This document shows positions 1 through 64,000 of a stretch of 64,000 nt of DNA, in pieces (positions within the stretch are counted from its first letter, which is position 1; each line of letters starts with the position of its first letter). The stretch is from IMG/VR virus record IMGVR_UViG_3300028797_000106, one strand, 5' to 3'. Position numbers and translations under genes: made by a program. The notes under the pieces are model-generated. The model was not told the origin of the DNA. It saw nothing but the letters and a program-made list of their open reading frames with translations, and searched no databases. Source of the DNA: a virus. Taxonomy: Duplodnaviria; Heunggongvirae; Uroviricota; Caudoviricetes.

Positions 1-152
1 TGTGTAAGTATTCACAATCAATGAATTCTGACCCAGATTTTCTCAGGTATTTCATCAAGACAATGTTTGGTGAGACTGAGGATCTCGAGGGTCTTTCCGT
101 TGAACAACTTAAAGACTTTATCAAAGAAAAGTATGCCATAAGGGAGGCAAGA
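1..152 (+). CDS. 3' end of upstream hypothetical protein (partial, open to window edge)
   Basis: Open frame from window start to TGA at 150-152, overlapping the ATG of the next gene (ATGA). Confidence 0.3.
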
Positions 153-1234
153 TGATTTACTACTACGGCGGAGCTTTTGACCCGTTCACAAATGCACATC
201 GTCAAATCGTCAAATGTTTGATGAACCGTAAGGGCGAAGATGACATTGTAGTCATCGGAGTCACGGAAAACGATGAGAAGGAATTTAAGGTCAGTCAACA
301 CAACAGAATGAGCCTTGTGCGCCGATCGTTGGACGAAGAATGGTTCAAGAACGGACTTTCCGTCATGCCTCAGAATGAACGGACTTGGCGCCATTTGCAG
401 ACAAATTTCCCCAGAGACGCGGAAATAACTCTGGTTATGGGCGAGGATGAATTTCAGGCGCTCGTAGAGGGTAAGTGGGTGCATTCCGATAAGTTGATAC
501 GGGATTACCAATTTAAGGTCTTCAGCCGCCCAAAAACAGGGGTTCCAAGCATCTTGAAAAACCCGAATTATGCGCATATCAAATATCAGGTGCATGAGTT
601 TACGGACGCAAAATATGAAGGAATTTCGAGCACTAATGTTCGAGACATCTTCTACAGAAATCCTGCGACCACTTACAAGGAAGTTCAGAATTACATAACG
701 ATTGGAGCTTTCAAGTGCATCAAGGACCGCGGACTTTATTGGCAGAACGGTGAAGAATATGCTAAGGAAGAAGCGGAATTCTTGAAGGAATATGCGAAAA
801 AGAAGGTGGAAAACAACTGGGGAGAACCGTCGGTCACAACCGATACGATTGCCTACAACGGCGATAAGATTCTTCTCATCCGTCGTCTGAAACCTCCTTA
901 CAAAAATTATTGGGCTCTCCCCGGAGGATTCTTCGAGAAGACCGACGAGGACCTAGATGCTGGTGCAGCAAGAGAATTGCTGGAAGAAACTAGCATGCGT
1001 CTTGATGCTCGCAAGTTCCATCAAGTTAAGACTTACGGACACAACTTTGACCCTCGCATGAAGATCGTTGATGTTGCGTTCTCGGTAAGAGTCCCACATT
1101 CGGAAATGAAACGAGCGAAGGCCGATGATGATGCTGCTGCGCTGCATTGGTTCAACCTTGACGATTTACCTAATCTTGCATTCCATCACGCAAGAATTAT
1201 TGCCGATTGGCAAGCACAAAGAAACGAGGAATAA
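152..1234 (+). CDS. Bifunctional NMN adenylyltransferase / Nudix hydrolase (NatV/NadM-Nudix-like)
   Basis: N-terminal GGAFDPFTNAH nucleotidyltransferase HxGH-type motif. C-terminal Nudix box GGFFEKTDEDLDAGAARELLEETS. Confidence 0.75.
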   Translation: MIYYYGGAFDPFTNAHRQIVKCLMNRKGEDDIVVIGVTENDEKEFKVSQHNRMSLVRRSLDEEWFKNGLSVMPQNERTWRHLQTNFPRDAEITLVMGEDEFQALVEGKWVHSDKLIRDYQFKVFSRPKTGVPSILKNPNYAHIKYQVHEFTDAKYEGISSTNVRDIFYRNPATTYKEVQNYITIGAFKCIKDRGLYWQNGEEYAKEEAEFLKEYAKKKVENNWGEPSVTTDTIAYNGDKILLIRRLKPPYKNYWALPGGFFEKTDEDLDAGAARELLEETSMRLDARKFHQVKTYGHNFDPRMKIVDVAFSVRVPHSEMKRAKADDDAAALHWFNLDDLPNLAFHHARIIADWQAQRNEE

Positions 1235-1280
1235 ACTTCCTCGTTTTTCTGTTTTATCCATTTACATTCAACCCAAAAAT

Positions 1281-1310
1281 TGTTAAATTTATAACATAAT
1301 CAAAACGGAG
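1281..1310 (+). promoter_or_regulatory. Conserved upstream motif TTAAATTTataaCATAATCAAA; first copy
   Basis: Same 22-nt box as at 4937-4966, upstream of the nicotinamidase gene. Confidence 0.4.
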
Positions 1311-1317
1311 ATTCCCA

Positions 1318-1908
1318 ATGAGCAAAAAGCTACTTATTCTGATTGACTGCCAAAACGACTTTATCACCGGCAGCCTCCACAATTCTCGCGCCGAAGCAAA
1401 GGTACCTAACATCGTAAAGAAGGTTCAGGAATGGGACGGCGAAATCATCGCTACACATGACACTCACTTCACTAAGCTTCAGGTGGAATCTAACTGGCCG
1501 CCTGCAGAAGGTAAGGCTTATGAAGACACAATGGAAGGTCAAAAGCTGCCTGTGCCGCACTGCATCAAGTTAGAAGAAGGCTGGGAAATTCAAAAGGACA
1601 TTCTTGCCGCATGTAAAGCAAAGAACGGTGACGGTCCGACGAAGTTCTTCTGCATTGACAAGTATACCTTTGGCTGGGACGGCTGGAAGGAATACCTCAA
1701 GCAGTTTGATTTTGACGAAGTGGAAATCTGTGGCTTTGTCGCTGGCATCTGCGTGGATTCCAATGCAACCATTCTTCGTGCTTTGTTCCCGAACATGCCT
1801 ATTACCGTGGACGCTGCTTGCACTGCCGGCTTTGCTCCCGAAGACGAAAAGGCTGCTTACACCTGCATGAAGATGAAGCAGATTGATGTGATTAACGAGG
1901 ATGTATAA
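1318..1908 (+). CDS. Isochorismatase-family nicotinamidase (PncA-like)
   Basis: LILIDCQNDF N-terminal motif and catalytic Cys in ICGFVAGICVDS. Sits between the NMNAT and NadE genes. Confidence 0.65.
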   Translation: MSKKLLILIDCQNDFITGSLHNSRAEAKVPNIVKKVQEWDGEIIATHDTHFTKLQVESNWPPAEGKAYEDTMEGQKLPVPHCIKLEEGWEIQKDILAACKAKNGDGPTKFFCIDKYTFGWDGWKEYLKQFDFDEVEICGFVAGICVDSNATILRALFPNMPITVDAACTAGFAPEDEKAAYTCMKMKQIDVINEDV

Positions 1909-2360
1909 TGAAACTCTACAACCCATTCAAACGGGTTGGAGTTCCTTACATCTACGAAGAACTTATTGAGATTGCTAATGAATACGGCCTCGTGAATGAC
2001 CATGTCGGTCCCGATAGATTGGACTTTTGCTTTCCAGAACATTGGGACAAAGACATCTTCAGACTGTGCATTTGGAAGAACGGTTCAACAGATCACACTG
2101 TCACTTTAATTCCTAAGAGGATTTACATTGCTAAGGACCTTAGCTTGAAGTGGAATGAATACGGCGACTTCTCATTAAGGACTGGAGATTATTGGGAACT
2201 CTCAAACGGAAAGAGAATGTTTCTTTGGGATTGGAATTTTTACAAGAAGCAACTCAAAGAGCGACTTGATAAGATTTCAAAAATCATAAGAGAAAACACA
2301 AAGCTCTCTAAGAAAATTGAACTTCATTTAGAAAGGTTTAAGAATGCTAGGTCTATTTAA
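1908..2360 (+). CDS. hypothetical protein
   Basis: 150 aa ORF; start overlaps previous stop (TAATG). Confidence 0.55.
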   Translation: MKLYNPFKRVGVPYIYEELIEIANEYGLVNDHVGPDRLDFCFPEHWDKDIFRLCIWKNGSTDHTVTLIPKRIYIAKDLSLKWNEYGDFSLRTGDYWELSNGKRMFLWDWNFYKKQLKERLDKISKIIRENTKLSKKIELHLERFKNARSI

Positions 2361-2859
2361 GACTGTCACAATAACAGATGCAGTTGGCGACTTGCTTGCG
2401 CTTGCGTCTGCATTGGGATGCGTGAAAGGACGCCTTCATAAATCTGGGCATGCGGAATATCGTGAAGAGAAATTCTACATAAATTTCGGCCAAGGCTTGA
2501 ATGGACAGAACTCCGATGATTATCTTTTCTCCATTGAGTTCAATGCGACGAACGCCGGAGTCACGGTTCCTAAGCGCATATCGGTGCCAGAAAAGGTTGC
2601 CATCCGTGAAAACGGAAAGGTGTGGGTTTATCATAAGTCTATCATGACCGATGGCTTGACAACCAAATACTTGAAGTTTTTCTGGGACAGGAAACTTAAA
2701 CATATCAGCAAGCTTGCCGACAAGGCACTTAAGCAACATGCTGAATTTCAGAAGGCCGCAAAGATTACTGCATTGAAACTTGAACAGTTCAGCGGCATAG
2801 AAACTATTAACTTAGAACAACAACCACCTGAGAAACCCCATCGTTTTTGGATGGAATAA
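2344..2859 (+). CDS. hypothetical protein
   Basis: 171 aa ORF in the co-directional gene array. Confidence 0.5.
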   Translation: MLGLFKTVTITDAVGDLLALASALGCVKGRLHKSGHAEYREEKFYINFGQGLNGQNSDDYLFSIEFNATNAGVTVPKRISVPEKVAIRENGKVWVYHKSIMTDGLTTKYLKFFWDRKLKHISKLADKALKQHAEFQKAAKITALKLEQFSGIETINLEQQPPEKPHRFWME

Positions 2860-2870
2860 GGAAAACAACA

Positions 2871-3320
2871 ATGTTTGAAAACTTCTTCAAGAAAATCACT
2901 TTCGCAGATGTTACGAAAGAACTCTATGACATTGTCAGAGAATATGACATGATAGAGACAGAAAACAAGGACAAGGACAGCGGTTCTTGTTCGCATGCTT
3001 ACACGCTCAACCCAGGTCAGACATACTGGTTCATCAACATCTTCACTAAGAAAAGTGAGATTGGTGAAGTGCCGTTTAAGATTGCTTACATTGAAGAAGG
3101 TTCTTGGCAGATCCCGAAGGATCAGCTGGAATTCGTTGCTCCCAGTGATAAGATTCACATGATGAGCTCGGACAACTTGCTTTCAACAATGCCTTTAAGA
3201 AAATGGAATAACATGAAGGAACATCTTCGTGCCTTGCTTTTGAGGGCAAGAAAAGAATACACATCCATCACAAAGTGTGTCAAAACAAATAACATTATTG
3301 CAGAAGCTGCAAGAGGGTAA
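2871..3320 (+). CDS. hypothetical protein
   Basis: ATG at 2871 preceded by aaggaaaacaaca; longer 2847 start would overlap the previous gene. Confidence 0.5.
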   Translation: MFENFFKKITFADVTKELYDIVREYDMIETENKDKDSGSCSHAYTLNPGQTYWFINIFTKKSEIGEVPFKIAYIEEGSWQIPKDQLEFVAPSDKIHMMSSDNLLSTMPLRKWNNMKEHLRALLLRARKEYTSITKCVKTNNIIAEAARG

Positions 3321-3322
3321 CT

Positions 3323-3775
3323 ATGTTCAAATCAGAAATCACTTTTGAAGAATTATGCTATGAAGTAGCAGGGCTCATTAAAGAATACGGTCTTGAACCT
3401 TTGAAAGGAGGCGACTGGGACAGGAATTCATCCCGTGTGTATTACGCTTTCCCAGAAAGACCGGGTATCTCGTCTGGCGCCCTCATTACTGTTGCTTACA
3501 GTGAAATTCTTAATGCAAGAGTGCCGACTTACATTGCTCTTGCCACAAGTTGTTCTTTTGGTTTGAACAACGGAAAGTTCAGCATTAACATTAACAACAG
3601 TAGAAGCTGGGACGGCGTCTACAATGAAAAAATGGATCTTAAGAAATGGAAAGAGAACAAGACCTGTCTTGTTTCCATTCTTGACAAAGTGAAAGACGAA
3701 ACCCAAAACGTTCAGAAGAAACTCAAGCAGTTCTCTCTAAAATTTGACCAAATGTTGGCAGATGTCAACGCATAA
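3323..3775 (+). CDS. hypothetical protein
   Basis: 150 aa ORF tightly packed after the previous gene. Confidence 0.5.
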   Translation: MFKSEITFEELCYEVAGLIKEYGLEPLKGGDWDRNSSRVYYAFPERPGISSGALITVAYSEILNARVPTYIALATSCSFGLNNGKFSININNSRSWDGVYNEKMDLKKWKENKTCLVSILDKVKDETQNVQKKLKQFSLKFDQMLADVNA

Positions 3776-3789
3776 CCCAAGAGGATATT

Positions 3790-4566
3790 ATGAATAAACT
3801 TACACAAGATTGCATCAATTGGGTCCGCGATTACTTCAAGGATCACAACCAAACAAAGGCTATCGTTGGTATCAGCGGTGGTAAGGATTCGTCGGTAGTT
3901 GCCGCTGTCTGCGTTGCTGCCCTCGGAAAGGAAAATGTTTTTGGCTTGCTTATGCCGAACGGTATTCAGGCTGACATCGCGGATTCGTACCGTGTTGTTG
4001 ACCACCTTGGCATTCAGCATGACCTCGTTGACATTGAAGTGCCGTTCAAGGAAATCGGTGCAGCAATTCCTGGGTTCTTTGACTCGGATGCAGCTCGCAC
4101 AAATCTCCCTGCTCGCTTGCGTATGTGCTGCTTGTATGCTTACGGACAAGCACACGGCATGATGGTTGCCAACACTTGTAATGCTTCGGAAGACGCCGTC
4201 GGATATGCTACCCTTTACGGTGACAGCGCCGGCAGCTTTGCGCCTGTCTCGAAGTTGACCACAGAAGAAATTATTGAAATGGGCAAGGACTTAGGTCTTC
4301 CACATGACCTTGTTGAAAAGACTCCGATTGACGGACTTCAGCCTCTCAGCGATGAACAGAAACTTGGCTTCACATATCACGAAGTCAATGAGCTCATTCG
4401 TAAGGGCGTCCGCGGCGAGAACTTTGACAAGATTCAGGCGATGTATCTCGCTAACAAGTTCAAGACTGACATCATTCAGATCCCTGCTTTTGACCCAGGT
4501 CTGCCTAATACACTAACCGGCGAGCATGCCTTCAGCGATGATGAAGACATTGCCTGCACAGACTAA
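3790..4566 (+). CDS. nadE: NH3-dependent NAD+ synthetase
   Basis: PP-loop ATP pyrophosphatase motif GISGGKDSSVVAAV; length and layout typical of NadE. Confidence 0.8.
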   Translation: MNKLTQDCINWVRDYFKDHNQTKAIVGISGGKDSSVVAAVCVAALGKENVFGLLMPNGIQADIADSYRVVDHLGIQHDLVDIEVPFKEIGAAIPGFFDSDAARTNLPARLRMCCLYAYGQAHGMMVANTCNASEDAVGYATLYGDSAGSFAPVSKLTTEEIIEMGKDLGLPHDLVEKTPIDGLQPLSDEQKLGFTYHEVNELIRKGVRGENFDKIQAMYLANKFKTDIIQIPAFDPGLPNTLTGEHAFSDDEDIACTD

Positions 4567-4577
4567 TAGGTAATGAC

Positions 4578-4886
4578 ATGAATACAAAGTTCAGGCAACT
4601 AACAGACGCAGTAAACGATCTTCGCTTGGGAGACATCGGATATGGCGACGAAAAGACATGGGACGAATCCCCATGTGGTCGCTACTTAAAGATGCAACTT
4701 CAGTTAGACATTGATGAAGGGAACTACCAAGAATACTCTATCATACGTCTTGACGATGTGATAGACGGTGCGGAGTTCAACTTTGAGATAACTGAAGGTC
4801 GTGAACTCACACAAGAGGAACGCGATGTATGGTATGACTGGGCTTTGTCTTGTCCTGTCAAAGCCTTCAAGCTGGAAAGAGAATAG
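4578..4886 (+). CDS. hypothetical protein
   Basis: 102 aa ORF. Confidence 0.45.
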   Translation: MNTKFRQLTDAVNDLRLGDIGYGDEKTWDESPCGRYLKMQLQLDIDEGNYQEYSIIRLDDVIDGAEFNFEITEGRELTQEERDVWYDWALSCPVKAFKLERE

Positions 4887-4936
4887 AAACCTCACGGATT
4901 TTATTTTGTTTTCAACTATTGCCAGTTCGGCAAAAA

Positions 4937-4966
4937 GTTATTAAATTTTAATCATAATCAAACAAC
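4937..4966 (+). promoter_or_regulatory. Conserved upstream motif TTAAATTTtaatCATAATCAAA; second copy of the box at 1281-1310
   Basis: Near-identical 22-nt sequence sits 30-60 nt upstream of the start codons at 1318 and 4999. Confidence 0.4.
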
Positions 4967-4998
4967 ACAACAGCCAAATAACCGAATAAGGAAAAACT

Positions 4999-6207
4999 AT
5001 GGCCTCTTCTGACAACAAATATACTTTTGACGGCGATGAACTTGGTATCGTCCCGTTGTCCACTCAAATTTCTGAACAGGTGCCGGCAGGTACTTACACC
5101 TTCTCATTCAACCAGATGACTGGCTTGCATGTGAACAAGTGTGAAGATGTTCCTGCTGTGCCACACAAGGTCTACGGCGACCAGACAAAGCGTGTAGAGA
5201 AGGTCTACCGCGCATTTGACCGCCGCACCCGCAACACAGGCGTCCTTCTTTCCGGTGAACCCGGTATGGGTAAGTCGCTGTTCATCCGTATGATGGCGGC
5301 GGAAGCTAAGAAGCGCGGACTTCCGGTCTTTGTGGTTTCGCAGAATTGCCCAGGCCTCATCGCTTGGCTGAAGCGTTGTCATACTGACTGTTTGGTCATT
5401 ATGGATGAATTTGAAAAGATCTTCGCTTGCGGAAACGACAATGATGGCGAAGGTCCAGCCCAGGAGCAGTTCCTTTCCTTGCTTGACGGTATGTGTGATA
5501 GCAAGAAACTGTTCGTGGCTGCTATTAACGATACATGGAAGTTGAACAAGTTCATGCTGAACCGCCCAGGTCGCTTCTTGTATCACTATCGCTTCGGTTG
5601 CTTGAACCAGCACGACATCGTCGCCTACTTGGAAGACGAACTTGCTGACAAGACCAAGCTTGACTACTTGTCTTCAATTCTTTTGGGACATCAGGTCAAC
5701 TACGACTCTCTGGCATGCATTGTGTCGGAAGTCAATGCTGGTGAAGATGTTGATGAAACTATGCAGGACCTCAACCTTGACGGTCACGAACAGAAGTCGT
5801 ATGACGCTTCCGTCACCATTGACGGCTTGCTTTACACAGGCAAGTTTGACATCGGCTTTGGCGCTGCAATTCAGTGCGTCACTCTCCAGTGGCGCCCGGG
5901 ATTCGGCGAAGCAGTTGGCGACAACTATGCTCGCTCTGTGGAAGTTCGCTTCAAGACCGAGGACATTCTCAGGGCATCTACTGACAAGTACTGCTCTTCT
6001 ATGAAGGTCCTCAAGGATAAGTTGGAACTTTCTCGCCACGGTAAGCCGAAGCAGGTTCGCCTGCACATGAGCTCTGACTCTGATAAGTTCGCTCCAGTTA
6101 ACATCTGGTCGGACCTCAAGTTGTCGGAACACTATGAATACTCTGGCAGCGGCTACTACGCCAAGGGCAAGGGTGTCGCTGCTGAAACCGACTACTGCGA
6201 CCTTTAA
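4999..6207 (+). CDS. AAA+ ATPase
   Basis: Walker A GEPGMGKS and Walker B CLVIMDEFEK; 402 aa. Confidence 0.7.
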   Translation: MASSDNKYTFDGDELGIVPLSTQISEQVPAGTYTFSFNQMTGLHVNKCEDVPAVPHKVYGDQTKRVEKVYRAFDRRTRNTGVLLSGEPGMGKSLFIRMMAAEAKKRGLPVFVVSQNCPGLIAWLKRCHTDCLVIMDEFEKIFACGNDNDGEGPAQEQFLSLLDGMCDSKKLFVAAINDTWKLNKFMLNRPGRFLYHYRFGCLNQHDIVAYLEDELADKTKLDYLSSILLGHQVNYDSLACIVSEVNAGEDVDETMQDLNLDGHEQKSYDASVTIDGLLYTGKFDIGFGAAIQCVTLQWRPGFGEAVGDNYARSVEVRFKTEDILRASTDKYCSSMKVLKDKLELSRHGKPKQVRLHMSSDSDKFAPVNIWSDLKLSEHYEYSGSGYYAKGKGVAAETDYCDL

Positions 6208-6477
6208 TCTAAGGATTTTCAAAGGGAAGGAAAAATATATAAAAAACAACGAAAAGATGGATACTGCAAACAACCACTTCTTAATGACACATGGGTACAT
6301 ACCATCGCCGCAAGGCCGCTCGACCGTATATTGCGTGAAATACGGCAAGCCGTTTGCCGGGTAGATACGGCTTCCATCTTGTGTTGCTTTTTGATTTTAC
6401 ATATTCTCTAAAGATTCATACAGCAAGGTATGATCTTTCGCACAAAGGAAAAAACGAATCTTGTAAGGAGAAACATT

Positions 6478-8019
6478 ATGATTAACTTCTATGATGAAGT
6501 GAAGAAGGTGCTCGACGATCGTCGTGCAATGACAGAAAACGGTGCCGTTGGTTATGCAACCACAGGAAAGGCACTTTTGGACATGAATTTCAAGGTCCCA
6601 TCTTACCGCAACGCATCGGAAGATGAAATTGTTTCAGATTTTATTAAGGCTTACGCCGAAGATCCTACATTAGCCATCAAGTGGATGTTCTATGTAGGCG
6701 ACATCCGTCAGGGATTGGGTGAACGCCGTTTGTTCCGTATCTTGATGAAGCATGTGATGGCTCAGAACCCTGGGTTCATCCGTTTCGTCGGCGAATATAA
6801 CCGCTTTGACTCACTCTTTGAACTCTTCGGAACAGAAGCTGAAGAAGAAATGGTCAACTTTGTGTTGAAGCAGTTGACTAAGGACATGATTGCGACACAC
6901 GAAAACAAGCCATGTTCTTTGTTGGCTAAGTGGATGCCAAGTATCAACACATCTTCAAAGAAGACCCGTGAATTGGCAAAGAAGTTCATCAAGGAAATGA
7001 ACATCTCAGACGGCGAATACCGTAAGATGTTGTCCAAGCTCCGTGCTAACATCGATGTCACAGAACGCAAGTTGTGTGCCGGTGAATGGGACAAGGTGAA
7101 CTACAACACAGTGCCTTCTAAGGCTAACCTCAAGTATAACAATGCCTTCTTGGCACACGATGAAGCACGCCGTCGTGAATTCTTGGGTAAGTTGGCAAAG
7201 GGCGACAAGGATGTAAAGATTAACGCAGGTGCGGTCTTCCCTCACGACATCGTGGTCAAGTACCGTGAACCTGGTTGGTCTAGCCACTTGAAGGACTTTG
7301 ACGGAACACTTGAAGCAATGTGGAAGGCTTTGCCTAACACACTTGGTGATAAGCCAATGATTGTGGTCCGTGACGGTTCTGGCTCCATGACTGTGACAGT
7401 GCAGCGTGGTGGACAAGTTCAGGCTTTGGATGTGGCTACTGCCCTCGCTATCTACTGTGCAGAAAGACTGCCAGCAGGTTTCAAGGACAAGTTCATCACA
7501 TTCTCTGAACAGCCAAAGTTGGTTAACCTTGCCAATGTGAACAGCCTGCGTGATAAGCTCCGTGTGGCATACAACGAAGCAGAATGTGCCAACACAAACA
7601 TTGAAGCGGTGTTTGATTTGATTCTTAAGACTGCAGTGCAGGGCGGCTTGAAGCAGAATGATATTCCGGACATCCTGATTATCTCCGACATGGAATTTGA
7701 CGGATGTGCTTGTGATAACTCACATGCTCGCGGCTCTTGGGGTCGTGGCCTCAGCCCAACTTTGTTCCAAGTAATTGGACAGAAGTATGCAGCTCATGGC
7801 TACAAGTTGCCTAAGATGATCTTCTGGAATGTGAACTCCAGAACAAACACAATTCCTGTAAAGGAAAATGACAAGGGCGTTGTCCTGATGTCAGGTTTCT
7901 CTCAGAATACTGTGAAGATGGCGATGAGCAACAAGCTTGACCCATATCAGGCTCTGAAGGAAACACTCAACGTCAACCGTTATGCCTTCGTTGAAGACGT
8001 AATGATGGCGGGTGAATAA
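6478..8019 (+). CDS. von Willebrand factor A (vWA/MIDAS) domain protein, Ro60/DUF2828-like
   Basis: MIDAS-like DGSGSMT motif in the C-terminal half. ATG at 6478 with aaggagaaacatt RBS. Lies directly downstream of the AAA+ ATPase. Confidence 0.6.
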   Translation: MINFYDEVKKVLDDRRAMTENGAVGYATTGKALLDMNFKVPSYRNASEDEIVSDFIKAYAEDPTLAIKWMFYVGDIRQGLGERRLFRILMKHVMAQNPGFIRFVGEYNRFDSLFELFGTEAEEEMVNFVLKQLTKDMIATHENKPCSLLAKWMPSINTSSKKTRELAKKFIKEMNISDGEYRKMLSKLRANIDVTERKLCAGEWDKVNYNTVPSKANLKYNNAFLAHDEARRREFLGKLAKGDKDVKINAGAVFPHDIVVKYREPGWSSHLKDFDGTLEAMWKALPNTLGDKPMIVVRDGSGSMTVTVQRGGQVQALDVATALAIYCAERLPAGFKDKFITFSEQPKLVNLANVNSLRDKLRVAYNEAECANTNIEAVFDLILKTAVQGGLKQNDIPDILIISDMEFDGCACDNSHARGSWGRGLSPTLFQVIGQKYAAHGYKLPKMIFWNVNSRTNTIPVKENDKGVVLMSGFSQNTVKMAMSNKLDPYQALKETLNVNRYAFVEDVMMAGE

Positions 8020-8026
8020 ATAAACA

Positions 8027-8062
8027 AACCGGGAGGGATGCTTCCCCTCCCGATTTACTTTT
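8027..8062 (+). terminator. Rho-independent terminator
   Basis: cgggaggg-loop-ccctcccg hairpin followed by atttactttttt. Confidence 0.6.
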
Positions 8063-8129
8063 TTACCGAATGGGAAAGAGGTTTCGTGATGAAGCGTTTG
8101 TGTTACGTTTGAACACAAAGGATGTAAAA

Positions 8130-8639
8130 ATGCAAAGACATGATGAAGATGAACAGCTATCATTTAGCGACATTGTAGACGATTTTCAGAAGGGCGCTGA
8201 ATTGCTTTTCGGCAAGAACCGCAAGGAACTTGCTAAGACAGCACAGGCAGCAGTTGAACTCTGCCAGTCCGCTTTGGACGCAGACGCCAATATCCCGTTG
8301 AATGTGTTCTTGAATGCTGATGGCTCTAAGACTTGGGAACTCGCTATCCCGGGTAAGACAAAGGAAAATGTGACTATCTCGCAGGGTACGAAAAACGGCC
8401 AGCGTGTTATCACAGTGGAAGTCAAGGCAACTGAATTGACAGATGAACAGAAGAAGGAACTTGAAGGACGCACACTGATCCTTCAGAAGATTAAGGGTAT
8501 GAACGGAATCAAGTTCTCCGCCTTCGTTCCGGCCATCTTTGATTTGGACAACCTGAAGGCTAAGGTTGAAAACGGTCTTTTGACTGTCACCGTGCCGAAG
8601 GTGCCTGAAGAACAGCCTCGCACATTCACGGTTGAATAA
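8130..8639 (+). CDS. Small heat shock protein (Hsp20/alpha-crystallin family)
   Basis: C-terminal AKVENGLLTVTVPK, classic Hsp20 signature. ATG at 8130 lies downstream of the terminator. Confidence 0.7.
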   Translation: MQRHDEDEQLSFSDIVDDFQKGAELLFGKNRKELAKTAQAAVELCQSALDADANIPLNVFLNADGSKTWELAIPGKTKENVTISQGTKNGQRVITVEVKATELTDEQKKELEGRTLILQKIKGMNGIKFSAFVPAIFDLDNLKAKVENGLLTVTVPKVPEEQPRTFTVE

Positions 8640-8664
8640 CTTGTTGTTGAAGAGGAAGAGGAGG

Positions 8665-8700
8665 GACGCGGTTAACCACACCGCGTCCTTTTTTACTTTG
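8665..8700 (+). terminator. Rho-independent terminator
   Basis: ggacgcggt-taaccaca-ccgcgtcc hairpin followed by a T tract. Confidence 0.6.
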
Positions 8701-8711
8701 CGGGAGGTTTC

Positions 8712-9119
8712 ATGGGTGAGATGATAAACAATGTGCTGCTTGATGATAGATACCTAGCCGAAGTTCAGGATTTAGGTTATATGTACATGCATGACATTGT
8801 TCCTTTATATGAATTGGTTAAGAAAGACTTCGTGATGACAAGCCATAACATGGCAGTTACCGCTACTCGGTATATGATTACGGAGATCATTGTCTTTTGT
8901 GATCCTGTTGCTCCAGAGACCGGCTACATAATGATTGAAGATACCTTTTGTAAAGGTACTATCATAAGATTTAGAGCGGGTAACCGCAAATCATTTTTAG
9001 AAGCAGTTGATGCACTGAAAACAATACGAGAACGAAACCGTGTAGAATACAAGAAGATGGTTGCTAAGCAACGCATTCTTGACGAACAGAGGATTGGTAA
9101 AGCTGAGCTAGGATTGTAA
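8712..9119 (+). CDS. hypothetical protein
   Basis: gggagg RBS before the ATG; 135 aa. Confidence 0.5.
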   Translation: MGEMINNVLLDDRYLAEVQDLGYMYMHDIVPLYELVKKDFVMTSHNMAVTATRYMITEIIVFCDPVAPETGYIMIEDTFCKGTIIRFRAGNRKSFLEAVDALKTIRERNRVEYKKMVAKQRILDEQRIGKAELGL

Positions 9120-9129
9120 ATAAATCACT

Positions 9130-9717
9130 ATGGCAGACGAGAAGAAAAAATTCAAAAAGTGGTATGATGATGCGGTCATGAACATGGCTGCACAGATGGC
9201 TCAGTACTGCAAGAAGAGTACTGACAACATGCTCAAGCGTCAAGCCGAGGAAAGAGAATCAGAATGGGAAGCTGCTGAACGAGACCGCCGAATAATGGAT
9301 AAGACAAAGCAGTTCTTTGATGAGAAGTGCTTCCCAGGTCTACAGAATGAAGGCTATAAGCTTGCCGTTGAACCAGCATCCGCAATTCAGCATGTACCGC
9401 CTAACATCCGTATCATCTGTAATTTTGGTGCTAAGACATGGAAAGATGGACGAGCACGCATTGACGAAAACAACGGTGAGTTTATCATTCAAGAATATGT
9501 AAATATGCCGTATGCCTTTACGGCACGAGGCGTTGTAGGTCAATCTTGGAATACGGTTAAGACGATTAAGTTCGTCAAGCCAACGGCATCGGGTTCATGG
9601 GATGATTTCAACAAAGCCATGAATGAATGCAATGAGTTTACAAAACAACGAATTAAGGAAGCTAAGATTGCTGCCTTGAAGGCTGAAAGAGAAAAGGGTT
9701 TATCAGATGAAGTATGA
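9130..9717 (+). CDS. hypothetical protein
   Basis: 195 aa ORF. Confidence 0.5.
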   Translation: MADEKKKFKKWYDDAVMNMAAQMAQYCKKSTDNMLKRQAEERESEWEAAERDRRIMDKTKQFFDEKCFPGLQNEGYKLAVEPASAIQHVPPNIRIICNFGAKTWKDGRARIDENNGEFIIQEYVNMPYAFTARGVVGQSWNTVKTIKFVKPTASGSWDDFNKAMNECNEFTKQRIKEAKIAALKAEREKGLSDEV

Positions 9718-10387
9718 TGTGATTGTTTCTTTGACAACATGGAAGGGCAGGATAAATGATCCTCGCTTACCTAAGGTTATTTTCAGACTGTTGCAGCAAG
9801 AAACCAAATTCAAGTATAAGGTCGTTCTTGTTCTTAGCCGCGAGGAGTTCGGCGACAATTATGAAGTGCCTGAACGAATTGCTTTGATGACTGAAGATGA
9901 ACGCTTTGAAATTCTTTGGACTGACAAGAATACAAAAGCATTGAAGAAACTTGACCCGACGATGGAGAAATATCCTGACACACCGATCATAACAACAGAC
10001 GATGACATATTGTTGAAGAAGCACGCTGTAGATATGATGATACAGGCCCACCAAATGCATCCTGAGGCCATCTTGGGGACTGTTTGTGGCGCATTTTATC
10101 CACCTATCTGCAGGGTTGGAAATCTTCGTTTATTTCCTCCTCACTCCCTTGCGGATTTACCAACTGAATACTTCTCAACCTATTTTCAGAACTTACATGA
10201 TGATGAATGGAATGGTATCCGCGCGATGGTCAAAGGCACTAAGATGCTGAAGGTTGCCGATAAGCTCATTGAAAACATTTCATATTACGGACAAGACAAT
10301 TCTTTCCGCAAAGAATACAACAAGTTCAGGTTCAAACCTGCATACGATAAGTTTAAGAAAGAACATCCAGAATATAACCTAAAGTAG
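9707..10387 (+). CDS. Putative glycosyltransferase, GT25-like (LPS glycosyltransferase family)
   Basis: N-terminal VIVSLTTWKGRI resembles the GT25 VISLxSAxERRxHI motif. Candidate DxD at ITTDDDILL. Paralog of 13211-13903 and 14811-15644. Confidence 0.45.
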   Translation: MKYDVIVSLTTWKGRINDPRLPKVIFRLLQQETKFKYKVVLVLSREEFGDNYEVPERIALMTEDERFEILWTDKNTKALKKLDPTMEKYPDTPIITTDDDILLKKHAVDMMIQAHQMHPEAILGTVCGAFYPPICRVGNLRLFPPHSLADLPTEYFSTYFQNLHDDEWNGIRAMVKGTKMLKVADKLIENISYYGQDNSFRKEYNKFRFKPAYDKFKKEHPEYNLK

Positions 10388-10393
10388 GAACTT

Positions 10394-11065
10394 ATGGATA
10401 TTGAACAAGCACTTGAACAGCAAGCACTTGCTGCTGATATGGCATTTGTGCATACGGATCCCTTGTTAGGCTCAATACAGCGTGAGATTGATGCTGAGAT
10501 CATTCAGCGATGTAAAGTCATCTGTGCAGCAAAATCACGAAACCCTGCTGACTATGCATTTGATACACCAGAAGAAGCAATTCGTGCATGCGGTTGGGAT
10601 CCTAATGAAGAAGGCGTTGAGTTTCAGATCTTGGGTGACAATGACCCTAATGCAAAGAACCCCGGTGGTGCGACATTGACATATCATGGCAAGATGGTCA
10701 TGTCTTTGCTGCAGGAACCGGAATACAATTATAAGTGGTTCTTCAACAGTATGACTATGTTTCACCTTACGATTGAAACCAGACCTATTTTTGATGTCCG
10801 TATTCCTGTCATGTCTTTAGGCTCGTATGACTTGCTACCATGGGGAAGCACTGAGAACATACTCGGGCAGACCACGCCTGAACGGTATAAAGAATATCAA
10901 GAGATAATGAAAAAGGCTAAGCAGGACACCAAGGATACGATTGACCTTCATGAAAGCTGGCTAGTTGAACATAAAGCAAACACAGAACGGTACCTCCGCG
11001 CTCAGGAAAAACTTTCTAAGAAGACGAACCTCAAATACGAACAAATGAAAGGACTAGAAAAATGA
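10394..11065 (+). CDS. hypothetical protein
   Basis: 223 aa ORF. Confidence 0.5.
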   Translation: MDIEQALEQQALAADMAFVHTDPLLGSIQREIDAEIIQRCKVICAAKSRNPADYAFDTPEEAIRACGWDPNEEGVEFQILGDNDPNAKNPGGATLTYHGKMVMSLLQEPEYNYKWFFNSMTMFHLTIETRPIFDVRIPVMSLGSYDLLPWGSTENILGQTTPERYKEYQEIMKKAKQDTKDTIDLHESWLVEHKANTERYLRAQEKLSKKTNLKYEQMKGLEK

Positions 11066-11376
11066 TCATAACACAAAAACAGACCGTATGGCTTCTTAAG
11101 CACAACACAAACAAGTACATCAAGGTCACCTGTAATCCGAGCTCAATTACTGACTGCGTGACCGATGACCCGTTGGACGCGATGCGTTTTCACTCAAAGG
11201 AACAAGCAGTCTTGATGATTGAAATGGCTAAGGTGAACACGAAGACGGCACGCTGGCCTGCTGAACGCGCTAACATGTTCTCTATGGCTGAAAGCACACC
11301 TGTGCGTATGACGATCACAACGGAAGCTGTGATTGATGATGAACTTGAAACCGAATATGATGAGGACTACCTATGA
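11062..11376 (+). CDS. hypothetical protein
   Basis: 104 aa; ATGA overlap with the previous gene. Confidence 0.5.
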   Translation: MIITQKQTVWLLKHNTNKYIKVTCNPSSITDCVTDDPLDAMRFHSKEQAVLMIEMAKVNTKTARWPAERANMFSMAESTPVRMTITTEAVIDDELETEYDEDYL

Positions 11377-11480
11377 CAAATAAACAAGTACTTAAAGAAG
11401 CAGCACCGTGGTGTGTTGTTGGCGCAGCAATTCCTGCTGGCTTTCTAACCGTGTTCTTTCTCGTCTTAATGGCGCTTTAG
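11373..11480 (+). CDS. hypothetical small membrane peptide (35 aa)
   Basis: ATGA overlap with the upstream stop; hydrophobic AAIPAGFLTVFFLVLMAL segment. Confidence 0.3.
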   Translation: MTNKQVLKEAAPWCVVGAAIPAGFLTVFFLVLMAL

Positions 11481-11488
11481 GAGGCATC

Positions 11489-11746
11489 ATGACCGACCAG
11501 CAAGACGCAGCAGTATTGCTTCAGGCATTGGCAGCAGTCGCCTTCCGAAAGAAGATGCCAGAGATTGACCCGAATGACATTAAGGTCACCGAAGACAAGA
11601 TCTTGTTCAACGCTTGTAAGACACTTGAACATCTTGAAATTGGCATTGACGAATTCAAGAAGCGACTGAATGACGCATTCTGTATCTATTCATTCAAACC
11701 GGAGACAAAGAAAGATGACGGAAAAAGAATTCAGACAACTGTGTGA
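11489..11746 (+). CDS. hypothetical protein
   Basis: aggagg RBS then ATG at 11489; 85 aa. Confidence 0.45.
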   Translation: MTDQQDAAVLLQALAAVAFRKKMPEIDPNDIKVTEDKILFNACKTLEHLEIGIDEFKKRLNDAFCIYSFKPETKKDDGKRIQTTV

Positions 11747-11948
11747 ATGGTATCTCCCAGGATGCACATTTAAAGACAATGGCACATGCGGTCTTTGTTG
11801 CTATCACGGCGGCGAAGAAATCACCGACATTCAAGTAGCGCTTTTGCCTAGAGGTGAATATGCAGTTTATGACCAGTGGCGTGACTGCACAATTACCGCT
11901 GACAAAGATTACATGATTGACTTTCTGAGGAGAAGAAATGCAAGATAG
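11715..11948 (+). CDS. hypothetical Cys-rich protein
   Basis: 77 aa with CxxxxxxC...CGLCC cluster; overlaps the previous gene end. Confidence 0.4.
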   Translation: MTEKEFRQLCEWYLPGCTFKDNGTCGLCCYHGGEEITDIQVALLPRGEYAVYDQWRDCTITADKDYMIDFLRRRNAR

Positions 11949-12087
11949 AAATGACATCAAGCTCGCACTGAATGAAGAAAGCATGGAACGCATTCGTAAG
12001 TGCTTCGGCGCAGCTGTTCCATTTGAACACGATAAAAAGAAGGAAGACGATGAGTTATTCACAGACGCTAGAGGTGAGTTCGAGTAA
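11938..12087 (+). CDS. hypothetical small protein (49 aa)
   Basis: gaggagaag RBS then ATG; below the ORF-track size cutoff. Confidence 0.35.
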   Translation: MQDRNDIKLALNEESMERIRKCFGAAVPFEHDKKKEDDELFTDARGEFE

Positions 12088-12340
12088 GGCCGAAGAATTC
12101 TTGGTGCATTGGAAGCGACTTGCTGACGGCACTTGGATTGTCGTTGACTGCAAGCCAAAGTCACAGCTGTCGCATGAACAGCAAAGGTTTTATCGGAAAA
12201 CGCAAAAGGAATTTTACGCTGACCAAGAAATGAAACTTCAGGACGGTAAGATCTTGGGTTATCCTTGTGCACCTTACAGAGATTTGCCTTGTGATCCTAT
12301 TTGCGGTGCACCTCATCTATTAAAGGACAAGAAACGATGA
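12050..12340 (+). CDS. hypothetical protein
   Basis: Internal ATG of ORF 11972-12340 chosen to minimise overlap. Confidence 0.4.
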   Translation: MSYSQTLEVSSSKAEEFLVHWKRLADGTWIVVDCKPKSQLSHEQQRFYRKTQKEFYADQEMKLQDGKILGYPCAPYRDLPCDPICGAPHLLKDKKR

Positions 12341-12603
12341 ACGGAATAGAAGCAGCAAAACTCTATTTAGACGGAGAACCGAAAATGTTACCAAAAGAAT
12401 GTTCGTTGGAATATAAGGCAAGGGAAGCATACATCAAGCAAGTTCTACAGGACTGTTGTGTTCTGAATAACTTGATGGAACGCTTAAAATGCGAAAAGGA
12501 AATTCACTTACTTGACTGTGAACTTGAAGTCGTGATGCGTTTCAGTCCACTTTTCAATGACTTACATATTGATGTTGAAGACGGCTTCTTGAGGAGAGCA
12601 TAA
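12336..12603 (+). CDS. hypothetical protein
   Basis: 88 aa; ATGA overlap. Confidence 0.45.
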
Positions 12604-12929
12604 TGACAACTTATGTAGTTTCAGAAATTGAGTATTGGGCCATGGCACCGCGCATCAAAATTCATTATGCCGGCGAAGACCGTGATGAAGCTCTTAAAAT
12701 CTTTGAAAAGCATTTTAGACGAAATACATGGAATACAGACGAAAAGAAGTTCTTTATGCTCCCGCCTGAAGTCACTAAAGACCTTGGCAAGGATCCATTG
12801 TTTGAACAAGTAGTGACTTGGTGTGTTCGTAAAGTCGAAGAAACAGGTAAGCTTGAGATTGACGATGAATGGGACGATGGCGAAGGCGACTATCCGCTTT
12901 ACTTACAGTTCACGGTGAGGAGAGAATAA
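12603..12929 (+). CDS. hypothetical protein
   Basis: 108 aa; TAATG overlap. Confidence 0.5.
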   Translation: MTTYVVSEIEYWAMAPRIKIHYAGEDRDEALKIFEKHFRRNTWNTDEKKFFMLPPEVTKDLGKDPLFEQVVTWCVRKVEETGKLEIDDEWDDGEGDYPLYLQFTVRRE

Positions 12930-12982
12930 TGTCACTAGCAAATTGGCAAAAGATGAACAGTTTCTTTGCGAGCAATTAGGCT

Positions 12983-13174
12983 ATGAAAAATCTGGCAATG
13001 CGAACAGAACCGCATTCGCTGGGTAAAGCACTTGGCAAGATCCGAAAGAAATACGCTGAGGTGCGAGCATTGCATAAATGCCAACAGCAACTGAATGCGG
13101 ACGCCGCTGCCATATCCAAATGGTTTGCGAACATGACAGCGGCTGAAATTGAACGCGTCTACGAATTGGATTAG
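12983..13174 (+). CDS. hypothetical protein
   Basis: 63 aa ORF followed by a terminator. Confidence 0.4.
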   Translation: MKNLAMRTEPHSLGKALGKIRKKYAEVRALHKCQQQLNADAAAISKWFANMTAAEIERVYELD

Positions 13175-13177
13175 ATT

Positions 13178-13207
13178 GGAGCTGCCTTAACCGGCAGCTC
13201 TTTTTAT
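13178..13207. terminator. Bidirectional intrinsic terminator between convergent genes
   Basis: gagctgcc-ttaacc-ggcagctc hairpin with T tract; flanked by convergent CDS. Confidence 0.6.
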
Positions 13208-13210
13208 GTC

Positions 13211-13903
13211 TTATAGCGGTTCGCAGATTTTCTTTAATCGCGGAATGATTGTATCTGAATAACAGTGCCTACGGTTCATGCTTGACGAAATACCGTCGCG
13301 TGTTTCTTTTGCGATTTGATAGTACCTAAATGGACAGTTATCATTCTGAAGAACCTTTATGCCAAATTTGGCTGCAAGGACACCATACAAAGCATCATCG
13401 TGATTTGTGTTTAAGACTTCATCAAGCTCTATTGCTTTTAGACCTGCATCTTTAAATGCGTTCGGCGGATAGATTGTTCCCCAACCGCCGGCACCCCAAG
13501 AAATGTTATATCCGTGATGCACTTCATTAACGAAAATACAGTCTTGGTTTCTTAACCAGCGGGTATATAAAATTTCAGCGAAATTGCGAATGTAGACTAT
13601 ACCGTCATCTGCGCTGATGATTGGTACATTTGGATATTTTGCCATTGTAGGAATGATCTTTTTGAAGACCTTGTAATTTCGTTTTGTCCAGATTACCTCA
13701 ATGACATCATATTTAATTTGTTCACGAAGTTTATCAGGAAGATCCGCTTCTTTATTTGGGAACTCATTTTCTGAAAGAACAAGGACAATATGAAAGCCAG
13801 GATTGTGCTTGATGATACTGAAGATTGTCGCATACACGGAGTTTATTCTAGCTTTCCAAGATGTAAGAGAAATGATTGCTTTTTCGCCGTTATACTGTTT
13901 CAT
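13211..13903 (-). CDS. Putative glycosyltransferase, GT25-like
   Basis: AIISLTSWKARI N-terminal motif and IISADDG; clear paralog of 9707-10387 (shared VLVLS.EEF, PTM.KYP, PII..DD blocks). Confidence 0.5.
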   Translation of the reverse strand: MKQYNGEKAIISLTSWKARINSVYATIFSIIKHNPGFHIVLVLSENEFPNKEADLPDKLREQIKYDVIEVIWTKRNYKVFKKIIPTMAKYPNVPIISADDGIVYIRNFAEILYTRWLRNQDCIFVNEVHHGYNISWGAGGWGTIYPPNAFKDAGLKAIELDEVLNTNHDDALYGVLAAKFGIKVLQNDNCPFRYYQIAKETRDGISSSMNRRHCYSDTIIPRLKKICEPL

Positions 13904-13923
13904 GTGGTATTTATAAATACAAC

Positions 13924-14814
13924 ATGAGTAAGATTAATAGTGAACCTATAGATATTGTTGTGCCGTGGGTAAATCCTAATGATGAACAATGGTTTAGAAT
14001 ACTTAGCCATTTTAGAAAAACAACATCCGGTGAAAAAGATGATATTCGTTTTAGGGATTTAGATGTTTTTAGATATTGGTTTAGGGGTATAGATAATTAT
14101 ATGCCTTGGGTTAGGTATGTATTTTTGATTTTAGCATCGCCATCACAAATACCTGCCTGGTTGAATACTGAACATTCAAAATTAAAAATTATATACCATA
14201 AAGATTTTATTCCTGCATCGGAATTACCGACTTTTAATAGCTCTGTAATAAATTGTTATGTTCCTTACATTGAAGAATTAAGTGATAATTATATTCTTTT
14301 TAATGATGACATGTTTATTATGAAGCCACAGTTGGAAGAAAATTGGTTTAAGAATGATTTGCCTGTTTATTTTTTAATGCATGAACGGTATCAACGAAAT
14401 GGAAAGTGGTCTGAAAACATTGTAAACTCAAAGACGCTTGCGTCAGCATATACAGGAATTACATGTGACTCAAATCCAGAACATGGACCTATAGCTAATA
14501 AGAAAATGATGAATATGTTTTTCTTTGAACGTTATAAAGCAAACTTTCAAAATGCATTGGGCAATTCTAGGTTTAGAACTGCAAAAAACGTCACGGATTG
14601 GATTTATTTTTTCTTTTGTGTTCCGTTAAATAAATTTTATGAAAATAAGACTTCCAGGGTTTTATATTGGTCAAATGAAAAAGAACCAAAACAAATAAAA
14701 GATGTAGTGTGTTTTAATGATTCTTCACTTATTAAGAATTTTGATGCATTTAAAGTAATGGTTAGAAATTTTCTAAATAATAGATTTCCAAATAAATGTA
14801 GGTTTGAAAAATGA
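13924..14814 (+). CDS. Stealth-family protein (capsule-type hexose-1-phosphate transferase homolog)
   Basis: CR1-like IDIVVPWVNPND. CR2-like RFRDLDVFRYWFRGI...MPWVRYVFLILASPSQIPAWL. NDDMFIM block. ATG at 13924 avoids overlap with the divergent gene. Confidence 0.7.
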   Translation: MSKINSEPIDIVVPWVNPNDEQWFRILSHFRKTTSGEKDDIRFRDLDVFRYWFRGIDNYMPWVRYVFLILASPSQIPAWLNTEHSKLKIIYHKDFIPASELPTFNSSVINCYVPYIEELSDNYILFNDDMFIMKPQLEENWFKNDLPVYFLMHERYQRNGKWSENIVNSKTLASAYTGITCDSNPEHGPIANKKMMNMFFFERYKANFQNALGNSRFRTAKNVTDWIYFFFCVPLNKFYENKTSRVLYWSNEKEPKQIKDVVCFNDSSLIKNFDAFKVMVRNFLNNRFPNKCRFEK

Positions 14815-15644
14815 AAATTGTAGTAACGATGACATCCTATCCAAAAAGAATAAAAGAAGTCGGAAAGTTCATATATCGTTTTTTTAAGACACAGACTGAA
14901 CGTCCTGATTATTTTTATTTATGGTTATCCTCTGTAAATTTTCCAAATAAAGAGAAAGATTTGCCACAAGATTTATTATATGTTTGCGATGCATTCGGCG
15001 TAATTATATCATGGGTTGATTATGATGATGGCTGCACTAAACGATGGAATGTATATCCTAAACATTATGAAGACTGTGTGGTTGCTGTTGATGAAGATAA
15101 TGAATATGATTATCATTTAATTGAAACTATGCGTAAATTTAATTATAGTCCAAAAACGATTTATGCAGTTTGGGAAAGTTTAACAAATTATTTAGTACTA
15201 AATGAAGGCATAGATTTTAGATATATACATTATAAGAAATTAAAACTTGCCGATCATTCGTTAAGAATGAAAATATCTGGTAATAGTGTTATACCACCAA
15301 GAACATTTCCGCTTGAAGCATTAAATCCTGAATACTTACCATTACGATTAAAGTATTGTAAGAAATGCGATGAAAGCTGGCTTCAGCCATTTTATAGATG
15401 TGCAGGAATAGAGTCTTCTGTGCTTCATTTGAAAAAATATGCATGTGATGATAAAATGAATGCAACTGGAATAAATGCACAAGGACGGCGCATCAATGGT
15501 GTTTGGTGGAAGAATTTACAGATGTATTTGGTTTTAAGATTATTTCCTAAAATGATGGAACGATGGAAAGAATTATTTCCATCATACAATGATGATAAAT
15601 TTAAAGATATGTCAATAGATGAATTAGCAAAGTTGCTGGGATAA
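14811..15644 (+). CDS. Putative glycosyltransferase, GT25-like
   Basis: IVVTMTSYPKRI N-terminal motif, third member of the local paralog family; VAVDEDNEY acidic motif. Confidence 0.45.
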   Translation: MKIVVTMTSYPKRIKEVGKFIYRFFKTQTERPDYFYLWLSSVNFPNKEKDLPQDLLYVCDAFGVIISWVDYDDGCTKRWNVYPKHYEDCVVAVDEDNEYDYHLIETMRKFNYSPKTIYAVWESLTNYLVLNEGIDFRYIHYKKLKLADHSLRMKISGNSVIPPRTFPLEALNPEYLPLRLKYCKKCDESWLQPFYRCAGIESSVLHLKKYACDDKMNATGINAQGRRINGVWWKNLQMYLVLRLFPKMMERWKELFPSYNDDKFKDMSIDELAKLLG

Positions 15645-15648
15645 AAAT

Positions 15649-16491
15649 ATGGATTTTCGTAATTATCAAGATTTTAATTATATGAATGCATTGTGTTTTC
15701 ATTCTATGAATAGAATACCCAATGACATTGATTTAATTGTGTGTATTCCGCGTAGCGGTTTAATTTTTGGCACTTTGATTGGTGAATATAAATCATTGCC
15801 AACTATATCTTTATTTGAGTTTTTATCTGGTGTTAATACATTCAAAATACGAGGTGCGTCTCGTTCGCCTTTATTTGAAAAACAGCCTAAACATATTTTA
15901 TTGTTTGATGATGCAATGGGATTGGGTGAAAGCATGCAAACAGCTAAAACAAAAATTTTAGAAAAGTTTCCAGATCTAAAAATAACTACTTGTGTGATGT
16001 TTGTTGAGCCTTATTCAGTTAATAAAGTAGATATTGCATTTAAAGTTTTTAAAGATCAGCTGCTTCCGTGGAATATCATGAAGCGCGGCATAGGTTGCGG
16101 CTGTGTAGACATGGATGGTTTTTTATGTGTAGATCCAACGTCAAATGATACAAAAACCGAAGAAGCATATTTGAATTTCATAAAGAATGCAAAACAAAAA
16201 TATGTTCCTGACCATAAAATCAAATACATAGTTTCAGGACGTTTGGAAAAATACAGAAAAGAGACAGAGGAATGGCTTAAATGCCATAACATACAATATG
16301 AAAACCTTATATTGTGTCCAGCAAAAAATAATGAAGAACGCCGTAAAATGACGCCTGAGAAATATAAAGCTGACTTTTATAAGAAATCTAAATGTTTAAT
16401 TTTTATTGAAAGCAATTATGGTGAAGCAAAGGCTATTGCTAAAATGACAAATATGCCTGTTTACTGTACCGATGTATGTGAACTTTTATGA
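15649..16491 (+). CDS. hypothetical protein with PRTase-like N-terminus and HAD-like DxDG motif
   Basis: DLIVCIPRSGLIFGTLIG resembles a type I PRTase loop; VDMDGFLCVD resembles HAD motif I; function unknown. Confidence 0.4.
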   Translation: MDFRNYQDFNYMNALCFHSMNRIPNDIDLIVCIPRSGLIFGTLIGEYKSLPTISLFEFLSGVNTFKIRGASRSPLFEKQPKHILLFDDAMGLGESMQTAKTKILEKFPDLKITTCVMFVEPYSVNKVDIAFKVFKDQLLPWNIMKRGIGCGCVDMDGFLCVDPTSNDTKTEEAYLNFIKNAKQKYVPDHKIKYIVSGRLEKYRKETEEWLKCHNIQYENLILCPAKNNEERRKMTPEKYKADFYKKSKCLIFIESNYGEAKAIAKMTNMPVYCTDVCELL

Positions 16492-16502
16492 AGAACATAA
16501 AA

Positions 16503-16535
16503 AGACCGGTGCTTAGCCGGTCTTTTATTTTATTA
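16503..16535. terminator. Bidirectional intrinsic terminator
   Basis: agaccgg-tgcttag-ccggtct hairpin flanked by A tract and T tract between convergent genes. Confidence 0.6.
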
Positions 16536-16898
16536 TAAGTGATTGTGTGCCCTGTGTTCTGCGATGTCGTGAATTCTTTTGCCGATTTCTTTGACCTTCT
16601 CAACCGGCACATCTTTATCCAGTTCTTCTGTATAGTTAGCACCTGAATTCATTCCCTTGATGAAAACGACGATCTTGCCTTTGTCATAATCATACTCGAT
16701 ATTAGCGAGTGTCTGATTATGGTTCATCAGCCTTACCCAATATGCAGAGCCAGGCATCTTGCTGAAAACGATTTCATCGCCGCTGACAAAGCCACAGCAA
16801 TTTGAAAGATCTTCAATGAATTCATCTAAGCCGGTTGCTGACCATTCACATATCAGTCCGGCTTTGCCTAATTCTTTAAATGCTTCGTGTAATTCCAT
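16533..16898 (-). CDS. hypothetical protein (shares N-terminal L.KAGLI.E motif family)
   Basis: 121 aa; N-terminus MELHEAFKELGKAGLICE. Confidence 0.5.
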   Translation of the reverse strand: MELHEAFKELGKAGLICEWSATGLDEFIEDLSNCCGFVSGDEIVFSKMPGSAYWVRLMNHNQTLANIEYDYDKGKIVVFIKGMNSGANYTEELDKDVPVEKVKEIGKRIHDIAEHRAHNHL

Positions 16899-17069
16899 TA
16901 CTTACTCCGTAAAGCATTGGCGAACTTATGTAATGAAACGCAAAAGTCGCCGTGCTTCAAATTTTTGCATTCCTTAACTTCTATCAGTTGTTCAATGTTT
17001 TGAACTTCTGGATAGTCTTTCTTAAGTACTGCAACTAGCTGTTCTTTAATTATTTCTTTGTAGTTCATG
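16896..17069 (-). CDS. hypothetical small protein (57 aa)
   Basis: Minus-strand ORF MNYKEIIKEQLVAVLKKDYPEVQNIEQLIEVKECKNLKHGDFCVSLHKFANALRSK; stop overlaps the start of 16533-16898 (TAATG). Confidence 0.3.
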
Positions 17070-17114
17070 TTCTATTTATTCTTGTTTTTCTTCCATTCAT
17101 TATATTCTTGAAAA

Positions 17115-18023
17115 TCAAACAAATTCAGGTATGTAGGTTTTATACCAATAGAAGACAATTTCATATTTCTTTGCCGCGCCTTGTGCAACCAAAGTAAAGC
17201 TATTTTCACCATCCAAATTATTGTCTTTAAGTAATAGGTTTGCGTCAGATTCACGAGCATCATTTCCTTGCTTAAGCGTGATTACGGAACCTTGTTTTGC
17301 TGAAATGTTCTGTGCTGGAATTTCATTATTTAGAATTGTCACAGTTTCAGGAAATGTCATTTTAATCTGATAAAATACATCAGCTGAAAGATTATAGTCA
17401 ATGTCAAATCTTACGCCATCAATCGTTGTATGTTTCTTACCAGCTTTTGCTGAGAAACACATATAGTGTGCATTGAAATCGGTCCAAATTTGTAATATGA
17501 AATCAGGTGCAGCAATGTGAAGCTCAGATTCTTGCATGATATCACGACTGATTTGAATACCGCCGCTTATTGAAAAATACTGTTCGTATTTTGACCCTTT
17601 GACTTTTATACCATTTCCAAAAGCATCACCGCCGATGTATAAATGGTCAAGCGCATCATTTGGATATTCCTGTAGAAGTAATACTTGCAATACTTCTGAG
17701 TTTTCATCATTAACCAAAAATATAGCGTGCTCATCAAATGAATATGCATTAGGAAATACACGAATTATGTCATTTGCTATAACAGCGGCCTGTTGTGCAG
17801 GTATTGTTTCTAAAGTGCTTAAACGAGATTGAATGTTTGTAAGTGAACTCTCAAGCGCAGATAGACGAGGTTCACATTCACATTCTTTAATGATTGTTGT
17901 GGTACTTCCTGTGTTAGATGATGAAGATGAGCTGCTTGAACTCTGACTAGGCATTGAGGTAGAAGGTGTGTATGAATATGTATATGTTGACCCTGATTTA
18001 GGTCTTGCATTTAGACGACGCAT
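17115..18023 (-). CDS. hypothetical protein with Ser/Thr-rich N-terminal region
   Basis: 302 aa; poly-Ser tract SSSSSSSSSNTGSTTT followed by a short coiled segment and a beta-rich C-terminus. Confidence 0.5.
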   Translation of the reverse strand: MRRLNARPKSGSTYTYSYTPSTSMPSQSSSSSSSSSNTGSTTTIIKECECEPRLSALESSLTNIQSRLSTLETIPAQQAAVIANDIIRVFPNAYSFDEHAIFLVNDENSEVLQVLLLQEYPNDALDHLYIGGDAFGNGIKVKGSKYEQYFSISGGIQISRDIMQESELHIAAPDFILQIWTDFNAHYMCFSAKAGKKHTTIDGVRFDIDYNLSADVFYQIKMTFPETVTILNNEIPAQNISAKQGSVITLKQGNDARESDANLLLKDNNLDGENSFTLVAQGAAKKYEIVFYWYKTYIPEFV

Positions 18024-18043
18024 AATTTACCTCCCCTTTTTAT

Positions 18044-18781
18044 TTACGGATTGAACTGATACCATGTTTCAAAGTAGTCAGGTTCATTTCTGGTGTATTG
18101 CATATACACGCCCAAGATTGACCTGCCCATCAGCTGAGAATGATGCAACATATACCAAATCACTTCCGCAACTTCATACGGGCTGATTGGACTGTCGCCG
18201 CCTTCTTCCAATACTTCAGCGATTTGCGGTTCAAATTCAGCGACATGCTTTTCTGCGTATGAACGGCCAGCGTCATCGCTGTCATAGCAGTTATCGTAAA
18301 TCTGAGCGAGCTTCTTTGTTACGATTTCACGGTAGTTGTCGGTGCTTTCGTTGACTGATTCGCTCTGAATTGCCTTGACCTTTTTCATGTAAGCATGCAA
18401 CTGAGTTAAGCTAAATGCTATCTGAACAAAGCCGCCGTTGTTATTTCTGATAATGCGCCAAGGATAGCTGTTTCCTCTCCAATAGAAAGCACCGTGTCTA
18501 CGGAACTGGACTTCCCATGTAGCATTTTCCATCACAATTTCAAATTGCTGTGTGACGCCCTTGTCATCAGGGTCTACTTCATAGTAGTTTTTTACAGGTC
18601 TAACTTTCTCAATCTCTTCAACGATTTCTTCAACGATTGCTTCGTTGCTATTTGCAGCAATTCGTGCAAGAGCATCTTCAGTTGTTTCCTCAGCAATAAG
18701 ACCTGCTTTATTCAAAATCTGTTGTGCCTCAGAAAGCTCCATGTAAACCTCCAGAATAATTTTTAGTTGACCTGCCGTCAA
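18044..18781 (-). CDS. hypothetical protein (N-terminal LNKAGLIAEE motif family)
   Basis: 245 aa. Confidence 0.5.
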   Translation of the reverse strand: MTAGQLKIILEVYMELSEAQQILNKAGLIAEETTEDALARIAANSNEAIVEEIVEEIEKVRPVKNYYEVDPDDKGVTQQFEIVMENATWEVQFRRHGAFYWRGNSYPWRIIRNNNGGFVQIAFSLTQLHAYMKKVKAIQSESVNESTDNYREIVTKKLAQIYDNCYDSDDAGRSYAEKHVAEFEPQIAEVLEEGGDSPISPYEVAEVIWYMLHHSQLMGRSILGVYMQYTRNEPDYFETWYQFNP

Positions 18782-18826
18782 CCTATGAAAAATTTTTTAT
18801 ATTTTATTTATTCAAGGAGTAGACTT

Positions 18827-19204
18827 ATGCACTATAACATTGTCAAAATTGGAAAGGACGAAGGCCCTAGAGAAGTGCTTTGGACAGGAACCAACGAGGA
18901 AGATGCCTATCATGAGTTCGCCCGCATACTGATGAAAGAGTATGGTAAAGATTATTGCTTTGACATTAAGCACATTGAAGATGTCTCATTGCTTTATGAT
19001 ATGTTCATTATTGACAAGGATCATCACGGCGTCATTGAAATGAAAGACTATTTTCGTGTAGTTCGTCGTTCTTGCCGTAAATTCGCAAAATGGCACGGAG
19101 ATCCTAAGCATATCTTCTATGTTCATTGGTATAAAGACTTTGACGAGAACCGTCACTGGCATGAGTCGCTTTCAATTCAGACAGAGGACGATGATGCGGA
19201 ATAG
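18827..19204 (+). CDS. hypothetical protein
   Basis: aaggag RBS then ATG at 18827. Confidence 0.5.
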   Translation: MHYNIVKIGKDEGPREVLWTGTNEEDAYHEFARILMKEYGKDYCFDIKHIEDVSLLYDMFIIDKDHHGVIEMKDYFRVVRRSCRKFAKWHGDPKHIFYVHWYKDFDENRHWHESLSIQTEDDDAE

Positions 19205-19424
19205 ATTCGTATTGAAATGCAATGATTGGGAAGATCATAACAACCCAGTTTACGTCAAACATGTTGATTGGGAAAAAGACTGTTTATTTGGCTATGACGT
19301 AACTGAGGACATAACAAAAGCACAAAGATTTTCACAGAAAATGGCTTATAGGATGTCCGATGAAATTTACGATTCTTACTGTGATGATTTTGAGGTTATA
19401 AATACTTCGTATGAAGCAGATTAA
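19191..19424 (+). CDS. hypothetical protein
   Basis: Internal ATG minimising overlap with the previous gene. Confidence 0.4.
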   Translation: MMRNRFVLKCNDWEDHNNPVYVKHVDWEKDCLFGYDVTEDITKAQRFSQKMAYRMSDEIYDSYCDDFEVINTSYEAD

Positions 19425-20541
19425 CCGTTTTTGGAATGTTGCGGTACCGGGTATCGCCATTCCTACATGTATCGGTTCCGTCTATTGCTGGTCTCAGTTC
19501 TCAGCTGCACTTGCTGCAACATTCGGAATCTCTATTTTCGCAACCAACATCGGTTTCACCTTAATCATTTTCTTCCTTGGTGTCTTTGCGGCACTGTTTG
19601 GAAGGACGATTGAGGTCAACCCTAAGATTGGTGCCATTCTTTCAACCATCATTTTTGTTTCAGGCTTCTTGCTGTTGGGCCTTTCGGTCTATACAGGCTG
19701 CCTTCCGCTCTTTTACGCAGCGACTGCGACGATTGGCGCGGGCACAGGAATAGGATATGTCACACCGATTAAGACCTTGATGGCGTATTTTGCAGATCAT
19801 AAGGGTCTCGCAAGCGGTTTGGCTATCACAGGGTTCGGGCTGGCTAAGTTTATTGCCTCTCCGGCTATCGCTTTTTTGATTGCTGCTGTTCCTTTACATC
19901 AGGTTTTCATAATTCTTGGGCTCGTTTATGCAGTCATCATGACCATTTCAACGGTCTTGCTAAAGAAATATGATTTTGGACCTGAAATCCAGCACCCATT
20001 CAAGTATGGCGACATATTGAAGAGCAAAGAATGGTGGGCAATTTGGTTTATGTTCATGGTGAACATATCTTGTGGCCTATCTATCATCGCTCAGGAAGCA
20101 GCATTGCTTGGAATTATGGGCATTCCGTTCATCGCAGGCATTCTAGCGATGACAGCACTTGCCAATTCAGGTGGTCGCCTTGGTTTTTCAACATTGTCAG
20201 ATAAGATTGGCAGAAAGGCATCATACCATTTCGTTTGTTCATTTGGAATGCTCGGTGCTTTATTCTGTATCACGGGCAACCCTATCATGGCAGTAATCGG
20301 TATCTTCCTTTGTGAAGCAGCATACGGCGGAAATTTCTCTTGTTTGCCATCCTTGCTCGCAAAACGCTTTGGAATTTACAATTCTAGCAAGGTTCATGCT
20401 ATGACATTGACTGGCTGGAGCATTGGAGGCATCTTCGGACCGCTTCTAGCTGCGACATTTGTCGGCACCAACCTTTATATTGTGCTTGCTATCCTTTATT
20501 TCATTGCATTTACGGTAATGGAAATTTTCGTTCGGAAATAA
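19411..20541 (+). CDS. Major facilitator superfamily (MFS) transporter
   Basis: 376 aa, about 12 hydrophobic segments; MFS motif A-like GRLGFSTLSDKIGRK. Confidence 0.65.
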   Translation: MKQINRFWNVAVPGIAIPTCIGSVYCWSQFSAALAATFGISIFATNIGFTLIIFFLGVFAALFGRTIEVNPKIGAILSTIIFVSGFLLLGLSVYTGCLPLFYAATATIGAGTGIGYVTPIKTLMAYFADHKGLASGLAITGFGLAKFIASPAIAFLIAAVPLHQVFIILGLVYAVIMTISTVLLKKYDFGPEIQHPFKYGDILKSKEWWAIWFMFMVNISCGLSIIAQEAALLGIMGIPFIAGILAMTALANSGGRLGFSTLSDKIGRKASYHFVCSFGMLGALFCITGNPIMAVIGIFLCEAAYGGNFSCLPSLLAKRFGIYNSSKVHAMTLTGWSIGGIFGPLLAATFVGTNLYIVLAILYFIAFTVMEIFVRK

Positions 20542-20562
20542 ATACTGTATAAGGAGATTAAA

Positions 20563-20973
20563 ATGAAGATGACGCTAGATGAAGCTCTTGAAACATTGAA
20601 AAAGGCAGGCATGATTGCCGAAGGTTCAATGAGCCTTGAAGATAAGATTGCCAATGCAAAGAAATTCAATAAGCCATCAAAAGCCGATGTTCTCGAAATG
20701 GTTAAGGATCTTAACAACGGTCAGTGCGGAAGTTGGAAATTCAGACTCGACGGCAGCGCATCTGACTATTTCTCAATCATTGGCGAAAATGATGACTGGT
20801 ATGATGATGAAGAACGCATTGACCAGATTGAATGGGTATGGTATCTTGAAGATTGCCAGATTGACATTTACTATGGCAAGCAAAAGTATGGTGATGCTCT
20901 TGACAACGATACGGCAGAAGCCTTTACCGTGCAAGAACTAATGGATGTTATTAGAGACGATAAATACGTATAA
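20563..20973 (+). CDS. hypothetical protein (N-terminal LKKAGMIAE motif family)
   Basis: 136 aa. Confidence 0.5.
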   Translation: MKMTLDEALETLKKAGMIAEGSMSLEDKIANAKKFNKPSKADVLEMVKDLNNGQCGSWKFRLDGSASDYFSIIGENDDWYDDEERIDQIEWVWYLEDCQIDIYYGKQKYGDALDNDTAEAFTVQELMDVIRDDKYV

Positions 20974-21587
20974 TGCTTTTAGAACACGCAATGAAAGTTT
21001 TAGCTAAGAACGGCCTTATCTCAGAGGCCGAATTTAGCGACTTTATGAGAGGCGAGAAGGGCGGAGAACCGTTCTATGACCTGCCGAATGACTATTCTTA
21101 TACAGATGCTAAGAAATACTTCGCTGGAGCATTTGATAGCCGCATAACACCTGACGCAGATGAAGACTTGCTTGATAGAGTTTGGTTTACCAGAGTAAAG
21201 TCAGTAGACAAGGTAAGGTTTGAAAGAACATATAAGCAATTTGTTAAGTATCAGGATGGCGAGCCGCTCAAGCTCTACCGTGGCATTGTAATGTATGATG
21301 GAAAAGAACTTGACTTGGAAGACTCAGGGGTTTGCTGGACATTCAATCCGAAGAAAGCAAAAGAATGGGCAGAAGATGCATTTGAAAAGGCAGTGACTGT
21401 TTATCATAAAGACCCCGACCAAGCAGAAATGTATGTGCTGACTGCAATTACCGATATTGACAATGCAAGATTGCCTTATTCATTCTGGCTAGCTGGCAGA
21501 TTTGAAAGATCGGAATACGAAGTCAGATTGAAACACAGCATTCCCAAAGAGAAAATTAAATATAAGAGAATACCGAAAGAAGAATAA
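20973..21587 (+). CDS. hypothetical protein (N-terminal LAKNGLISE motif family)
   Basis: 204 aa; TAATG overlap. Confidence 0.5.
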   Translation: MLLEHAMKVLAKNGLISEAEFSDFMRGEKGGEPFYDLPNDYSYTDAKKYFAGAFDSRITPDADEDLLDRVWFTRVKSVDKVRFERTYKQFVKYQDGEPLKLYRGIVMYDGKELDLEDSGVCWTFNPKKAKEWAEDAFEKAVTVYHKDPDQAEMYVLTAITDIDNARLPYSFWLAGRFERSEYEVRLKHSIPKEKIKYKRIPKEE

Positions 21588-21611
21588 AGAACATTCACGG
21601 AAAATTTTTAG

Positions 21612-21641
21612 GTTCAGCGTCAAAAAGCGCTGAACTTTTTT
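21612..21641 (+). terminator. Rho-independent terminator followed by TATATTTT promoter-like box
   Basis: gttcagcg-tcaaaaag-cgctgaac hairpin with tttttt; preceded by gaaaattttt. Confidence 0.65.
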
Positions 21642-21689
21642 ATATTTTGAAAGGTTGATAAATATCCAAACATTTCAACAGGAGATAAT

Positions 21690-22187
21690 ATGATAGAAAA
21701 AAGAAAGATGACCAAGTTCCAGCTTAAGACAGCCTTTGAATACTTCAATGACTTGTTCATGAAGCCCGGTAAGAAGCCTGCATTCTCTGCGTTCGTTTTT
21801 GAAAACCATGAACGCCTCGTTCCGCATTACATTGCTTTGCAGAATGCTTGCTACGATGAACGCCGCGATGCTCAGTTCATTGAATATAATCAGCGTCTTC
21901 AGCAGTTGAAGGCAAAGTATGCCGTTATGGTTGATGGCAAGCCTGTCCTTCAGGAATCTGGTGATGTTCAACTCGATGTTAAGCGTGCCGATGAATTCCG
22001 CGGCGAACTTGAAAAGCTGAACGAAGAATTTAAGGACTTGATGAACCGCCTACAGAACAAGCAGAAGACAAACGGCGAAATCTATAACCAGGTCATTGAA
22101 ATTGAAGTGTCCACTCTCGGAATTACCTCCTTCATTGATGAATGCCCTCCGTTCATCGTTGGTCTCTTCCGCACAGGAGCTATCTAA
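21690..22187 (+). CDS. hypothetical protein
   Basis: ggagataat RBS; 165 aa. Confidence 0.5.
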   Translation: MIEKRKMTKFQLKTAFEYFNDLFMKPGKKPAFSAFVFENHERLVPHYIALQNACYDERRDAQFIEYNQRLQQLKAKYAVMVDGKPVLQESGDVQLDVKRADEFRGELEKLNEEFKDLMNRLQNKQKTNGEIYNQVIEIEVSTLGITSFIDECPPFIVGLFRTGAI

Positions 22188-22516
22188 TGAAATACTTTAT
22201 CACTGAGGGCGACTTTAACTGGGCTGATGAAATCAGCTTGGACGGTTTTGACCTTTGGACCGAAGAAGAACTGAATGAAGCCCGTAAAGATTTTGACAAG
22301 GGCGGAACTTTTTATGGCAAGAGCGTAAATGTTTACGTCGGTTCAAATGAAGATCAAGACATTGAAGCTGAAGATGTATTAGGCGAACTGCGCTACCCGC
22401 GTGAAATCACCGAAGCACAGTATAACGCTATTAAGGCCGTTTTCGGAACCTCTTACGGCAAGACATACTTCAATGAGTTCACAAACTATTTCTGTGACGA
22501 GGATGAAGATGACTGA
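22187..22516 (+). CDS. hypothetical acidic protein
   Basis: ATG overlapping the upstream stop (TAATGA). Confidence 0.45.
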   Translation: MKYFITEGDFNWADEISLDGFDLWTEEELNEARKDFDKGGTFYGKSVNVYVGSNEDQDIEAEDVLGELRYPREITEAQYNAIKAVFGTSYGKTYFNEFTNYFCDEDEDD

Positions 22517-22718
22517 TTCCTTTTACGTCATTTATGACAAAGTCAATAAAGATTATTTTATTGACAAGAATACAAGCACAGAAGATCCAATGGAAGCAAA
22601 GGTATTCTACGATGTTGAGTCAGCCAAGAAAAAGATTGATAAGCTTTACAACGGCGATGACTGCGCAGTTTACCGTGTTGATGTTGAATATACTCTAACG
22701 GAGGAAACAGATGGCTAG
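22503..22718 (+). CDS. hypothetical protein
   Basis: ATG at 22503 overlapping the previous stop. Confidence 0.45.
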   Translation: MKMTDSFYVIYDKVNKDYFIDKNTSTEDPMEAKVFYDVESAKKKIDKLYNGDDCAVYRVDVEYTLTEETDG

Positions 22719-22887
22719 GTATACGATTGAGTATTCAGACTGCGTAGAAGTTGAAGCAAGCTCTGAAGACGAAGCGATGTCAAAGGCTTGGGACAGGATG
22801 TTCTGCGACGGCCCTAAAGATTACCGTATGTGGTGCAGCTCTGTAGAAGGAGAAGATGAAGATGGCAACGACGAAGACGAAGACTAA
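22711..22887 (+). CDS. hypothetical small acidic protein (58 aa)
   Basis: ggaggaaacag RBS then ATG; below ORF-track cutoff. Confidence 0.35.
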   Translation: MARYTIEYSDCVEVEASSEDEAMSKAWDRMFCDGPKDYRMWCSSVEGEDEDGNDEDED

Positions 22888-23003
22888 CGAAGAACAGGTT
22901 GAAGCAAAACCAACCGATCCTTCGCAGTGGGATGTGAAAGATACCAAAGAACAACGTAAACATAATATGTGGGGCTCGCTGTCACAGGCGCTAGCCGACG
23001 CAT

Positions 23004-23555
23004 TTGAGGAACCAAACAATGTGTAATGAAAAAGAAGAAAGAGTAAAGCGCGAAATTGGCGCTCTCATGAACATGGCAGCACCGTCTGCAACATACCAGT
23101 TCAAAGTGGAATTTGAATTTCTAGAGGATTATGCCTGCTTGAACAAATTCTCCGAAGATCTCAGCCGTTGTGTTGCTGTGGTCAAGCCTCCGATGTACTC
23201 CTTCACAGATGGACGCTATTCCGAACTGCAGATTCAGTTCCAGGAAAAGGAAAACCGTTTCATCACGAAGTTCTTGAACTTGGTTATGGCCCAGCCGAAG
23301 TACCATCGCCCGCGTGTCAACGTTAAGATCATTGGACTTAACAATGATATGGAACATATCATGCATACAGATGTTTATACCGTGACATTCAATTCTGTTG
23401 ACATGCCGGCATTCGTCTACAAGCGTGGTGAAGCACCTGAACAGTTCGTTCTTGTGAATGCACAGGTTGAAGGACACTATGGCGATGCACACAAGGTTGA
23501 ATTTGTTGAAAAGAAACAGTACCAAACAGATGGAGCAATTCTCGATGGACAGTAA
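23004..23555 (+). CDS. hypothetical protein
   Basis: 183 aa. Confidence 0.5.
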   Translation: MRNQTMCNEKEERVKREIGALMNMAAPSATYQFKVEFEFLEDYACLNKFSEDLSRCVAVVKPPMYSFTDGRYSELQIQFQEKENRFITKFLNLVMAQPKYHRPRVNVKIIGLNNDMEHIMHTDVYTVTFNSVDMPAFVYKRGEAPEQFVLVNAQVEGHYGDAHKVEFVEKKQYQTDGAILDGQ

Positions 23556-23736
23556 TGAAAAAGGTTTCGTGACCGAAGTTCCGCTTACGGTAACGATCAG
23601 AACAACTACCAAGCCGTCTGCCGAGCAAATCAAGACGGTGTCAACCCTACTTAGCAAGCTGGCTCAGGAAATGGTGGTCAACACCGTTTATGAGATGGCC
23701 TTACAGGAAAAAGCAGCTAAAGAAGGAAACGCTTAA
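23545..23736 (+). CDS. hypothetical protein
   Basis: Internal ATG overlapping the upstream stop. Confidence 0.4.
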   Translation: MDSNEKGFVTEVPLTVTIRTTTKPSAEQIKTVSTLLSKLAQEMVVNTVYEMALQEKAAKEGNA

Positions 23737-24278
23737 TGGAAGATATCAAAGTAGAAGTTCTTCGCCACCCGACAGAAGAAGACTGGCAGTGGGTTAAGAA
23801 GCTTGCCCTCAACACGATGGGCAAGAACTACTTGATGGATAAAGAAATGTCTCTGGACTTGAAGAAGAAATATCTTCGTTCAGAGCATTCACCGATCCGC
23901 ACTTTGACCTTTATCATCCAGATGGAAATTCCTTACTGCAACTCGGTACATTTTGTTAGACACAAACTAGGTGTTGAACATTTTGTTCAGACGCAGAGAA
24001 ATGACCGTCAAAGCAATTATGACAGAAAGAAGGCACCACAAGACGCTCCGGTTTCGCATATCATGTATGTGAATGCTCAGGAACTCATGTTCATGGCTCG
24101 TAAGCGTCTATGCGGTAAGGCAGATCCAGATACTCAGAGAATCATGCGTGCTATCGTAAAAGAAGTACTCAAGACCAACCCTGAATTTGAAGATGTGCTT
24201 GTTCCGCAGTGCAAGTACTTACATGAATGCCCAGAATTCCAATCTTGTGGAAGATATCCTAAACATGATAACACTTGA
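23736..24278 (+). CDS. hypothetical protein
   Basis: 180 aa; weak FVRHK...QTQR resemblance to the ThyX RHR motif, considered insufficient. Confidence 0.45.
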   Translation: MEDIKVEVLRHPTEEDWQWVKKLALNTMGKNYLMDKEMSLDLKKKYLRSEHSPIRTLTFIIQMEIPYCNSVHFVRHKLGVEHFVQTQRNDRQSNYDRKKAPQDAPVSHIMYVNAQELMFMARKRLCGKADPDTQRIMRAIVKEVLKTNPEFEDVLVPQCKYLHECPEFQSCGRYPKHDNT

Positions 24279-24672
24279 AGACATTAAAAAATGGACGCCT
24301 GAGCCTGTTATGACAAAGAAGCAGGTTCAGGCTCTTCTTAACTCTCATCCTTTGATTTTGGAAACAGACTCAAAGCAGTACTATCACTTCAAAGATGCAC
24401 CAGATCTTAAGGTATGTCGCCTGACAAATGACTATCTTTATTTCAGCACGAACTGGCAAGCAAGATCTTGGGAATACGGTCAGAGACAAGAGTGGTACAT
24501 GGCTGAAACTGGTTATATGACACTGAATAAACATGATTGGCAAATCAGCACTATTAACATGATGATTGCCGGCTTGTGGAATCTTGCGCAGAATCATGAC
24601 CAGATGGCGGTTCAAGCAACAAAAGAAATCAAGAAAGCACAGCTGAAAATTGAAGCAGCGAAGATAAAATAA
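24265..24672 (+). CDS. hypothetical protein
   Basis: Start chosen to limit overlap; alternative ATG at 24223. Confidence 0.4.
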   Translation: MITLEDIKKWTPEPVMTKKQVQALLNSHPLILETDSKQYYHFKDAPDLKVCRLTNDYLYFSTNWQARSWEYGQRQEWYMAETGYMTLNKHDWQISTINMMIAGLWNLAQNHDQMAVQATKEIKKAQLKIEAAKIK

Positions 24673-24673
24673 C

Positions 24674-25495
24674 ATGCTCACATTGATATGTCTTACAAAG
24701 TCATATCGGATAGAGGATTTTGCAGCCTGGTTTGATTACCATTCATCACTGGGCTGCAATTTGTGTATATTAGATAATGACTCAACGGTAGATATTCATA
24801 CATATGTTTCAGAACACATGCGTGAAGGAATTTACTACCGACACATTTCAGGTTTCGCCGACCAGTGGAACCTATTCCGAGATATTCTTAACAGTAGGAC
24901 TGAAATTCAGTTCAAGGACGATGAACTTGTAATGTTCCTTGATGACGACGAATTCTTGTGGTTTGACGATAGCAAGTATTCGTCCTTAGAATGCGCATTA
25001 AGGGCTCAGTTCAGACAGTTGAGTTGTCTATTATTGCCTGAAATTTTATTGTCCACGCATCATTTAACGGAGGGTAGAAGCCAGATCCTACCCCTTGCCT
25101 CGTATTACCGAAGAAATGATCTGGCAACACAAGGTAAAGCGTGCATCTTGTGGGATCATTGGTCAAAGTATTCATATAACCTGAAAGATTTTGAAATCGG
25201 ACATGTGCCTTGGATAAACAAAATCAGGATGTCAGATGTAGTTGGGTCAGATGTTTCAAAATCCACTTATGGGTTGTGTAAATATGATGCTCCTGTAAGA
25301 CTGTATCATTATCACATCAAGTCTGCGGAGGATTGGAAAATCAAGATTGAGCGCGGAAGTGCAGCAACAGCGGCAGAACCCGGAAAAAATGGATCATATG
25401 ATTCGGACATCTTAAAGAATAAGAAGTATGGAGGGTATGATATCCCGGATTTTACTATGAAGAGAAAGATGGAAACTTTGTTAGGAAAATCCTGA
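24674..25495 (+). CDS. Putative GT-A-fold glycosyltransferase
   Basis: Acidic DxD-like motifs LDNDSTV and FLDDDEFLWFDD; 273 aa. Confidence 0.35.
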   Translation: MLTLICLTKSYRIEDFAAWFDYHSSLGCNLCILDNDSTVDIHTYVSEHMREGIYYRHISGFADQWNLFRDILNSRTEIQFKDDELVMFLDDDEFLWFDDSKYSSLECALRAQFRQLSCLLLPEILLSTHHLTEGRSQILPLASYYRRNDLATQGKACILWDHWSKYSYNLKDFEIGHVPWINKIRMSDVVGSDVSKSTYGLCKYDAPVRLYHYHIKSAEDWKIKIERGSAATAAEPGKNGSYDSDILKNKKYGGYDIPDFTMKRKMETLLGKS

Positions 25496-25565
25496 CATAG
25501 GGGTTTACAGGACGGGCAAAAATTGTTATATTTTAACTGTAAACAACAAACAAAAAGGAAACAAC

Positions 25566-25841
25566 ATGCCGAATTTGAACATCACTGAACCCGACTATTA
25601 CAAAATGGCAATGCAGGACTTGATGAAGCGTCAAGGACTTCAGTTTGAAGGTGTCCGAAATGACACTAGCCGTCCGTTTCCCATTGAAATGGACCGCAAT
25701 GCTCCGGGCATGAGCCTTGTTGTGAAATTGAATGATCCTGCCGCGGGAATCCCGATAAGAAAGATTTCGGATTTTGGCTCTCGCCGCATGGTTGAGAAAT
25801 TCAAATTTAACTCTGCCACAGGAAAGTGGGAGGAAGCATAA
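25566..25841 (+). CDS. hypothetical protein
   Basis: Preceded by the TTATATTTT box; 91 aa. Confidence 0.45.
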   Translation: MPNLNITEPDYYKMAMQDLMKRQGLQFEGVRNDTSRPFPIEMDRNAPGMSLVVKLNDPAAGIPIRKISDFGSRRMVEKFKFNSATGKWEEA

Positions 25842-26008
25842 TGACTGTTTGGTTTATCAAGAGCGCTAACGGAATTTGGCTGGAAAAGACATTCTTTTCC
25901 TACAATGACGCTGTGAAGAAAATCACCGCATTTGGGAAGGGCTCGGAAATTTACGAAGTGGACCTTGATACTCTTTCCAAGAAGCATCTTTGCTACACTT
26001 TCAGATAA
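25841..26008 (+). CDS. hypothetical small protein
   Basis: ggagg RBS then ATG at 25841. Confidence 0.4.
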   Translation: MTVWFIKSANGIWLEKTFFSYNDAVKKITAFGKGSEIYEVDLDTLSKKHLCYTFR

Positions 26009-26020
26009 GGAAAATTGAAA

Positions 26021-26449
26021 ATGAAGACACTTTACATCGTAAGAGGACCTGCGGGTTCTGGAAAGTCAACCTACTGCCGCAATGTGCTGCTTCCCAAGAT
26101 CTTTGAGGAAACAGGTGCGAAGATTGAAAACCGTGAAAATGATGCCTTCTTCACTGACGCTTGTGGAAACTACAATTGGGATCCCAAGAAGATGTGGCTC
26201 GCTATCAAGATCTGTCGCGGACAGGTTCAGCGTGACTTGGAGAAGTATGGCGTTGCCGTTGTTTCCAACACCTTCATTGACATGAGTTCTATGAAGGACT
26301 ACTTCAAGCTCGCGGAAGACATGGGCGCTGAGGTCAAGGTAATCCGAATGGGTAACTGGTATGGTTCAATTCATGGTGTTCCTGAGGACAAGATTCAACA
26401 GATGAAGGACAACATGGTTGATGTGCCGGGCGAGGAAATTGTAAAGTAA
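26021..26449 (+). CDS. Polynucleotide 5'-kinase (T4 Pnk kinase-domain-like P-loop kinase)
   Basis: LYIVRGPAGSGKST Walker A comparable to T4 Pnk ILTIGCPGSGKST; about 142 aa. Confidence 0.6.
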   Translation: MKTLYIVRGPAGSGKSTYCRNVLLPKIFEETGAKIENRENDAFFTDACGNYNWDPKKMWLAIKICRGQVQRDLEKYGVAVVSNTFIDMSSMKDYFKLAEDMGAEVKVIRMGNWYGSIHGVPEDKIQQMKDNMVDVPGEEIVK

Positions 26450-26457
26450 GGTAACTT

Positions 26458-26910
26458 ATGACAAAACAACAACATGCAAAGAAGCTTTATTGGGACTTGA
26501 TTAGAAAGGCGATTGCCCGTGAAAATGGACCAGGAAAATTGACAAAGAAAGACTTCGTGGAATATCATCATGCTATTCCGAAGTACTTGTTGAAGGACAA
26601 AGGACCTGTCCCATATAATGAAGTCGCATTAAGACCTCGTGAGCATGTTCTTGCGCATAAGTTGCTTGTCCGTGCTGGGATTGAAACGGTTCCTACATTC
26701 AAGAACAGCAAGAATACTGTTTATCTGGCTGCTATTCGGACGATGAATAAGAAGGGCGGTTGGTCAACCATCTTCGGAAAGGAACAGAAGGCAGTTGATA
26801 ACATTATGGGCATTCTTGGCTCAATGGGATTTGATAAAGAAAAAGGCAAAAAGATTGTTAAGAAATTATTAGAAGAAGGAATTTTACATGTTGATAAGAA
26901 ACGACTCTAA
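26458..26910 (+). CDS. HNH endonuclease-like protein (possible homing endonuclease)
   Basis: EYHHAIPKYL ... NEVALRPREHVLAHK His-rich HNH-like spacing; inserted between the kinase and phosphatase genes. Confidence 0.45.
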   Translation: MTKQQHAKKLYWDLIRKAIARENGPGKLTKKDFVEYHHAIPKYLLKDKGPVPYNEVALRPREHVLAHKLLVRAGIETVPTFKNSKNTVYLAAIRTMNKKGGWSTIFGKEQKAVDNIMGILGSMGFDKEKGKKIVKKLLEEGILHVDKKRL

Positions 26911-27664
26911 CACGCTGAAGGTTGCTGACGATAAGCGTCTTTGGTTTGTGTCAGACTTGCATCTGAACCACAAGAAGTTGTGTCATTCTTATCCAGATCA
27001 TTTTGAACAGACTCGCAAGTATGCAACTGTTGAGGAAATGAACGAGGATCTTATCAAGAATTGGAACGAAACCGTCGGAAAGGACGATGTCGTGATTTTC
27101 TTGGGTGATTTTTCCTTGGGAACCCCTCATGCACAACTTGCTCAGTTGTTCTTAACCACAATGGATAAGTTGAACGGACAGATTTATTGTATCCTGGGAA
27201 ACCACGATTATGAATTAAGAAGAAGACTTGAAAAGATAGGAGAAGACTCGGTCTTTGTTAAGTACTTGGTGATTGATTACAAGGGCAGACAGTACCTTGC
27301 ACAACATCATGACTTTGATGAAGTCAGGGAAAACGCATTTGACGCATTTGCTCATCACTTGTTTACTTATGATAAGGAACTTGTGTTTGTTCACGGACAT
27401 ACACATTCTACTCGTCAGATTTCAACATTCAACGAAAACTCCTGCATTCAGAACTGTGTATGCGTGGATATAAGATATGCTCCTATTCCGGCAAATCTTC
27501 TTCTGGGAAACAGTATAGATATTGAAAACACAAACATATCTGTAGAAGTGTTGGACTCAACAACCGCACAGAGTGAATTAGAAGAAGATGTGCTGCATCA
27601 TTGCTTTGAGGAAGGAGAAATAAATGGAGAAGTGGCTGGACAAGGTAATAAACAAGATAGCTGA
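26888..27664 (+). CDS. Calcineurin-like metallophosphoesterase (polynucleotide 3'-phosphatase candidate)
   Basis: Motifs WFVSDLHLNH, FLGDF, GNHD, HGHTH. Confidence 0.7.
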   Translation: MLIRNDSNTLKVADDKRLWFVSDLHLNHKKLCHSYPDHFEQTRKYATVEEMNEDLIKNWNETVGKDDVVIFLGDFSLGTPHAQLAQLFLTTMDKLNGQIYCILGNHDYELRRRLEKIGEDSVFVKYLVIDYKGRQYLAQHHDFDEVRENAFDAFAHHLFTYDKELVFVHGHTHSTRQISTFNENSCIQNCVCVDIRYAPIPANLLLGNSIDIENTNISVEVLDSTTAQSELEEDVLHHCFEEGEINGEVAGQGNKQDS

Positions 27665-27779
27665 CGCTTTTGGCGCCGACCCGATAACCGTGGTGACGCG
27701 GATTTTTGAAGGAGGCGTAATTGCCGGCATCCTGCTTTTCTTCGTTTTGATTTTCAGACTTTTCATTTAAGAGGTTTAT

Positions 27780-28142
27780 ATGAGCCGTTCATACCGTAAA
27801 GTTTCTAAGACTCCCGTTTGCTGCGTTGGACAGCGCGGCATCAAGGAATGGAAGCGCTACTCCGCAAAGCAGCGCCGCACCCACGAAAAGCAGCAGATGC
27901 TTGGCATTCATGAAGATGAAGAAGGATGGGACGAAGAAACATGCTTTGAAATCAAGTACCAAAAGGAAAGAAACACCAATGACTGGACTGGCCCGCATGA
28001 CGGCTGGAACACCATCGGTCCAAAGACCTGTGAACGCTGCATTGAGGAAAACCTCAAAGATTTTGAAGAAAACGGCCCGAACGGATTTTTCCATACCAAA
28101 CACGATATTGAAAAGTACCGTTGGCACTGCTTTGACAAATAA
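27780..28142 (+). CDS. hypothetical protein
   Basis: 120 aa, several Cys/His (CC...C..C...H..C). Confidence 0.45.
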   Translation: MSRSYRKVSKTPVCCVGQRGIKEWKRYSAKQRRTHEKQQMLGIHEDEEGWDEETCFEIKYQKERNTNDWTGPHDGWNTIGPKTCERCIEENLKDFEENGPNGFFHTKHDIEKYRWHCFDK

Positions 28143-28265
28143 GTATGCCGCAGAGTAATGAAGCTTTATTGGAATTAATGAACACTATATGGAAAGAACT
28201 TGAAAAACAACAAGACGCAAAGGAAAACCTCTGCGCCACAAAAACAACAGAAGAGGACAACTACG

Positions 28266-29408
28266 ATGTATTTGCCTAAGTTAGAAGATTACATGGAGAA
28301 GTTAGAAGAAAACGAAATCTTCTCCTGCGAAGACGAACATTTCATTGGGTTCAAGTATAATGCACCCACCACATACTTCCACTACTGGAATGATGTGACG
28401 CTGAATGCTCGCGGTATTGTCTTTGACAAGCAGACTGGTGAAATCGTTGCTCGTCCTTTCTACAAGTTCTTCAACTACCAGGAACTTATCAACGGTGAAG
28501 GACAGAGAACCGACATCCTAGATAAGGTTGAAGCATGCGGTTGGCGTCTTGACGCAACACAGTCTTTCCGTGTCATGGACAAGTTGGACGGTTCCTTGGG
28601 AATCGTCTTCTATGACAAGTATGCAGATAAGTGGCGTGTAAAGACAGGTGGTTCCTTCTCCTCTGACCAAGCAGTCTGGGGACAGAAGTGGTTTGACGAA
28701 AATGTGAACCTTTCTGAACTTGTGAAGGGATTTACTTACTGCTTTGAAATTATCTACAACGAAGATGTTCACCCAATCTCTTACGAAAAGGAAGAAATGG
28801 TATTGCTTGGCATCTGTGAAAACCAGACAGGTGTTGAATTGACTTTATCAGCTCTTCAAGACGCAGGAAAGGCATTGGGCGTTCGTGTTGCAGACATCAT
28901 CGAGTTCAAGAACTTTGATGAAGTTCTCCCTTATGCAACAAACCTTCCAAACACAAAGGAAGGCGTTGTGGTGACCTTCAAGAATGGGTTCAAGGTAAAG
29001 ATTAAGGGCAAGGAATTTTTGGAACTTCAAAGAAAGTTCCATAACATGACCGAAGACTTTATCTGGCAGAACTTTGACATCCACACTGGCAAGGTCCCAT
29101 TAGATATCATGGAAGCAATTCCTGAAGAAATGCCCGACTTAAAGCGCTATGCTGAAAACTTGGAAACAAGATACTTCGGCGGATGTGGAATGTCCTTCAC
29201 ACTGGCACATATCATGCGTGAAACCCACCAGGGCGACCGTCGCAAGATTTATGAAGAAGTGTCAAAGGGCATGGAAGCTATGCACATGAAGGGATTAACA
29301 GCAGCAGTAATGCGCTGTGTCACATTATTAGAACATGGAGAAACTCTTACTGACGAAACTTTGCCGGACTCCGTTCGCGAAATTGTCTACAAGACATTAA
29401 AGCCATAG
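28266..29408 (+). CDS. RNA ligase, Rnl1 family
   Basis: Motif I KLDGSL (T4 Rnl1 KEDGSL). RGIVFD...VARPFYKFFN matches T4 Rnl1 RGIMFE...IASRPMEKFFN. ATG at 28266; the ORF-track start at 28200 is TTG. Confidence 0.75.
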   Translation: MYLPKLEDYMEKLEENEIFSCEDEHFIGFKYNAPTTYFHYWNDVTLNARGIVFDKQTGEIVARPFYKFFNYQELINGEGQRTDILDKVEACGWRLDATQSFRVMDKLDGSLGIVFYDKYADKWRVKTGGSFSSDQAVWGQKWFDENVNLSELVKGFTYCFEIIYNEDVHPISYEKEEMVLLGICENQTGVELTLSALQDAGKALGVRVADIIEFKNFDEVLPYATNLPNTKEGVVVTFKNGFKVKIKGKEFLELQRKFHNMTEDFIWQNFDIHTGKVPLDIMEAIPEEMPDLKRYAENLETRYFGGCGMSFTLAHIMRETHQGDRRKIYEEVSKGMEAMHMKGLTAAVMRCVTLLEHGETLTDETLPDSVREIVYKTLKP

Positions 29409-29416
29409 GAGGCAAA

Positions 29417-29692
29417 ATGAATCAGACAGATGAAATCTATAACCGCATAAAGTTGGCGTTCATCAACCTATCGGAAGATGGCGCTTACTTTACTGAAAAC
29501 CCTGAAACGAAGACATTGTGTCTAAGTCTTAAAGACGGAATGGACACTTTGTCTATCTATCATATTTGGGGCAACAACCCAATTTCCATTTTATGTGGGG
29601 ATGAAGTCAAGACGATAAGCAATAACCCGCCAGATATTGCGGCATGTCTTGCACCTTACATTGAAAGCTGGCGAAAGAACAAGACCATCTAA
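29417..29692 (+). CDS. hypothetical protein
   Basis: 91 aa. Confidence 0.45.
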   Translation: MNQTDEIYNRIKLAFINLSEDGAYFTENPETKTLCLSLKDGMDTLSIYHIWGNNPISILCGDEVKTISNNPPDIAACLAPYIESWRKNKTI

Positions 29693-30447
29693 TGAACTTC
29701 AGACAAGCACTTAGACGATTTAACAGGAAACATCGTCAAATCGTCAACTTGACCATTACCGCAATCTTTCTTGCGGTCACTTGCTGCATAATCATGCAGT
29801 ATCAAACTCACTTATCCAATATGCAGCGTGTAGAGGCTGAAAAGGCCAACGCTGCATTACACGATGCTATCTTGGCAAGACAGGACTCACTTATTGCCGA
29901 AATTGAACATCTGAAAATTGGAATAAGCGATGCAACAAACAGAACATACAAGGTTACCCAAGCTGCCAATGAAATCAAAGAGATAAGGCAGATATCTGAG
30001 CCGGAAGCGATTAAACTTGCTTCTTTGCTTTATGATGAAAGTGAAAGGTCAGGCGTTGACTTTTCTTATGTTCTTGCTATCATTCATGCGGAAAGCCGCT
30101 TTAATCATAAGGTGACTTCAAATGTCGGGGCGCAAGGCATTATGCAGATCATGCCCATGACATTCATTTCAGTAGCTAAGATTTACGGATATGATTATCT
30201 GGAAACGGATATTACCGACCTCAAGAAGAATGTGAGAATTGGAACGCTGTTCCTCCACAGACTTAAGTCAAAGGTTGGCTCATACGACTTAGCATCCGCG
30301 GCCTATAACGGAGGCCCAAAAGCAGCCGCAAATTATAAAAGGCTAATGGCTGGTGACACGACTGCATTCGTCCCCGCGGAAACACAAAAGTATGTAGTGA
30401 CTGTGAATACTTACCGCAATCATTACAGAAAAATCCTAGGAGAATAA
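29692..30447 (+). CDS. Membrane-anchored lytic transglycosylase (SLT domain)
   Basis: N-terminal TM LTITAIFLAVTCCIIM; SLT motif HAESRFNHKVTSNVGAQGIMQI. Confidence 0.65.
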   Translation: MNFRQALRRFNRKHRQIVNLTITAIFLAVTCCIIMQYQTHLSNMQRVEAEKANAALHDAILARQDSLIAEIEHLKIGISDATNRTYKVTQAANEIKEIRQISEPEAIKLASLLYDESERSGVDFSYVLAIIHAESRFNHKVTSNVGAQGIMQIMPMTFISVAKIYGYDYLETDITDLKKNVRIGTLFLHRLKSKVGSYDLASAAYNGGPKAAANYKRLMAGDTTAFVPAETQKYVVTVNTYRNHYRKILGE

Positions 30448-30449
30448 TC

Positions 30450-30776
30450 ATGAGAATAGTCGTTAAATGTAATTACCATACCAAGGCAAGTCCGACAAAC
30501 GAACTTGTTGTGAATTACTTGGTTGGACATCTTGACGGCGTAAACGTTAAGACAAGATGCGTGGATGAAAATGTGACATTCACGGACATCTTCTTCATAA
30601 TCAACGGACATGAAATCAACGGGAAGGACATTGTCTCGTTAAAGATGTATGACAGAAGCGGATGGCATGATATTGCTATTGAGTCTGCCCGTGTCGCGAT
30701 TGACATATCATCATCATACTCTTACGAAGATTTTGCTATCTATGTAGGAAACATGCTTGTTGACCCGCAGGAATAA
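30450..30776 (+). CDS. hypothetical protein
   Basis: 108 aa. Confidence 0.45.
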   Translation: MRIVVKCNYHTKASPTNELVVNYLVGHLDGVNVKTRCVDENVTFTDIFFIINGHEINGKDIVSLKMYDRSGWHDIAIESARVAIDISSSYSYEDFAIYVGNMLVDPQE

Positions 30777-30872
30777 TACTTCATTTGTTTCCTTTTTATC
30801 CATTGCCAACTACATCAATAATTTTTATATTTTAATTGTTGAAACAATAACGGCAAACAAAAGGAAACAACA

Positions 30873-31238
30873 ATGACAAAAACTCACTACATCATCGCCA
30901 TCGCAATTTTGGTCGGCCTCGCATTCCTCGCCGGCGGAATGGTCGGAACTCATATTGAAAGAACCCATCACGAGAATTGGTTCGGACGATATGACAAGAG
31001 CTACATCAAGTACCTTGAAGCTCAGAACAAGAAGGTCTCTGAGCATTGGAAAGAGTGCCACGATGAACTTACGGAAGTTCAACGCCCGACCATTTATGTG
31101 CCAAAGAACATGCAAGACTCAATGCTTAATGTGATGGCTCAAACGGTCAAAGAAAAGGAACGCCTTGAAAAACAGTTTGAGGCGGAAAAGGCTGCTGCGC
31201 TTGAAAGACTTCGCAAGATGCTTAAAGACGCGGAATAA
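30873..31238 (+). CDS. hypothetical membrane protein with C-terminal coiled coil
   Basis: N-terminal TM IIAIAILVGLAFLAGGMVG; helical EKERLEKQFEAEKAAALERLRKM. Confidence 0.5.
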   Translation: MTKTHYIIAIAILVGLAFLAGGMVGTHIERTHHENWFGRYDKSYIKYLEAQNKKVSEHWKECHDELTEVQRPTIYVPKNMQDSMLNVMAQTVKEKERLEKQFEAEKAAALERLRKMLKDAE

Positions 31239-31384
31239 TTTATCTGACCCAACCATTGCCAAACCCAACAAAATTTTTTAATTTTCAACTGTAAATTTCA
31301 ATTACACAAACTGCATCTCAAATCTCATCTGCGCAGATGCGACATGGGATGTAAAACACAAAACCTCCAAAAAGGAAAAACAAT

Positions 31385-32650
31385 ATGTCAAAAACTGGTA
31401 TCTTCGGCATCGCCGCTGCTGCTATTCTCATCATCCTTGGTATCTTCGCGGGCAAGCTCGTCGGATATAACCAAGCAACCCAATTGCTCGTGAAACAGTC
31501 GCCGTTTGGCACGCTTTCTTGCGTGGACGAACCGGGCTTCTATTTCAAGGGCTTCGCTTCCATCTTCAAGTATGACCGCACCAAGGACTTCTACTTCAAC
31601 TCTTCAACAGAAAAGGTTAAGGGTGAAGGCTGGGAAGGTGACGACAGCGATGAAGACGACATCTCCGTCACGCTGAGCCGAAACGCTAACGCTGACATCT
31701 CAGGATATTTGAAATATCAGCTGCCTACAAACTGTGATGCGTTAATTAAAATCCATCGTGATCAGCAAAGCGATAAGAAGGTTAAGCATGAGCTTGTAAG
31801 AAATACCGTGCTATCCGCTGTCCGAAAGACTGCACCTATCTTTACGGCTGAAGAAGCTAAGGTTACCCGAATTGCTGAATTCCGTAAGTTGGCAGAAGAC
31901 ATGCTAACTGAAGGTGAATATGCCACAACCATTGAGGTTCTGAAGGAAAAGGCTGGTGAGGACGAAGTTGACTCAAACGGCAAGGTCATTAAGAAGGCAG
32001 AAACTCAGGAATACCGCATTACTAAGTTGAAGCTGGACAAGGACGGCAACCGCGTGCTTACGAAGAAATCTGCGTTGAAGCAGTATGGAATATCTGTGCT
32101 TCAGTTTGAAATTCAGAATGTTAAGCTTGATGAAAAGGCACAGAAGCAGTTGGATATTGTGAAGGAAAGAGAAATGCAGCGAGTCGCCAATGCAACTGCA
32201 GCAGAAACTGCTAAGCAGAAGGCAATTACCGCAAAGGCAGAAGGTGACGCAAAGATTGCAGAAGCCAAGGCAGCACAGGAAGTTATTAAGATGACTGAAG
32301 TTACCCAGGCTCAAAAGGAACGCGATGTTGCTATCCTTCAGGCTGAAAAGGAAAAGGAAGTTGCTCGCCTAAATGCTTTGAAGGCACTTGAAGATGCTAA
32401 GAGAATTCGTGCTGAAGGTGAAGCAGAAGCTGCCGCAAACCGTGCTAAGGTTATTGCAGGTTTGACCCCGCAGGAAAAAGCTGAATGGGATTACAAGACC
32501 CGCGTCGGCGTGGCTGAAGCTCTTGCCAAATCTTCTCACCCGCTCGTTCCTGAAATCATGATGGGCGGCAATGGTGGTAAGGACGGCAATGCGATGGACG
32601 CCGTTGGCTTGAAGATGCTCATGGACATCACGGAAAAGCTTTCCAAGTGA
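31385..32650 (+). CDS. SPFH/band-7-like membrane protein
   Basis: N-terminal TM, central globular region, long Ala/Glu/Lys-rich coiled coil typical of HflK/flotillin-type proteins. Confidence 0.45.
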   Translation: MSKTGIFGIAAAAILIILGIFAGKLVGYNQATQLLVKQSPFGTLSCVDEPGFYFKGFASIFKYDRTKDFYFNSSTEKVKGEGWEGDDSDEDDISVTLSRNANADISGYLKYQLPTNCDALIKIHRDQQSDKKVKHELVRNTVLSAVRKTAPIFTAEEAKVTRIAEFRKLAEDMLTEGEYATTIEVLKEKAGEDEVDSNGKVIKKAETQEYRITKLKLDKDGNRVLTKKSALKQYGISVLQFEIQNVKLDEKAQKQLDIVKEREMQRVANATAAETAKQKAITAKAEGDAKIAEAKAAQEVIKMTEVTQAQKERDVAILQAEKEKEVARLNALKALEDAKRIRAEGEAEAAANRAKVIAGLTPQEKAEWDYKTRVGVAEALAKSSHPLVPEIMMGGNGGKDGNAMDAVGLKMLMDITEKLSK

Positions 32651-32767
32651 GACCGAAAGCCAGTCGTGGTTCCATCTCGTTCCACGACTTGGGAACCACC
32701 CGTCTCTGACCCGTCGGCTATGGTGTTGAAACAGAACGCCGCACCGATGGTATTCAAATAACTTTAG

Positions 32768-32800
32768 CGGGTGCATCTGCACCCGCTTTTCTTTTTCTCT
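32768..32800 (+). terminator. Rho-independent terminator
   Basis: gcgggtgca-tc-tgcacccgc hairpin followed by ttttctttttctc. Confidence 0.6.
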
Positions 32801-32818
32801 CAACAAGGAAACACAAAA

Positions 32819-33259
32819 ATGAAAAAAGGATTTACACTTGTAGAATTGATGGTCGTGATCACAATCATGGGCATCTTAGCGGCAGTAGCCGTTCCAAAAG
32901 CATTCGGACTTGTATGTCTGAATAACCTTGACCGTTGTGAAGCCGAGATGCCGTCTACTTATAAAGAAATTTGCATCAACGGCGACATTCATTCCAGCGA
33001 CCGTCAAGACAGAATTTGTAGGGAACATCTGGCAAAGAAGGTTAAGAAGAATAAGGCACCTGATGTTATCGCCGCACAGCCAGAACCTACCGGCGCCTCT
33101 TCAGTTAAGACCGATACAGTTGTCGTGATTAAGCATGATACGGTCTTCGTCACTGTAAATGAATTACCACTTGATGTATGCATTGAAAACTGTAAGGCGG
33201 AGAACAAATCGGAAAGCCTTATTAAGTTCTGCATCAAAGAAAAGTGCATGAAGGAGTAA
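32819..33259 (+). CDS. Type IV pilin-like protein (prepilin-type N-terminal methylation/cleavage domain)
   Basis: MKKGFTLVELMVVITIMGILAAVAVP is a textbook class III signal peptide with the G-F-T-L-V-E motif. ATG at 32819. Confidence 0.6.
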   Translation: MKKGFTLVELMVVITIMGILAAVAVPKAFGLVCLNNLDRCEAEMPSTYKEICINGDIHSSDRQDRICREHLAKKVKKNKAPDVIAAQPEPTGASSVKTDTVVVIKHDTVFVTVNELPLDVCIENCKAENKSESLIKFCIKEKCMKE

Positions 33260-33261
33260 GT

Positions 33262-33690
33262 ATGCATAAGATGATTGACAAGTTTTTGGTTTTCCTCGTT
33301 GCCTTCTTGCTCTTGGCGATATTCGGATATTACCTTGACCAAAAGGCATTTGACGATGCAGCAGACAAGATCATCAGAACTCCGGTGATTGTCCGCGACA
33401 CAATTCGAGACACGACTGTGGTGCATGACACAACTATCAAGGAGATTAACAAGTACATCACATCTGTCTCATACAGCAACGCTTACCCACCGCGTCTTGA
33501 TACATTTGAAGTTCATCAAGGCAAGACGGAATTAGACATCGTCTTCCAAGACGGTGAACTTCCGATTGACAATGCAGTCGGCTATAAGGTATTATGCAAC
33601 GGGCGTCTCTATGAAAAGAAAGACGATCCTGAAGCTGATCCTTACCGCGACTGTGCAGGCGAATGGGTAATCATAGTAAAGGTAGAATAA
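33262..33690 (+). CDS. hypothetical membrane protein (N-terminal TM)
   Basis: aaggag RBS; FLVFLVAFLLLAIFGYY TM. Confidence 0.5.
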   Translation: MHKMIDKFLVFLVAFLLLAIFGYYLDQKAFDDAADKIIRTPVIVRDTIRDTTVVHDTTIKEINKYITSVSYSNAYPPRLDTFEVHQGKTELDIVFQDGELPIDNAVGYKVLCNGRLYEKKDDPEADPYRDCAGEWVIIVKVE

Positions 33691-33953
33691 TGAAGAAACT
33701 GATTTTGATTATCGCCGTGCTCTTGCTTGTAGGATGTAAATGCCAAAACGGCGGTCCTGCACAGACACGAGGCGGCACGAAGTATTATCCGATTAAGATT
33801 TGCTCTATCGGAGACATGGACGGTTCATCTTGCGTGGAATACAAAGCAAAGGATTACGACTTAACATCTGACTGGCTTTATGTCACTACGCTTGATGACC
33901 ATGAATATGTGTTCAACATGCATGGTTGGGCAATAATAAGAACAAGAAAATAG
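33690..33953 (+). CDS. Putative lipoprotein
   Basis: MKKLILIIAVLLLVGC signal peptide with L-V-G-C lipobox; ATG overlaps the upstream stop. Confidence 0.5.
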   Translation: MKKLILIIAVLLLVGCKCQNGGPAQTRGGTKYYPIKICSIGDMDGSSCVEYKAKDYDLTSDWLYVTTLDDHEYVFNMHGWAIIRTRK

Positions 33954-33963
33954 GAAATGAAAA

Positions 33964-34623
33964 ATGACAGACAATTTTGAACAGATCCGCGGCATACTTA
34001 AGTTTGACCTGCCTGAACACTTCTACTATGTTCAACTGCTCAAAAGACAGTCTGACGATCCGTTAGTTGATGGTAAGAAGGATCCGGCATATCACGGAAA
34101 CATGCACTCCCGTTCGCTTAAGAACTACTACTTCCGTGACTTGAAAACTTTTGATGCTAAGCGAGCCGAAATCATCAAGTACTGTGATGCAAACAATGTT
34201 CGTGCATACATCCGTCTTAATCGCCGTTCAAACAAGGCGGTTGACATGGAAATGTATGAACATATCTACTCATGCTTAAAGAACGGAACATTTAAGAGTC
34301 CTGAGTACCTACTTGCTTCGGCATGTGGTAAGGTAAATTCGGAACCGAAGGCTACCCGCTCATGGCTAATTGATGTTGACGCTGAATACATGCCTTACCT
34401 AAAAGACATTAAAGAAGCTGCCAACATCGCCCGTTCATCTTACTCTGGAACAGCAGTGCTGCATGAAATTCCTTCTAAGCACGGTATGCACTTAATCACG
34501 CATCCGTTCAATAAACAGGATTACATGTATTATTGGAAGGCCTTTACTAGTGGGGCAGCGGACATCCCTCGGGAACCTGCTGCAGTTCACCAGGACAACC
34601 CGACAATACTTTATGCACCGTAG
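33964..34623 (+). CDS. hypothetical protein
   Basis: 219 aa. Confidence 0.5.
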   Translation: MTDNFEQIRGILKFDLPEHFYYVQLLKRQSDDPLVDGKKDPAYHGNMHSRSLKNYYFRDLKTFDAKRAEIIKYCDANNVRAYIRLNRRSNKAVDMEMYEHIYSCLKNGTFKSPEYLLASACGKVNSEPKATRSWLIDVDAEYMPYLKDIKEAANIARSSYSGTAVLHEIPSKHGMHLITHPFNKQDYMYYWKAFTSGAADIPREPAAVHQDNPTILYAP

Positions 34624-34631
34624 GAGTAAGA

Positions 34632-35291
34632 ATGAGCATATTAAACGCATTTAAGAAACAGTACCCATCACCCTGTGCGCCGTCTAGCAACGCTGGACTT
34701 AATTCATGTTCTAGCTTTGGCTCTGGCTTGGTGTCAGCTGCTTGGGCTGCGTGTCCTCCCTTTTCAGGATTCGTTGGCACAACGGCTAGCAACAGCTGGG
34801 ATGAATATCAACCAGAAGATACATACGGCGGCGATGAAGAACATATTCTCAAGCCACAGGATGAAGCGAACTATCCTTTCTTCAAAAAGGAAATGGAAGA
34901 GCTTTGCCCTGAGATTGAGATTAACAAAAGTCAAGGCTGTTATGGAACAATGCAGTTCATATTCTATCCGAATGGGAAAGCAGCAGCTGAGCAAGAACAA
35001 GCCGATGATGACGATTTCTTTTCAAAACTCAACGGCTATGATAACCCAGTAAAGGTGATGTTTACAGGCGGTGACATCATTGGAACTTGTTTGCCTGATG
35101 GACGCTTGACACTTTGCGATGAAGGCGGACATAACACAAACTTCATCCCGCACTGCATTGAAGACTATCGCCGTTATGCAAAGGCTATGCGAATTGAACT
35201 TGATGACCGAAAGGAAAAGCAAGCTCTTCGTGAGAAAATGGAAGCACTTTCAAAGAAGCGTGACAGCAAGATCCGCGCTGCATTGGGGTAA
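34632..35291 (+). CDS. hypothetical protein
   Basis: 219 aa. Confidence 0.5.
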   Translation: MSILNAFKKQYPSPCAPSSNAGLNSCSSFGSGLVSAAWAACPPFSGFVGTTASNSWDEYQPEDTYGGDEEHILKPQDEANYPFFKKEMEELCPEIEINKSQGCYGTMQFIFYPNGKAAAEQEQADDDDFFSKLNGYDNPVKVMFTGGDIIGTCLPDGRLTLCDEGGHNTNFIPHCIEDYRRYAKAMRIELDDRKEKQALREKMEALSKKRDSKIRAALG

Positions 35292-35293
35292 AG

Positions 35294-35938
35294 ATGGACG
35301 AAATAGACGCAGATATGAAAAGCATAGGCGTAGATTATGCTATGAAAAGAGCTAAGTCAGTTCTTGTTGATTCACAATCATCTGACTCATCAGCAACCTG
35401 TCTTTATAGCATTGCGGATAAATCTGCATTAACTGTATCGGATAATACAGCAGCCACATGGAAGATAGATGATTCCATAGGATCTTACTATCCGATAAAA
35501 ATTCCACTAGACACAAGGATATCTACAATGAACTCTTATGACGCTTTACTCTTTGGAGTAATGAAAAGCAAGTATGAACCGTTTATCCGAAATGGCGTAG
35601 GCGGTCCACTTTATGACAAGTTGAAAGAAGTCCTGCAAGAAAAATGCCCGGACATACTTTCAATACAGATAACACGAAACGAAGGTGAAGCAGTCATTTC
35701 ATTGCGAAAGCCGGTCAACGGTGGCGTCTTACCTGTCATCGCCACGATTGAACACAACCTCGTGATTTATCACATGCCTGACCAAACATCAAATCGTTAC
35801 ACATTTGTGGAACATGAATGTGACTTGCACAAGGTTGTGAAGGCGATTGAGATAATTGTCAACTACTACAATGAACTCGAAGCACGTCAAACAAAACTAG
35901 CCCACCAGTTTGACATCCTTGATACGCAAGAAAAATAA
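35294..35938 (+). CDS. hypothetical protein
   Basis: 214 aa. Confidence 0.5.
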   Translation: MDEIDADMKSIGVDYAMKRAKSVLVDSQSSDSSATCLYSIADKSALTVSDNTAATWKIDDSIGSYYPIKIPLDTRISTMNSYDALLFGVMKSKYEPFIRNGVGGPLYDKLKEVLQEKCPDILSIQITRNEGEAVISLRKPVNGGVLPVIATIEHNLVIYHMPDQTSNRYTFVEHECDLHKVVKAIEIIVNYYNELEARQTKLAHQFDILDTQEK

Positions 35939-35958
35939 ATAAATCAAGGAGAACGGAA

Positions 35959-36339
35959 ATGCAATACGAGATTACATTTGCTAGAGACATTGATGCTAAT
36001 GACGCATTTGATGCATTGGTTTCTGAACAGGGTTTTGAACATGTGACAGAAGAAGGATGGTTTGAAAATGACAAAGGCCTTGGCATTAAGAATGTTGGCG
36101 GAAGACTTATAATTCAGGGTGATGACTTTGAAGAGCTTAAGGACATGATCCAGCTTATCGTTGTCTCTTACCGTGATTACTCACCGTCAATTCAACAAGT
36201 CAAGAACGAATCATACAAGCCGCAGAAGAACTTTGCCCAAGCATTCCGTGCTATGACAAAGGGTGGCTTGAAGAAACATCAGATATCTGAAGCAGTTAAG
36301 ACCCTTGAAAATGTTGGAGCCATCATCCAGAATGGGTAA
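35959..36339 (+). CDS. hypothetical protein
   Basis: 126 aa. Confidence 0.5.
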   Translation: MQYEITFARDIDANDAFDALVSEQGFEHVTEEGWFENDKGLGIKNVGGRLIIQGDDFEELKDMIQLIVVSYRDYSPSIQQVKNESYKPQKNFAQAFRAMTKGGLKKHQISEAVKTLENVGAIIQNG

Positions 36340-36363
36340 TGTAGCTTATAGAAAATTTTTATG

Positions 36364-36400
36364 CAGCGCCGCAAAGCGCTGCCTTTTTTTGTTATATTTT
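36364..36400 (+). terminator. Rho-independent terminator with adjoining GTTATATTTT promoter-like box
   Basis: gcagcgc-cgcaaa-gcgctgc hairpin then ctttttttgttatatttt; preceded by gaaaattttt. Confidence 0.65.
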
Positions 36401-36426
36401 ATTCAAATAGAAGTTGGAGTTACGAA

Positions 36427-36732
36427 ATGACTGTAGATACATTTGCTTTATGGAAGTTCAAGACCATTGAAGGAATACTCAAGAATTGTCACCCAGCTGA
36501 CTTTTTGACAACCGTATTCACAAAAGGTTTTGAGACATACACAGTGCACTATGACCTTAAGACAAACACATGTGTTATTGAGGACGCTATTAAATTAGAT
36601 GACCAGCAAACACAGTGTTCATTCAAAGATCTTCCAAAGAAGCTCGCTGAAATGGGACTCTATGAAAGAAAAAATCCTGAGGATTGTCACTCAAATGCTC
36701 TCATACCGTTCATTGGCAATTTGGAGAATTAA
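36427..36732 (+). CDS. hypothetical protein
   Basis: ATG at 36427; the 36361 start in the ORF track lies inside the terminator hairpin. Confidence 0.45.
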   Translation: MTVDTFALWKFKTIEGILKNCHPADFLTTVFTKGFETYTVHYDLKTNTCVIEDAIKLDDQQTQCSFKDLPKKLAEMGLYERKNPEDCHSNALIPFIGNLEN

Positions 36733-37055
36733 TGATTGCTATCATAGCTAATATCTTTGGTTTCTTAGGTGCTATTCTTTTCGCATTAAAGACCGGCCCA
36801 CAAATTTGGGAGTGTTGGAAAAACAAATCTACCAAAGGAATAAGCAAGAAAATGCTCTTGATGGATCTTGGAGGTAATATCTTCAGTTTCATCTATATCT
36901 TTTGGTTAAGCTGGGTAGGCGGCATCTGGGCTATCTCAAATCTTCTGAATTATACGGTAGCAACGATCTTCCTACTTATTTTATTCTGGCTCATGTGGAA
37001 ATTCAAAAAAGACAAAAATACCCAGCAGAACGAATCTACTGGGGAAGAAGGTTAA
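36732..37055 (+). CDS. PQ-loop / SemiSWEET-like 3-TM membrane protein
   Basis: 107 aa, three hydrophobic helices; TGPQIWECWKNKSTKGIS resembles the PQ-loop motif. Confidence 0.45.
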   Translation: MIAIIANIFGFLGAILFALKTGPQIWECWKNKSTKGISKKMLLMDLGGNIFSFIYIFWLSWVGGIWAISNLLNYTVATIFLLILFWLMWKFKKDKNTQQNESTGEEG

Positions 37056-37531
37056 GCTAACTTTTTGATTGAGAAGCTGAACAATGAATTCTTGACATTA
37101 TCAAGATCATCATCGCCCCAGTGCTTTGGGCTAGAAGCGAACCATTCAATGCACTTATCTGCGACTCCCGCTTTGAAACGAGAATAGCCGGCAACACGCA
37201 CTCCACCGCGGAAGAAATCATCGCATTCCTCTCGGGTGAAGGTTCCCTTAACGCCTTTTGCTGAGTAGAGACAGTCGTGAATGATTGCTGCACAGTTGTA
37301 TGTCATGTTGTCCTTGTCCCACTTAGGGAGGAACCATGTGAATAGGCTCGGCACGCTTGCACCGTCAGTTCTAAACCCAGATTTCAGCTTCAAAGTCAAC
37401 ATGAACTTCTGATCATTCTTGGTATAAGTTGCGTGTATCATTCCGATGTTGTCCTTCAGTGTCCACACCTTTTTCTTCTCTTCAGCAAAAGTTAGGTTTC
37501 TGAATGCCAATTCTTTCAACGTAACTGCCAT
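37052..37531 (-). CDS. hypothetical protein, DUF1353-like
   Basis: FRTDGASVP and IHDCLY motifs. aggagg RBS before the ATG at 37531 (minus strand); the longer ORF-track start was rejected. Confidence 0.5.
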   Translation of the reverse strand: MAVTLKELAFRNLTFAEEKKKVWTLKDNIGMIHATYTKNDQKFMLTLKLKSGFRTDGASVPSLFTWFLPKWDKDNMTYNCAAIIHDCLYSAKGVKGTFTREECDDFFRGGVRVAGYSRFKAGVADKCIEWFASSPKHWGDDDLDNVKNSLFSFSIKKLA

Positions 37532-37612
37532 AATATACCTCCTATTGTATTTACAAAAATTCTTAAAAAATTGGGCACATAAATAATCCAAATACATTTC
37601 ATAGAGGAAATC

Positions 37613-38866
37613 ATGAACATTCTAATTACAAAGATGATGACTGCCCGCTTCACAACTATTACGGATAGAGAACGCCTTTGCGGTGGGTTTGATGCAATAT
37701 CATATCTCTTCCAGCGCATCGCCGAATCTTACCCGGAACATACATTCTACTATATTGGAGCATCTGATCTGAACGGAACCCGTATTGCTACCGCACCGAA
37801 TTTAATTGACCTCTACACGCCTATAAAGGCGTTTGCGAAGGCCAATGGATATGACCCGATTGCTCAAGATCTTGATAAGACAGGAAAACCTTTCTATCAA
37901 GCAGCGGTAGACTACTGTAAGGAAAACGGCCTGAAATTTGATTTGGCACTCTTCCAGTATGAACAAACATTCCCTATCGCTCATTATGCCGATGGGTACA
38001 TTTCAGAAAGAACAGGCAAGCCACTTCGCACGCTTGTTTCACACCGTCATTCAGCACATGCATTTGTTGTCGCTTCTGACCTCAATGTGCCGCTTTACTT
38101 GATGGTAGATGATCCTAGACAAATTGACCATTTGCCGGCTGACATTAAGCCACCTGTTAAGATCTTCGCTCAATGCAAGGGAACTGACCGCACACGCTAT
38201 TACATCAACAAAAAGGATAAGAAAGAGATCACAACTGAAATGGAATATGCGGAGCTTGAAAAATTTTATCTCTTGAAGAAAGAACGCATCAACTTTACCG
38301 ATCCGAAGAATGTCTGCCCAACACCGCTTGAACACTATGAAAAGGACATTGAATTTACAATGACATTGAACGGCAACAACATTGACCGTTATAACTTTGT
38401 AAAGGATTGGGTTCTCCCATATCGTCCTGACCAAATCGTTTATGGTAAGTGGACTGAAGGTCCAGTGGGCGAAGCAGTTAAGAAAGACGGACTGGAGAAA
38501 AACTTCGTTCGCCGCGGAATGAGCGAAATGGAAGACATCATGTGGCGCTCTAAGTACACGCTTGTCGCACCGCCTTCAGCTAAGACTGCGAACTTCGTGA
38601 CACAAAAGGTTTACTCGATGCTCTATTACGGCATCTTGCCTTTCTGGGTTAAGGGCACTTACGATGTTGACAACTTCTATACTGACATCAGCGACTTTTT
38701 GAAGGTTGACTCGCCTGAACAACTGTGGGAACGCATTGACTTTCTTGAAAAGAACCCTGCTGAATATCAGAAGCAACTGAACCTTGCCTATGAAGCGTTG
38801 CGTCCTGAATACTTTGAAAATGATTTCGTTCACCGTATTTTTGACTGCATCTTGAAAAAGAAATAA
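37613..38866 (+). CDS. Putative DNA glycosyltransferase, T4 beta-glucosyltransferase-like
   Basis: C-terminal VTQKVYSMLYYGILPF...FLKVDSPEQLWERIDFLEKNPAEYQKQL resembles T4 Bgt ITLRVWETMASDAVMLI...FYVNNRAELIDRVNELKHSDVLRKEML by recall. N-terminus is Rossmann-like. Confidence 0.4.
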   Translation: MNILITKMMTARFTTITDRERLCGGFDAISYLFQRIAESYPEHTFYYIGASDLNGTRIATAPNLIDLYTPIKAFAKANGYDPIAQDLDKTGKPFYQAAVDYCKENGLKFDLALFQYEQTFPIAHYADGYISERTGKPLRTLVSHRHSAHAFVVASDLNVPLYLMVDDPRQIDHLPADIKPPVKIFAQCKGTDRTRYYINKKDKKEITTEMEYAELEKFYLLKKERINFTDPKNVCPTPLEHYEKDIEFTMTLNGNNIDRYNFVKDWVLPYRPDQIVYGKWTEGPVGEAVKKDGLEKNFVRRGMSEMEDIMWRSKYTLVAPPSAKTANFVTQKVYSMLYYGILPFWVKGTYDVDNFYTDISDFLKVDSPEQLWERIDFLEKNPAEYQKQLNLAYEALRPEYFENDFVHRIFDCILKKK

Positions 38867-38906
38867 AACATCATACATAAATAAAACACGAATAATTTGT
38901 TAAATT

Positions 38907-39416
38907 TTGACTATGGATAAGAAATATACATTTGTTTTAGATTGTGACGGCGTATTTACCGATGGGACCTTTCATTACAATTCCGAAGGAAAATGTGAGA
39001 AGGTTTTCGGACCTGATGACGCCGATGCTTTAAAGTTGATTAAAGACAAGGTCAACATTGTCATTTGCTCAGCGGATCATAGAGGATTTCCGATTACGAA
39101 AAAGCGCATAAATGACATGGGTTTTGAACTGACACAAGTCAAGTCAAAAGACCGTCTTCAGTGGATAAAAGATAACTGCAAAGACACGACTGTCGCATAC
39201 ATGGGTGACTCATTCCAAGATGCACCGATCTTCAAAGGCGTAGATGTTCCGATCTGCACTTCTGACTCATCTATTGTCGCAAAGGCTTATGCGAAGTATG
39301 TCACACAAAGTAAGGGTGGAAACCGCGCCGTTGCAGAAGCAGTCTTCTATCTAGCTTGGGAATGGTTCAAACAGTCACCAGAAGAATTGATGAAGGAGAA
39401 TGGTTATGACATATAA
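38907..39416 (+). CDS. HAD-superfamily sugar-phosphate phosphatase, KdsC-like
   Basis: VLDCDGVFTDG motif I, GDSFQDAP, C-terminal SKGGNRAVAE, typical of the KdsC subfamily. Confidence 0.65.
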   Translation: MTMDKKYTFVLDCDGVFTDGTFHYNSEGKCEKVFGPDDADALKLIKDKVNIVICSADHRGFPITKKRINDMGFELTQVKSKDRLQWIKDNCKDTTVAYMGDSFQDAPIFKGVDVPICTSDSSIVAKAYAKYVTQSKGGNRAVAEAVFYLAWEWFKQSPEELMKENGYDI

Positions 39417-39984
39417 TGAAATGAAAGATAAGGTGCTTGCTGAATTGAACGAATCATTGAGTTCGTTTGATGAAAGAATGGTTGACCAGTTTGCTGAAGA
39501 ATTGGCCCACAAGCGCTGCGCTAACATTGTCGCATACGGTGCTGGAAGAATGGGTTATGGTATCAGAGCTTTCATTATGAGGCTCATGCATTTGGGTTTC
39601 CATGCTTATTGGTATGGTGACACGACCATCCCACATCTTGGACCGAACGATATGTTCTTGTTCGCATCTGCATCTGGCAAGACACAGTCTATCGTCAAGA
39701 TTGCTGAAATTGCGAAGGAAAAGACAGGTGTTCGCATCGCATCTTTGACAGGTGATGAAGAGTCACCGCTTGCCAAGCTTTCTGACTTGGTGATTAAATT
39801 TAAGGGATGCAACAACGGATTGAACTCCGAAAACTCTCCAGACAAGATTAACTCTATCCAGCCGATGACAACATTGAATGAACAGTCTGCGTTCATTTTC
39901 TTTGATTTGGTCTCTTTGAAGTTGATGGAAAAACTCAATGAAGACAACAAGACAATGAGCTTTAGACATAACCAGATTGAATGA
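39400..39984 (+). CDS. SIS-domain sugar-phosphate isomerase (6-phospho-3-hexuloisomerase / arabinose-5-P isomerase-like)
   Basis: VAYGAGRMGYGIRAFIMRLMHLGF...ASASGKTQSIV SIS signature, close to PHI/HxlB-type sequences. Confidence 0.65.
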   Translation: MVMTYNEMKDKVLAELNESLSSFDERMVDQFAEELAHKRCANIVAYGAGRMGYGIRAFIMRLMHLGFHAYWYGDTTIPHLGPNDMFLFASASGKTQSIVKIAEIAKEKTGVRIASLTGDEESPLAKLSDLVIKFKGCNNGLNSENSPDKINSIQPMTTLNEQSAFIFFDLVSLKLMEKLNEDNKTMSFRHNQIE

Positions 39985-40699
39985 TTTAGAAGGACAAGAA
40001 GATATGAATATAAGCACATCATTGATTTGTATGAACATGTCTCAGGTTGACAGGGACATAGAACGCATATTAAAGGCAGCAAATGGCGACCAAAGATTTA
40101 GCTGGTTTCATGCGGATGCGATGGACGGTCACTTCGTTCCGCGCCTTGGAATTTCACCAGAACTAATTCGTGACATTAAGACAACATTTCCGCAGATTCA
40201 CATTGACTCTCACTTGATGATTGCCGATCCGTTCACTTATGTGGATGTGATTGCTCCTTATTCTGATTGGGTTGTCTTCCATTATGAAGCAGTAACTGAC
40301 CCGATTAGAACATTGCAGAAGATGCGTAAGACATGGCCGAATGTTAAGGTGGGTCTCGCAATAAATTTGGCAACCGTCTTTAATCCTGAAATCATTAAGC
40401 TCTTTGACGGCGTGATGTTCATGGGAATCTCTCCAGGCGTTCTTGGAACGAATTCTTATCCAGAAATTGTGAAAGGCAAAATCGCAATGACGCCGAACCA
40501 TAAACATTACTTTGTAGATGGTTCTGTGAATTTCAACACAATTAAGGATTACCGTTTGATTAACCCGAACGGAACACTTGTTTGCGGTTCATCAACAATG
40601 TTTAAGAAAGATGAATTTACAGAAAATCTAAATCGTGAAGATTTGGTTGCTTACAACATCAACAGAATAAAGGACGCTATCGGATGCGAAAGACAGTAG
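39977..40699 (+). CDS. Ribulose-phosphate 3-epimerase family protein (Rpe/AlsE-like)
   Basis: FHADAMDGHFVPRLG, DSHLMI, HYEA, GLAINLATV, MGISPGVLGT align with Rpe catalytic motifs. Alternative ATG at 40004. Confidence 0.6.
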   Translation: MNDLEGQEDMNISTSLICMNMSQVDRDIERILKAANGDQRFSWFHADAMDGHFVPRLGISPELIRDIKTTFPQIHIDSHLMIADPFTYVDVIAPYSDWVVFHYEAVTDPIRTLQKMRKTWPNVKVGLAINLATVFNPEIIKLFDGVMFMGISPGVLGTNSYPEIVKGKIAMTPNHKHYFVDGSVNFNTIKDYRLINPNGTLVCGSSTMFKKDEFTENLNREDLVAYNINRIKDAIGCERQ

Positions 40700-42336
40700 T
40701 TATTCCCGCTGCGGGTCTTGGCTCACGCCTTGATGAATTCACAAAGAATTACAACAAAGCGATGTGCACACTTGGCCCTAAGCCAGTAATTTCTTACATC
40801 ATTGAAAAATTTACGAAGGACGATGAAATCATCATCTTGTTGGGATACAAAGGTGACTTGCTGAAACAGGTCGTGAAAGCGTGTTATCCTGACTGGAATA
40901 TCACATTTGTGAATGTTGATGTATTCCAGGGTCCGGGTTCGGGATTGGGATATTCATTGTCTTGTGCTAAGGAACTTTTGCAGAAGCCTTTCATGTTCTG
41001 GTCTAATGACTCACTGATTGATGAAAACATTGATGAATTTGATTATGACCATAACTTTATGGTTTTGTCAACATTCAGACCGACAAAGGCAGATTCTTAT
41101 CGTCATGCTCGCATCGGTAAGTATCAGGTTCAGAGCATTTTACCGAAGGGAGAATATGATCCTGAAGGTAAGACAACATTGCCTTACATCGGTATCTCTT
41201 ATGTCAAGGACTATAAACAGTTCTGGCAAGTTCAAGAAGACATGTATGAATTGTTCGTCAATGCCGGTGAAAGTGCTGGCTTGAATAACTTGAAGGACAT
41301 GAGATATGTTGTCACCAAAACTTGGACAGATACAGGCAACAAGGAAGAACTGATTGCTGCGAAGGAACGCTTCTCGAAGAACATGGAAGCAACAATTTTG
41401 GAAAAGCCTGAAGAAGCAATTTGGTTCATTGACAATAAAGTTGTGAAATTCCACATTGACCCGAAGTTCATTGAAGGTCGTGTGAAACGCTTCCATACAT
41501 TCATCAATGATGAGATGAAGAACCGCAACATCTTGATGCCGAAGCTTTTGAGCAATTCAGCGAATGTGTATGTGTATGAAAAGGCAGAAGGTAAGGTTAT
41601 GTCAACTGATGTAACTCCGTCTTCATTTGGCCTATTCATTCAGTTGTTCTTTGACAGCGTTAAAGAAAGAAGCGTCTCTGACGAATACAAGTTGAACATC
41701 TATAACGACTTCTATAAAGACAAGACTCTCAAAAGAATTCAGAAGTATTGTGAAGGATGGGAAGAACTTGATGGCGACTGTATTATTAACGGTTGTGTAT
41801 GTAATTCAGCCAGAAAGGTGATTGAAAACATTGACTGGGAAATGATCTCAAGAAGAGCCGTTATCACCGACAACTATCATGGAGACTTCCACTTGGAAAA
41901 CATTTTGGTTGACCGTCGTGAAAAGGGCAACACAAAGTGGATCATGCTTGACTGGAGACAAAACTTCGGAAAGACATACGATGGCGACATTTATTATGAC
42001 TTCGCTAAAATGTGGCATTCGTTGATTGTTAACCATCACATGGTGAAGGACAACTTGTTCAGCTTCCGTCAAAAGAATAACGGTGAATATGAAATTGACA
42101 TTCATCGCTCATTCATTGACACTGAATGTGAAGAAAAATTCAAGGATTTCTTGGTTCACTCTAAGTATGACGCCGACTTGGCAGAATTCTTGACAGCAGT
42201 CATCTTCTTGAACATCGCTGCTTGTCATGTGGGCGTTTATTCAACTTTCTTGTTCTATTTAGGTAAGTACCTGATAAACAAGTTTATTAAGAAACATCCT
42301 GATTACTTGAAACCTGATAGCGGTTTAATCTACTAA
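40684..42336 (+). CDS. Bifunctional sugar-1-phosphate nucleotidyltransferase / APH-fold sugar kinase
   Basis: N-terminal VVIPAAGLGSRL NTP-sugar pyrophosphorylase motif. C-terminal HGDFHLENILV...MLDWRQ Brenner-type kinase motif as in choline/aminoglycoside/N-acetylhexosamine kinases. Confidence 0.6.
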   Translation: MRKTVVIPAAGLGSRLDEFTKNYNKAMCTLGPKPVISYIIEKFTKDDEIIILLGYKGDLLKQVVKACYPDWNITFVNVDVFQGPGSGLGYSLSCAKELLQKPFMFWSNDSLIDENIDEFDYDHNFMVLSTFRPTKADSYRHARIGKYQVQSILPKGEYDPEGKTTLPYIGISYVKDYKQFWQVQEDMYELFVNAGESAGLNNLKDMRYVVTKTWTDTGNKEELIAAKERFSKNMEATILEKPEEAIWFIDNKVVKFHIDPKFIEGRVKRFHTFINDEMKNRNILMPKLLSNSANVYVYEKAEGKVMSTDVTPSSFGLFIQLFFDSVKERSVSDEYKLNIYNDFYKDKTLKRIQKYCEGWEELDGDCIINGCVCNSARKVIENIDWEMISRRAVITDNYHGDFHLENILVDRREKGNTKWIMLDWRQNFGKTYDGDIYYDFAKMWHSLIVNHHMVKDNLFSFRQKNNGEYEIDIHRSFIDTECEEKFKDFLVHSKYDADLAEFLTAVIFLNIAACHVGVYSTFLFYLGKYLINKFIKKHPDYLKPDSGLIY

Positions 42337-42349
42337 TCAGAAAATTTTT

Positions 42350-42380
42350 GGGCGGCTCTTCGGGGCGCCCATTTCTTTTA
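42350..42380 (+). terminator. Intrinsic terminator (imperfect hairpin) followed by TAAATTTG box
   Basis: gggcggctcttcggggcgccc hairpin then atttctttta; preceded by gaaaattttt. Confidence 0.5.
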
Positions 42381-42430
42381 TAAATTTGTATTAAGGTTCA
42401 TAACATAAATGTTGAAAAGGAGGAACCTAA

Positions 42431-45115
42431 ATGGATGATAAGATCCAGCGTGCTTATAAGCACATCTTTTATGATAATTGGTCAAAGCAAATTTGTGTCC
42501 GATATGTTGGTGATACCGAGTTCACTAAAATTCCGTATAAGAAAGATTATTGGGTAAAAGATCCGACTGGTAAGTCTGAATGGAAGGACTTACACGGAAC
42601 ACCAATGATTAAGAAGCCTCTTACTGATAAAGAAATTGTTAAGACTTTGAAACAGTCAGGCGTTACTGTCGCCGAATCCGATTTGAAGGAAGAAGTTAAG
42701 TGGGCGCATGATGTATATGACAATGTTGAACTGACTGCGAACGTCAATGACTTCAACATTGGCTTTTATGATATTGAAGTTGCGGTACCGGAAGATGGTG
42801 GTTTTCCAAAGCCTGAAGAAGCTCGTTTTCCGATTAACTTGATTACATTTTATTCTACAAAGACCAAGACAACATATACTTGGGCTCTCAATCTAAACCT
42901 GCAAGAAGATGACATTGTTAAGAATGTAAGGAACTTCACAAATGAAGTTGATATGTTGAAGGACTGGCTGACTTGGTTCGCAAATGAGCACTTTGACATT
43001 ATCACAGGTTGGAACTCCGTTCTGTTTGACTTGCCTTACATCATTAACCGAATTAAGAACTTACGCATTCAACATGGCATCAAAAAGGAATTGGAAAGAG
43101 CATTGTCACCGTTAGGCAAGATGCCTGAAGCAAAGGATATCTCTGATAAAAAGCAGGGAAATGCCTTGGGTTCATCGTATGAAATACCAGCCTTGCTGCA
43201 TATTGACTACATGGACTTGTATAAGACATTTGCCAAACATGACCCGTTGCCATCATACTCACTGAACTATGTTTCAAAGTTGGTGACTGGCAAAGGTAAG
43301 TTGGAATATGAAGGAACCATCAATACGATTTGGCAGACTGACGGTCAGAAGTTCGGTCAGTATAACGTCGTTGACGTTCTTGACTTTGTTGAGATAGAAG
43401 AAGTTTGCCAGCTGTTCCCACTTATCATTGAATATGCGTATGATTGCTTGGTGACATTGGACAAGATTTACAACAAGGTGCCGACTACTGAAGGTTATAT
43501 CTTGAGATACATTCATGGCCGTCACATTGTTATGAATGACCGACCTGACCATCACGAAGACTGGTGGCGAGCCGAAGAATGTTTCAAAATCAGAAAACCT
43601 GATGGTTCAGATTACTTCCAGAACTGTGAATGGGAAAACGGTAAATATGAATTTGAAGAGTTCCATGTTAAAGCGGGTTACTGTTATGACTTCCCTGGCC
43701 GTTATGATGACTGTATGTCTTTTGACATTACTTCGTCATACCCTCACCATATCATGCAGTTCAACATCTCGCCAGAAGTTAAAATCAGACACCCGAAGAA
43801 AGAAGATATTCTGAGCGGAAAGGTCATAGCATCTGATGTGAACGAAGTCGGGTTCTTGAGAACCGATGATGCAATTCTTCCAAGTATCGTTAAGAAGGTA
43901 TTTGATGAAAGAAAGCATTATAAAGATCTGATGAAGGAAGCCAAGAAGAAGGGTGATAAACACATGGCGGCTATTTATGATAACCGTCAGGGCATCAAGA
44001 AGATCATTATTAACTCGATGTATGGTGTCTGCTTGGCACCGGGCTTCCACATGTATGACATTGACTGTGCAAGATCCATCACTCGCTGTGCCCGTGTCAC
44101 TTTGAGAGACTGGCTGAAGAAATCACTTGACGCATACTATGTGTCAACTGCATTGTTGTCAGATGTTCAGAAGTACTTTAACATCAAGTTGAAGAACACA
44201 AAGCCGCTTGAAATCAAGAACCGTGAATGCGTCTGCGTTCATGCTGATACTGACTCACTGTATTTCTGCATTAATGAATTGAAGATCAGACTTCGTCAAG
44301 AAGGAATGCATATCCAGACTGAAGAAGAACATCGTCAGTTCTATGCTACTGCTGAACAAATGTTCCAAGACTTCTTCGTGAAGGTTCTTGAAATCAGAGC
44401 AAAGAAGAGCCAGACGACAAACAAGATCAAGTATAACAGAGAAAACATTTTCTCTAACATGTTCTGCTTCGCAAAGAAACTTTATATCGGAAACGTCATT
44501 GACGCTGAAGGAACGCCGTATCCGTTTGACGCTGCAAAGCACAAGATAATGGGTGTTGGTATTAAGCGTTCTGATATGCCGGAATTCTGTAAGCAGGCTG
44601 CTGAAAAACTCGCATTTGATATCTGTGCTGGACAGGATTACGAAAAGTCACTTGAATTCATTCATAACACTTACGATGAATTCTGTGCTGCTGGACCTGA
44701 TGCAGTGTCAGCGAAGAAATCGGTTTCGGAATACACGAAGTATGTCACTGAACCAATTGACTCGTATGTCAAGAATGGTCTGCACTTTGATAAAGGACAA
44801 CCGTTCAATGCGAAGTGTGCACTGGCATATAACTATGTGATTACCAAACATAAGTTGCCGCTCATGCCGATTATGAACGGAAACAAATTTAACTATGTGT
44901 ATGTCAAGCCGACTAACCGATATAGAATTGAAGCGACTGCGTTCGTCGGAGCATGGCCGAAAGAATTCTATAAGATCTTTGAGGTTGACTATGAAACAAT
45001 GTTCTCGAAAACATTCTTGCCGTTGTTTGAGTCAATGTTCAAGGTAAAGAAATGGATAGGAGAAAAGGAAAGCATCTCACTGGAAAGAGGCGGTCTCGCA
45101 GCTTTCTTTGGATAG
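42431..45115 (+). CDS. DNA polymerase, family B (T4 gp43-like)
   Basis: Exo I FYDIEV; motif A DITSSYPHHIM; motif B KKIIINSMYGV; motif C VHADTDSLY; 894 aa. Confidence 0.9.
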   Translation: MDDKIQRAYKHIFYDNWSKQICVRYVGDTEFTKIPYKKDYWVKDPTGKSEWKDLHGTPMIKKPLTDKEIVKTLKQSGVTVAESDLKEEVKWAHDVYDNVELTANVNDFNIGFYDIEVAVPEDGGFPKPEEARFPINLITFYSTKTKTTYTWALNLNLQEDDIVKNVRNFTNEVDMLKDWLTWFANEHFDIITGWNSVLFDLPYIINRIKNLRIQHGIKKELERALSPLGKMPEAKDISDKKQGNALGSSYEIPALLHIDYMDLYKTFAKHDPLPSYSLNYVSKLVTGKGKLEYEGTINTIWQTDGQKFGQYNVVDVLDFVEIEEVCQLFPLIIEYAYDCLVTLDKIYNKVPTTEGYILRYIHGRHIVMNDRPDHHEDWWRAEECFKIRKPDGSDYFQNCEWENGKYEFEEFHVKAGYCYDFPGRYDDCMSFDITSSYPHHIMQFNISPEVKIRHPKKEDILSGKVIASDVNEVGFLRTDDAILPSIVKKVFDERKHYKDLMKEAKKKGDKHMAAIYDNRQGIKKIIINSMYGVCLAPGFHMYDIDCARSITRCARVTLRDWLKKSLDAYYVSTALLSDVQKYFNIKLKNTKPLEIKNRECVCVHADTDSLYFCINELKIRLRQEGMHIQTEEEHRQFYATAEQMFQDFFVKVLEIRAKKSQTTNKIKYNRENIFSNMFCFAKKLYIGNVIDAEGTPYPFDAAKHKIMGVGIKRSDMPEFCKQAAEKLAFDICAGQDYEKSLEFIHNTYDEFCAAGPDAVSAKKSVSEYTKYVTEPIDSYVKNGLHFDKGQPFNAKCALAYNYVITKHKLPLMPIMNGNKFNYVYVKPTNRYRIEATAFVGAWPKEFYKIFEVDYETMFSKTFLPLFESMFKVKKWIGEKESISLERGGLAAFFG

Positions 45116-45125
45116 GAGCAACTAA

Positions 45126-45866
45126 ATGAATAACTTTGAAGTAATGAAAGAGTGGAAAGAAATCTGCAACGGAGTATGCGACTACATCTCAACTGAACGA
45201 TGTCAAAAGTTCGGTATGCAGGTTGGTCGCATAACCGAAACTAGCATGATAAATGGCCGTCGCACGATGCCGATGATATTGAAAGACGACGACGAATACC
45301 GAAAGGAATTTGGCAATAGGGTCAGAAGCCACATTCAATTCTGGCTTGACGATTCTATTACCATTCGTTGTAAGGATCCGATCTTTTGCAGAAACACAGG
45401 TAAAGATTCCCTTGAACTTTGGAACTACATGCTTTTGACTGACCAAGAAACTGGAAAGAAGTATCTCGGCGCGGACCGTATTATCGTAACTCCTTGGGGC
45501 GGTCGCCTTAAGGATATGATTGGGACACCGTTCAACATTGTTGAGACAGTCGGCAAATGTGTGTATGTTGGCGAGCATCATGAACCGCCCGAGGCCAGCC
45601 TTGCTCGTGTAAAGTGTTTTCTTGAGTTGCAGATGGATCTTATTCCTATTCATGAAGCACACTGGAAAGTATATGATTCGTATAAAATGCGTAAGGCAGC
45701 AATAGACGCAGAATATGAAAAGCAGATGCAAGAACTTAACGATGAACTGAGAGCAAATGCGACAAAGACAATAAATAAACAACACATCTTATGCGAAAGG
45801 ACTTTATGTTGCGTTGACCGACAAAAGATCCTTGACGGTGAGAAATTTCAATATAAGGAGCTCTAA
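45126..45866 (+). CDS. hypothetical protein
   Basis: 246 aa. Confidence 0.5.
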   Translation: MNNFEVMKEWKEICNGVCDYISTERCQKFGMQVGRITETSMINGRRTMPMILKDDDEYRKEFGNRVRSHIQFWLDDSITIRCKDPIFCRNTGKDSLELWNYMLLTDQETGKKYLGADRIIVTPWGGRLKDMIGTPFNIVETVGKCVYVGEHHEPPEASLARVKCFLELQMDLIPIHEAHWKVYDSYKMRKAAIDAEYEKQMQELNDELRANATKTINKQHILCERTLCCVDRQKILDGEKFQYKEL

Positions 45867-45867
45867 C

Positions 45868-46065
45868 ATGAAAATCATTCTTGAAGGAAAGGCTCAGCAG
45901 TGCCCAGCAGTAATTGGCATGTTGACCGAAGAAGTTTTGCTTGACCCAAATCAGGCAAATGTGAAACTCAATGCTATGAATCTTGCGATTGACCGCATTG
46001 AGAAAGTTAACGGTGAAACAGTAGTTTTCATCAAGGAAAATATCTCTAACCTATTGTGTGGATAA
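45868..46065 (+). CDS. hypothetical small protein
   Basis: aaggag RBS then ATG at 45868. Confidence 0.45.
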   Translation: MKIILEGKAQQCPAVIGMLTEEVLLDPNQANVKLNAMNLAIDRIEKVNGETVVFIKENISNLLCG

Positions 46066-46066
46066 T

Positions 46067-46525
46067 ATGGCAGACATTCTATTCTCAGGTAAGATGACAT
46101 CCTTCGCGGCAAATGTACCGCAGAAGGAAAGCGCTATCACCAAGTTCACTGTTGTGGTTACTGAAGACACATCAGTCAGAACTTTCCCAGGACAGTTCAA
46201 GACACCGAAACTTGATGTCTTTGACTCAATGGCAGCTAATGATCTTTTTGACAAGATTTCAATTCCGCTTAAGGACTATCTTGTTGAATATGACATGAAG
46301 TTCGGTGATACAGAATTTACCGCAAAGATTGAAAACCTTTCGGCATCTATCAAACATACAAAGGACGGAACCGCATATACCGTCTATACTCTCCGTTTCG
46401 TCAAGGAAGTTGAAAAGGACATTGACTGGCAGCTTTCTTGCTATGTGAAAATTAAGGAAGAAACTGAAGAAGGTAAGAAGGTTGACAAGCTCTTTACCGT
46501 TGAGATGACTGAAAAAGATAACTAG
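46067..46525 (+). CDS. hypothetical protein
   Basis: ATG at 46067 directly after the upstream stop. Confidence 0.5.
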   Translation: MADILFSGKMTSFAANVPQKESAITKFTVVVTEDTSVRTFPGQFKTPKLDVFDSMAANDLFDKISIPLKDYLVEYDMKFGDTEFTAKIENLSASIKHTKDGTAYTVYTLRFVKEVEKDIDWQLSCYVKIKEETEEGKKVDKLFTVEMTEKDN

Positions 46526-46548
46526 GAAACATAGTTACGGTGTTCAAA

Positions 46549-46585
46549 TGACGCTTCGCTGCTTGCGAGGCGTTTTTCTTATCTT
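46549..46585 (+). terminator. Rho-independent terminator
   Basis: acgcttcg-ctgcttg-cgaggcgt hairpin (one G-U pair) then ttttt. Confidence 0.55.
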
Positions 46586-46802
46586 AAATTTACGAAATTT
46601 GGGCTGTTTTATTACAGTTTTGAGCAGAAATCGTCAAATTTTATGATAAATTCGGTAAATACGGATAATTGCCAACAAAATCTTAAAAACATGCTTTTTG
46701 CGGATTTTACCCGCTTACATCTTTAGATTTTATTTACCTTCAAATTGTGCACGGTCGCCCAAAATTTAATTATATTTTTATTGAATAGTGGAGGTAAAAC
46801 TT

Positions 46803-47330
46803 ATGTATGAAGCACTGTTTCAAAGGATTAAATCAACCGACTTCCCTCTGGCCTGCCGCGGAATGTATTACTTCTCGAAAGGCAGACACGCACATCAAGA
46901 AAGGAAAGGATCTGGCATGCCTTACTTTGTTCACCCTCGCGGCGTTGCATACATCGTGATGGAACATGGCGGCACAGTTGACCAGATAAATGCAGCGCTT
47001 GCACATGACCTGCTTGAAGATACGGAAACATCCTATCTTGAAATCAAGGCAGTTGCCAATTCAAATCATTGTGCGGAACTCTGCGCTGAATTAAGAAACA
47101 ATGAATTTAAGAAAGAAGAACTCGGCAAGGAAAAATACATCACGGAAAAATTGCTCGGCATGAGCAATGACGCCCTTTTGATTAAACTTGCGGATATGGT
47201 TTACAATTCTTATGACATGCCTGGTGAAAAAGCATTGAACCGTATGTATAAGAATGTTTGTGAACTGCTTCTTAAGAGAGAATTATCGCCAATCTGCAAA
47301 GAACTTGCGGATTTGGTAATTTTGGCTTAA
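46803..47330 (+). CDS. Small (p)ppGpp hydrolase, HD-domain (SpoT/Mesh1-like)
   Basis: HAHQERKGSGMPYFVHPRGVAYIV...INAALAHDLLEDTETS matches the RelA/SpoT hydrolase-domain consensus. gtggaggtaaaac RBS. Confidence 0.6.
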   Translation: MYEALFQRIKSTDFPLACRGMYYFSKGRHAHQERKGSGMPYFVHPRGVAYIVMEHGGTVDQINAALAHDLLEDTETSYLEIKAVANSNHCAELCAELRNNEFKKEELGKEKYITEKLLGMSNDALLIKLADMVYNSYDMPGEKALNRMYKNVCELLLKRELSPICKELADLVILA

Positions 47331-47331
47331 T

Positions 47332-47541
47332 ATGACACAACCATTAAACATTAACGATTTTGCTGAACTCGGTCGTATGCTTAAGTATATTGACAGACAC
47401 GATGAAGAAGAAATTCGTGCGACCATCAAATATGAAGGCGAACGAGAAATGGCAAATGCAGAAAAGAACCTTGAACTGGCTGATGAAATCATCGCCGACA
47501 CAACTGGAGAAACCAATGAAAACTTACAAAGCAACAATTAA
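47332..47541 (+). CDS. hypothetical protein
   Basis: 69 aa. Confidence 0.4.
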   Translation: MTQPLNINDFAELGRMLKYIDRHDEEEIRATIKYEGEREMANAEKNLELADEIIADTTGETNENLQSNN

Positions 47542-47962
47542 CTGGCAATGGATAGACAAAGCCGGTAATAATCAAGTCACTTCTGAAACGATTGAACTTT
47601 CAGAAGCAAGACTGAAACAACTTCTTATTGACGCCTATGACGGATGGTATTCCGATGAAGGCTTTGTGGACTGGTGTTCACTTCAGCCGGAAACCTTGGA
47701 AGAATCCTTTGAAAGGGTCTTCAAAGAAAACCCGTTTGAGTCACTTGAAATTCATGACCATTTTGACCAAGTGCCGTATCCTGCTGACATCATCATTGAT
47801 GATTTCTATTCCGTGTGGCGAACATACGAGGATAGGGAAAATGATTATGATTATGCAGAAGACGACGAAGAATTTAACTCACCCAGACGCGTAGCAGAAT
47901 TCATTGATGAAGTGCTTGACGCGGTTGAAGAAAACAAGGCAGAAGCCGAAGGAGAAAACTAA
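47516..47962 (+). CDS. hypothetical protein
   Basis: ATG at 47516 after ggagaaacc RBS. Confidence 0.45.
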   Translation: MKTYKATINWQWIDKAGNNQVTSETIELSEARLKQLLIDAYDGWYSDEGFVDWCSLQPETLEESFERVFKENPFESLEIHDHFDQVPYPADIIIDDFYSVWRTYEDRENDYDYAEDDEEFNSPRRVAEFIDEVLDAVEENKAEAEGEN

Positions 47963-48408
47963 TGAAGGTATCTGAATTTATCAAAGGCTTGGATCTTACC
48001 AAGTATACTGACATCACCGTTATGGATTGGGATGAAGGCATGGACGGCGGCGACGTTGTGAAAGGCGGCGTCTTGAAAGAAAAGGCTCTTAAACCGTATC
48101 TTGACGATGAAGTTGACCCGAGGGTATTTTCGGAAAACAAAGGTGAACTTCATAAGGGCATCTATAACACTTATGTGCTGCCCGTTGTGATTGACGACGA
48201 AACCGCACAAGAATATGAAGCAATGTGCGAGGCTGCTGAAAAGGCTTGTGAAGAAGAGGACCCAGAGTTTGATAAGAACTTTGACGAAGTCTACAAGCAG
48301 TATGACGCAGAAAATAACGCAAACATGAAGGCTGGGAAACCTGGCATCGGCTTTGACGAATGGATGGAAGGCCACCCAGAACTCTTTGACAAACTTATGG
48401 CGGACTAA
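47962..48408 (+). CDS. hypothetical acidic protein
   Basis: 148 aa; TAATG overlap. Confidence 0.45.
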   Translation: MKVSEFIKGLDLTKYTDITVMDWDEGMDGGDVVKGGVLKEKALKPYLDDEVDPRVFSENKGELHKGIYNTYVLPVVIDDETAQEYEAMCEAAEKACEEEDPEFDKNFDEVYKQYDAENNANMKAGKPGIGFDEWMEGHPELFDKLMAD

Positions 48409-48564
48409 ATGAAAAAGAAATACATCAAACCCGAAATGGAAATCCTTGATACAGGCGTTCAGTCACAGTTGCTGGCAGGCTCCAGCGACCCTTGGTGGAA
48501 AGAACCTGACCCTCCTGAAGAAGGCTGCGAAAGCTCATGGCATTGCGGCGGTTGGGGGAACTAA
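48409..48564 (+). CDS. hypothetical small Cys/Trp-rich peptide (51 aa)
   Basis: MKKKYIKPEMEILDTGVQSQLLAGSSDPWWKEPDPPEEGCESSWHCGGWGN; starts right after the upstream stop and ends at the GIY-YIG start. Confidence 0.25.
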   Translation: MKKKYIKPEMEILDTGVQSQLLAGSSDPWWKEPDPPEEGCESSWHCGGWGN

Positions 48565-49208
48565 TGACTAACATTAAGAACTGTGTTTACTTGGTTCGCT
48601 GTGACGGACATGATAGAGGCGTGTATAAGATTGGTTTGACAACTGACCTTGATACACGCATCAAGTCTTTAAGTTCAGCAACAGAAGCGCCCGGCCCATT
48701 TTATCCGTTGGCTGTTATTGAAACTGATAAGTATCGCTTATTGGAATCATACATGCATAGCAGATATACGGACGAACGCATGTTTCCTAATAAAGAATTT
48801 TTCAAATTCATTGATGAAGAAGGAAACGAATATGTTGATGATGTCATTGATGAAATGCAACGCCTTGCAGAATTAATGAATGCAAAGATTACTGTTTTTG
48901 ATGACAACATTGAAAAGGATGAAAAGAAAGGTCGAGCAAAGCGTTTCTATTTCAAGAACATTGGATTGAAAGGCGGAGACGAAGTTATCCTTGACATTCC
49001 TAAAAATGAAAACACGCCGCATACTTATTATGTTGCAGCTGACGGCAGACATATTGTTGAAGACGCGGCTGACATAAACAATAAAGAAGTTTGGTTGTCG
49101 GTTTCTAAACTGATGCAAGAATACACTGATACCCGTCAGTGGTCAGTTCATCCTGAATGGTGGTATCACGACGGAGTAAGTTGTGCGTCAAAAATCCAAA
49201 ATAACTAA
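48564..49208 (+). CDS. GIY-YIG homing endonuclease-like protein
   Basis: VYLVRCDGHDRGVYKIGLTTDLDTRIKSL is a GIY-YIG motif; C-terminal basic region. Confidence 0.55.
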   Translation: MTNIKNCVYLVRCDGHDRGVYKIGLTTDLDTRIKSLSSATEAPGPFYPLAVIETDKYRLLESYMHSRYTDERMFPNKEFFKFIDEEGNEYVDDVIDEMQRLAELMNAKITVFDDNIEKDEKKGRAKRFYFKNIGLKGGDEVILDIPKNENTPHTYYVAADGRHIVEDAADINNKEVWLSVSKLMQEYTDTRQWSVHPEWWYHDGVSCASKIQNN

Positions 49209-49227
49209 GAAGAACTGGAGAAAACAA

Positions 49228-49872
49228 GTGAAGAAGGTTACGGTTCTTAATCGCTTCGCTGCTTTCTGCGCAGCGACAGGTTGGACAGAGATATCAGAAT
49301 GGGACGATGTAGGCGAAAAATATGACGGCATGGTCTATACCGTTGATGAGCTTGATGTTCGCAATGATTATATGTCATTCAAATTGGTAGTGGGACATGC
49401 AGGCTTGATGAAAAAAGATTTTGTCCCGTATGCATCGGATTTTACCGTATACATTGCTGGTGAATTTCATGAAGATCCTAAACTTGACATTTTGAAAATC
49501 ACCTGGGAATACATGCCTTCCATTTTGGTAGGAAAAAGCCTAGATGAAAGTTTCACTGCTATCTGCGAAAAGGATGATCTGCCTTATGAGTCTGACATCA
49601 CGGAATTCATTAAGGTTGATTCTTCTGCAAGAATTGACATCAGAAAAACAAGAATGCTTAAGGATGAAGATCGTGAAACAGCAGCGCAAGCAGTTTTTGC
49701 GAAAACGACTTGGGCGAAGATGCGTGATATGATTGACGCCCGTTTTAATGGCGTTGCCAATTTCCTTAATGAAGCACAAGCGCAGATGACTAAGGTGAGA
49801 AAGATCATTCTTTTGAAACTTGAACGAACAATGGCAACGATGGCAACAATAAATACCGCAAAGGAGGATTAA
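49228..49872 (+). CDS. hypothetical protein
   Basis: GTG start with ctggag RBS just after the upstream stop; start uncertain. Confidence 0.4.
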   Translation: MKKVTVLNRFAAFCAATGWTEISEWDDVGEKYDGMVYTVDELDVRNDYMSFKLVVGHAGLMKKDFVPYASDFTVYIAGEFHEDPKLDILKITWEYMPSILVGKSLDESFTAICEKDDLPYESDITEFIKVDSSARIDIRKTRMLKDEDRETAAQAVFAKTTWAKMRDMIDARFNGVANFLNEAQAQMTKVRKIILLKLERTMATMATINTAKED

Positions 49873-50052
49873 ATGGCTACACGCGGAGATAATAAATCGC
49901 TTTTACTTGAAAAGGCAGAAGATGGTTTCATTGATTGGGAAGACATTGCTCGTGAATGTATTGCTCAAATGTCAAATGATGACTGTTATGATGTCTGTGA
50001 TATGTTAGGACTTTTTGACCAAGACGGCGAAGAAGATTTAGAAGATGAATAA
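49873..50052 (+). CDS. hypothetical small acidic protein (59 aa)
   Basis: Strong aaaggagg RBS then ATG; below ORF-track cutoff. Confidence 0.45.
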   Translation: MATRGDNKSLLLEKAEDGFIDWEDIARECIAQMSNDDCYDVCDMLGLFDQDGEEDLEDE

Positions 50053-50284
50053 CAACCTAACACCAAGTGCGCTGATATTCATACTCATTGTGTGCATTGT
50101 TGCTCTACTTGGACTCGACTTTCTATGCTGGGCAGGCCTAATCTATTTGGCTTGCTGGATATTTGGTTTGCAGTTTCAGTGGACAGGCGCACTATGGATG
50201 TGGGTTATCGGAACAATTCTTATAACATTATTCAATGGAAATCCTAAAAAGGAAGCAAAAGATGAGCAAAGCGATAAAAACTGA
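50045..50284 (+). CDS. hypothetical small membrane protein
   Basis: 79 aa with 2-3 hydrophobic helices. Confidence 0.45.
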   Translation: MNNNLTPSALIFILIVCIVALLGLDFLCWAGLIYLACWIFGLQFQWTGALWMWVIGTILITLFNGNPKKEAKDEQSDKN

Positions 50285-50834
50285 AACAGTATCGGGAATG
50301 AATAACTCCCCGGAATATATCCTAACTTCAGATCCCACAAACTCGCTGAAACTCGAGGATGAATTCCCTTATACTGCGACAAGAGAACATCCGACTGATG
50401 AAAGCAAGATTATCTTTGAGACAACCTACAAAGGCTATCATATCATCATCAAGTCAATATGTGGTATGTTCCCGACTGCCTATGTTGATGTGAAAATGAA
50501 AGAACTTTTGAATGTTCGCTGGAACGAACGCCGTAATGTGCCGTTTGAAGTCACTTATGAAGGTGATATGATACACGGATCTACTACGTTGCTTCCTGAG
50601 ACTGGTAAATACGCAACAGGTGATGACCGCAAAGGTAAATTCATCGGTTGGGACTATGGTCACTTCGGTGATTATAACGCTATGATGCCTGAACTCGGCG
50701 GAACTCGCTATTCTATCGCAATGATCTGTCACGATGCGATTAAATTCATTGATAATTGTGTCATTCCTGAAAGGGAGGCTATAAATGAAGTCAAAAGAGC
50801 TAATAGAGCTACTTCAAAGAAATCCGGAAAGTGA
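50262..50834 (+). CDS. hypothetical protein
   Basis: ATG at 50262 after aaggaagcaaaag. Confidence 0.5.
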   Translation: MSKAIKTETVSGMNNSPEYILTSDPTNSLKLEDEFPYTATREHPTDESKIIFETTYKGYHIIIKSICGMFPTAYVDVKMKELLNVRWNERRNVPFEVTYEGDMIHGSTTLLPETGKYATGDDRKGKFIGWDYGHFGDYNAMMPELGGTRYSIAMICHDAIKFIDNCVIPEREAINEVKRANRATSKKSGK

Positions 50835-50964
50835 AATCCAAATCCGTGTTAAGGTCCTAACGGAAGAAAACGGATACAAAAGAGAAGTCACCGCTTGGGT
50901 TCCGCTTGAAGAAAAGCACATACAGCAAGCCAAATACGGTGGAAATACAATTTTCATCGGTTAG
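50785..50964 (+). CDS. hypothetical small protein (59 aa)
   Basis: aagggagg RBS then ATG; overlaps the 3' end of the previous gene by about 50 nt. Confidence 0.3.
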   Translation: MKSKELIELLQRNPESEIQIRVKVLTEENGYKREVTAWVPLEEKHIQQAKYGGNTIFIG

Positions 50965-50996
50965 ACATACATAATCTCTTAATTGCAGATTTATTT

Positions 50997-51039
50997 CCTC
51001 GCCAAATGCAGGCGAGGATTTTTTTGTTATATTTTTACC
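50997..51039 (+). terminator. Rho-independent terminator with adjoining GTTATATTTT box
   Basis: cctcgcc-aaatgca-ggcgagg hairpin then atttttttgttatattttt. Confidence 0.65.
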
Positions 51040-51106
51040 TAATAAATAATGTGCCGACGCCTGAAGGCGAGGTAAATAGACACATTATTGCATATTAGGA
51101 GAAACC

Positions 51107-52246
51107 ATGGCAAATAAATTAGTCGCTAAATTTAAGAGAGAAAAAGTATTCGCCGATATCTTGGCAGCAGACAATGTAGAAGATGAATATCTGTCTACCA
51201 ACTGTGCGCCTGTTAACTTGTTATTTAGTGGAAAACTTCTTGGTGGAATTAAAAAGGGTAAGATGAGCACCATCTGTGCTGACTCCGGTTGGGGTAAGTC
51301 ATTGATTGGCTTGAACTGTCTGGCTGCTGCATATAAGTCGGGCATGACATGCGTTGTCATTGACACAGAAAACGCTTTCAATGTTGAACTTGCTGCATCG
51401 CTTGGCATTGACGTTGACGATATCTTGATTTTCAAGACTTCGCGCATTCCTGAAATCAAACAGATTTACGGTCGCATTAACCACGGCCTAACACGAGCCG
51501 AATCTCGTGAGATTTTCGTGCTTCTTGACTCTTGGGGTCCGATTGTTGAAGCACAGGTTATGGAAAAGGCAGAAGAAGCATCATCTGCTGTGAACATGTC
51601 AGCAGCTAAGTTCAAGAACGAACTTGCTAACATCATCAACGCTTGCGGAAACACATCGCTGATTGTCAACCATGTGTATGAATCGTTGCAGATGTATGGT
51701 GAAAAGTTCGCTGTCCCAGGTGGTAAGAGATTGTTCTTCAACTCTGACGCTATCGTTCTTGCTTCGTCAGCAGCTAAGGCTAAGGACAAGGAAGGAAACA
51801 TCTACGGTAAGGTCATTACAGCAGGTGTTAAGAAAGGTCGTGCTGCTAAGGAATTCTCTAAGACCAAGTTCTTGATTGAACATTCTGGTGGTATCAACCC
51901 TTACTTCGGTTTGTTGGAAGATGCTATTGACTCCGGTGCGGTTATCAAGGTAAAGCAGGGCGTCTCTGTTGTTTACCAGCGTGTTGGAATTGACGAAGAC
52001 GGAAAAACATGGAAGGAAGCAGACCTTTACTGCGCTGCATTCTGGATTCCTCTTTACAAGAGCGAAGTATTCAACCACTATGTGGAAAAGAAATACGCTT
52101 TTGAAGATGCAACTCTTGTTGCTTCCGTTGAAAACATTATGGACCTTTTGAATGCTGACCCGTCAACTTTGTCTACTCAGTCTATCGGCGCTAAACGCAA
52201 TGAAGACGATGACGATGACGAAGACTACGATGTGGACGCTGAATAA
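51107..52246 (+). CDS. uvsX: UvsX/RecA-like recombinase
   Basis: RecA-fold Walker A ADSGWGKS; overall layout like T4 UvsX; acidic C-terminal tail. Confidence 0.8.
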   Translation: MANKLVAKFKREKVFADILAADNVEDEYLSTNCAPVNLLFSGKLLGGIKKGKMSTICADSGWGKSLIGLNCLAAAYKSGMTCVVIDTENAFNVELAASLGIDVDDILIFKTSRIPEIKQIYGRINHGLTRAESREIFVLLDSWGPIVEAQVMEKAEEASSAVNMSAAKFKNELANIINACGNTSLIVNHVYESLQMYGEKFAVPGGKRLFFNSDAIVLASSAAKAKDKEGNIYGKVITAGVKKGRAAKEFSKTKFLIEHSGGINPYFGLLEDAIDSGAVIKVKQGVSVVYQRVGIDEDGKTWKEADLYCAAFWIPLYKSEVFNHYVEKKYAFEDATLVASVENIMDLLNADPSTLSTQSIGAKRNEDDDDDEDYDVDAE

Positions 52247-52269
52247 TCGTCAATAATTCTTAAGAGAGT

Positions 52270-52300
52270 GGGCAGAAAATTTTTGCCCATTCTTTTTTTC
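52270..52300 (+). terminator. Weak intrinsic terminator followed by TTTATATTTT box
   Basis: gggca-gaaaattttt-gccc hairpin then ttctttttttc. Confidence 0.4.
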
Positions 52301-52349
52301 TTAAAAAATGTTTTTATATTTTATTCAAACATTTTAGGAGTATCTTTAT

Positions 52350-52913
52350 ATGTCAGTTGTTATCATGTGTGGTTTGGACCGATGCGGGAAATCTACACAA
52401 ATAGAAAAGATCAAGAATTATTTCAAAGAAAAAGGCAGAGACTCGACAGTAATTCACTATTCCGGCATTGATGTTCCAGAAAGTGGACCATTCAAGCAGG
52501 GTGCACAATTCGTTGCATCAAGAGCAAGATATGATGACATGCTTCACCTTGCTGATGAAATGACTGACGCTGAACAAGTTCTGATTTTTGACCGAGCACA
52601 CCTCGGGGAAATGGTTTACTCTCCGCTTTATAGAAAGTATAATGGGGAATATGTTTTTGAACTCGAACAGAAGTATCCGAACTTACTTGAGAAGGCACTT
52701 CTATTTGTTGTCATTGACACTCCAGAGCATCTACTTGCTCGTGAAGACGGTATGAGTTTCTCTAACAAGATTGAAGATAAGCAGAAAGAGATTGAATGTT
52801 TTAAGAAGGCATTCGGTATGAGCAACATCAAGAATAAAGAGCTTATTGACATATCTGACAAGAGCATTGAAGATGTTTGGAATATCATTAAACAAAAATT
52901 GGAGAATGTATGA
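52350..52913 (+). CDS. Deoxynucleoside monophosphate kinase (thymidylate-kinase-like)
   Basis: IMCGLDRCGKSTQ P-loop like Tmk GxDGxGKST; sits directly upstream of the hydroxymethylase. Confidence 0.6.
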   Translation: MSVVIMCGLDRCGKSTQIEKIKNYFKEKGRDSTVIHYSGIDVPESGPFKQGAQFVASRARYDDMLHLADEMTDAEQVLIFDRAHLGEMVYSPLYRKYNGEYVFELEQKYPNLLEKALLFVVIDTPEHLLAREDGMSFSNKIEDKQKEIECFKKAFGMSNIKNKELIDISDKSIEDVWNIIKQKLENV

Positions 52914-53659
52914 TTGAAAATTTTGAAATGAAAGAAGATTTGGAAATGCGTCCTGACATGGCTCGAAATGACGCAGTTCTTAATGAAATTCATCAGATGC
53001 TTGCTTATAAGTATCTGTCCGGCGACAAGGTTGGAAATACATGGGAACTGATTGACCAGCATTTGACTCTCAACCCGCTTCAGCCTTATGTGAATGTTCT
53101 TGGCCGTCCGTTCAAACACGACTACCTTGAAAAAGAACATAAGTGGTATATGTCGCAGGATCTGTCTATTAAGGGATGGATGGACGACATCAAGATTTGG
53201 CAGTGGTGTGCATCTAAGGATGACAAGCAGCTCATCAACTCGAATTATGGTTGGTGCGTGTTCTCTGAAGAAAACGGTTCTCAATATGAAAACTGCATTG
53301 AGAAGATGAAGGCCGATGTGAACACAAGAGAAGCATTGATGATTTACACAAGACCGTCAATGCACAAGGACGCTGTTGAAAATGGTAAGCATGATTTCAT
53401 GTGTACTGTCTCTGCACAGGCGATGATTCGTGACGGCAAGCTTTATTACATTGTGACTCAAAGATCTTGTGACTTGGTGACTGGCTTCTCGTTTGACTTC
53501 CCATGGCACTGCTTCGTTTATCAGATGATGTTCCAAGAATTGAAGAAGACATACCCTGAATTGGAAGTGGGTAGCATCTTCTATAACATCGGGTCTTTGC
53601 ATGTTTATGAAAGACACGAAAATCTCTTGAAGAAATGGGCAGCATATAACGAAGTATAA
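52910..53659 (+). CDS. Deoxycytidylate (pyrimidine) 5-hydroxymethyltransferase, T4 gp42-like
   Basis: KIWQWCASKDDKQLINSNYGWCVF, ALMIYTRPSMHKD, HDFMCTVSAQAMIRDGK and YNIGSLHVYERH closely track T4 gp42 blocks (KIWQQVASSKGEINSNYGWAIW, GIMIYTRPSMQFD, SDFMCTNTVQYLIRDKK, WNVGSLHVYSRH) by recall. ThyA-fold active-site Cys present. Confidence 0.8.
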   Translation: MIENFEMKEDLEMRPDMARNDAVLNEIHQMLAYKYLSGDKVGNTWELIDQHLTLNPLQPYVNVLGRPFKHDYLEKEHKWYMSQDLSIKGWMDDIKIWQWCASKDDKQLINSNYGWCVFSEENGSQYENCIEKMKADVNTREALMIYTRPSMHKDAVENGKHDFMCTVSAQAMIRDGKLYYIVTQRSCDLVTGFSFDFPWHCFVYQMMFQELKKTYPELEVGSIFYNIGSLHVYERHENLLKKWAAYNEV

Positions 53660-55095
53660 TGAAAGCAACGGATTTTGAAAGAATCATCATTAAAGCACTC
53701 TTCGTGAATGAAGGGGTAAGATCTAAAGTCTTACCCATGCTTTCCGTTGATTGGTTCTTTGATGTTGATGACAAGTTTATTGTAGACCGCATTTTGGATT
53801 ACAATACTCGCTTCGGACGATTGCCCAATGTCATTGAAATGAAGCGTCTTATCACTGATGAACAGACGCTGAAAATCTTTGATGAAGTGATGGGTATCGC
53901 TGACGAGGAAGTCAATACAGAATTCATTCTTGAAGAAATTGAAGAATATGTTCGTAAGCGACTTCTGTATAATCAGGCGGTTAAGATTACATCTTATGTG
54001 ACCGGAGGAGATAAGACACAGCCGGGCAGTTCTTCAAGTGAGAGCTTTGCTGATAATGTGTCCGATGCAGAATCGTTCTCCTTTGACACGAACATTGGTT
54101 TTGACTTCTTCAATGATCCTCAGAGATTGTATGAAGATGCCAACATTCATGAGAAGATTTACAACTGTGGCATTGAAACACTCAATGACATGATTGGAGG
54201 TGGGTTCCATGAAAAGTCGCTGACACTTATCATGGCAGGAACGAACGTAGGTAAGACACTTATTATGTGCTCACTTGCGAACAACTTCGTCATGAATGGA
54301 CATAACGTATTGTATGTGACATTTGAAGACCCGGAAAACAAGATTGCATCTCGTGTTGCTCAAAATATGTTTGACATCACGCAGCAGCAATATCGTCAAA
54401 TGTCAAAGGAAGATTTCGGAAAGGCGTTCGCAAAAGCGAAGTCACATCTTCGTGGCAACCGTTTGGTTATTAAGGAATTTCCAGAATACTCGACGAATGC
54501 GATGAAGATCCGTTCACTTATCAAGGAACTTGACGAAAAGCAAGGTTTCAAACCTGATGTCTTGTTCATTGACTATATCGGATGTATGGTTCCGAACGGA
54601 CGCTTCAACCCGAACATGAACTCAAACACACTCTTGCTCACTGTTGCTATGCAGGTAAGAGCATTGGGTATGGAATTGGGTATTCCTGTCATATCTGCTT
54701 CACAGGCAAACCGTGGCGGTAACGGCGTTGCTGAAATCGCATTGACGGACGTAGCCGACTCATTCGGTCAGAACATGAAGGCAGACGCTGTCTTCGGTGT
54801 CACACAACCGGAAGAAATGGCTGAACAGAACCTTTACATTGTGAAGTTGTTGAAGACAAGATACGGTGCACCATTGAATGGAAGGCCGATATTGACCCGT
54901 ATTGGCGTGGATAAGGAAAAGCAGCGCATATTTGATATAGATATTGCAGCAACATCACAAAGCGCCGCAAACATCTTTACGCAGCCTTCACCGACACCGC
55001 GTAAGAAGACATTGAAAAACACAGAGGAAGACGAGCCGTATGAATTTGACGAGGGTTCTTCCGAAACACCGATTGATGAAATAGACTTTGTATAG
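53659..55095 (+). CDS. Replicative DNA helicase, DnaB family (T4 gp41-like)
   Basis: Walker A MAGTNVGKT, Walker B VLFIDYIG, arginine finger region SQANRGG; 478 aa. Confidence 0.85.
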   Translation: MKATDFERIIIKALFVNEGVRSKVLPMLSVDWFFDVDDKFIVDRILDYNTRFGRLPNVIEMKRLITDEQTLKIFDEVMGIADEEVNTEFILEEIEEYVRKRLLYNQAVKITSYVTGGDKTQPGSSSSESFADNVSDAESFSFDTNIGFDFFNDPQRLYEDANIHEKIYNCGIETLNDMIGGGFHEKSLTLIMAGTNVGKTLIMCSLANNFVMNGHNVLYVTFEDPENKIASRVAQNMFDITQQQYRQMSKEDFGKAFAKAKSHLRGNRLVIKEFPEYSTNAMKIRSLIKELDEKQGFKPDVLFIDYIGCMVPNGRFNPNMNSNTLLLTVAMQVRALGMELGIPVISASQANRGGNGVAEIALTDVADSFGQNMKADAVFGVTQPEEMAEQNLYIVKLLKTRYGAPLNGRPILTRIGVDKEKQRIFDIDIAATSQSAANIFTQPSPTPRKKTLKNTEEDEPYEFDEGSSETPIDEIDFV

Positions 55096-55099
55096 GAGG

Positions 55100-55519
55100 A
55101 TGACGATGGACTACTTTGATACATTGTTAACCGATTGGGATGACCGACAGTCACTTGAACGAAAGCAGAACAAGACAAAGTTCTACAACCTGATGAAGGA
55201 AAGAGGATTTGACTTGACTGACATTGATGATGCGTCAAGGTTGCCGAAGTCGCTCATTCCAGTCATACAGAATAACACTGATGCTTTTGCGGCATTTAAC
55301 CAAGCATTGGCAGATCTTAATAGGAAGAAACTTGTTCCTGTTGCGGACTCTGTCACATACTTGATTACTGACTTCTTGGAAGTTCCTATCGCTTTGAAGT
55401 GTCTTGACGAACTGAATTACTATGCAGTTAAGACAGAGCTTTTGAAGAGATACCGCATACAGCTAGACAAACAGCCGAAAGGCACAACATTATTGGATTT
55501 TCTCGATGCAGACGACTAG
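55100..55519 (+). CDS. hypothetical protein
   Basis: taggagg RBS then ATG at 55100. Confidence 0.5.
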   Translation: MTMDYFDTLLTDWDDRQSLERKQNKTKFYNLMKERGFDLTDIDDASRLPKSLIPVIQNNTDAFAAFNQALADLNRKKLVPVADSVTYLITDFLEVPIALKCLDELNYYAVKTELLKRYRIQLDKQPKGTTLLDFLDADD

Positions 55520-56111
55520 TAGAGAATTATACCACTTTTGGACGGAGTTCAGCAAGCTTGTCAAGAAAGACACGCCTGCTGCCTTCCGCAAATTTTCAAA
55601 GAAGACTTTTGAACAAGTCCTTAAGGAAGATTTCTTTGAGACGCCTCGTATGAAGAATGCGTTCCCTGACTTCATTGACATGGCTAACGCAATTAACTCG
55701 AAAGAGGTTGACTTTAAGGAATGGGTTCTTGCAATGATAGGAGAATCCATCACAGGGAAGCTTAAGAAAAAAAACATCTTAAATCCCAACTATGTGAAAA
55801 ATGTTGTTAAATTTTATACCGTAAAAGAGATAAATCGTCAGCGTGACCTTATAAATAAATTGTCAGAGGAAGCTGCAGGCGATAATCCGTTTACGGACTT
55901 TTCTGACGCAAAATTTGACCTATATCAAGTCAATGAACAGCAGAAAAATAAACTTTATGAATTGGTAAGGAAAGGTGAATTAAACTTCTGGTTCTACATT
56001 GAGGCACTTGACAACAAATGCTTTAAGGTAGATGAAAGCAAGATTATTGACCAATCATTTAATCAGTTCTTAAGGTTGTTGCATATAGTAAGACAAAACA
56101 TAAAGGAGTAA
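55506..56111 (+). CDS. hypothetical protein (positional analog of T4 helicase loader gp59)
   Basis: 201 aa immediately upstream of the gp32-like gene; no convincing sequence match. Confidence 0.4.
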   Translation: MQTTSRELYHFWTEFSKLVKKDTPAAFRKFSKKTFEQVLKEDFFETPRMKNAFPDFIDMANAINSKEVDFKEWVLAMIGESITGKLKKKNILNPNYVKNVVKFYTVKEINRQRDLINKLSEEAAGDNPFTDFSDAKFDLYQVNEQQKNKLYELVRKGELNFWFYIEALDNKCFKVDESKIIDQSFNQFLRLLHIVRQNIKE

Positions 56112-56115
56112 TATC

Positions 56116-57102
56116 ATGCCAGTAAAAAGAGACCTAAGTGGTTATTTCGCAGAAATCAAGCAAGCAGCAGAACCGGCTGCTCAGACACGCAAATCTTATA
56201 AGGTTGAGGACGCATTTACGCCGACCTATAAGGACAATAAATTTAGCTGTGTCATTCGTTTCCTCCCATCACATCCTGAAGAATTTAAGCCTTTCATTGA
56301 GAACCGCACCCACATGTTTAAGGTGAACGGTGACCAGTGGTTTGGATGCGACTGTCTTGGCAAGTTCGGCAAGCCTTGTCCGATTTGCGAATACAACAGA
56401 AAGCAGTTCCAGATCTACAAGAACAAGGAAGAAGCTAAGCAGCATTCCTTCGGAAAGGCTCGTTCAAGATATGTATGTAATATCTTGGTGGTTCGTAACC
56501 CGAACAACACTGAACAGGAAGGAAAGGTCTATCGCTTTGAATTTGGTGCTCAGATCATGAAGCTCATCTCTGAAGCCATGACTGACAAGGACGATGGAAT
56601 TGAAGTTAAGAAGGGTATCAACCCGTTTGATTGGTTTGACGGCGCTAACTTCGTTTACGAAGGCGTTAAGACTGCAAACGGACCTAAGCTTGATGCTTCT
56701 CACTTCGGCCCACAACAGCAGATTAACAAGTGGACTGGAAAGAAGTATGAAGACTTGACTGAAAAGGAAATCGACGAAGTTGAAAGCAAGCTTTATCGTC
56801 TCGACGAATGCTACCACAAGGAAGAAGATGTTGCTGATTACAACGGAATTCTTGAACGTTACGAAAAGAAGACCGGTAAGACACTGTTTGACGGTATTCC
56901 TGTCGCAGGAACAGCAGCCGCTTCAAATTCCATCGCATCAACCAATCCGTTCGCTGCACCTGCCGCACCCGCAGCAGCTCCTGCAGTAGAATCATTTGAC
57001 TTTGATGCGCCAGCCGCTGAACCTGTAAAGGCTGCACCGGCTGCTGCTGAAACACTTGACGACGCTGCCTTCTGGGCACAAGTCAATGACCAGCAGGGTT
57101 AA
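56116..57102 (+). CDS. Single-stranded DNA-binding protein, T4 gp32-like
   Basis: CVIRFLPS, zinc ligands C..C...C.C, YVCNILVVRNPNNTEQEGKVYRFEFG and FDGANFV match T4 gp32 blocks; Ala/Pro-rich acidic C-tail. Confidence 0.85.
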   Translation: MPVKRDLSGYFAEIKQAAEPAAQTRKSYKVEDAFTPTYKDNKFSCVIRFLPSHPEEFKPFIENRTHMFKVNGDQWFGCDCLGKFGKPCPICEYNRKQFQIYKNKEEAKQHSFGKARSRYVCNILVVRNPNNTEQEGKVYRFEFGAQIMKLISEAMTDKDDGIEVKKGINPFDWFDGANFVYEGVKTANGPKLDASHFGPQQQINKWTGKKYEDLTEKEIDEVESKLYRLDECYHKEEDVADYNGILERYEKKTGKTLFDGIPVAGTAAASNSIASTNPFAAPAAPAAAPAVESFDFDAPAAEPVKAAPAAAETLDDAAFWAQVNDQQG

Positions 57103-57127
57103 TTCCTTGATGGAATAATTTTTCAAT

Positions 57128-57165
57128 GGGAGCCCTACAAGGCTCCCATTTTTTATTATATTTTG
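57128..57165 (+). terminator. Rho-independent terminator with adjoining TTATATTTT box
   Basis: gggagcc-ctacaa-ggctccc hairpin then attttttattatatttt. Confidence 0.65.
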
Positions 57166-57179
57166 TTTGAGGAAACGGT

Positions 57180-58103
57180 ATGATTGATTTTTATAATGAA
57201 AACCTTCGCATTCTGAATTTCACACACATTGACTTTGACGGAGCTGTCTCCGCTGTCGTGATTAAGAATTACTACAAGAATGTGATTACGGAACAAACGA
57301 ATTACGGAAGAGAACAGGAAATCATCACAAAGGTGAACATTCACCACGGTAAGTATGATGCCATCATCTTCACTGACTTTACACCGACCGAAGGCGGCCC
57401 AGGAATGCTGAAGAATGCGATAGAAGAAATCGCATTTGTGGCGGGCGTGCCTGTCATGGTTCTTGACCATCATGAGTCTGCGTTGAAGTATCATGACCCA
57501 CAGAAAAATGTTTTCATCAACATAGGCTACTGCGGGGCAATGCTTGCTTACAAGTTCTTCAGCGTTAAGAAGGATCTCTCACACATCAAGGATCTTGTCG
57601 GACTCGCAAATGATTATGACTTGTTCACACTGAAGGATCCTCGTGCTATGCCTTTCAATGCTCTTTATTGGCAGATGGGCTTTCAGTGGTTCATGACCCG
57701 CTTTGGAAAGGGCAACACAAATCTTTACCCAGAAGAAAAGCAGTACTTGCTAGAATACAAACAGGCAGTCCAGACAACCTATGATAATCTTCCGGTATCT
57801 GACTTGCCGCATAATGGCTGCTTCTATGAATGTGAAAGATACATGGCTGAAATGAGTCACCGTCTTTCTAAGGATGGGTATCAGTATCAGATCATTAAGC
57901 ACGGAAATGCATTGTCTATCCGTTCGGCAACTGATAACATCAACCTTGTTGAAGTGTGCCAATACATGGGCAAGGGAGGCGGACACCGAAAGGCTGCCGG
58001 CATTCCTCTTCGTGTAGAGGACGACATCAAGCAACTCGTTCAGCAGATTTGTTTCGCTGTTGAACATCAACTTAACACACATAAAGATGGACTACCATTC
58101 TAA
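57180..58103 (+). CDS. DHH-family phosphoesterase (RecJ/NrnA-like)
   Basis: HIDFDGAVSA (motif I), LDHHES (DHH), GGGHRKAAG (DHHA1). Confidence 0.7.
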   Translation: MIDFYNENLRILNFTHIDFDGAVSAVVIKNYYKNVITEQTNYGREQEIITKVNIHHGKYDAIIFTDFTPTEGGPGMLKNAIEEIAFVAGVPVMVLDHHESALKYHDPQKNVFINIGYCGAMLAYKFFSVKKDLSHIKDLVGLANDYDLFTLKDPRAMPFNALYWQMGFQWFMTRFGKGNTNLYPEEKQYLLEYKQAVQTTYDNLPVSDLPHNGCFYECERYMAEMSHRLSKDGYQYQIIKHGNALSIRSATDNINLVEVCQYMGKGGGHRKAAGIPLRVEDDIKQLVQQICFAVEHQLNTHKDGLPF

Positions 58104-58114
58104 AGGAGAATACT

Positions 58115-58324
58115 ATGAAATTTGAGGTAGCAGTCAACTACTCGACAAAGCGCACATTCGAGATCCCTGAAGGTGCGACTGATGAAGAATACGATGCAAT
58201 GAAGCAGATTATCATTGCAAGTATTGAAGCGGAACCGCTGAGCGGAGCTAACATTAAGGTCACCCGCCTTGATGTACCTGCTGACCCACAGCCTAAGTAT
58301 GAAATCAACAAGGAGTGCGACTAA
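58115..58324 (+). CDS. hypothetical protein
   Basis: 69 aa; ggagaatact RBS. Confidence 0.4.
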   Translation: MKFEVAVNYSTKRTFEIPEGATDEEYDAMKQIIIASIEAEPLSGANIKVTRLDVPADPQPKYEINKECD

Positions 58325-58788
58325 TGAAGTGGCGTGTATCGTGGAAATCACAAATGGACTGCAATGATGCTGACTACGCATACGAAGAAGGCGAGTATGG
58401 CGTCGTTGATGATGAAAAGCTCAAGGACATGCAGGATCTTGCCCTTGAAGTAGTGGCAACAGAATTCTACTGCAGCATGTTTGATGACGGCAGCGCTGAT
58501 TTTGATGATGAAGATCTGATTAACCATCTTAAGGCAGATCGCACAATTCAGCGTTTGATGATCCCATGCGACAAGATTGAAGAATTTGCTGGTGGCTGGG
58601 ACGGTTGGGATTACAAGCCTTCTGACCCGACAGGTTGGGGTGGCGGTCATGACCTGAGCGTTTCTTGGACTCGCTTGCCTGCCGATGCAAAGGAAAAGGA
58701 TATATCTGACAACTGGCTGACAACTCCTATCCGTCTGCAAAAGGCAAAAGAAAAGGAAGCAGCCGAAGCAGCAAAGCAAGCTAAGTAA
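58324..58788 (+). CDS. hypothetical acidic protein
   Basis: ATG overlapping the upstream stop (TAATG). Confidence 0.45.
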   Translation: MKWRVSWKSQMDCNDADYAYEEGEYGVVDDEKLKDMQDLALEVVATEFYCSMFDDGSADFDDEDLINHLKADRTIQRLMIPCDKIEEFAGGWDGWDYKPSDPTGWGGGHDLSVSWTRLPADAKEKDISDNWLTTPIRLQKAKEKEAAEAAKQAK

Positions 58789-58806
58789 TCTTCGGAAAAT
58801 TTTTAA

Positions 58807-58835
58807 GCCGGTCCGCGAGGGCCGGTTTTCTTTGT
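58807..58835 (+). terminator. Intrinsic terminator followed by TTAAATTTG box
   Basis: gccggtcc-gcga-gggccggt hairpin then tttctttgttaaatttg; preceded by ggaaaattttt. Confidence 0.55.
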
Positions 58836-58847
58836 TAAATTTGTAAT

Positions 58848-59081
58848 ATGACAGACGCAGAAATAAAAATTTACGCCGACCACTTTGCAGCAGGTCCGCA
58901 ATGTATCTTACCGTTCAAAGGAAGTGACCATCTCCCAGGTGAGAAACCTGAGACAGGTGTCATCTTTTGCCCGTATGTAAAGCCATCAAGATGGCGCAGG
59001 ATTTGGAACCGCATAACAGGAATTTTAAGAAAGAAGAGTGAGCCGGTTGAGTTGACTTATGAACCTTGTGACGATAAATAA
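58848..59081 (+). CDS. hypothetical protein
   Basis: 77 aa. Confidence 0.4.
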   Translation: MTDAEIKIYADHFAAGPQCILPFKGSDHLPGEKPETGVIFCPYVKPSRWRRIWNRITGILRKKSEPVELTYEPCDDK

Positions 59082-59913
59082 TCAGTTTGATAACACGATG
59101 CAGAGCATAGGAATGAACAAAGATGTCTTTGCACGCATTACCAATCTTATTAAGAATCCTCTCATCGTTCCCGATAAGTCAATGATCCCTCAGTGGAAAT
59201 TCTGTTCCGTGCATGGTGAAAAGCGATGCACCGAAAACATTGGAAGCACTGATATTCTTATTCTTGACTTTGATGATGCAACTTATACCATCCAAGAATT
59301 TGAAAACCGTTTTAAGGAATTTAAGTATATCTTGCATACATCGCATTCTTATGATGGGAAGAACAATAAGTTTCGTGTATTGCTGTTTATGGACAAGGAA
59401 TATGACATCAACCGTCTGTTCTTCAAATGCCATGACAAGACATTCAGCCCGTATCATTACATGCTGAATTACTTCCCGCACATTGACCCAGCATCATTTG
59501 TGAAAGCACAGTTCTTCAAGATGCCTGCTTTGAAGGTGCCAGGCGCACCGTATTATTACAACATGCATAATGGAAAATTGTGGTCTCCGGAAAGCATTGA
59601 AGGTTTCCCTTTTGCTTATGCTTTGTGTGAACAAAAACAGGAAGAATACATAAGAAGCATTGATGCCGAGAATAAGAAGCGCCGTGACCAAAATCAAGAC
59701 ATGACGAAGGCAAAGGAATTCGTCAAGCGTAAACTTGATGAAATGCCAGCAGGTATGCGTCATAATGGCGTGTTCGGACTGGCTGCGTGGTTCTCTGGCA
59801 TTGGCGGAACCTATCAAGAATTCTGTTCTATTCCTCGCCCAGCTTGGGCCGATAGAAAGTATGATAAACAAATTCAACGCCTAGCTAATGAATGGTATAA
59901 GATAGGAAGATAA
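59059..59913 (+). CDS. Putative archaeo-eukaryotic-type primase-like protein (AEP)
   Basis: ILILDFDD acidic motif, TSHSYDG; no DnaG/gp61-type primase seen near the helicase; speculative. Confidence 0.35.
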   Translation: MNLVTINNQFDNTMQSIGMNKDVFARITNLIKNPLIVPDKSMIPQWKFCSVHGEKRCTENIGSTDILILDFDDATYTIQEFENRFKEFKYILHTSHSYDGKNNKFRVLLFMDKEYDINRLFFKCHDKTFSPYHYMLNYFPHIDPASFVKAQFFKMPALKVPGAPYYYNMHNGKLWSPESIEGFPFAYALCEQKQEEYIRSIDAENKKRRDQNQDMTKAKEFVKRKLDEMPAGMRHNGVFGLAAWFSGIGGTYQEFCSIPRPAWADRKYDKQIQRLANEWYKIGR

Positions 59914-59914
59914 G

Positions 59915-60112
59915 ATGGATTTGATACTTAAGACATTTGATGTTTTTATGTACATCCTGTTGGGTTGTGCGATACTTACTGCCATTCTTGGCTTGTTAGG
60001 TATGCCGTTATTACTAGTGGAGTTCAACACATTCTTCATAATAGTAGACTTTGTTGGCATTTTAATTACGAGAGCTTTGATGAAGTTCTGTAAGAAGAAA
60101 GGAATTGTTTGA
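59915..60112 (+). CDS. hypothetical small membrane protein
   Basis: 65 aa, two hydrophobic helices. Confidence 0.4.
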   Translation: MDLILKTFDVFMYILLGCAILTAILGLLGMPLLLVEFNTFFIIVDFVGILITRALMKFCKKKGIV

Positions 60113-60113
60113 A

Positions 60114-60410
60114 ATGGACGATAGCAAGTTAGACAAACTGAAGAATGACTTTGATGCGTGGGTGCATGAACTTTATTCACAAGGTGCAGTCAATGCCAAG
60201 GTAGCAAGTCTTGGACATATTCTTAGCCAGCAGAACATTGTAGCTAAGACACGACCGATTAAGTCTTCTTGGGCTTGGATTAGATGCTCAGACGGCAATC
60301 TTCAAGTTCATGTTGACCTCTTAAAGAAGTGTCCGTTCAAAGAATTTGGCGGCATGACTTGCGATGAAGCAGAACATGTGATTAACCATTTCAGCGAGGA
60401 AAGCAAATAA
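60114..60410 (+). CDS. hypothetical protein
   Basis: ATG at 60114. Confidence 0.45.
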   Translation: MDDSKLDKLKNDFDAWVHELYSQGAVNAKVASLGHILSQQNIVAKTRPIKSSWAWIRCSDGNLQVHVDLLKKCPFKEFGGMTCDEAEHVINHFSEESK

Positions 60411-60437
60411 ATACACTGAACGAAAGTGAGGTGTATT

Positions 60438-61181
60438 ATGAAAATTTGTGGACTTGACCTTTCTTATACTTCGCCCGGTATCTGCATTGAAGAACTTGAT
60501 GATAATCTCGATGTGATATCTTGCGAAGGCTATGGTTTTTCAATTCCTAAGTATGCTGGCGGGAACATCGTAGAATACCGCGGTAAGAAAGATTTCCCTG
60601 ATGATTATGCCAGATTTGAATTCTTGCAGGACCACATTCTTAAGTGGGTTCAGGATTGTGAATATGTTTTCGTTGAAGACTACGCAATTAACGCAAGCGG
60701 CTTGGTCTTTGACCTAGCTGAATTTGAAGGCTACATCAAGCAAGCTCTTTACCGTTCTGGAAAGACTTTGCGATTCTATTCGCCGACTACAAACAAGAAA
60801 TTTTATGCAGCATACGGCGGTGCTGACAAGATCTCAATGTATCAGGCTTTCAATGCCTTTACTGGTAAGAAGCCTAACATTTCAAATTTGCCGGTCGTGA
60901 ACAAAGGCGACGGCGTGAAACCAACATCGGATATTATTGACGCCCACGCCCTCTGCGAAATGGGTAGACAAGAACTTCGTCTTCGCAGAAAAATTGACAA
61001 ACTTGAAGATCTTCCTTCTCATGTTCAGGAGGTCTTTGCCCTCAAACAAGAGAAATCACTGAAGAAAATTGAAAAGAAGATTGCCAAAGGAACTGCAAAG
61101 AAACACGAAAAGGTCACGCTTGGCATTACAGAAACGCCGATGATTGGCAAGAACCTCTCAGATTTGGATAGAGGTGTCTAA
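60438..61181 (+). CDS. RuvC-like Holliday junction resolvase
   Basis: MKICGLDLSYTSPGICI N-terminal catalytic Asp context, VEDYA, IIDAHALCEMG resemble RuvC motifs. Confidence 0.6.
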   Translation: MKICGLDLSYTSPGICIEELDDNLDVISCEGYGFSIPKYAGGNIVEYRGKKDFPDDYARFEFLQDHILKWVQDCEYVFVEDYAINASGLVFDLAEFEGYIKQALYRSGKTLRFYSPTTNKKFYAAYGGADKISMYQAFNAFTGKKPNISNLPVVNKGDGVKPTSDIIDAHALCEMGRQELRLRRKIDKLEDLPSHVQEVFALKQEKSLKKIEKKIAKGTAKKHEKVTLGITETPMIGKNLSDLDRGV

Positions 61182-61711
61182 TGTCAATGTTCGGTGCTGA
61201 TTTTGCGACGGGTGAGTTCATTCCAAGATACCCCGGCAAGTGTCTGAACAAAAACGGCAAAATGCCTGGGGTTCATAGCAAGATTACTTTCCGCTCCAGC
61301 TGGGAGTCAATCTTTGCGAACTGGTGTGACATTGAAGACAATGTAATCGAGTGGGGATCTGAATGTATTGAAATCCCTTACTTCTCGCAGATTGACAACA
61401 GGAAACATAAGTATGTCACTGACTTTATTGTCTTGACGAGGAATAAACACACCGGCAAGATTGAAAAGTGGCTCGTGGAAGTCAAGCCTGCATGTCAGGT
61501 ACCGCAGCTTAATGAATGCGGCGCCATCATCTTTCCAGAGCTGAATAAGAAGAAAAAGTTGACACAAAAGAGAATTGATGCGTGGCAGGAACGCTGTAAT
61601 GTACTACGCAGAAATCACGAAAAATGGACAGAAGCTAGGAAATGGGCTAGCCTGCACGGATATGTCTTCAAGATTATCACCCAGGAAGAGCTTGGCTTAC
61701 TCGCGGAATAA
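61181..61711 (+). CDS. hypothetical protein
   Basis: 176 aa; TAATG overlap. Confidence 0.5.
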   Translation: MSMFGADFATGEFIPRYPGKCLNKNGKMPGVHSKITFRSSWESIFANWCDIEDNVIEWGSECIEIPYFSQIDNRKHKYVTDFIVLTRNKHTGKIEKWLVEVKPACQVPQLNECGAIIFPELNKKKKLTQKRIDAWQERCNVLRRNHEKWTEARKWASLHGYVFKIITQEELGLLAE

Positions 61712-61723
61712 ATAAAATAAAAA

Positions 61724-63178
61724 TTGGAGAATTTTAGCATGAAGTCAGATTTTCAGAAATTTCTTACAGAAGGCACAATGCCCAGCACAGGCAACATTGT
61801 GGTATTCTATGGCAGATATAACCCACCACATGTAGGGCACTTGGGCGTTGTGAAGAAACTCGCTGCGATGGCTAAGGAACAAGGCGGCGAAGCAATTATT
61901 TCACTTTCTGGCTCAGAAGACCCTGAAAAGAACCCGCTTACATTTGAAAAGAAGCGTCATTATGTTGAACTGATGTGTAAGCCTTATGGCGTCACAGTTG
62001 ATGACAAGCCTTGTAATAAGGTCTATGATCTTATCCGTGACTGCGCATTCCTTTCACAGAAGCGCGGCGGCGGCACCGTAACATTGCTTGCTGGTTCTGA
62101 CCGCGTCCCTGCATATCAGGGTTTCGCAAAATCACTTCTGAAGAAATATCAAGGCCGTGGTGAAATTCTCGATGTAAATGTTGTTGTTCAGGAAGCAATG
62201 GCTCGTGATTCGGCAGAAGCATTCTCAGCATCACAGATGCGTGCTTTCATTAAGAATGGCGACATTGAAGGCTTCGTTGAGCATGCTCCGTTTGACAACA
62301 AGGAAGAAGCTGAACAGATGTATCATGACTGCGCTAAGGGCATGAACATTGAAGAACATGCTTATCAGCCAGTTTTGGGTAAGTTGCTCGGTGAAGCACA
62401 CATTTCCCACGATGCAAGCGATGTAAGAGCTGCAGCAATGGAAATGGGTAAGGAAGTTTCCGAACACATCAATGAGCTGACCGGAGAACCTGACCATTTG
62501 TGGTTTATCGGCGGTTGTGTTCGTGATGAAGTTTTGGGCAAGACACCGAACGATTTTGACCTTATCACGACAATGTATTACAAGACCTATGCCGAACTGT
62601 TCAACACAAAGGACATTCGTTTCAGAGGTAAGCAGATCATCGTTGTGCCGATTGTGGCAGGTGAAGAATTTGAAACTGCTTGCTTGCATAAGGGAGAAAA
62701 GATTGAAGACAACCTTCAGTTCCGCGATTTGACAATGAATGCTATGGCTCAGGACCTAGCTACTGGAAAGATTGTTGACCCGTGCGGTGGCTTGAAGGAT
62801 ATGAAGATGAAGAAGCTCAACCTAACGAATTTCATGAAGGAAGCGATGGCAGCAGGCGGTCAGCCGGTTGCAGTTCTTCGTGCCATTCGTTTCTACTCAA
62901 CATACGGTTGGGACTTCACCGCTGACTCGCTAGAGACATTGAAGAAATTTAGCGAAGTAAACAAGGGCGTGCTTAAGGTGACACCTCGTCAGTTTGACAA
63001 GGACTGGCAGAAACTTATTAAGGGTTCAAATGTTCAGGGCGCCTTAGATTTGATTGTGGAACTTGGCTTCCATGATTACCTAATGAAATCACAGCCGCTT
63101 TACGCTGAATACCGCAATAAGGATGCTGAAGAAAAACCAGAGGCAGAAGAACCAGTTGAAGGAGCTGAAGAAGAATAA
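61724..63178 (+). CDS. Fusion protein: NadM-type NMN adenylyltransferase-like domain plus CCA/poly(A)-polymerase-type nucleotidyltransferase domain
   Basis: N-terminal VVFYGRYNPPHVGHLGVVKKLA (archaeal NadM GRFQPFHKGHL type). C-terminal WFIGGCVRDEVLGKTPNDFDLITT (class II CCA head-domain GGxVRDxLLG...DxD). Confidence 0.55.
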   Translation: MENFSMKSDFQKFLTEGTMPSTGNIVVFYGRYNPPHVGHLGVVKKLAAMAKEQGGEAIISLSGSEDPEKNPLTFEKKRHYVELMCKPYGVTVDDKPCNKVYDLIRDCAFLSQKRGGGTVTLLAGSDRVPAYQGFAKSLLKKYQGRGEILDVNVVVQEAMARDSAEAFSASQMRAFIKNGDIEGFVEHAPFDNKEEAEQMYHDCAKGMNIEEHAYQPVLGKLLGEAHISHDASDVRAAAMEMGKEVSEHINELTGEPDHLWFIGGCVRDEVLGKTPNDFDLITTMYYKTYAELFNTKDIRFRGKQIIVVPIVAGEEFETACLHKGEKIEDNLQFRDLTMNAMAQDLATGKIVDPCGGLKDMKMKKLNLTNFMKEAMAAGGQPVAVLRAIRFYSTYGWDFTADSLETLKKFSEVNKGVLKVTPRQFDKDWQKLIKGSNVQGALDLIVELGFHDYLMKSQPLYAEYRNKDAEEKPEAEEPVEGAEEE

Positions 63179-64000
63179 TGAAAAGCGCATTTGATTTGCT
63201 AGCAGAAGGTAAAGCAGATCTTATGCTGCATCTTCTGGAGATTGCATCAAAGGGGAAAAACCTGTCAACCAAAATTGACGGTGCCCCTGCTGTTGTAATG
63301 TGGTCAGAATTCCCTGGGCTAAAAGGACCCGGGGTTTCCTTTAAGCTGATTATTCAGCAGACACAGAAAGGCACACCCGGTGCTTACTTCACTTCTGACG
63401 AAGAGATTGATAAGTTCTTCGCAGAAAAGGATATGGAAGAAGGACCGAAGAGACACCGTATTGCATCATTTAAGAATGCTTTGAAGCTCGCCCGCACAGT
63501 TAAGCCAGGAACCATGGTTTGGGGCGATGTATTCTATGGTGAGCCTTCTGAATTAACAGAGGTTGATGGACAACCAGCCTGCACCCCAAACACGCTAGAA
63601 TATGTGTTTACGAACCCACAATGGGTTGAACAGATTGAAAGATCCAACTTCGGTATCTTCGTTCATACGAAGGTCTCTAAGAATTTTGACATCAGTAGAA
63701 TAAGCGATGCAAGCACTTTGCTTGATAAATCGGCAGCCTTTGTCCTTGACCCGAATGATATTGAGCCGAAGATGAAGAACTTCAACGGACCGGCTATAGG
63801 CCAGATCCGAGCACGCATTAACTCATTGCAGTCTTTGAAGGATCCGAAATTCCAGAAGTTGATGCGTAAGGCATTTAAGACAAAGGACTTCTCAATCCTC
63901 GGACCAGACAGCGATAACATCGCAGATCTTTGCCGTTTGATTGGTGAATGCTTGAATGACATCACTGACCAAATCGGTCTTGCCGGTTTCTATACACGAC
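63178..64000 (+). CDS. Putative ATP-dependent nucleic-acid ligase (partial, runs off window end)
   Basis: ATG at 63178; KIDGAP resembles ligase motif I KxDG; open to the window end. Confidence 0.4.
   Translation, partial: MKSAFDLLAEGKADLMLHLLEIASKGKNLSTKIDGAPAVVMWSEFPGLKGPGVSFKLIIQQTQKGTPGAYFTSDEEIDKFFAEKDMEEGPKRHRIASFKNALKLARTVKPGTMVWGDVFYGEPSELTEVDGQPACTPNTLEYVFTNPQWVEQIERSNFGIFVHTKVSKNFDISRISDASTLLDKSAAFVLDPNDIEPKMKNFNGPAIGQIRARINSLQSLKDPKFQKLMRKAFKTKDFSILGPDSDNIADLCRLIGECLNDITDQIGLAGFYTR

Follow-up and report, generated by a model that had tools for sequence, protein, structure and literature searches.

Virus-encoded glycan machinery is known from the T-even phages, which glucosylate their DNA, from mycobacteriophages, which glycosylate the capsid and tail of the virion, and from giant viruses such as Mimivirus, which make fibril polysaccharides. 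To our knowledge, neither the synthesis of phosphodiester-linked glycans (resembling capsule or teichoic acid) nor the use of PRPP as a sugar donor has been demonstrated for any phage. Among the described systems of DNA glycosylation, RB69 and DLP3 make poly-arabinosyl-5hoC and RL38JI makes hexosyl chains with a phage UDP-Galp mutase; the transferases of all three gave GT-B-type matches and lie beside a TS homolog (PMC13326640). Stealth enzymes form a phosphodiester by moving hexose(NAc)-1-phosphate from a UDP-sugar donor onto a hydroxyl group (PMC5974469), and the dual-domain ribofuranosyltransferase prototype has an N-terminal phosphatase and a C-terminal gPRT with helical-bundle insertions, in about 590 aa or within a larger polymerase (PMC11294581, PMC10299916).

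The locus described here lies in a ~264-kb T4-like jumbo phage, of which a stretch of 64,000 nucleotides (the window) was analysed. A preliminary description of an AT-rich glycan island at this position was partly confirmed: its account of the composition, the Stealth protein and the paralogy of the glycosyltransferases stands, and its GT25 label, shared motif and terminator placement do not hold as given. The five enzyme genes are as follows.

9707-10387, plus strand: GTa, a 226-aa glycosyltransferase paralog and conserved backbone gene, GC3 0.46, outside the island
13211-13903, minus strand: GTb, a 230-aa GT-A glycosyltransferase with a modelled KfiA-like fold, GC3 0.37 (intermediate)
13924-14814, plus strand: Stealth-family protein of 296 aa (counted from the ATG), a predicted hexose-1-phosphate transferase that opens the operon, GC3 0.22
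14811-15644, plus strand: GTc, a 277-aa paralog with TMTSYPKRI and a DED motif, GC3 0.21
15649-16491, plus strand: ORF5, 280 aa, an N-terminal type I phosphoribosyltransferase (PRTase) followed by a C-terminal HAD phosphatase, GC3 0.24

The reported sharp drop in GC at about 13.9-16.5 kb is real, and the alternative of a uniform composition fails: GC is down to 0.31 over 13924-16491 from about 0.43, and this is the minimum-GC 2.6-kb block of the window (GC 0.306, z = -6.6 against all other 2.6-kb windows), with values down to 0.27-0.34 across about 13.8-16.5 kb and a window mean of 0.42. The codon usage also deviates as claimed, with GC3 of 0.21-0.24 in the three island genes against 0.40-0.54 in backbone genes. 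The extent proposed for the island holds for 13924-16491 and not for the minus-strand GTb, whose intermediate GC3 places it outside the AT-rich core. This core is a single tightly coupled three-gene operon of Stealth, GTc and ORF5, in which the Stealth stop overlaps the GTc start (ATGA) and a 4-nt spacer separates GTc from ORF5, while GTb is transcribed divergently from it. All five enzymes have a pI of 8.3-8.9 and no transmembrane segments; the neighbouring proteins are acidic.

Membership of the first operon gene in the Stealth family is borne out by a Pfam match to Stealth_CR2 (110.2 bits, gathering cut-off 39.4, E = 7e-32) and by homology to CpsY (8j2n, 3.8e-19) and GNPTAB (7s6n, 1.5e-18) in the PDB, and its phosphotransferase activity is predicted from these relationships. 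Of the two conserved regions previously claimed, CR2 is present and CR1 falls just short of its gathering score (25.6, cut-off 27.2), as does CR4 (24.5, cut-off 27.4); CR3 was not detected with Pfam, and close homologs of the protein bear the CR1 annotation. Residues N127-D128-D129 (the NDD motif), R42, R44 and H187, invariant or nearly so across 43 homologs, are all kept. The protein belongs to the same family as the capsule polymerases and phosphotransferases CsaB/CsxA of N. meningitidis, CpsY of M. tuberculosis and human GNPTAB, but differs from them in being short, in lacking a CR3 match, and in being phage-encoded with GT-A and PRTase-HAD partners and no capsule export genes. A functional link between Stealth and the glycosyltransferase family found here is indicated by their fusion as one ~600-aa ORF in contigs L016 and L021/22 and by their side-by-side genes in L013-L015 and L018.

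GTa, GTb and GTc are indeed three paralogs, pairwise 22-31% identical and all matched by one family HMM at E < 1e-58; the motif SLT(T/S)WK(G/A)RI said to be common to them is literal in two copies, and the third, GTc, reads TMTSYPKRI. Their description as GT25-like was not upheld, since Pfam gave no Glyco_transf_25 signal at E <= 1 in the paralogs and structure comparison of a paralog model returned KfiA and PmHS2 (GT45) and EXTL2/EXT2 (GT64) as best matches. Judged by the model, these are GT-A enzymes with a fold closest to KfiA/GT45; the family profile reaches KfiA in the PDB at E = 0.067, short of significance. At the position of the DxD motif, GTa has DDD; in its place GTb has DDG and GTc has DED, a difference from the KfiA/PmHS2 GlcNAc-transferase domain and EXTL2/EXT. 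Pfam contains no model for the family, which occurs mostly on large viral contigs. Counterparts of GTa (75-88% amino acid identity) hold the same position after TROVE/HSP20 in L001, L005 and L117, and GTa is a candidate for the first-step transferase.

The gene for ORF5 was given no description in the preliminary account and is arguably the most informative part of the locus. Its PRTase fold retains an intact DD motif (the PRPP-binding acidic motif) and its HAD fold an intact DxDG, and we predict a PRPP-dependent ribose-5-phosphate transferase joined to a 5-phosphatase. Compared with the Klebsiella/T. composti PRP-gPRT (7SHG), Bcs3 CrpP-CriT of Hib (8A0C) and Cj1432 of C. jejuni, ORF5 has the reverse domain order, is about half as large, retains the classical vicinal DD motif and, in the model, lacks the helical-bundle insertions; its modelled folds are closer to nucleobase PRTases and the T4 PNK phosphatase, and comparison with 7SHG and Bcs3 gave no sequence-level match. 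ORF5 therefore departs from the prototype architecture of dual-domain ribofuranosyltransferases, while its domains and the polysaccharide-locus setting of its homologs fit, and it looks like a separate architecture doing the same job. Around the homologs of 24 diverse bacteria, 94 genes within two positions on either side include 19 GT2 and 14 GT1/4 genes, with Wzx, Wzt/ABC, Wzy and WecG among the remainder; individual homologs lie in a Tenacibaculum Wzy locus and a Bacteroidales-like CPS locus. This setting suggests PRPP-dependent addition of ribofuranose. Species representatives of bacteria contain at least 549 loci of the PRTase-HAD family, a candidate for a so far uncharacterised way of placing ribofuranose in polysaccharides. 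In none of 80 bacterial loci does the PRTase-HAD gene adjoin Stealth or this glycosyltransferase family, which argues that the combination is a phage assembly and not a captured host locus.

The enzyme genes travel within a larger module, whose junctions, control elements and co-travelling genes are listed here.

13016-13212: left homology arm and recombination junction of the exchanged module, comprising the 3' part of ORF 12983-13174 and a hairpin
13178-13201, plus strand: terminator hairpin beside GTb, scoring on the plus strand only
13901-13926: 26-bp near-perfect palindrome CATGTGGTATTTATAAATACAACATG, spanning both divergent start codons
16500-16526: bidirectional intrinsic-terminator-like hairpin, where ORF5 (plus) meets ORF 16533-16898 (minus)
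16533-18781, minus strand: module-travelling genes for proteins of 121 aa, 302 aa (17115-18023) and 245 aa, identical in L001, L003 and L004

Three contigs (L001, L003 and L004) with a backbone only ~72% identical share the block 13016-18575 at 99.4-99.9% identity, and the cassette was thus exchanged recently between diverged phages; together with the composition, this gives good support to the earlier suggestion of a laterally acquired glycan cassette. The high identity begins at 13016, in a stretch that is 84% identical in L005, whose cassette is different; on the other side, 87-90% conservation in L005 over 18032-18362, which encodes the C-terminal portion of the 245-aa protein, defines the right arm. 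The slot is variable and prone to recombination. In a 280-kb relative it is occupied by another Stealth cassette, and related phages carry differing glycan genes there, with polysaccharide pyruvyl transferases in the slot and GLF adjoining these glycosyltransferases. A conserved MFS transporter gene adjoins the slot itself. The order Stealth-GTc-PRTase/HAD recurs in the unrelated 399-kb contig L009, where the GTc ortholog is 74% identical and a second ORF5 paralog lies beside another glycosyltransferase. None of the four cassette gene families had a match in 50,697 deposited phage genomes. Whichever acceptor is used, the locus shows that diverged jumbo phages exchange glycan cassettes in the form of AT-rich modules, much as bacteria exchange serotype loci. 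As to control elements, GTb does lie on the minus strand as reported, and the both-strand terminator placed at its convergence point is found instead at 16500-16526. The palindrome contains TATAAATA, which we take to be the T4 late-promoter consensus, on each strand and is a candidate shared control element of the divergent genes; a similar TATAAATAC sits 7 nt ahead of the MFS gene start at 19411, and the motif is not statistically enriched (4 observed, 1.8 expected).

The preliminary description had left the target of the cassette among host envelope polysaccharide, the virion and modified DNA, and the last of these gains weight from a gp42-type hydroxymethylase elsewhere in the window.

52350-52913, plus strand: thymidylate-kinase-like nucleotide kinase, overlapping the hydroxymethylase gene
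52910-53659, plus strand: gp42-type dCMP hydroxymethylase, E = 5e-41 to T4 gp42 (PDB 1b49)

Thymidylate synthases match this product at only 1e-6, and the phage encodes a hydroxymethylcytosine (hmC) pathway. In its motif QRSCDLVTGFSFD, D169 is kept and N177 is replaced by D, which predicts from sequence a product of 5-hm-dCMP and not 5-ho-dCMP by a published rule (PMC13326640). The window also holds T4-like genes for DNA polymerase, UvsX and gp32, and the surroundings of the cassette are early, replication and nucleotide-metabolism genes rather than structural genes. Because the phage is a T4-like jumbo phage with a gp42-type hydroxymethylase, we tentatively favour an extension of the phage's own glycosylated hydroxymethylcytosine DNA, a reading to which we give less than even likelihood.

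The scheme that follows is inferred as to the donor substrates, the sequence in which the enzymes act and, most of all, the acceptor. In the infected cytoplasm, four soluble, mildly basic enzymes would build a short phosphodiester-containing heteroglycan: Stealth would add hexose(NAc)-1-phosphate from a UDP-sugar, GTb and GTc would attach one or two glycosidically linked sugars, and ORF5 would add ribofuranose by transfer of ribose-5-phosphate from PRPP and subsequent dephosphorylation. The acceptor would be hydroxymethylcytosine DNA, or a first sugar on hmC perhaps set by GTa, and the slot would encode a strain-variable DNA hypermodification serving evasion of restriction and CRISPR. In its full form, this is a possible, if doubtful, proposal: a new hypermodification with a sugar-1-phosphate phosphodiester on hmC or its first sugar plus hexose(NAc) and ribofuranose, acting as a modular anti-restriction 'serotype', with PRTase-HAD as a second, independently organised class of ribofuranosyltransferase. 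If true, a teichoic-acid-like chain on DNA would be swapped among jumbo phages living in a gut, probably that of ruminants, which would widen the known chemistry of phage anti-restriction modifications and offer new DNA-labelling enzymes.

Alongside the T4 alpha/beta-glucosyltransferase, T2/T6, RB69/DLP3 and RL38JI systems, the phage here is T4-like, with a gp42-type enzyme, an adjacent kinase and several glycosyltransferases, and its glycan genes vary among relatives, with GLF in related cassettes; it differs from RB69, DLP3 and RL38JI in that the cassette is made of GT-A, Stealth and PRTase-HAD enzymes and lies 39 kb from the hydroxymethylase. A DNA target is also consistent with contig L092, where a GTc-family gene and a gp42 homolog belong to one string of overlapping genes, with the basic pI and lack of transmembrane segments of the five enzymes, and with the T-even beta-glucosyl-HMC alpha-glucosyltransferase among the structural matches to GTb, which indicates that extension of a DNA glycan is within reach of a GT-A enzyme. 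Poly-glycosylation of phage DNA, including a phage UDP-Galp mutase, has precedent (PMC13326640), and relatives of this cassette carry GLF. Against it, we know of no report of hexose-1-phosphate or PRPP-derived ribose on DNA, nor of any precedent there for a phosphodiester-linked sugar or ribofuranose, and the T4 alpha- and beta-glucosyltransferases are GT-B enzymes. The phage DNA arabinosyltransferases modelled previously matched GT-B-type glycosyltransferases (PMC13326640). The cassette and the hydroxymethylase are not adjacent; this glycosyltransferase family occurs in 1 of 81 gp42 neighbourhoods and Stealth and PRTase-HAD in none of the 81, and among the matches listed (80 loci) no contig shares Stealth and gp42. 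What looked like a kinase-TS-Stealth cluster in L035 is in fact kinase-DHFR-Stealth. Pyruvyl transferases, as found in the slot of relatives, are typical of surface glycans.

A doubtful but possible alternative is that the phosphoglycan is built on Ser/Thr of a structural or decoration protein, changing adsorption, stability or immune/mucus interactions, in which case a jumbo phage would have a capsule-like coat for the first time. In at least seven smaller viral contigs (L055, L057, L058, L066, L069, L070 and L072), Stealth directly follows the genes for terminase, portal, a scaffold-like protein and the major head protein, an arrangement that suggests action on virion proteins, but these Stealth proteins are only 26-36% identical and come from other phage groups. 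Giant-virus glycosyltransferases are the best viral structural matches to GTb, and the pyruvyl transferase and GLF of relatives recall the glycans on the surfaces of viruses and bacteria. A speculative acceptor is the 302-aa protein transferred along with the cassette, which has a Ser/Thr-rich N-terminus, an SSSSSSSSSNTGSTTT tract and a foreign-like GC3 of 0.25; it has no recognisable structural-protein homology, and all three module-travelling proteins lack matches in Pfam, PHROG, the PDB and phages. The presumed late-promoter consensus TATAAATA ahead of both divergent starts would fit a virion role as well, but its count is not significant. As in the mycobacteriophage and Mimivirus systems, virus-encoded glycosyltransferase clusters differ between lineages, relatives have a pyruvyl transferase and some small phages place Stealth beside the major head gene; unlike those systems, the cassette lies away from structural genes, in an early/replication region.

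It is unlikely that sugar-phosphate and ribofuranose side groups are instead added to a host intermediate on the cytoplasmic face (such as a lipid-carried polymer of the capsule, O-antigen or teichoic-acid-like kind), masking the receptor and so excluding superinfection or keeping progeny from being lost on debris, the 'conversion or exclusion' of the preliminary description; if so, this would be a lytic-phage form of seroconversion. In bacteria, Stealth enzymes and KfiA-like glycosyltransferases work on the polymers of capsule or O-antigen, as the PRTase-HAD homologs probably do; the cassettes resemble bacterial polysaccharide loci in being AT-rich, across several phage backbones, their content varies in a serotype-like way among close relatives, and the MFS transporter gene adjoins the slot. 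However, classical seroconversion is a temperate-phage trait and this phage looks lytic and T4-like; no phage cassette examined has integrase or lysogeny genes, an initiating phosphoglycosyl transferase, Wzx, Wzy or an ABC exporter, and the ORFs scanned (64 kb of ~264 kb, plus related cassettes) include no lysogeny module, membrane-embedded GtrA/GtrB/Gtr* or acyltransferase. The separation of PRTase-HAD from the other two families in bacterial loci also speaks against a host-envelope target. Finally, it is very improbable that the genes form no single pathway, with ORF5 a nucleobase-salvage enzyme or nucleic-acid end phosphatase tied to phage NAD/RNA-repair modules, the glycosyltransferases and Stealth separate, and the low GC a gene-family bias, given that ORF5 is translationally coupled to GTc, that the gene order is kept in the distant 399-kb contig with its second ORF5 paralog beside another glycosyltransferase, that glycosyltransferases, flippases and polymerases surround the bacterial homologs, and that recent transfer is evident from 99.9% identity on a 72% identical backbone.

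Base composition averages 42% G+C across the window, and in 1-kb steps the 14-16 kb stretch is the only one to fall to 0.30. With 300-nt windows, GC stays at 0.27-0.34 over about 13.8-16.5 kb and is back to 0.43 at 16.5 kb; the segment 13924-16491, at 0.306, is the lowest of all 2.6-kb windows, 6.6 SD under the others. The third codon position carries this difference: GC3 is 0.22, 0.21 and 0.24 in the three genes of the block (Stealth, GTc and ORF5), versus 0.40-0.54 in fifteen backbone genes, and is intermediate (0.37) in the adjacent glycosyltransferase gene GTb (13211-13903, minus strand). A separate minus-strand gene at 17115-18023, unlike its neighbors, also has a foreign-like GC3 of 0.25. 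The sharp compositional drop at about 13.9-16.5 kb and the deviant codon usage noted in the preliminary description were thus both borne out. The features of the region are as follows.

Features of the AT-rich cassette and its borders
13178-13201, hairpin scoring on the plus strand only, adjoining minus-strand GTb
13211-13903, minus strand, GTb, KfiA-like glycosyltransferase, 230 aa, divergent from Stealth, 20 bases apart
13901-13926, both strands, 26-bp near-perfect palindrome CATGTGGTATTTATAAATACAACATG covering both divergent start codons
13924-14814, plus strand, Stealth protein, 296 aa, first gene of the operon
14811-15644, plus strand, GTc, KfiA-like glycosyltransferase, 277 aa, start within the Stealth stop codon (ATGA)
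15649-16491, plus strand, ORF5, phosphoribosyltransferase (PRTase)-HAD phosphatase fusion, 280 aa, start 4 nt past the GTc stop
16500-16526, terminator-like hairpin scoring on both strands, where ORF5 (plus) meets ORF 16533-16898 (minus)

By these junctions, the Stealth, GTc and ORF5 genes are translationally coupled. Each strand of the palindrome carries the octamer TATAAATA 4 nt from the ATG; this octamer is the T4 late-promoter consensus. It is not significantly enriched window-wide (4 sites versus 1.8 expected, with 10 of 100 shuffles reaching 4), and its enrichment as a late promoter was rejected. Nor did sigma-70-type promoters exceed shuffled expectation in the region. The bidirectional terminator proposed earlier is predicted at 16500-16526, where ORF5 and ORF 16533-16898 converge, but not beside the minus-strand glycosyltransferase gene, where the hairpin at 13178-13201 scores on one strand. 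Genes in the window lie nearly all on the plus strand, the exceptions being the blocks 13211-13903 and 16533-18781; the minus-strand ORFs of the latter had no informative match in Pfam, PHROGs or PDB. ARAGORN found no tRNA or tmRNA genes within this 64-kb window of the jumbo-phage genome.

The Stealth assignment was upheld, with a Pfam match to CR2 (E = 7e-32), CR1 and CR4 slightly below threshold and CR3 not detected; PDB homologs include Mycobacterium tuberculosis CpsY (3.8e-19) and the human and insect GlcNAc-1-phosphotransferases, and the residues invariant across 43 homologs, NDD included, are retained. By contrast, the GT25 label given to the three glycosyltransferase paralogs had to be dropped, since Pfam returned no GT25 match and the best fold matches were to GT45/GT64. 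The third paralog, GTa (9707-10387), is a backbone gene of normal composition that is 75-88% conserved in relatives. Among 69 Stealth-encoding IMG/VR viral loci, those nearest to the window's carry 1-4 members of the GTa/GTb/GTc family alongside, and natural fusions of Stealth with a KfiA-like glycosyltransferase occur as single ORFs of about 600 aa matching both profiles (L016 9980-11788; L021 and L022 9980-11773). On a 258-kb viral contig (L035 7437-10930), a thymidylate-kinase-like gene and a DHFR gene with an insertion precede a 571-aa protein in which Stealth forms the C-terminal half and the N-terminal 260 aa have no assignment; this cluster was rejected as a kinase-thymidylate synthase-Stealth DNA-modification operon because its middle gene is DHFR, not a thymidylate synthase homolog.

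Comparison with two other viral contigs (L001 and L003) substantiated the lateral acquisition of the cassette, as their backbone genes (TROVE/HSP20 and GTa) are only about 72% identical to those of the window, whereas the block from 13016 to at least 18575 is 99.4-99.9% identical. A 280-kb relative, L005, retains the flanks (13016-13212 at 84%, 18032-18362 at 87%), and between them encodes Stealth at 51% identity together with a Glyco_transf_7C enzyme, besides a GT2-like gene and further ORFs. Other polysaccharide-type genes stand beside GTa/GTc homologs in four further loci of related large phages (L117 10686-12304, L118 6552-11198, L119 1305-5585 and L009 6626-13693), including those for polysaccharide pyruvyl transferases, of which one carries fused Fer4/FrhB-like domains, and for DUF4422 and DUF1919 proteins, UDP-galactopyranose mutase and DUF7487, and a polysaccharide pyruvyl transferase follows GTa in the deposited 266-kb MAG contig JAZLKX010000052.1. 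A mobile-element origin of the block was rejected, as neither direct nor inverted repeats flank it and there is no integrase or transposase; the exchange appears to have gone by homologous recombination in the conserved arms. These cassettes are lower in GC than their flanks (0.26 versus 0.36, 0.31 versus 0.42, 0.35 versus 0.47, 0.33 versus 0.45 and 0.27 versus 0.41), and one Stealth-bearing 183-kb phage has 28% GC over its whole length, which hints at donors of low GC as a pool. Moving with the cassette is the gene at 17115-18023 (minus strand), encoding a 302-aa acidic protein whose N-terminus has a Ser/Thr-rich tract, SSSSSSSSSNTGSTTT, ahead of a coiled-coil-like segment; Pfam, PHROGs, PDB and cultured phages yielded no homolog of it. 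Immediately to the right of the variable slot, 19411-20541 encodes a 376-aa MFS_1 transporter with about 8 hydrophobic segments that is 87% conserved in L005, with TATAAATAC 7 nt before its start.

ORF5 is a putative PRPP-dependent ribosyl transferase acting as a glycan enzyme, by analogy with characterized ribofuranosyltransferases, in which a PRTase-like domain moves ribose-5-phosphate from PRPP onto a sugar and a HAD domain then strips the 5-phosphate (PMC10299916, PMC12096443, PMC11294581). On paper the predicted pair of activities is the same, but ORF5 has the reverse domain order, half the size and a classical PRTase core, and would therefore be a functional analogue rather than a member of that family. 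The PRTase-HAD family occupies at least 549 loci in bacterial species representatives. In a classical polysaccharide locus of Tenacibaculum, a 38%-identical homolog has a Wzy polymerase on one side and a GT2 on the other, another homolog lies within a Bacteroidales-like capsule locus, and in 24 diverse bacteria the 94 genes at most 2 positions from PRTase-HAD include GT2 (19) and GT1/GT4 (14) enzymes, with Wzx flippases, Wzt/ABC exporters, Wzy and WecG among the other neighbors. The phage also encodes a ribulose-phosphate 3-epimerase (39977-40699, E = 1e-24), which could direct pentose phosphates towards PRPP for nucleotide/NAD synthesis or for ORF5.

The replication genes in the window are T4-like (family B DNA polymerase, DnaB, UvsX, gp32 and RNA ligase), the polymerase having its closest cultured match in cyanomyoviruses at only 27% identity. 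Among the replication genes, a T5orf172/MUG113 (GIY-YIG-related) domain protein at 48537-49208 may be homing-endonuclease-like. Genes of NAD-salvage/RNA-repair style lie at 152-8639, 28200-29408 and 61724-63178, and comprise a cytidylyltransferase+NUDIX (NadR-like) gene, NAD synthase, an AAA ATPase, a TROVE/DUF2828 Ro-like protein, HSP20, RNA ligase and a cytidylyltransferase fused to a tRNA-nucleotidyltransferase-like domain. Strain-variable glycosylation acts on hydroxymethylcytosine (hmC) DNA in T-even and other phages, and two plus-strand genes of the window bear on this base.

Kinase-hydroxymethylase pair (together 52350-53659)
from 52350, plus strand, thymidylate-kinase-like nucleotide kinase, upstream of and overlapping the hydroxymethylase
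52910-53659, plus strand, gp42-type dCMP hydroxymethylase, E = 5e-41 to T4 gp42 (PDB 1b49) and 1e-6 to thymidylate synthases

By a published active-site rule, D169 kept together with N177D predicts 5-hydroxymethyl-dCMP rather than 5-hydroxy-dCMP as product (PMC13326640). The hydroxymethylase here keeps D169 and has the N177D change, so the phage DNA probably contains hmC.

This hmC DNA is the favored, if tentative, acceptor for the cassette. The hmC pathway is encoded in the same genome, the cassette sits among early and nucleotide-metabolism genes, its enzymes are basic and soluble, and their structural matches include a GT-A enzyme extending glucosyl-hmC. On the related viral contig L092 (1284-5736), a Cpn60/GroEL-like chaperonin gene comes first, and after it three genes that overlap end to end encode a gp42-like hydroxymethylase, a 397-aa protein and a GTc-family glycosyltransferase. 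There is also precedent for glycan chains on phage DNA and for a phage Galf mutase (PMC13326640). However, the cassette does not adjoin the hydroxymethylase, a GTc-family enzyme occurs in only 1 of 81 gp42 neighborhoods, and relatives have pyruvyl transferases. Stealth and a gp42 homolog were not found on a shared contig among the best 80 IMG/VR loci listed, which is uninformative rather than negative. Neither sugar-phosphate nor ribofuranose is known to occur on DNA.

Virion proteins are a rather doubtful acceptor. In at least seven smaller low-GC viral contigs (L055, L057, L058, L066, L069, L070 and L072; for example L058 5082-10846), Stealth is the next gene after a run of terminase large subunit, portal, a small scaffold-like ORF and major head protein; virion-glycosylating enzymes of other phages occupy this position, and the Ser/Thr-rich 302-aa protein moves with the module. 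Modification of the host envelope appears unlikely: all three enzyme types work on bacterial capsule or O-antigen, but here they come without genes for an initiating transferase, flippase or polymerase and without lysogeny genes. That the cassette genes have unrelated functions is highly improbable; an otherwise unrelated 399-kb contig (L009) has the same order of Stealth, GTc-like (74% aa) and PRTase-HAD (66% aa) genes, with a second PRTase-HAD, a DUF4422 glycosyltransferase and UDP-galactopyranose mutase in addition. None of 80 bacterial PRTase-HAD loci examined had an adjoining Stealth or KfiA-like glycosyltransferase gene, which makes the combination a viral assembly.

Against 50,697 deposited phage genomes, tblastn gave no match for Stealth, GTa, GTb, ORF5 or the 302-aa ORF, and megablast of window 9-19 kb returned nothing, yet dozens of uncultured viral contigs encode Stealth, among them giant-virus MAGs and contigs above 200 kb. 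Contig names such as XIEF21, together with recurring IMG sample numbers, hint at a possible origin in the ruminant gut. Virus-encoded glycan cassettes are known; unusual here is the pairing of hexose-1-phosphate transferase and putative PRPP-dependent ribosyl transferase chemistries. At 24674-25495 lies one more glycosyltransferase gene (273 aa, Pfam Glyco_tranf_2_4), conserved in relatives (85% aa in L005, 64% in L117), so the lineage has at least two core glycosyltransferases besides the variable cassette.

Follow-up and report, generated by a model that had tools for sequence, protein, structure and literature searches.

The pilin-like gene and its carrier phage

The gene described here occupies positions 32819..33259 (+ strand, stop codon included) of the window, by which we mean the whole 64-kb stretch of viral DNA that was analysed. 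It starts with an ATG at 32819, ends with a TAA that runs through 33259, and encodes a 146-aa protein with the N-terminus MKKGFTLVELMVVITIMGILAAVAVPK. An identical protein (P0001) is encoded on a 264-kb contig, and relatives are found on contigs of 235–299 kb and on IMG/VR viral contigs. A Shine-Dalgarno sequence (AAGGA) is located ∼10 nt 5′ of the ATG, and a terminator-like hairpin of 9 bp (7 GC) with a T-run lies 31 nt 5′ of the ATG, at 32766..32787 on both strands. A longer frame opening at GTG 32771 was ruled out, since it crosses this hairpin and is unconserved. Because of the Shine-Dalgarno sequence, the position of the hairpin inside the GTG frame and the M(K)KGF start common to all homologues, the start codon at 32819 is secure and no artefact. 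With this start a glycine does fall at position −1, as the original prediction held; the excess of synonymous differences described below upholds the same ATG.

The first four residues, M-K-K-G (32819..32830, + strand; direct sequence reading), form the leader peptide, with the prepilin-peptidase cut predicted after Gly4. They are followed by a pilin alpha1N segment (32831..32899, + strand) that comprises mature residues F1 to K23 and is recognized by both Pfam and TIGRFAM models. The N-terminus reads MKKG/FTLVE, a class III (prepilin) signal from which the mature protein would start F1-T-L-V-E5, with G14 and P22 further along; together, E5, G14 and P22 are the signature of a type IVa pilin. 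A canonical class III signal with Gly−1, Phe+1 and Glu+5 had been claimed from the outset, and it is borne out by matches of the 146-aa protein to Pfam PF07963 N_methyl (34.9 bits, cut-off 21.2, E=9.3e-9) and to TIGR02532 (35.8 bits, cut-off 16.3), both above the curated cut-offs. The prepilin motif at 32819 is the sole one in a six-frame translation of the 64-kb window.

Elsewhere in the window are genes for PolB, a UvsX-like recombinase, a DnaB helicase, a gp32-like SSB, a primase and RuvC, together with those for a T4-type RNA ligase 1 (Rnl1), ThyX, NAD synthetase, a NUDIX/cytidylyltransferase and a tRNA nucleotidyltransferase. The window covers replication and auxiliary genes of a huge phage, the structural genes of which lie outside it. 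This replication module, together with homologues on IMG/VR and 264–299 kb contigs in the same synteny, confirms that the gene is phage-borne. No integrase or repressor was found among the ∼50 window ORFs scanned, in keeping with the earlier description of the phage as lytic-type; the carrier is likely lytic, a conclusion that falls short of proof. Neither pil nor gsp genes are present in the 64-kb window, and the gene does not have the neighbourhood expected of a pilus gene.

Conservation of the N-terminal segment

About 100 full-length homologues were found, all of them metagenomic, on phage contigs of up to ∼300 kb. No full-length family member occurs among the matches listed from a one-genome-per-species collection (185,579 species). 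Overall identity of the homologues to the query is 39–69%. In an alignment of 92 sequences G4, E9, L10, V13, I16, I19, L20, V23, V25 and four cysteines are invariant, and F5, T6, L7, P26, K27 and the other four cysteines are conserved in at least 90%. The invariant G4 is the residue at the predicted cut site, and E9, G18 and P26 correspond to mature Glu+5, G14 and P22, all conserved in the homologues. Gly−1 and Glu+5 both persist even in those members that diverge most and have drifted N-termini (e.g. KRGSVVELMCVIVV...).

The same constraint is seen at the level of codons. In the 28-codon segment that begins at Gly−1, we counted 445 synonymous versus 135 replacement differences over 1008 comparisons from nine loci; alpha1N hardly varies among these phages, even though synonymous changes have saturated their DNA. 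An internal control came from six phages that have the pilin-like gene as well as the adjacent gene for a TM-anchored protein (TM142, described below). Among these six the pilin-type anchor is 89% identical, compared with 38% for the remainder of the pilin-like protein. For TM142, the generic TM anchor is 20% identical, compared with 33% for the remainder. Because the pilin-type anchor stands at 89% and the neighbouring TM anchor at 20%, the constraint goes far beyond that of membrane anchoring: a plain membrane anchor is free to drift in these genomes, whereas the pilin-type anchor is not.

These results also bear on whether the gene could be without function, being either the decaying remnant of a pilin gene captured from the host or an ORF that arose by chance. 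Its resemblance to a bacterial protein is indeed limited to the first 33 residues, as would suit a captured fragment. However, the ∼100 members of the family share a conserved synteny and eight cysteines that are invariant or nearly so, show a strong excess of synonymous differences and have ORFs that are intact throughout. A remnant is effectively refuted by these conservation data, and we assign it a negligible probability.

Resemblance to Fibrobacter pilins

The four best N-terminal matches listed from the 185,579-species collection are to rumen Fibrobacter MAGs (78% identity over residues 2–33). When scored against the family profile, Fibrobacter pilins agree at 24–27 of 31 positions, equal to the phage members themselves; a typical bacterial pilin agrees at 18 of 31, and the next-best non-Fibrobacter protein among the matches listed at 23 of 31. 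The matching Fibrobacter pilin is 174 aa long and clusters with WP_173466959.1, a ‘type IV pilin protein’ of Fibrobacter succinogenes. BLASTP likeness to the Fibrobacter pilin ends at residue 33, where the first conserved cysteine begins. By this measure the phage alpha1N is as near to Fibrobacter pilins as the phage copies are to one another. Only about half of the residues identical between phage and Fibrobacter share a codon, the same as in phage–phage pairs; the likeness is therefore kept at the protein level, and does not stem from recent DNA transfer.

From the identity of alpha1N we infer that the host is probably a rumen Fibrobacter. We go no further than this because the independent host tests failed or were indecisive. 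In tetranucleotide similarity between the window and ∼75 bacterial loci, Fibrobacter loci ranked 3rd, 6th, 16th and 17th. An MFS/OFA transporter gene at 19411..20541, probably derived from a host, was discarded as a host clue, its 67–72% identical homologues being located on huge-phage-like contigs (e.g. one of 479 kb, L168). A Bacteroides host, suggested by a crAss001-like DNA match, was also rejected, the match being merely a short stretch of the SPFH gene (123–221 nt, 68–75% identity).

All Fibrobacteres genomes are reported to encode one PilD and PilBCMNOQT (PMC4704652 Table 4). Type IV pili of Fibrobacter have been implicated in cellulose adhesion (PMC4704652; PMC3079729), and F. succinogenes is reported to possess type II secretion (PMC3079729). 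According to the original prediction, the host must supply the prepilin peptidase. No prepilin peptidase-like multi-TM ORF was found in the 64-kb window and PilD is reported for the probable host, so that this statement holds as far as the window reaches into a genome of ∼264 kb.

The cysteine-rich head

The eight cysteines of the 146-aa protein are C33, C40, C52, C67, C121, C125, C138 and C143. An AF2 model was built with the 92-sequence alignment and has a mean pLDDT of 67.5 (moderate confidence). The whole model is helical, with no strands, and alpha1 is placed at residues 7–35. A first sub-domain of the head, delimited by the AF2 helices and the alignment (residues 30–78; 32906..33052, + strand), contains the conserved Cys 33/40/52/67 and has predicted helices at 37–43, 45–53 and 61–78 (pLDDT 62–77). 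It is followed by a Lys/Pro/Ala-rich linker (33053..33106, + strand) that is predicted to be disordered on the basis of low pLDDT and large indels among homologues; pLDDT is <50 across residues 80–114, and the length of this region varies in the family. Within the predicted disordered residues 80–114, the alignment identifies a beta-prone motif, ‘KTDTVVVIKHDTVFVTV’ (33107..33157, + strand). It holds D99 and T100, which are the sole invariant or near-invariant residues besides the N-terminus, the cysteine set and the C-terminal module. This last module, C121-x3-C125 ... C138-x4-C143 (33167..33256, + strand), is predicted by AF2 to form a hairpin of two helices, 118–128 and 132–143, with a pLDDT of about 84.

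The globular head of a pilin, in which alpha1C packs on a 4–5-stranded antiparallel beta-sheet, usually together with a D-region bounded by a disulfide at the C-terminus, is not seen in the AF2 model. A fold search of the model against the PDB and BFVD (Foldseek) gave nothing below E=0.25. A profile search of PDB sequences gave pilins only, with alignments limited to the first 30–55 residues and falling within residues 2–57 of the profile; the best matches were to Geobacter ‘geopilin domain 1’ (9egp_A, E=1.9e-10), and GspG was also matched. Matches to specific family models were limited to residues 2–31 and scored far below the cut-offs, with 32.1 versus 88.85 bits for GspG, 29.5 versus 80 for GspH and 23.3 versus 75 for ComGC (NCBIfam), 30 versus 400 for PilA_Myxo and 29.8 versus 138 for PRK10574 (PpdD). 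A head-only profile (residues 28–146) recovered 33 proteins among 1.84 billion representatives, all of which belong to the same family or are short proteins with its C-terminal module. PADLOC gave no match for the pilin-like protein or its neighbours.

The homology search against pilins and pseudopilins that had been called for thus returned matches confined to the N-terminal alpha1N segment. Past residue ∼33 there is no match to a pilin family, PDB sequence or fold, in agreement with the earlier remark that the cysteine-rich part is unlike known pilins. The head is an orphan domain with no relative outside a small phage group. The protein as a whole is a chimera: a host-type alpha1N is joined, at residue ∼33, to a head peculiar to these phages, which has eight cysteines and is predicted to be all-helical and disulfide-rich.

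Such a protein might be a functional accessory pilin or pseudopilin, built productively into the type IV pili of the host or into its type II secretion pseudopilus. Pilus function would not be poisoned; the head would be displayed for adhesion, aggregation or receptor camouflage, or secretion would be re-tuned during infection. Every residue needed for assembly (E5, G14 and P22) is in place in alpha1N, and pilins with purely helical or minimal heads exist, such as Geobacter geopilin domain 1. Moreover, P-FimU is incorporated without loss of pilus function (PMC12952977), and the type II secretion reported for F. succinogenes (PMC3079729) would offer a second destination. However, a disordered linker of ∼35 residues and a second module would be hard to fit into the pilus lattice except at its tip, the scores against specific families such as GspG (32 versus 89 bits) and ComGC (23 versus 75 bits) lie far under the cut-offs, and a virulent huge phage has little time to gain from new adhesion. 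We consider an accessory pilin quite improbable.

An SPFH-linked envelope cassette

The pilin-like gene lies within a run of six consecutive genes (29692..33953) whose products are all exported or anchored. At the upstream end of this block is an SLT lytic transglycosylase with an N-terminal signal-anchor (29692..30447, + strand), followed by a 121-aa protein whose N-terminal TM and charged helical tail give it an i-spanin-like shape (30873..31238, + strand; no family match). Next comes an SPFH/Band_7 membrane protein (31385..32650, + strand); among the 11 related phage loci that were mapped, 10 have it upstream of the pilin-like gene. Two cassette partners follow the pilin-like gene. TM142 (33262..33690, + strand) is a protein of 142 aa that is anchored by an N-terminal TM and has a periplasmic domain with an HDT motif; for this protein, no Pfam, PHROG or PADLOC match was found. 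LIPO87 (33690..33953, + strand) is an 87-aa lipoprotein (MKKLILIIAVLLLVGC) conserved in relatives. A weak PHROG match of LIPO87 to a ‘Cor superinfection exclusion protein’ spans the signal peptide only, and this assignment was rejected. The family libraries gave no name for any of the small cassette proteins. An RNA ligase gene is also among the neighbours of the pilin-like gene, besides those for SLT, SPFH, small TM proteins and lipoproteins.

The order of the cassette is kept in 10 of the 11 related loci: SPFH/Band_7, zero to two proteins with Sec or lipoprotein signals, one or two TM142 members, the prepilin-signal protein and a small lipoprotein. The TM142 family was mapped by local phmmer/hmmsearch, a word-index search having given two matches. 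In related phages the paralogues with Sec or lipoprotein signals share a C-terminal Cys module of ∼28 aa with the pilin-like protein (E=8e-11 and 2e-7 by BLASTP to its C-terminus); the phage of the window itself has no Sec or lipoprotein paralogue bearing this module. A V.HDTVYV-type motif is common to the pilin-like protein and the TM142 family, and it is also found at the junction of two natural hybrids, P0301 and P0304. In P0301, the anchor type has been swapped and the Cys module retained.

This conserved, SPFH-linked cassette with shared modules, which the original prediction had missed, supports an alternative that is independent of pili. The prepilin segment would be a mere N-in/C-out inner-membrane anchor for a periplasmic disulfide-rich module, and the protein would be an envelope effector with TM142, LIPO87 and the Sec/lipoprotein paralogues bearing the same module as its partners. 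Together they might form a periplasm-spanning, spanin-like complex for the last step of lysis, or, in the manner of T4 Imm/Sp, stop DNA injection or incoming lysozyme. The run of signal-bearing or anchored products beginning with a signal-anchored SLT and the preserved gene order are both consistent with this role, as is hybrid P0301, and the presence of an identical module both on an inner-membrane-anchored protein and on Pro-rich-linker proteins that are secreted or lipid-modified recalls Rz/Rz1, whose two partners make contact by their C-termini. An envelope effector leaves unexplained, however, why the anchor should be frozen at 89% and match a host pilin when the neighbouring anchor stands at 20%, and why Gly−1 and a membrane-embedded Glu+5 are found in every member. 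The phage of the window also lacks a Sec or lipoprotein paralogue with the module. None of the proteins matches a family of spanins, holins or exclusion proteins, no coiled coil is predicted for TM142, and LIPO87 lacks a Pro-rich composition. Because the module is also exported with Sec and lipoprotein signals and the cassette resembles a generic envelope set, we regard this as the main alternative, although we think it unlikely.

A proposed chimeric pilin mimic

The explanation we favour, and to which we give a little less than an even chance, is that the protein is a chimeric pilin mimic that is cut by the PilD of the host and, by joining the pathway of pilus assembly, blocks or alters pili. 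It is favoured because the constraint and the host match are hard to explain otherwise, and because there is a direct precedent. The near-perfect, long-maintained copy of the Fibrobacter alpha1N strengthens the idea that the host pilus machinery is engaged. The receptor masking, superinfection exclusion and competence interference put forward in the original prediction are conjectural.

In the proposed mechanism, host PilD would cut after Gly4 and methylate the Phe, and the mature protein would reside in the inner membrane within the pilin pool. Through its host-identical alpha1N, it would then dock onto the platform where pili are assembled and pack alongside the helices of host pilins. Since the predicted head has no beta-sheet and carries a long disordered linker and an extra disulfide-stapled hairpin, this non-pilin head would cap, jam or re-surface the filament. 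As a result, type IV pili would disappear from the infected cell or be changed; in Fibrobacter such pili have a link to cellulose adhesion. Pilus-dependent phages or the phage's own progeny would thereby be kept from adsorbing to a cell that is already infected. The pilin-like gene may act alongside the conserved SPFH-linked set of small, module-sharing envelope proteins.

Several features argue against the mimic. The head is predicted to have no pilin alpha/beta fold, so that co-polymerisation is not guaranteed. The Cys module is also found on Sec and lipoprotein signals, and its job therefore need not involve pili. The surrounding genes, for generic envelope proteins and with a signal-anchored SLT close by, would fit pilus-independent lysis or exclusion as well. 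Nor does any gene related to pili lie nearby.

In a more far-reaching version of the mimic, the cassette of these huge rumen phages would be a modular device for attacking or hijacking pili, and its prepilin version would cap or re-surface the pili with which Fibrobacter holds cellulose. One phage-specific, disulfide-stapled module would be sent to three envelope addresses (prepilin, Sec and lipoprotein) by signal swap, the prepilin version being a perfect mimic of the Fibrobacter alpha1N that exploits host PilD and the assembly platform. This version strikes us as rather unlikely. If true, infection would stop fibre attachment and phage adsorption at once, and phage–phage competition would be tied to rumen fibre degradation.

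A prepilin motif in a phage is not new in itself, since PHROGs contains six phage protein families with this motif, one of them labelled ‘pilin’, and tblastn gave N-terminal-only matches in phages of Vibrio, Aeromonas, Pseudomonas and Acinetobacter and in cyanophages. What is new is the chimeric architecture with an orphan Cys-rich head, its occurrence in uncultured rumen phages of ∼230–300 kb, the near-perfect and long-maintained match to the Fibrobacter alpha1N, and the SPFH-linked, signal-swapping cassette. None of the jumbo-phage surveys examined (PMC11662467 and PMC13037316 among others) mentions pilin, prepilin or Fibrobacter.

The first experimental demonstration of phage pilin mimicry dates from 2026 and was limited to full-length copies of minor pilins of Pseudomonas. 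The present case would extend it to uncultured huge phages of a key rumen cellulose degrader, and to a chimeric design in which the assembly helix alone is copied and a phage-invented head is grafted onto it. The genetic context suggests that modules have been shuffled from one export route to another. The extreme, host-matched conservation of alpha1N also provides a sequence-only route to host prediction for uncultured phages. Should the protein prove to block the pili of Fibrobacter, it would bear on cellulose adhesion in the rumen and could serve as a compact tool for shutting down type IV pili.

Comparison with known systems

The gene arrangement resembles that of two-component spanins, such as Rz/Rz1 of lambda and PseT.3/PseT.2 of T4. 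In both cases an inner-membrane-anchored protein and small lipoproteins, with Cys-containing periplasmic parts, are encoded together near a muralytic enzyme; here, a lipoprotein gene (33690) lies one gene downstream of the pilin-like gene and the SLT gene 2.4 kb upstream. In related phages an identical C-terminal module is present on the inner-membrane-anchored and the lipoprotein partners. Unlike spanins, the protein has no match to a spanin family, and its anchor is a prepilin signal under pilin-specific constraint. Its periplasmic part is predicted to be helical and bipartite with a disordered linker instead of a coiled coil, and the genes are neither overlapping nor embedded. No holin was identified beside the pilin-like gene.

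With type IVa pilins (PilA/PilE; WP_173466959.1), the protein shares the leader, Gly−1, Phe+1, Glu+5, Gly14 and Pro22, and up to 27 of 28 residues from Gly−1 onward are identical to those of Fibrobacter pilins of the WP_173466959.1 type. It differs from them in the predicted lack of an alpha/beta head and of a D-region, and in having neither a bacterial genome nor adjacent pilus genes. Geobacter geopilin domain 1, to which the match is confined to alpha1, shows that beta-sheet-less pilins can polymerise, and ComGC is a pilin with a minimal or helical head. Neither of these has eight cysteines or a bipartite head.

Phages also shut down pili by other means. PfsE of phage Pf (PMC8764522), Tip and Aqs1 resemble the protein described here in the proposed outcome, namely that pili are shut down and superinfection is prevented. 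These small proteins act by binding to PilB, PilC or other parts of the machinery, however, and are not pilin look-alikes.

PilA-like genes, N-terminal-only versions included, are present in virulent phages (PMC12952977). The PilA-like proteins of ∼60 residues in virulent Pseudomonas phages are similar to the present protein in that the N-terminal alpha-helix of a pilin alone has been kept, and the authors suggest that they are incorporated without phage-binding sites or inhibit assembly (PMC12952977). Those proteins end after the helix. In contrast, ∼115 more residues follow here, making up two disulfide-rich modules and a linker.

Sztanko et al. (Cell Rep 2026) found that prophage-encoded mimics of FimU are incorporated into pili and block adsorption (PMC12952977). 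As in P-FimU and P-PilA, a phage-encoded prepilin N-terminus resembles a subunit of the host pilus, diverse heads are carried on a conserved N-terminus, and the role, proposed or shown, is to guard against adsorption by other phages (PMC12952977). P-FimU and P-PilA match a host pilin over their full length and have a pilin fold, whereas here the likeness does not extend past residue 33, and an unrelated, orphan Cys-rich domain, predicted to be all-helical, serves as the head. Furthermore, their carriers are phages or prophages of Pseudomonas or Xylella, while the present gene is carried by a rumen phage of ∼264 kb and lies inside an SPFH-linked envelope cassette.

An SPFH-linked cassette of small envelope proteins

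A cassette of small envelope proteins linked to an SPFH gene occupies window positions 31385..33953 and is conserved in loci of related phages, at 7396..11194 of L005 and 7562..10725 of L006, and also in L088, L090, L093 and L094. Among its products, prepilin, Sec and lipoprotein signals are all found ahead of a single C-terminal Cys module of about 28 aa (C-x3-C...C-x4-C). In the Sec and lipoprotein versions the mature N-terminus is rich in Cys, and the linkers are Pro-rich and contain ‘EPLVF(R/K)D’ repeats.

The pilin-like protein shares the motif ‘V.HDTVYV’ (window 33107..33157) with the adjoining TM142 family of proteins with an N-terminal TM anchor (33262..33690). In P0301 and P0304, natural hybrids from relatives in which a TM142-type anchor is joined to the Cys module, the same motif lies at the junction. 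This position suggests that the motif marks a recombination joint or else serves as a shared binding strand.

The SPFH gene is followed, ahead of the pilin-like gene, by a strong hairpin of 9 bp (32766..32787) with A-runs and T-runs on its flanks; from its sequence, this hairpin reads as an intrinsic terminator for either strand. Only 31 nt separate it from the ATG of the pilin-like gene, and no sigma-70-like promoter was found within them. In the region 32412..32632 of the SPFH gene, a short stretch of DNA is 68-75% identical to SPFH genes of crAss001-like Bacteroides phages. The match is one of a shared phage SPFH lineage or of a conserved coiled-coil segment; as an indicator of the host it was rejected.

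Genes of putative lysis, surface and metabolic roles

The SLT lytic transglycosylase (29692..30447) has an N-terminal signal-anchor and so could be a SAR-type endolysin. Candidate holin-like ORFs, small and with multiple TM segments, are located at 50045..50284 and 59915..60112, distant from this gene.

The region 13876..18781 is an island of low GC (0.30-0.36 versus ∼0.42 elsewhere). It carries a capsule phosphotransferase-like gene of the Stealth family (CR1/CR2/CR4) and two minus-strand genes, which are few overall. On these grounds the island is possibly a surface-polysaccharide module of recent acquisition. A run of sugar-phosphate genes at 38907..42336 (HAD hydrolase, SIS isomerase, ribulose-phosphate 3-epimerase and an NTP-transferase/APH-like fusion), kept in relatives L001 and L006, suggests a phage-encoded nucleotide-sugar pathway.

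The OFA-family MFS transporter (19411..20541) has copies of 67-72% identity on other huge-phage-like contigs of up to 479 kb. On one of these, L168, its gene is near a DUF2828/DUF7788 gene resembling that at window 6430..8019. It is unusual for one transporter to be common to huge phages of gut and rumen.

The DUF2828/DUF7788 protein (phrog_850, ‘RNA-binding protein’) belongs to a possible RNA-repair set with an AAA ATPase, a T4-type RNA ligase 1 and a cytidylyltransferase/tRNA nucleotidyltransferase fusion (4999..8019, 28200..29408 and 61724..63178). A NUDIX/cytidylyltransferase fusion and an NAD synthetase (152..1234 and 3790..4566) form a module for NAD+ synthesis. Such a module has been reported in gastrointestinal jumbo phages (PMC11662467), and that of the window resembles it.

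Follow-up and report, generated by a model that had tools for sequence, protein, structure and literature searches.

Introduction

Phage T4 glucosylates its DNA with UDP-glucose taken from the host and encodes no sugar-activation genes of its own. Papers by He et al. 2026 and Mahler et al. 2025 are among those that reportedly deal with another kind of system, the Afh clusters. These arabinosyl-5-hydroxycytosine clusters are present in RB69, DLP3, HY126 and relatives (Lee et al. NAR 2026, PMC13326640). In RB69 the modified base is made via a D169N ThyA homolog (PMC13326640), so that the arabinosyl-hmC ascribed to RB69 in a first-pass annotation of the DNA described here is out of date. Lee et al. 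refer to AfhE as an arabinose-5-P kinase/UDP-arabinose pyrophosphorylase of demonstrated activity (PMC13326640). In E. coli, heptosyl- and di-heptosyl-5hmC are formed by the "contig 53" phage cluster, in which a bifunctional HAD-APH enzyme works with a cytidylyltransferase and a T4-bGT-like GT-B enzyme (bioRxiv 10.1101/2023.12.21.572611). The general logic is thus already published, for RB69, DLP3 and HY126 and for the heptosyl-5hmC metagenomic cluster, and the self-contained activation route that the first-pass annotation considered possibly new is of a kind already described.

Here we analyse a gene cassette in a stretch of 64,000 nucleotides (the window) from a T4-like phage of ~264 kb known from metagenomes alone. 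We read the cassette, with a probability of about 0.72, as a pathway that makes an NDP-sugar for a glycosyltransferase acting on hmC in DNA.

Results

The five cassette ORFs all lie on the + strand (Table 1), as had been claimed, and are tightly packed, with overlaps or short gaps throughout. The transferase ends at 38866 and the phosphatase starts at 38907 or 38913; the phosphatase and isomerase ORFs overlap, 20 bp separate the isomerase from the epimerase, and the epimerase overlaps the nucleotidyltransferase-kinase fusion (NTK) by 16 nt. Homologues and an independent gene call put the probable true starts at 38913 for the phosphatase, 39406 for the isomerase and 40004, not TTG 39977, for the epimerase. 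With a GC content of 0.41-0.42, the cassette matches the genome. These ORFs are real genes, with homologues in the same order at 50-88% identity in several IMG/VR, ENA and NCBI contigs. Folds and families were established for six enzymatic units, and family scans agreed with the earlier domain calls for the phosphatase, isomerase, epimerase and NTase-APH fusion. Also in the window are genes for a Stealth-family sugar-phosphate transferase and for a GT2-like protein; a dCTPase was not identified there.

Table 1. Coordinates of the cassette genes and of the ThyA homolog with its adjoining kinase
Feature	Coordinates	Strand	Basis or predicted role
GT-B glycosyltransferase, 417 aa, T4 beta-glucosyltransferase-like fold	37613..38866	+	predicted DNA 5-hmC glycosyltransferase
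KdsC-type (HAD-IIIA) sugar-phosphate phosphatase	38907..39416, probable start 38913	+	predicted remover of distal (C5/C6) phosphate
SIS sugar-phosphate isomerase, 6-phospho-3-hexuloisomerase (PHI/HxlB) family	39400..39984	+	TIGR03127, 1m3s
Ribulose-phosphate-binding-barrel 3-epimerase (Rpe/AlsE family), 231 aa	40004..40699, ORF back to TTG 39977	+	PF00834
Sugar-1-phosphate nucleotidyltransferase, N-terminal domain of 550-aa fusion	40684..41388	+	PF00483/PF12804
APH/choline-kinase-fold kinase, C-terminal domain of 550-aa fusion	41389..42336	+	PF01636; predicted anomeric sugar(-phosphate) kinase
Thymidylate-kinase-like nucleotide kinase adjoining ThyA homolog	52350..52913	+	PF02223 E 5.5e-11; predicted hm-dCMP kinase
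gp42-type dCMP hydroxymethylase (ThyA homolog)	52910..53659	+	T6 gp42 identity, Asp169/Asp177

Two methods rank T4 BGT first among the structural matches of the 417-aa transferase (GT417), and its lead is clear; the fold is a two-Rossmann GT-B, with BGT nearest among solved structures. The T4 Bgt-like ORF reported upstream of the sugar genes has a BGT-like fold, although the Pfam T4 glucosyltransferase model and a PDB sequence search gave no GT63 or T4 BGT similarity at the sequence level. Residues D110, D167 and D177 are (nearly) invariant across the family. The predicted acceptor is hmC in DNA.

The phosphatase matches the KdsC subfamily (TIGR01670, E 1e-17) at 64.6 bits, under the 107-bit cut-off, and PDB KdsC structures at E 1e-13; its translation contains the motif DxDGVxTDG. 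The combination that marks the KdsC/Kdo pathway, an equivalog-level KdsC score with KdsA (Kdo8P synthase) and KdsB (CMP-Kdo synthetase) partners, was not found, and a Kdo (cell-envelope) route, the scenario earlier named as speaking against the DNA reading, is not supported.

The isomerase aligns end to end with B. subtilis YckF/HxlB (1m3s, E 3e-29) and scores 146.1 bits on the PHI/HxlB model TIGR03127, under the cut-off of 160. The full signature of the PHI/HxlB RuMP pathway, a TIGR03127 score above cut-off with a hexulose-6-P synthase partner, was not found; a gene of the HPS or OMPDC family is absent from the cassette and from every related locus inspected. Matches to other SIS enzymes are far weaker: E 5e-7 to API 3etn, about 4e-4 to GutQ/KpsF models, about 1e-4 to 1e-3 to GmhA and, by tblastn, 7e-4 over only 41 aa to RB69 p055. 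A KdsD/GutQ-type arabinose-5-P isomerase identity was rejected, since the best matches are to PHI. The PHI family is known for 2-keto/3-keto isomerisation, not for aldose-ketose isomerisation.

The epimerase reaches 87 bits on PF00834 and keeps the catalytic His/Asp/His/Asp and Met. It scores alike on Rpe and AlsE models (95-97 bits), far from either equivalog cut-off (96 against 271 bits for AlsE, 95 against 213 for Rpe). Its beta8 loop has the length of that in AlsE (T196-S197-G198), one residue longer than in RPEs, as in 119 of 120 family members, and its beta7 motif is DGS, as in E. coli AlsE (116 of 120). The length of the beta8 loop is reported to set the preference for hexulose-6-P over pentulose-5-P (Chan et al. 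2008, Biochemistry 47:9608).

The structural neighbours of NTK are MurU, LicC and APH-type kinases; its sequence matches are the sugar-1-P NTases GalU, HddC and RmlA, with HddC among the best matches of the NTase domain in both sequence and structure. The AfhE homologues RB69 gp52:53 and DLP3 gp82 have the same domain order and structural neighbours (PMC13326640 Table 1, section 27). The sequence relation to RB69 is weak (HMM scores of 25.8 bits for p052 and 11.9 bits for p053, and no BLAST match).

The ThyA homolog is 39.7% identical to T6 gp42 and 19.5% to RB69 gp48. Alignments place Asp at E. coli ThyA positions 169 and 177, with the catalytic Cys146 conserved, and the protein reads "QRSCD...GFSFD" where RB69 gp48 has "RSQN". 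Asn at residue 169 marks 5hodCMP synthases and Asp at 177 marks dCMP specificity (PMC13326640 section 28). The gp42-type dCMP hydroxymethylase proposed earlier is confirmed by its gp42 identity and its two Asp residues, and the identity of a D169N flavin-dependent 5hodCMP synthase was rejected, given the retained Asp and the low identity to RB69 gp48. The pairing of ThyA homolog and kinase recurs in two related contigs (L013 and L018) and in RB69, DLP3 and RL38J1 (PMC13326640 Table 1).

Isomerase, epimerase, NTK, phosphatase and a GT417-family transferase occur together in at least four phage lineages, often with a gp42-type ThyA homolog a few kb from the sugar module. Close relatives (L006, L007, L008, L013) keep the order transferase-phosphatase-isomerase-epimerase-NTK-PolB. 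Other lineages (L018, L021, L022) have isomerase-epimerase-NTK-phosphatase with one or two GT417-family transferases, and a D169-type ThyA homolog lies at most 6 kb away in L018 and L022. The phosphatase is kept inside the module in these three and in L011. Where the isomerase pair is missing (phage XG4, L019, L020), the neighbours of GT417 homologues are genes for an NTase or an NTase-kinase and for a ThyA homolog of D169 type. In total, six independent contexts (the window, XG4, L018, L019, L020, L022) have a GT417 gene next to a D169-type ThyA homolog, and the GT417 genes are located in replication modules, not structural modules.

NTK was flanked by isomerase, epimerase and phosphatase genes in all related loci examined. 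When 185,579 species genomes were scanned by pattern, the single full-length NTK match was a phage contig binned into a MAG, and family match counts are near-identical for NTK (313) and the epimerase (318), with many contigs of equal size in both sets. Two loci lack an adjacent GT417 homolog: in L009, phosphatase-isomerase-epimerase-NTK sits between head-fibre-like, lectin-like and tail-fibre genes, and in L011 the module adjoins a DUF4422 transferase. Other acceptors may therefore receive the sugar in some phages.

Discussion

The core of the first-pass reading, a phage NDP-sugar pathway beside a T4 Bgt-like transferase for hmC DNA, is supported by fold and family searches, by the active-site signature of the ThyA homolog and by the gene neighbourhoods compared among contigs. 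The scheme that we infer predicts which sugar is made, with which nucleotide and in what order of reactions, and that DNA accepts it. The AlsE-like 3-epimerase would turn a host ketose phosphate, most likely fructose-6-P, into its 3-epimer allulose-6-P, and the PHI-family isomerase would convert this ketose phosphate into an aldose phosphate. The C-terminal APH-fold kinase would then phosphorylate the anomeric hydroxyl to a sugar-1,n-bisphosphate, the KdsC-type phosphatase would remove the distal phosphate, and the N-terminal nucleotidyltransferase would make the NDP-sugar. The T4-betaGT-like enzyme would finally place the sugar on 5-hydroxymethylcytosine of replicated phage DNA, the hmC being supplied by the gp42-like hydroxymethylase and Tmk-like kinase, whose genes belong to the same replication module and lie 10 kb further downstream. 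The modification would probably shield phage DNA against host nucleases (anti-restriction).

ADP-heptose synthesis runs from a kinase forming a bisphosphate through a phosphatase to an NTase. The same succession is given for HY126 AfhE/AfhF in section 27 of the Afh paper (PMC13326640). These two precedents favour the kinase acting before the phosphatase, so that epimerase, isomerase, anomeric kinase, distal phosphatase and nucleotidyltransferase is the likely order, and the earlier proposal that the phosphatase releases a free sugar for the kinase is less likely.

The first-pass annotation left the sugar as arabinose-5-P or a rare hexulose-6-P. Arabinose is not the favoured product, given a PHI-type rather than API-type isomerase and the AlsE-like phosphate-site features of the epimerase; the AlsE-length beta8 loop and DGS motif instead point to a hexose derived from fructose-6-P and allulose-6-P. 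An allulose-6-P-derived hexose, e.g., D-allose or D-altrose, is our best guess, and a tentative one. It is unlikely, to our mind, that the same cassette logic serves a pentose, with NDP-arabinofuranose or NDP-xylo/lyxofuranose transferred to hmC. The isomerase would then be an arabinose-5-P isomerase analogue acting on Ru5P that the epimerase feeds from Xu5P, or would itself act on Xu5P to give lyxose-5-P or xylose-5-P; in that case the cassette would replace the arabinose route of RB69/HY126 by non-orthologous means and on a different base. In converting Hu6P to F6P, PHI works on the carbons 3 and 4 positions from the phosphate-bearing carbon and, judging from known reactions, this register and the C-2 stereochemistry would be those of Ru5P to Ara5P. 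The reaction centre lies at the phosphate distance expected for a pentulose-5-P, which suits a pentose more than a hexose and clashes with the beta8-loop argument. The epimerase also matches Rpe models as well as AlsE, and isomerase, kinase-NTase and HAD genes are present in all characterised phage cytosine pentosylations (PMC13326640; PMC12838424). However, nearly all of the 120 epimerase family members share the AlsE-like loop and motif, the isomerase is far nearer to PHI than to API, and strict conservation in the module across lineages 47-50% identical would be unexpected for a host-like Rpe with no role but supply.

More doubtful still is an NDP-sugar whose sugar ends up on capsid or fibre proteins of the virion, or on a polymer of the host envelope, with the Bgt-like fold representing a minimal GT-B. 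The fibre-gene setting of L009, the DUF4422 transferase of L011, and the Stealth-family and GT2-like proteins of the window would suit such an acceptor, but the clear margin of the T4 BGT match and the six replication-module contexts with D169-type ThyA homologues argue for DNA. That the fusion is a LicC/LicA-type phosphocholine or amino-alcohol kinase and cytidylyltransferase making CDP-choline beside unrelated sugar enzymes is very improbable in view of its invariable sugar-gene flanks, its matches to sugar-1-P NTases, and the LicC/APH-type neighbours also reported for the RB69/DLP3 homologues of AfhE (PMC13326640).

Among known systems, T4 glucosylation (gp42, gp1, alpha- and beta-glucosyltransferases) shares the gp42-like hydroxymethylase, a transferase of BGT-like fold and a gene location close to gp43, uvsX and gp41, whereas here four enzymes would make the donor and the transferase does not belong to GT63 at the sequence level. 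The ADP/GDP-heptose pathways (GmhA, HldE/HddA, GmhB, HldC/HddC) likewise combine a SIS isomerase, anomeric kinase, HAD-IIIA distal phosphatase and nucleotidyltransferase. Here, however, the kinase has the APH fold rather than a ribokinase or GHMP fold, the isomerase is PHI-like rather than GmhA, a 3-epimerase is added, and the product would be put on DNA instead of LPS. In E. coli, D-allose is broken down through the allose-6-P isomerase RpiB and the allulose-6-P 3-epimerase AlsE. This pathway shares the epimerase loop length and DGS motif and, run in reverse from F6P through allulose-6-P to allose-6-P, would yield a rare aldohexose phosphate; the epimerase nevertheless stays at 96 bits against the AlsE cut-off of 271, the isomerase is SIS/PHI-type, not RpiB/LacAB-type, and the direction would be anabolic, followed by nucleotide activation.

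By its description, the contig 53 cluster similarly joins kinase, phosphatase and nucleotidyltransferase to a bGT-like GT-B for a non-glucose sugar on 5hmC. It differs in its HAD-APH rather than NTase-APH fusion, in using host heptose phosphate with no isomerase or epimerase, and in forming 5hmC after replication by an MTase and a TET-like oxygenase, where a gp42-like enzyme would act before replication here. The Afh clusters differ in their base enzyme (a D169N 5hodCMP synthase, against a gp42-type enzyme with Asp169 and 40% identity to gp42), API-type isomerase, small 1xpj-like HAD (128 aa, against a KdsC-type HAD of 169 aa), only distantly related fusion protein in RB69 and GT4-type transferases, where ours is closest to T4 BGT; the AlsE-like 3-epimerase is extra here. 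Both nonetheless appear to be phage routes that start from a ketose phosphate of the pentose phosphate pathway and end in an NDP-sugar, with a SIS isomerase, a fused NTase and APH-fold kinase, a HAD phosphatase and GT-B DNA transferase(s), set in a T4-like replication module beside the gp43 polymerase and the pair of ThyA homolog and Tmk-like kinase.

Cassette organization and enzyme families

The first-pass annotation had claimed five co-directional genes at 37613-42336, and all five ORFs are present in the window (Table). They encode a 417-aa transferase (GT417) with a GT-B, T4 BGT-like fold, a phosphatase (HAD), an isomerase (SIS), an Rpe/AlsE-family epimerase and a fusion (NTK) of an N-terminal nucleotidyltransferase (NTase) to a C-terminal APH-fold kinase. 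The cassette is compact (4.7 kb) and has the same GC content (0.41–0.42) as the remainder of the window. Neighbouring genes overlap or lie a short gap apart, a spacing suggestive of translational coupling within an operon. Upstream of the transferase lies a divergent DUF1353 gene whose probable start, 37531, leaves an 81-bp AT-rich intergenic region ahead of the transferase ATG, carrying the Shine–Dalgarno-like AGAGGAAA. A consensus scan for promoters and terminators was uninformative, since the site count was not above that of shuffled sequence.

Table. Coordinates and gene orders in the window and at related loci.
Sequence	Feature	Coordinates	Likely start	Remarks
Window	Transferase ORF (417 aa)	37613-38866		Co-directional with the other four
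Window	HAD ORF	38907-39416	38913	Co-directional; start from homologues and an independent gene call
Window	SIS ORF	39400-39984	39406	Co-directional; start from homologues and an independent gene call
Window	Epimerase ORF	39977-40699	40004	Co-directional; start from homologues and an independent gene call
Window	NTK fusion ORF (550 aa)	40684-42336		Co-directional
Window	Family-B, gp43-like DNA polymerase (PolB)	42431-45115		After NTK, directly beyond the cassette
Window	Tmk-like kinase	52350-52913		Adjoins the ThyA homolog
Window	ThyA homolog (gp42-like)	52910-53659		Flanked by the Tmk-like kinase and a gp41-like helicase; UvsX upstream
L018	Module order			Tmk, MTase, GT417 paralogue, SIS, epimerase, NTK, HAD, GT417 homolog, MTase, two ORFs, ThyA homolog
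L021	Module order			SIS, epimerase, NTK, GT417-family, HAD
L022	Module order			SIS, epimerase, NTK, HAD, GT417-family, MTase, DUF6378, ThyA homolog
L002	C5-MTase/GT417 site	5363-6580
L018	C5-MTase/GT417 sites	1698-2990; 9194-10468
L019	C5-MTase/GT417 site	9264-10481
L020	C5-MTase/GT417 site	9206-11898
L021	C5-MTase/GT417 site	12-2535
L022	C5-MTase/GT417 site	12438-13709

The HAD protein belongs to the KdsC subfamily (TIGR01670, E 1e-17; PDB KdsC matches, about 1e-13; DxDGVxTDG motif), all scores lying under the equivalog cut-offs. SIS is a full-length member of the 6-phospho-3-hexuloisomerase (PHI/HxlB-type) family (TIGR03127, 146 bits; cut-off 160), matching B. subtilis YckF/HxlB at 3e-29 and the arabinose-5-P isomerase type at only 5e-7. 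The epimerase scores 87 bits with PF00834, and the Rpe and AlsE models tie at 95–97 bits, both far under their cut-offs; its catalytic His, Asp, His, Asp and Met cushions are kept. The NTK fusion was modelled with AF2 at pLDDT 92.9, and its HGDFHLEN motif and metal-binding Asp are unchanged across 44 homologues. Against PDB sequences, the NTK family profile matched proteins in the NTase domain only and retrieved no AfhE structure. In PHROGs, SIS and NTK match families of "unknown function" only, and the transferase, HAD and epimerase match none. Megablast found no match to 37000-45200 among 50,697 phage records, and by this measure the phage is without a sequenced close relative among isolates.

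A Kdo/CMP-Kdo pathway, the envelope alternative that the first-pass annotation had set against its own reading, was rejected: neither KdsA nor KdsB is present, and the NTase does not belong to the type required.

Base, sugar and order of steps

The same annotation had proposed a gp42-type dCMP hydroxymethylase, and this assignment is well supported. The ThyA homolog shares 39.7% identity with T6 gp42 and 19.5% with RB69 gp48. According to Lee et al. (PMC13326640, section 28), 5-hydroxy-dCMP synthases are marked by Asn at the residue equivalent to E. coli ThyA 169. Like gp42, the window protein carries Asp at that site and also at 177, and the predicted base precursor is therefore 5-hmC rather than 5-hoC. 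Asp169 and the higher identity to gp42 also dispose of 5-hydroxycytosine as the base. No dCTPase was seen within the 64-kb window.

As to the sugar, the epimerase favours a hexose and the isomerase a pentose. In 119/120 family members the beta8 phosphate loop is one residue longer than in RPEs and has the length of AlsE T196-S197-G198, and in 116/120 the beta7 motif is an AlsE-like DGS. Chan and colleagues (in Biochemistry, 2008) reportedly found that the extra loop residue extends the site to suit hexulose-6-P, and that its deletion switches preference to Ru5P. Taken with the loop length, this argues for conversion of F6P to allulose-6-P, which would then be isomerised to allose-6-P or altrose-6-P. 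We propose, at roughly one chance in three, an undescribed DNA base: 5-hydroxymethylcytosine bearing an O-linked, rare 3-epimerised aldose (e.g., D-allose or D-altrose), with a nucleotide-activated donor that a phage-only module would synthesise de novo from fructose-6-P. The sugar's identity would be set by the AlsE-like epimerase together with a PHI-family isomerase put to new use, and a kinase and phosphatase pair would take the place of a phosphomutase. The proposal concerns jumbo T4-like phages, so far seen in metagenome assemblies only.

A pentose, either arabinose or lyxose/xylose from Xu5P, is a plausible alternative: PHI chemistry takes place at the two carbons that lie 3 and 4 positions away from the one bearing the phosphate, and its register and stereochemistry are exactly those of Ru5P to Ara5P. 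However, the AlsE-like loop length and DGS motif of the epimerase point to a hexose. A heptose is possible, given that HddC is among the top matches of the NTase domain and that heptosyl-5hmC provides a precedent. Hu6P-based routes, with PHI first and the epimerase second, were set aside, since no aldose would form and the elongated epimerase site suits a 2-hexulose-6-P.

Heptoses are activated by GmhA, the HldE kinase, GmhB and HldC. The cassette enzyme set repeats this chemistry, as well as that of the phage arabinose route (AfhE and AfhF of HY126). As described in section 27 of Lee et al. (PMC13326640), AfhE phosphorylates arabinose-5-P, giving the 1,5-bisphosphate, and at a later step uridylylates arabinose-1-P; the 5-phosphate is removed by AfhF. 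These matches favour an order in which the kinase would act before the phosphatase. The first-pass annotation had the phosphatase release the free sugar before the kinase acts; this order is possible, with precedents in the salvage enzymes NahK, AmgK and FKP, but is less favoured given the heptose and AfhE/AfhF analogy. Acceptor, sugar, nucleotide and step order are all inferred in silico.

Gene neighbourhoods and distribution

The order GT-HAD-SIS-epimerase-NTK-PolB is repeated in three IMG/VR contigs (L006, L007 and L008) and on a 266-kb NCBI contig (L013/L014) binned into a "Bacilli" MAG, where UvsX-Tmk-ThyA lies downstream of the cassette. The exact epimerase sequence of the window is present on a 264-kb contig. 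Other lineages combine the module with the transferase in different orders (L018, L021 and L022; NTK about 50–55% identical). In the isolate Pseudoalteromonas phage XG4 and in L019 and L020, GT417 homologues adjoin ThyA homologues and NTase or NTase-kinase genes, with neither SIS nor epimerase. Every ThyA homolog linked to GT417-family genes has Asp169.

The NTK family comprises 313 clusters and the epimerase family 318, with many contigs of equal size in both lists. A pattern scan for NTK in 185,579 species genomes gave one full-length hit only, on a phage contig binned into a MAG. There are exceptions to the association with GT417: L009 carries the sugar module among fibre genes, without a GT417 homolog, and a megaphage-sized 656-kb ENA contig (L011) has DUF4422 transferase-SIS-epimerase-NTK-HAD at 5049-12129. 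A Mom-like protein is encoded upstream of the L011 module, and on its downstream side are genes for SAM synthetase, dUTPase and Pol III alpha. In marine virus AG-345-E15 (L010, MH319741), a 32%-identical NTK is accompanied by SDR enzymes, a small HAD and an isomerase of the cupin PMI-like type, which suggests that the NTK and HAD core is paired with different isomerases. The surrounding region (7704-19208) is a large sugar-nucleotide island with an APH kinase, HAD proteins, two SDR epimerase/dehydratases, the cupin PMI-like isomerase, the NTK homolog, a 2OG oxygenase, a GHMP kinase and a GDP-mannose-dehydratase-like enzyme.

C5-cytosine DNA methyltransferase homologues directly adjoin GT417-family genes in six other phage contexts with gp42-type ThyA homologues; none was found among the larger window ORFs scanned. 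L008 (6437-7288), and L004 at the same position, carry between SIS and epimerase a free-standing 283-aa ORF with an N-terminal zinc-finger-like motif. This ORF, absent from the window, is likely an insertion of the homing-endonuclease type.

Other genes in the window

An island of 30% GC (13876-16491; genome about 42%) holds three ORFs: one for a Stealth-family sugar-1-phosphate transferase (Stealth_CR2, 110 bits), one that is phosphoribosyltransferase-like and one unknown. The island has the look of a recent acquisition and could be a further nucleotide-sugar user. The phage genome also encodes a major-facilitator-superfamily transporter (19411-20541; PF07690, E 1e-21) and a GT2-like protein (24674-25495; Glyco_tranf_2_4, 29 bits) that could be a second transferase, on DNA or another acceptor. 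A fusion of cytidylyltransferase-like (NMNAT-type) and Nudix domains (152-1234) suggests phage NAD metabolism. A T4 Rnl1-like RNA ligase (28200-29408) and a cytidylyltransferase-like protein with a poly(A) polymerase/CCA-adding head domain (61724-63178) suggest a tRNA repair toolkit. The window further encodes a DUF2828/DUF7788 protein (6430-8019; 145 bits) and one with a T5orf172/MUG113 domain (48537-49208).

Significance and relation to known systems

Sugar hypermodifications of DNA determine to which restriction, CRISPR and type IV systems a phage is vulnerable, and they supply enzymes for epigenetic sequencing and DNA labelling. The cassette would add a pre-replicative hmC pathway tied to a self-supplied, probably rare, sugar nucleotide, and would give PHI- and AlsE-family enzymes new activities. 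It would also add a widespread phage-restricted module of about 300 sequence clusters, which suggests that the choice of sugar in phage DNA is set by exchange of the upstream isomerase or epimerase. If the rare-aldose proposal is true, the NTK and HAD core, joined to API, to a cupin PMI-like enzyme or to PHI plus an AlsE-like epimerase, would serve phages generally as a means of diversifying the sugars on their DNA.

Phage sugar activation for DNA glycosylation has already been described, with arabinosyl-5hoC in RB69, DLP3 and HY126 (PMC13326640). A metagenomic cluster of HAD-APH, cytidylyltransferase and bGT-like genes leads to heptosyl-5hmC, and ThyS, epimerase and APH genes are frequent neighbours of GT-B DNA transferases (bioRxiv 10.1101/2023.12.21.572611). 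No description of a module with a PHI-type isomerase and an Rpe/AlsE-type epimerase was found in the literature searched. By BLAST, the HAD, NTK and GT of the cassette have no match in the RB69 arabinose cluster and so are not orthologues; the relationship of NTK to that cluster is detected by family HMM only. Its base-forming enzyme, isomerase type, HAD subfamily and transferase type all set the cassette apart from the Afh system, as does the extra epimerase. Unlike T4, the phage would make its own sugar donor, and the sugar may be new to DNA.
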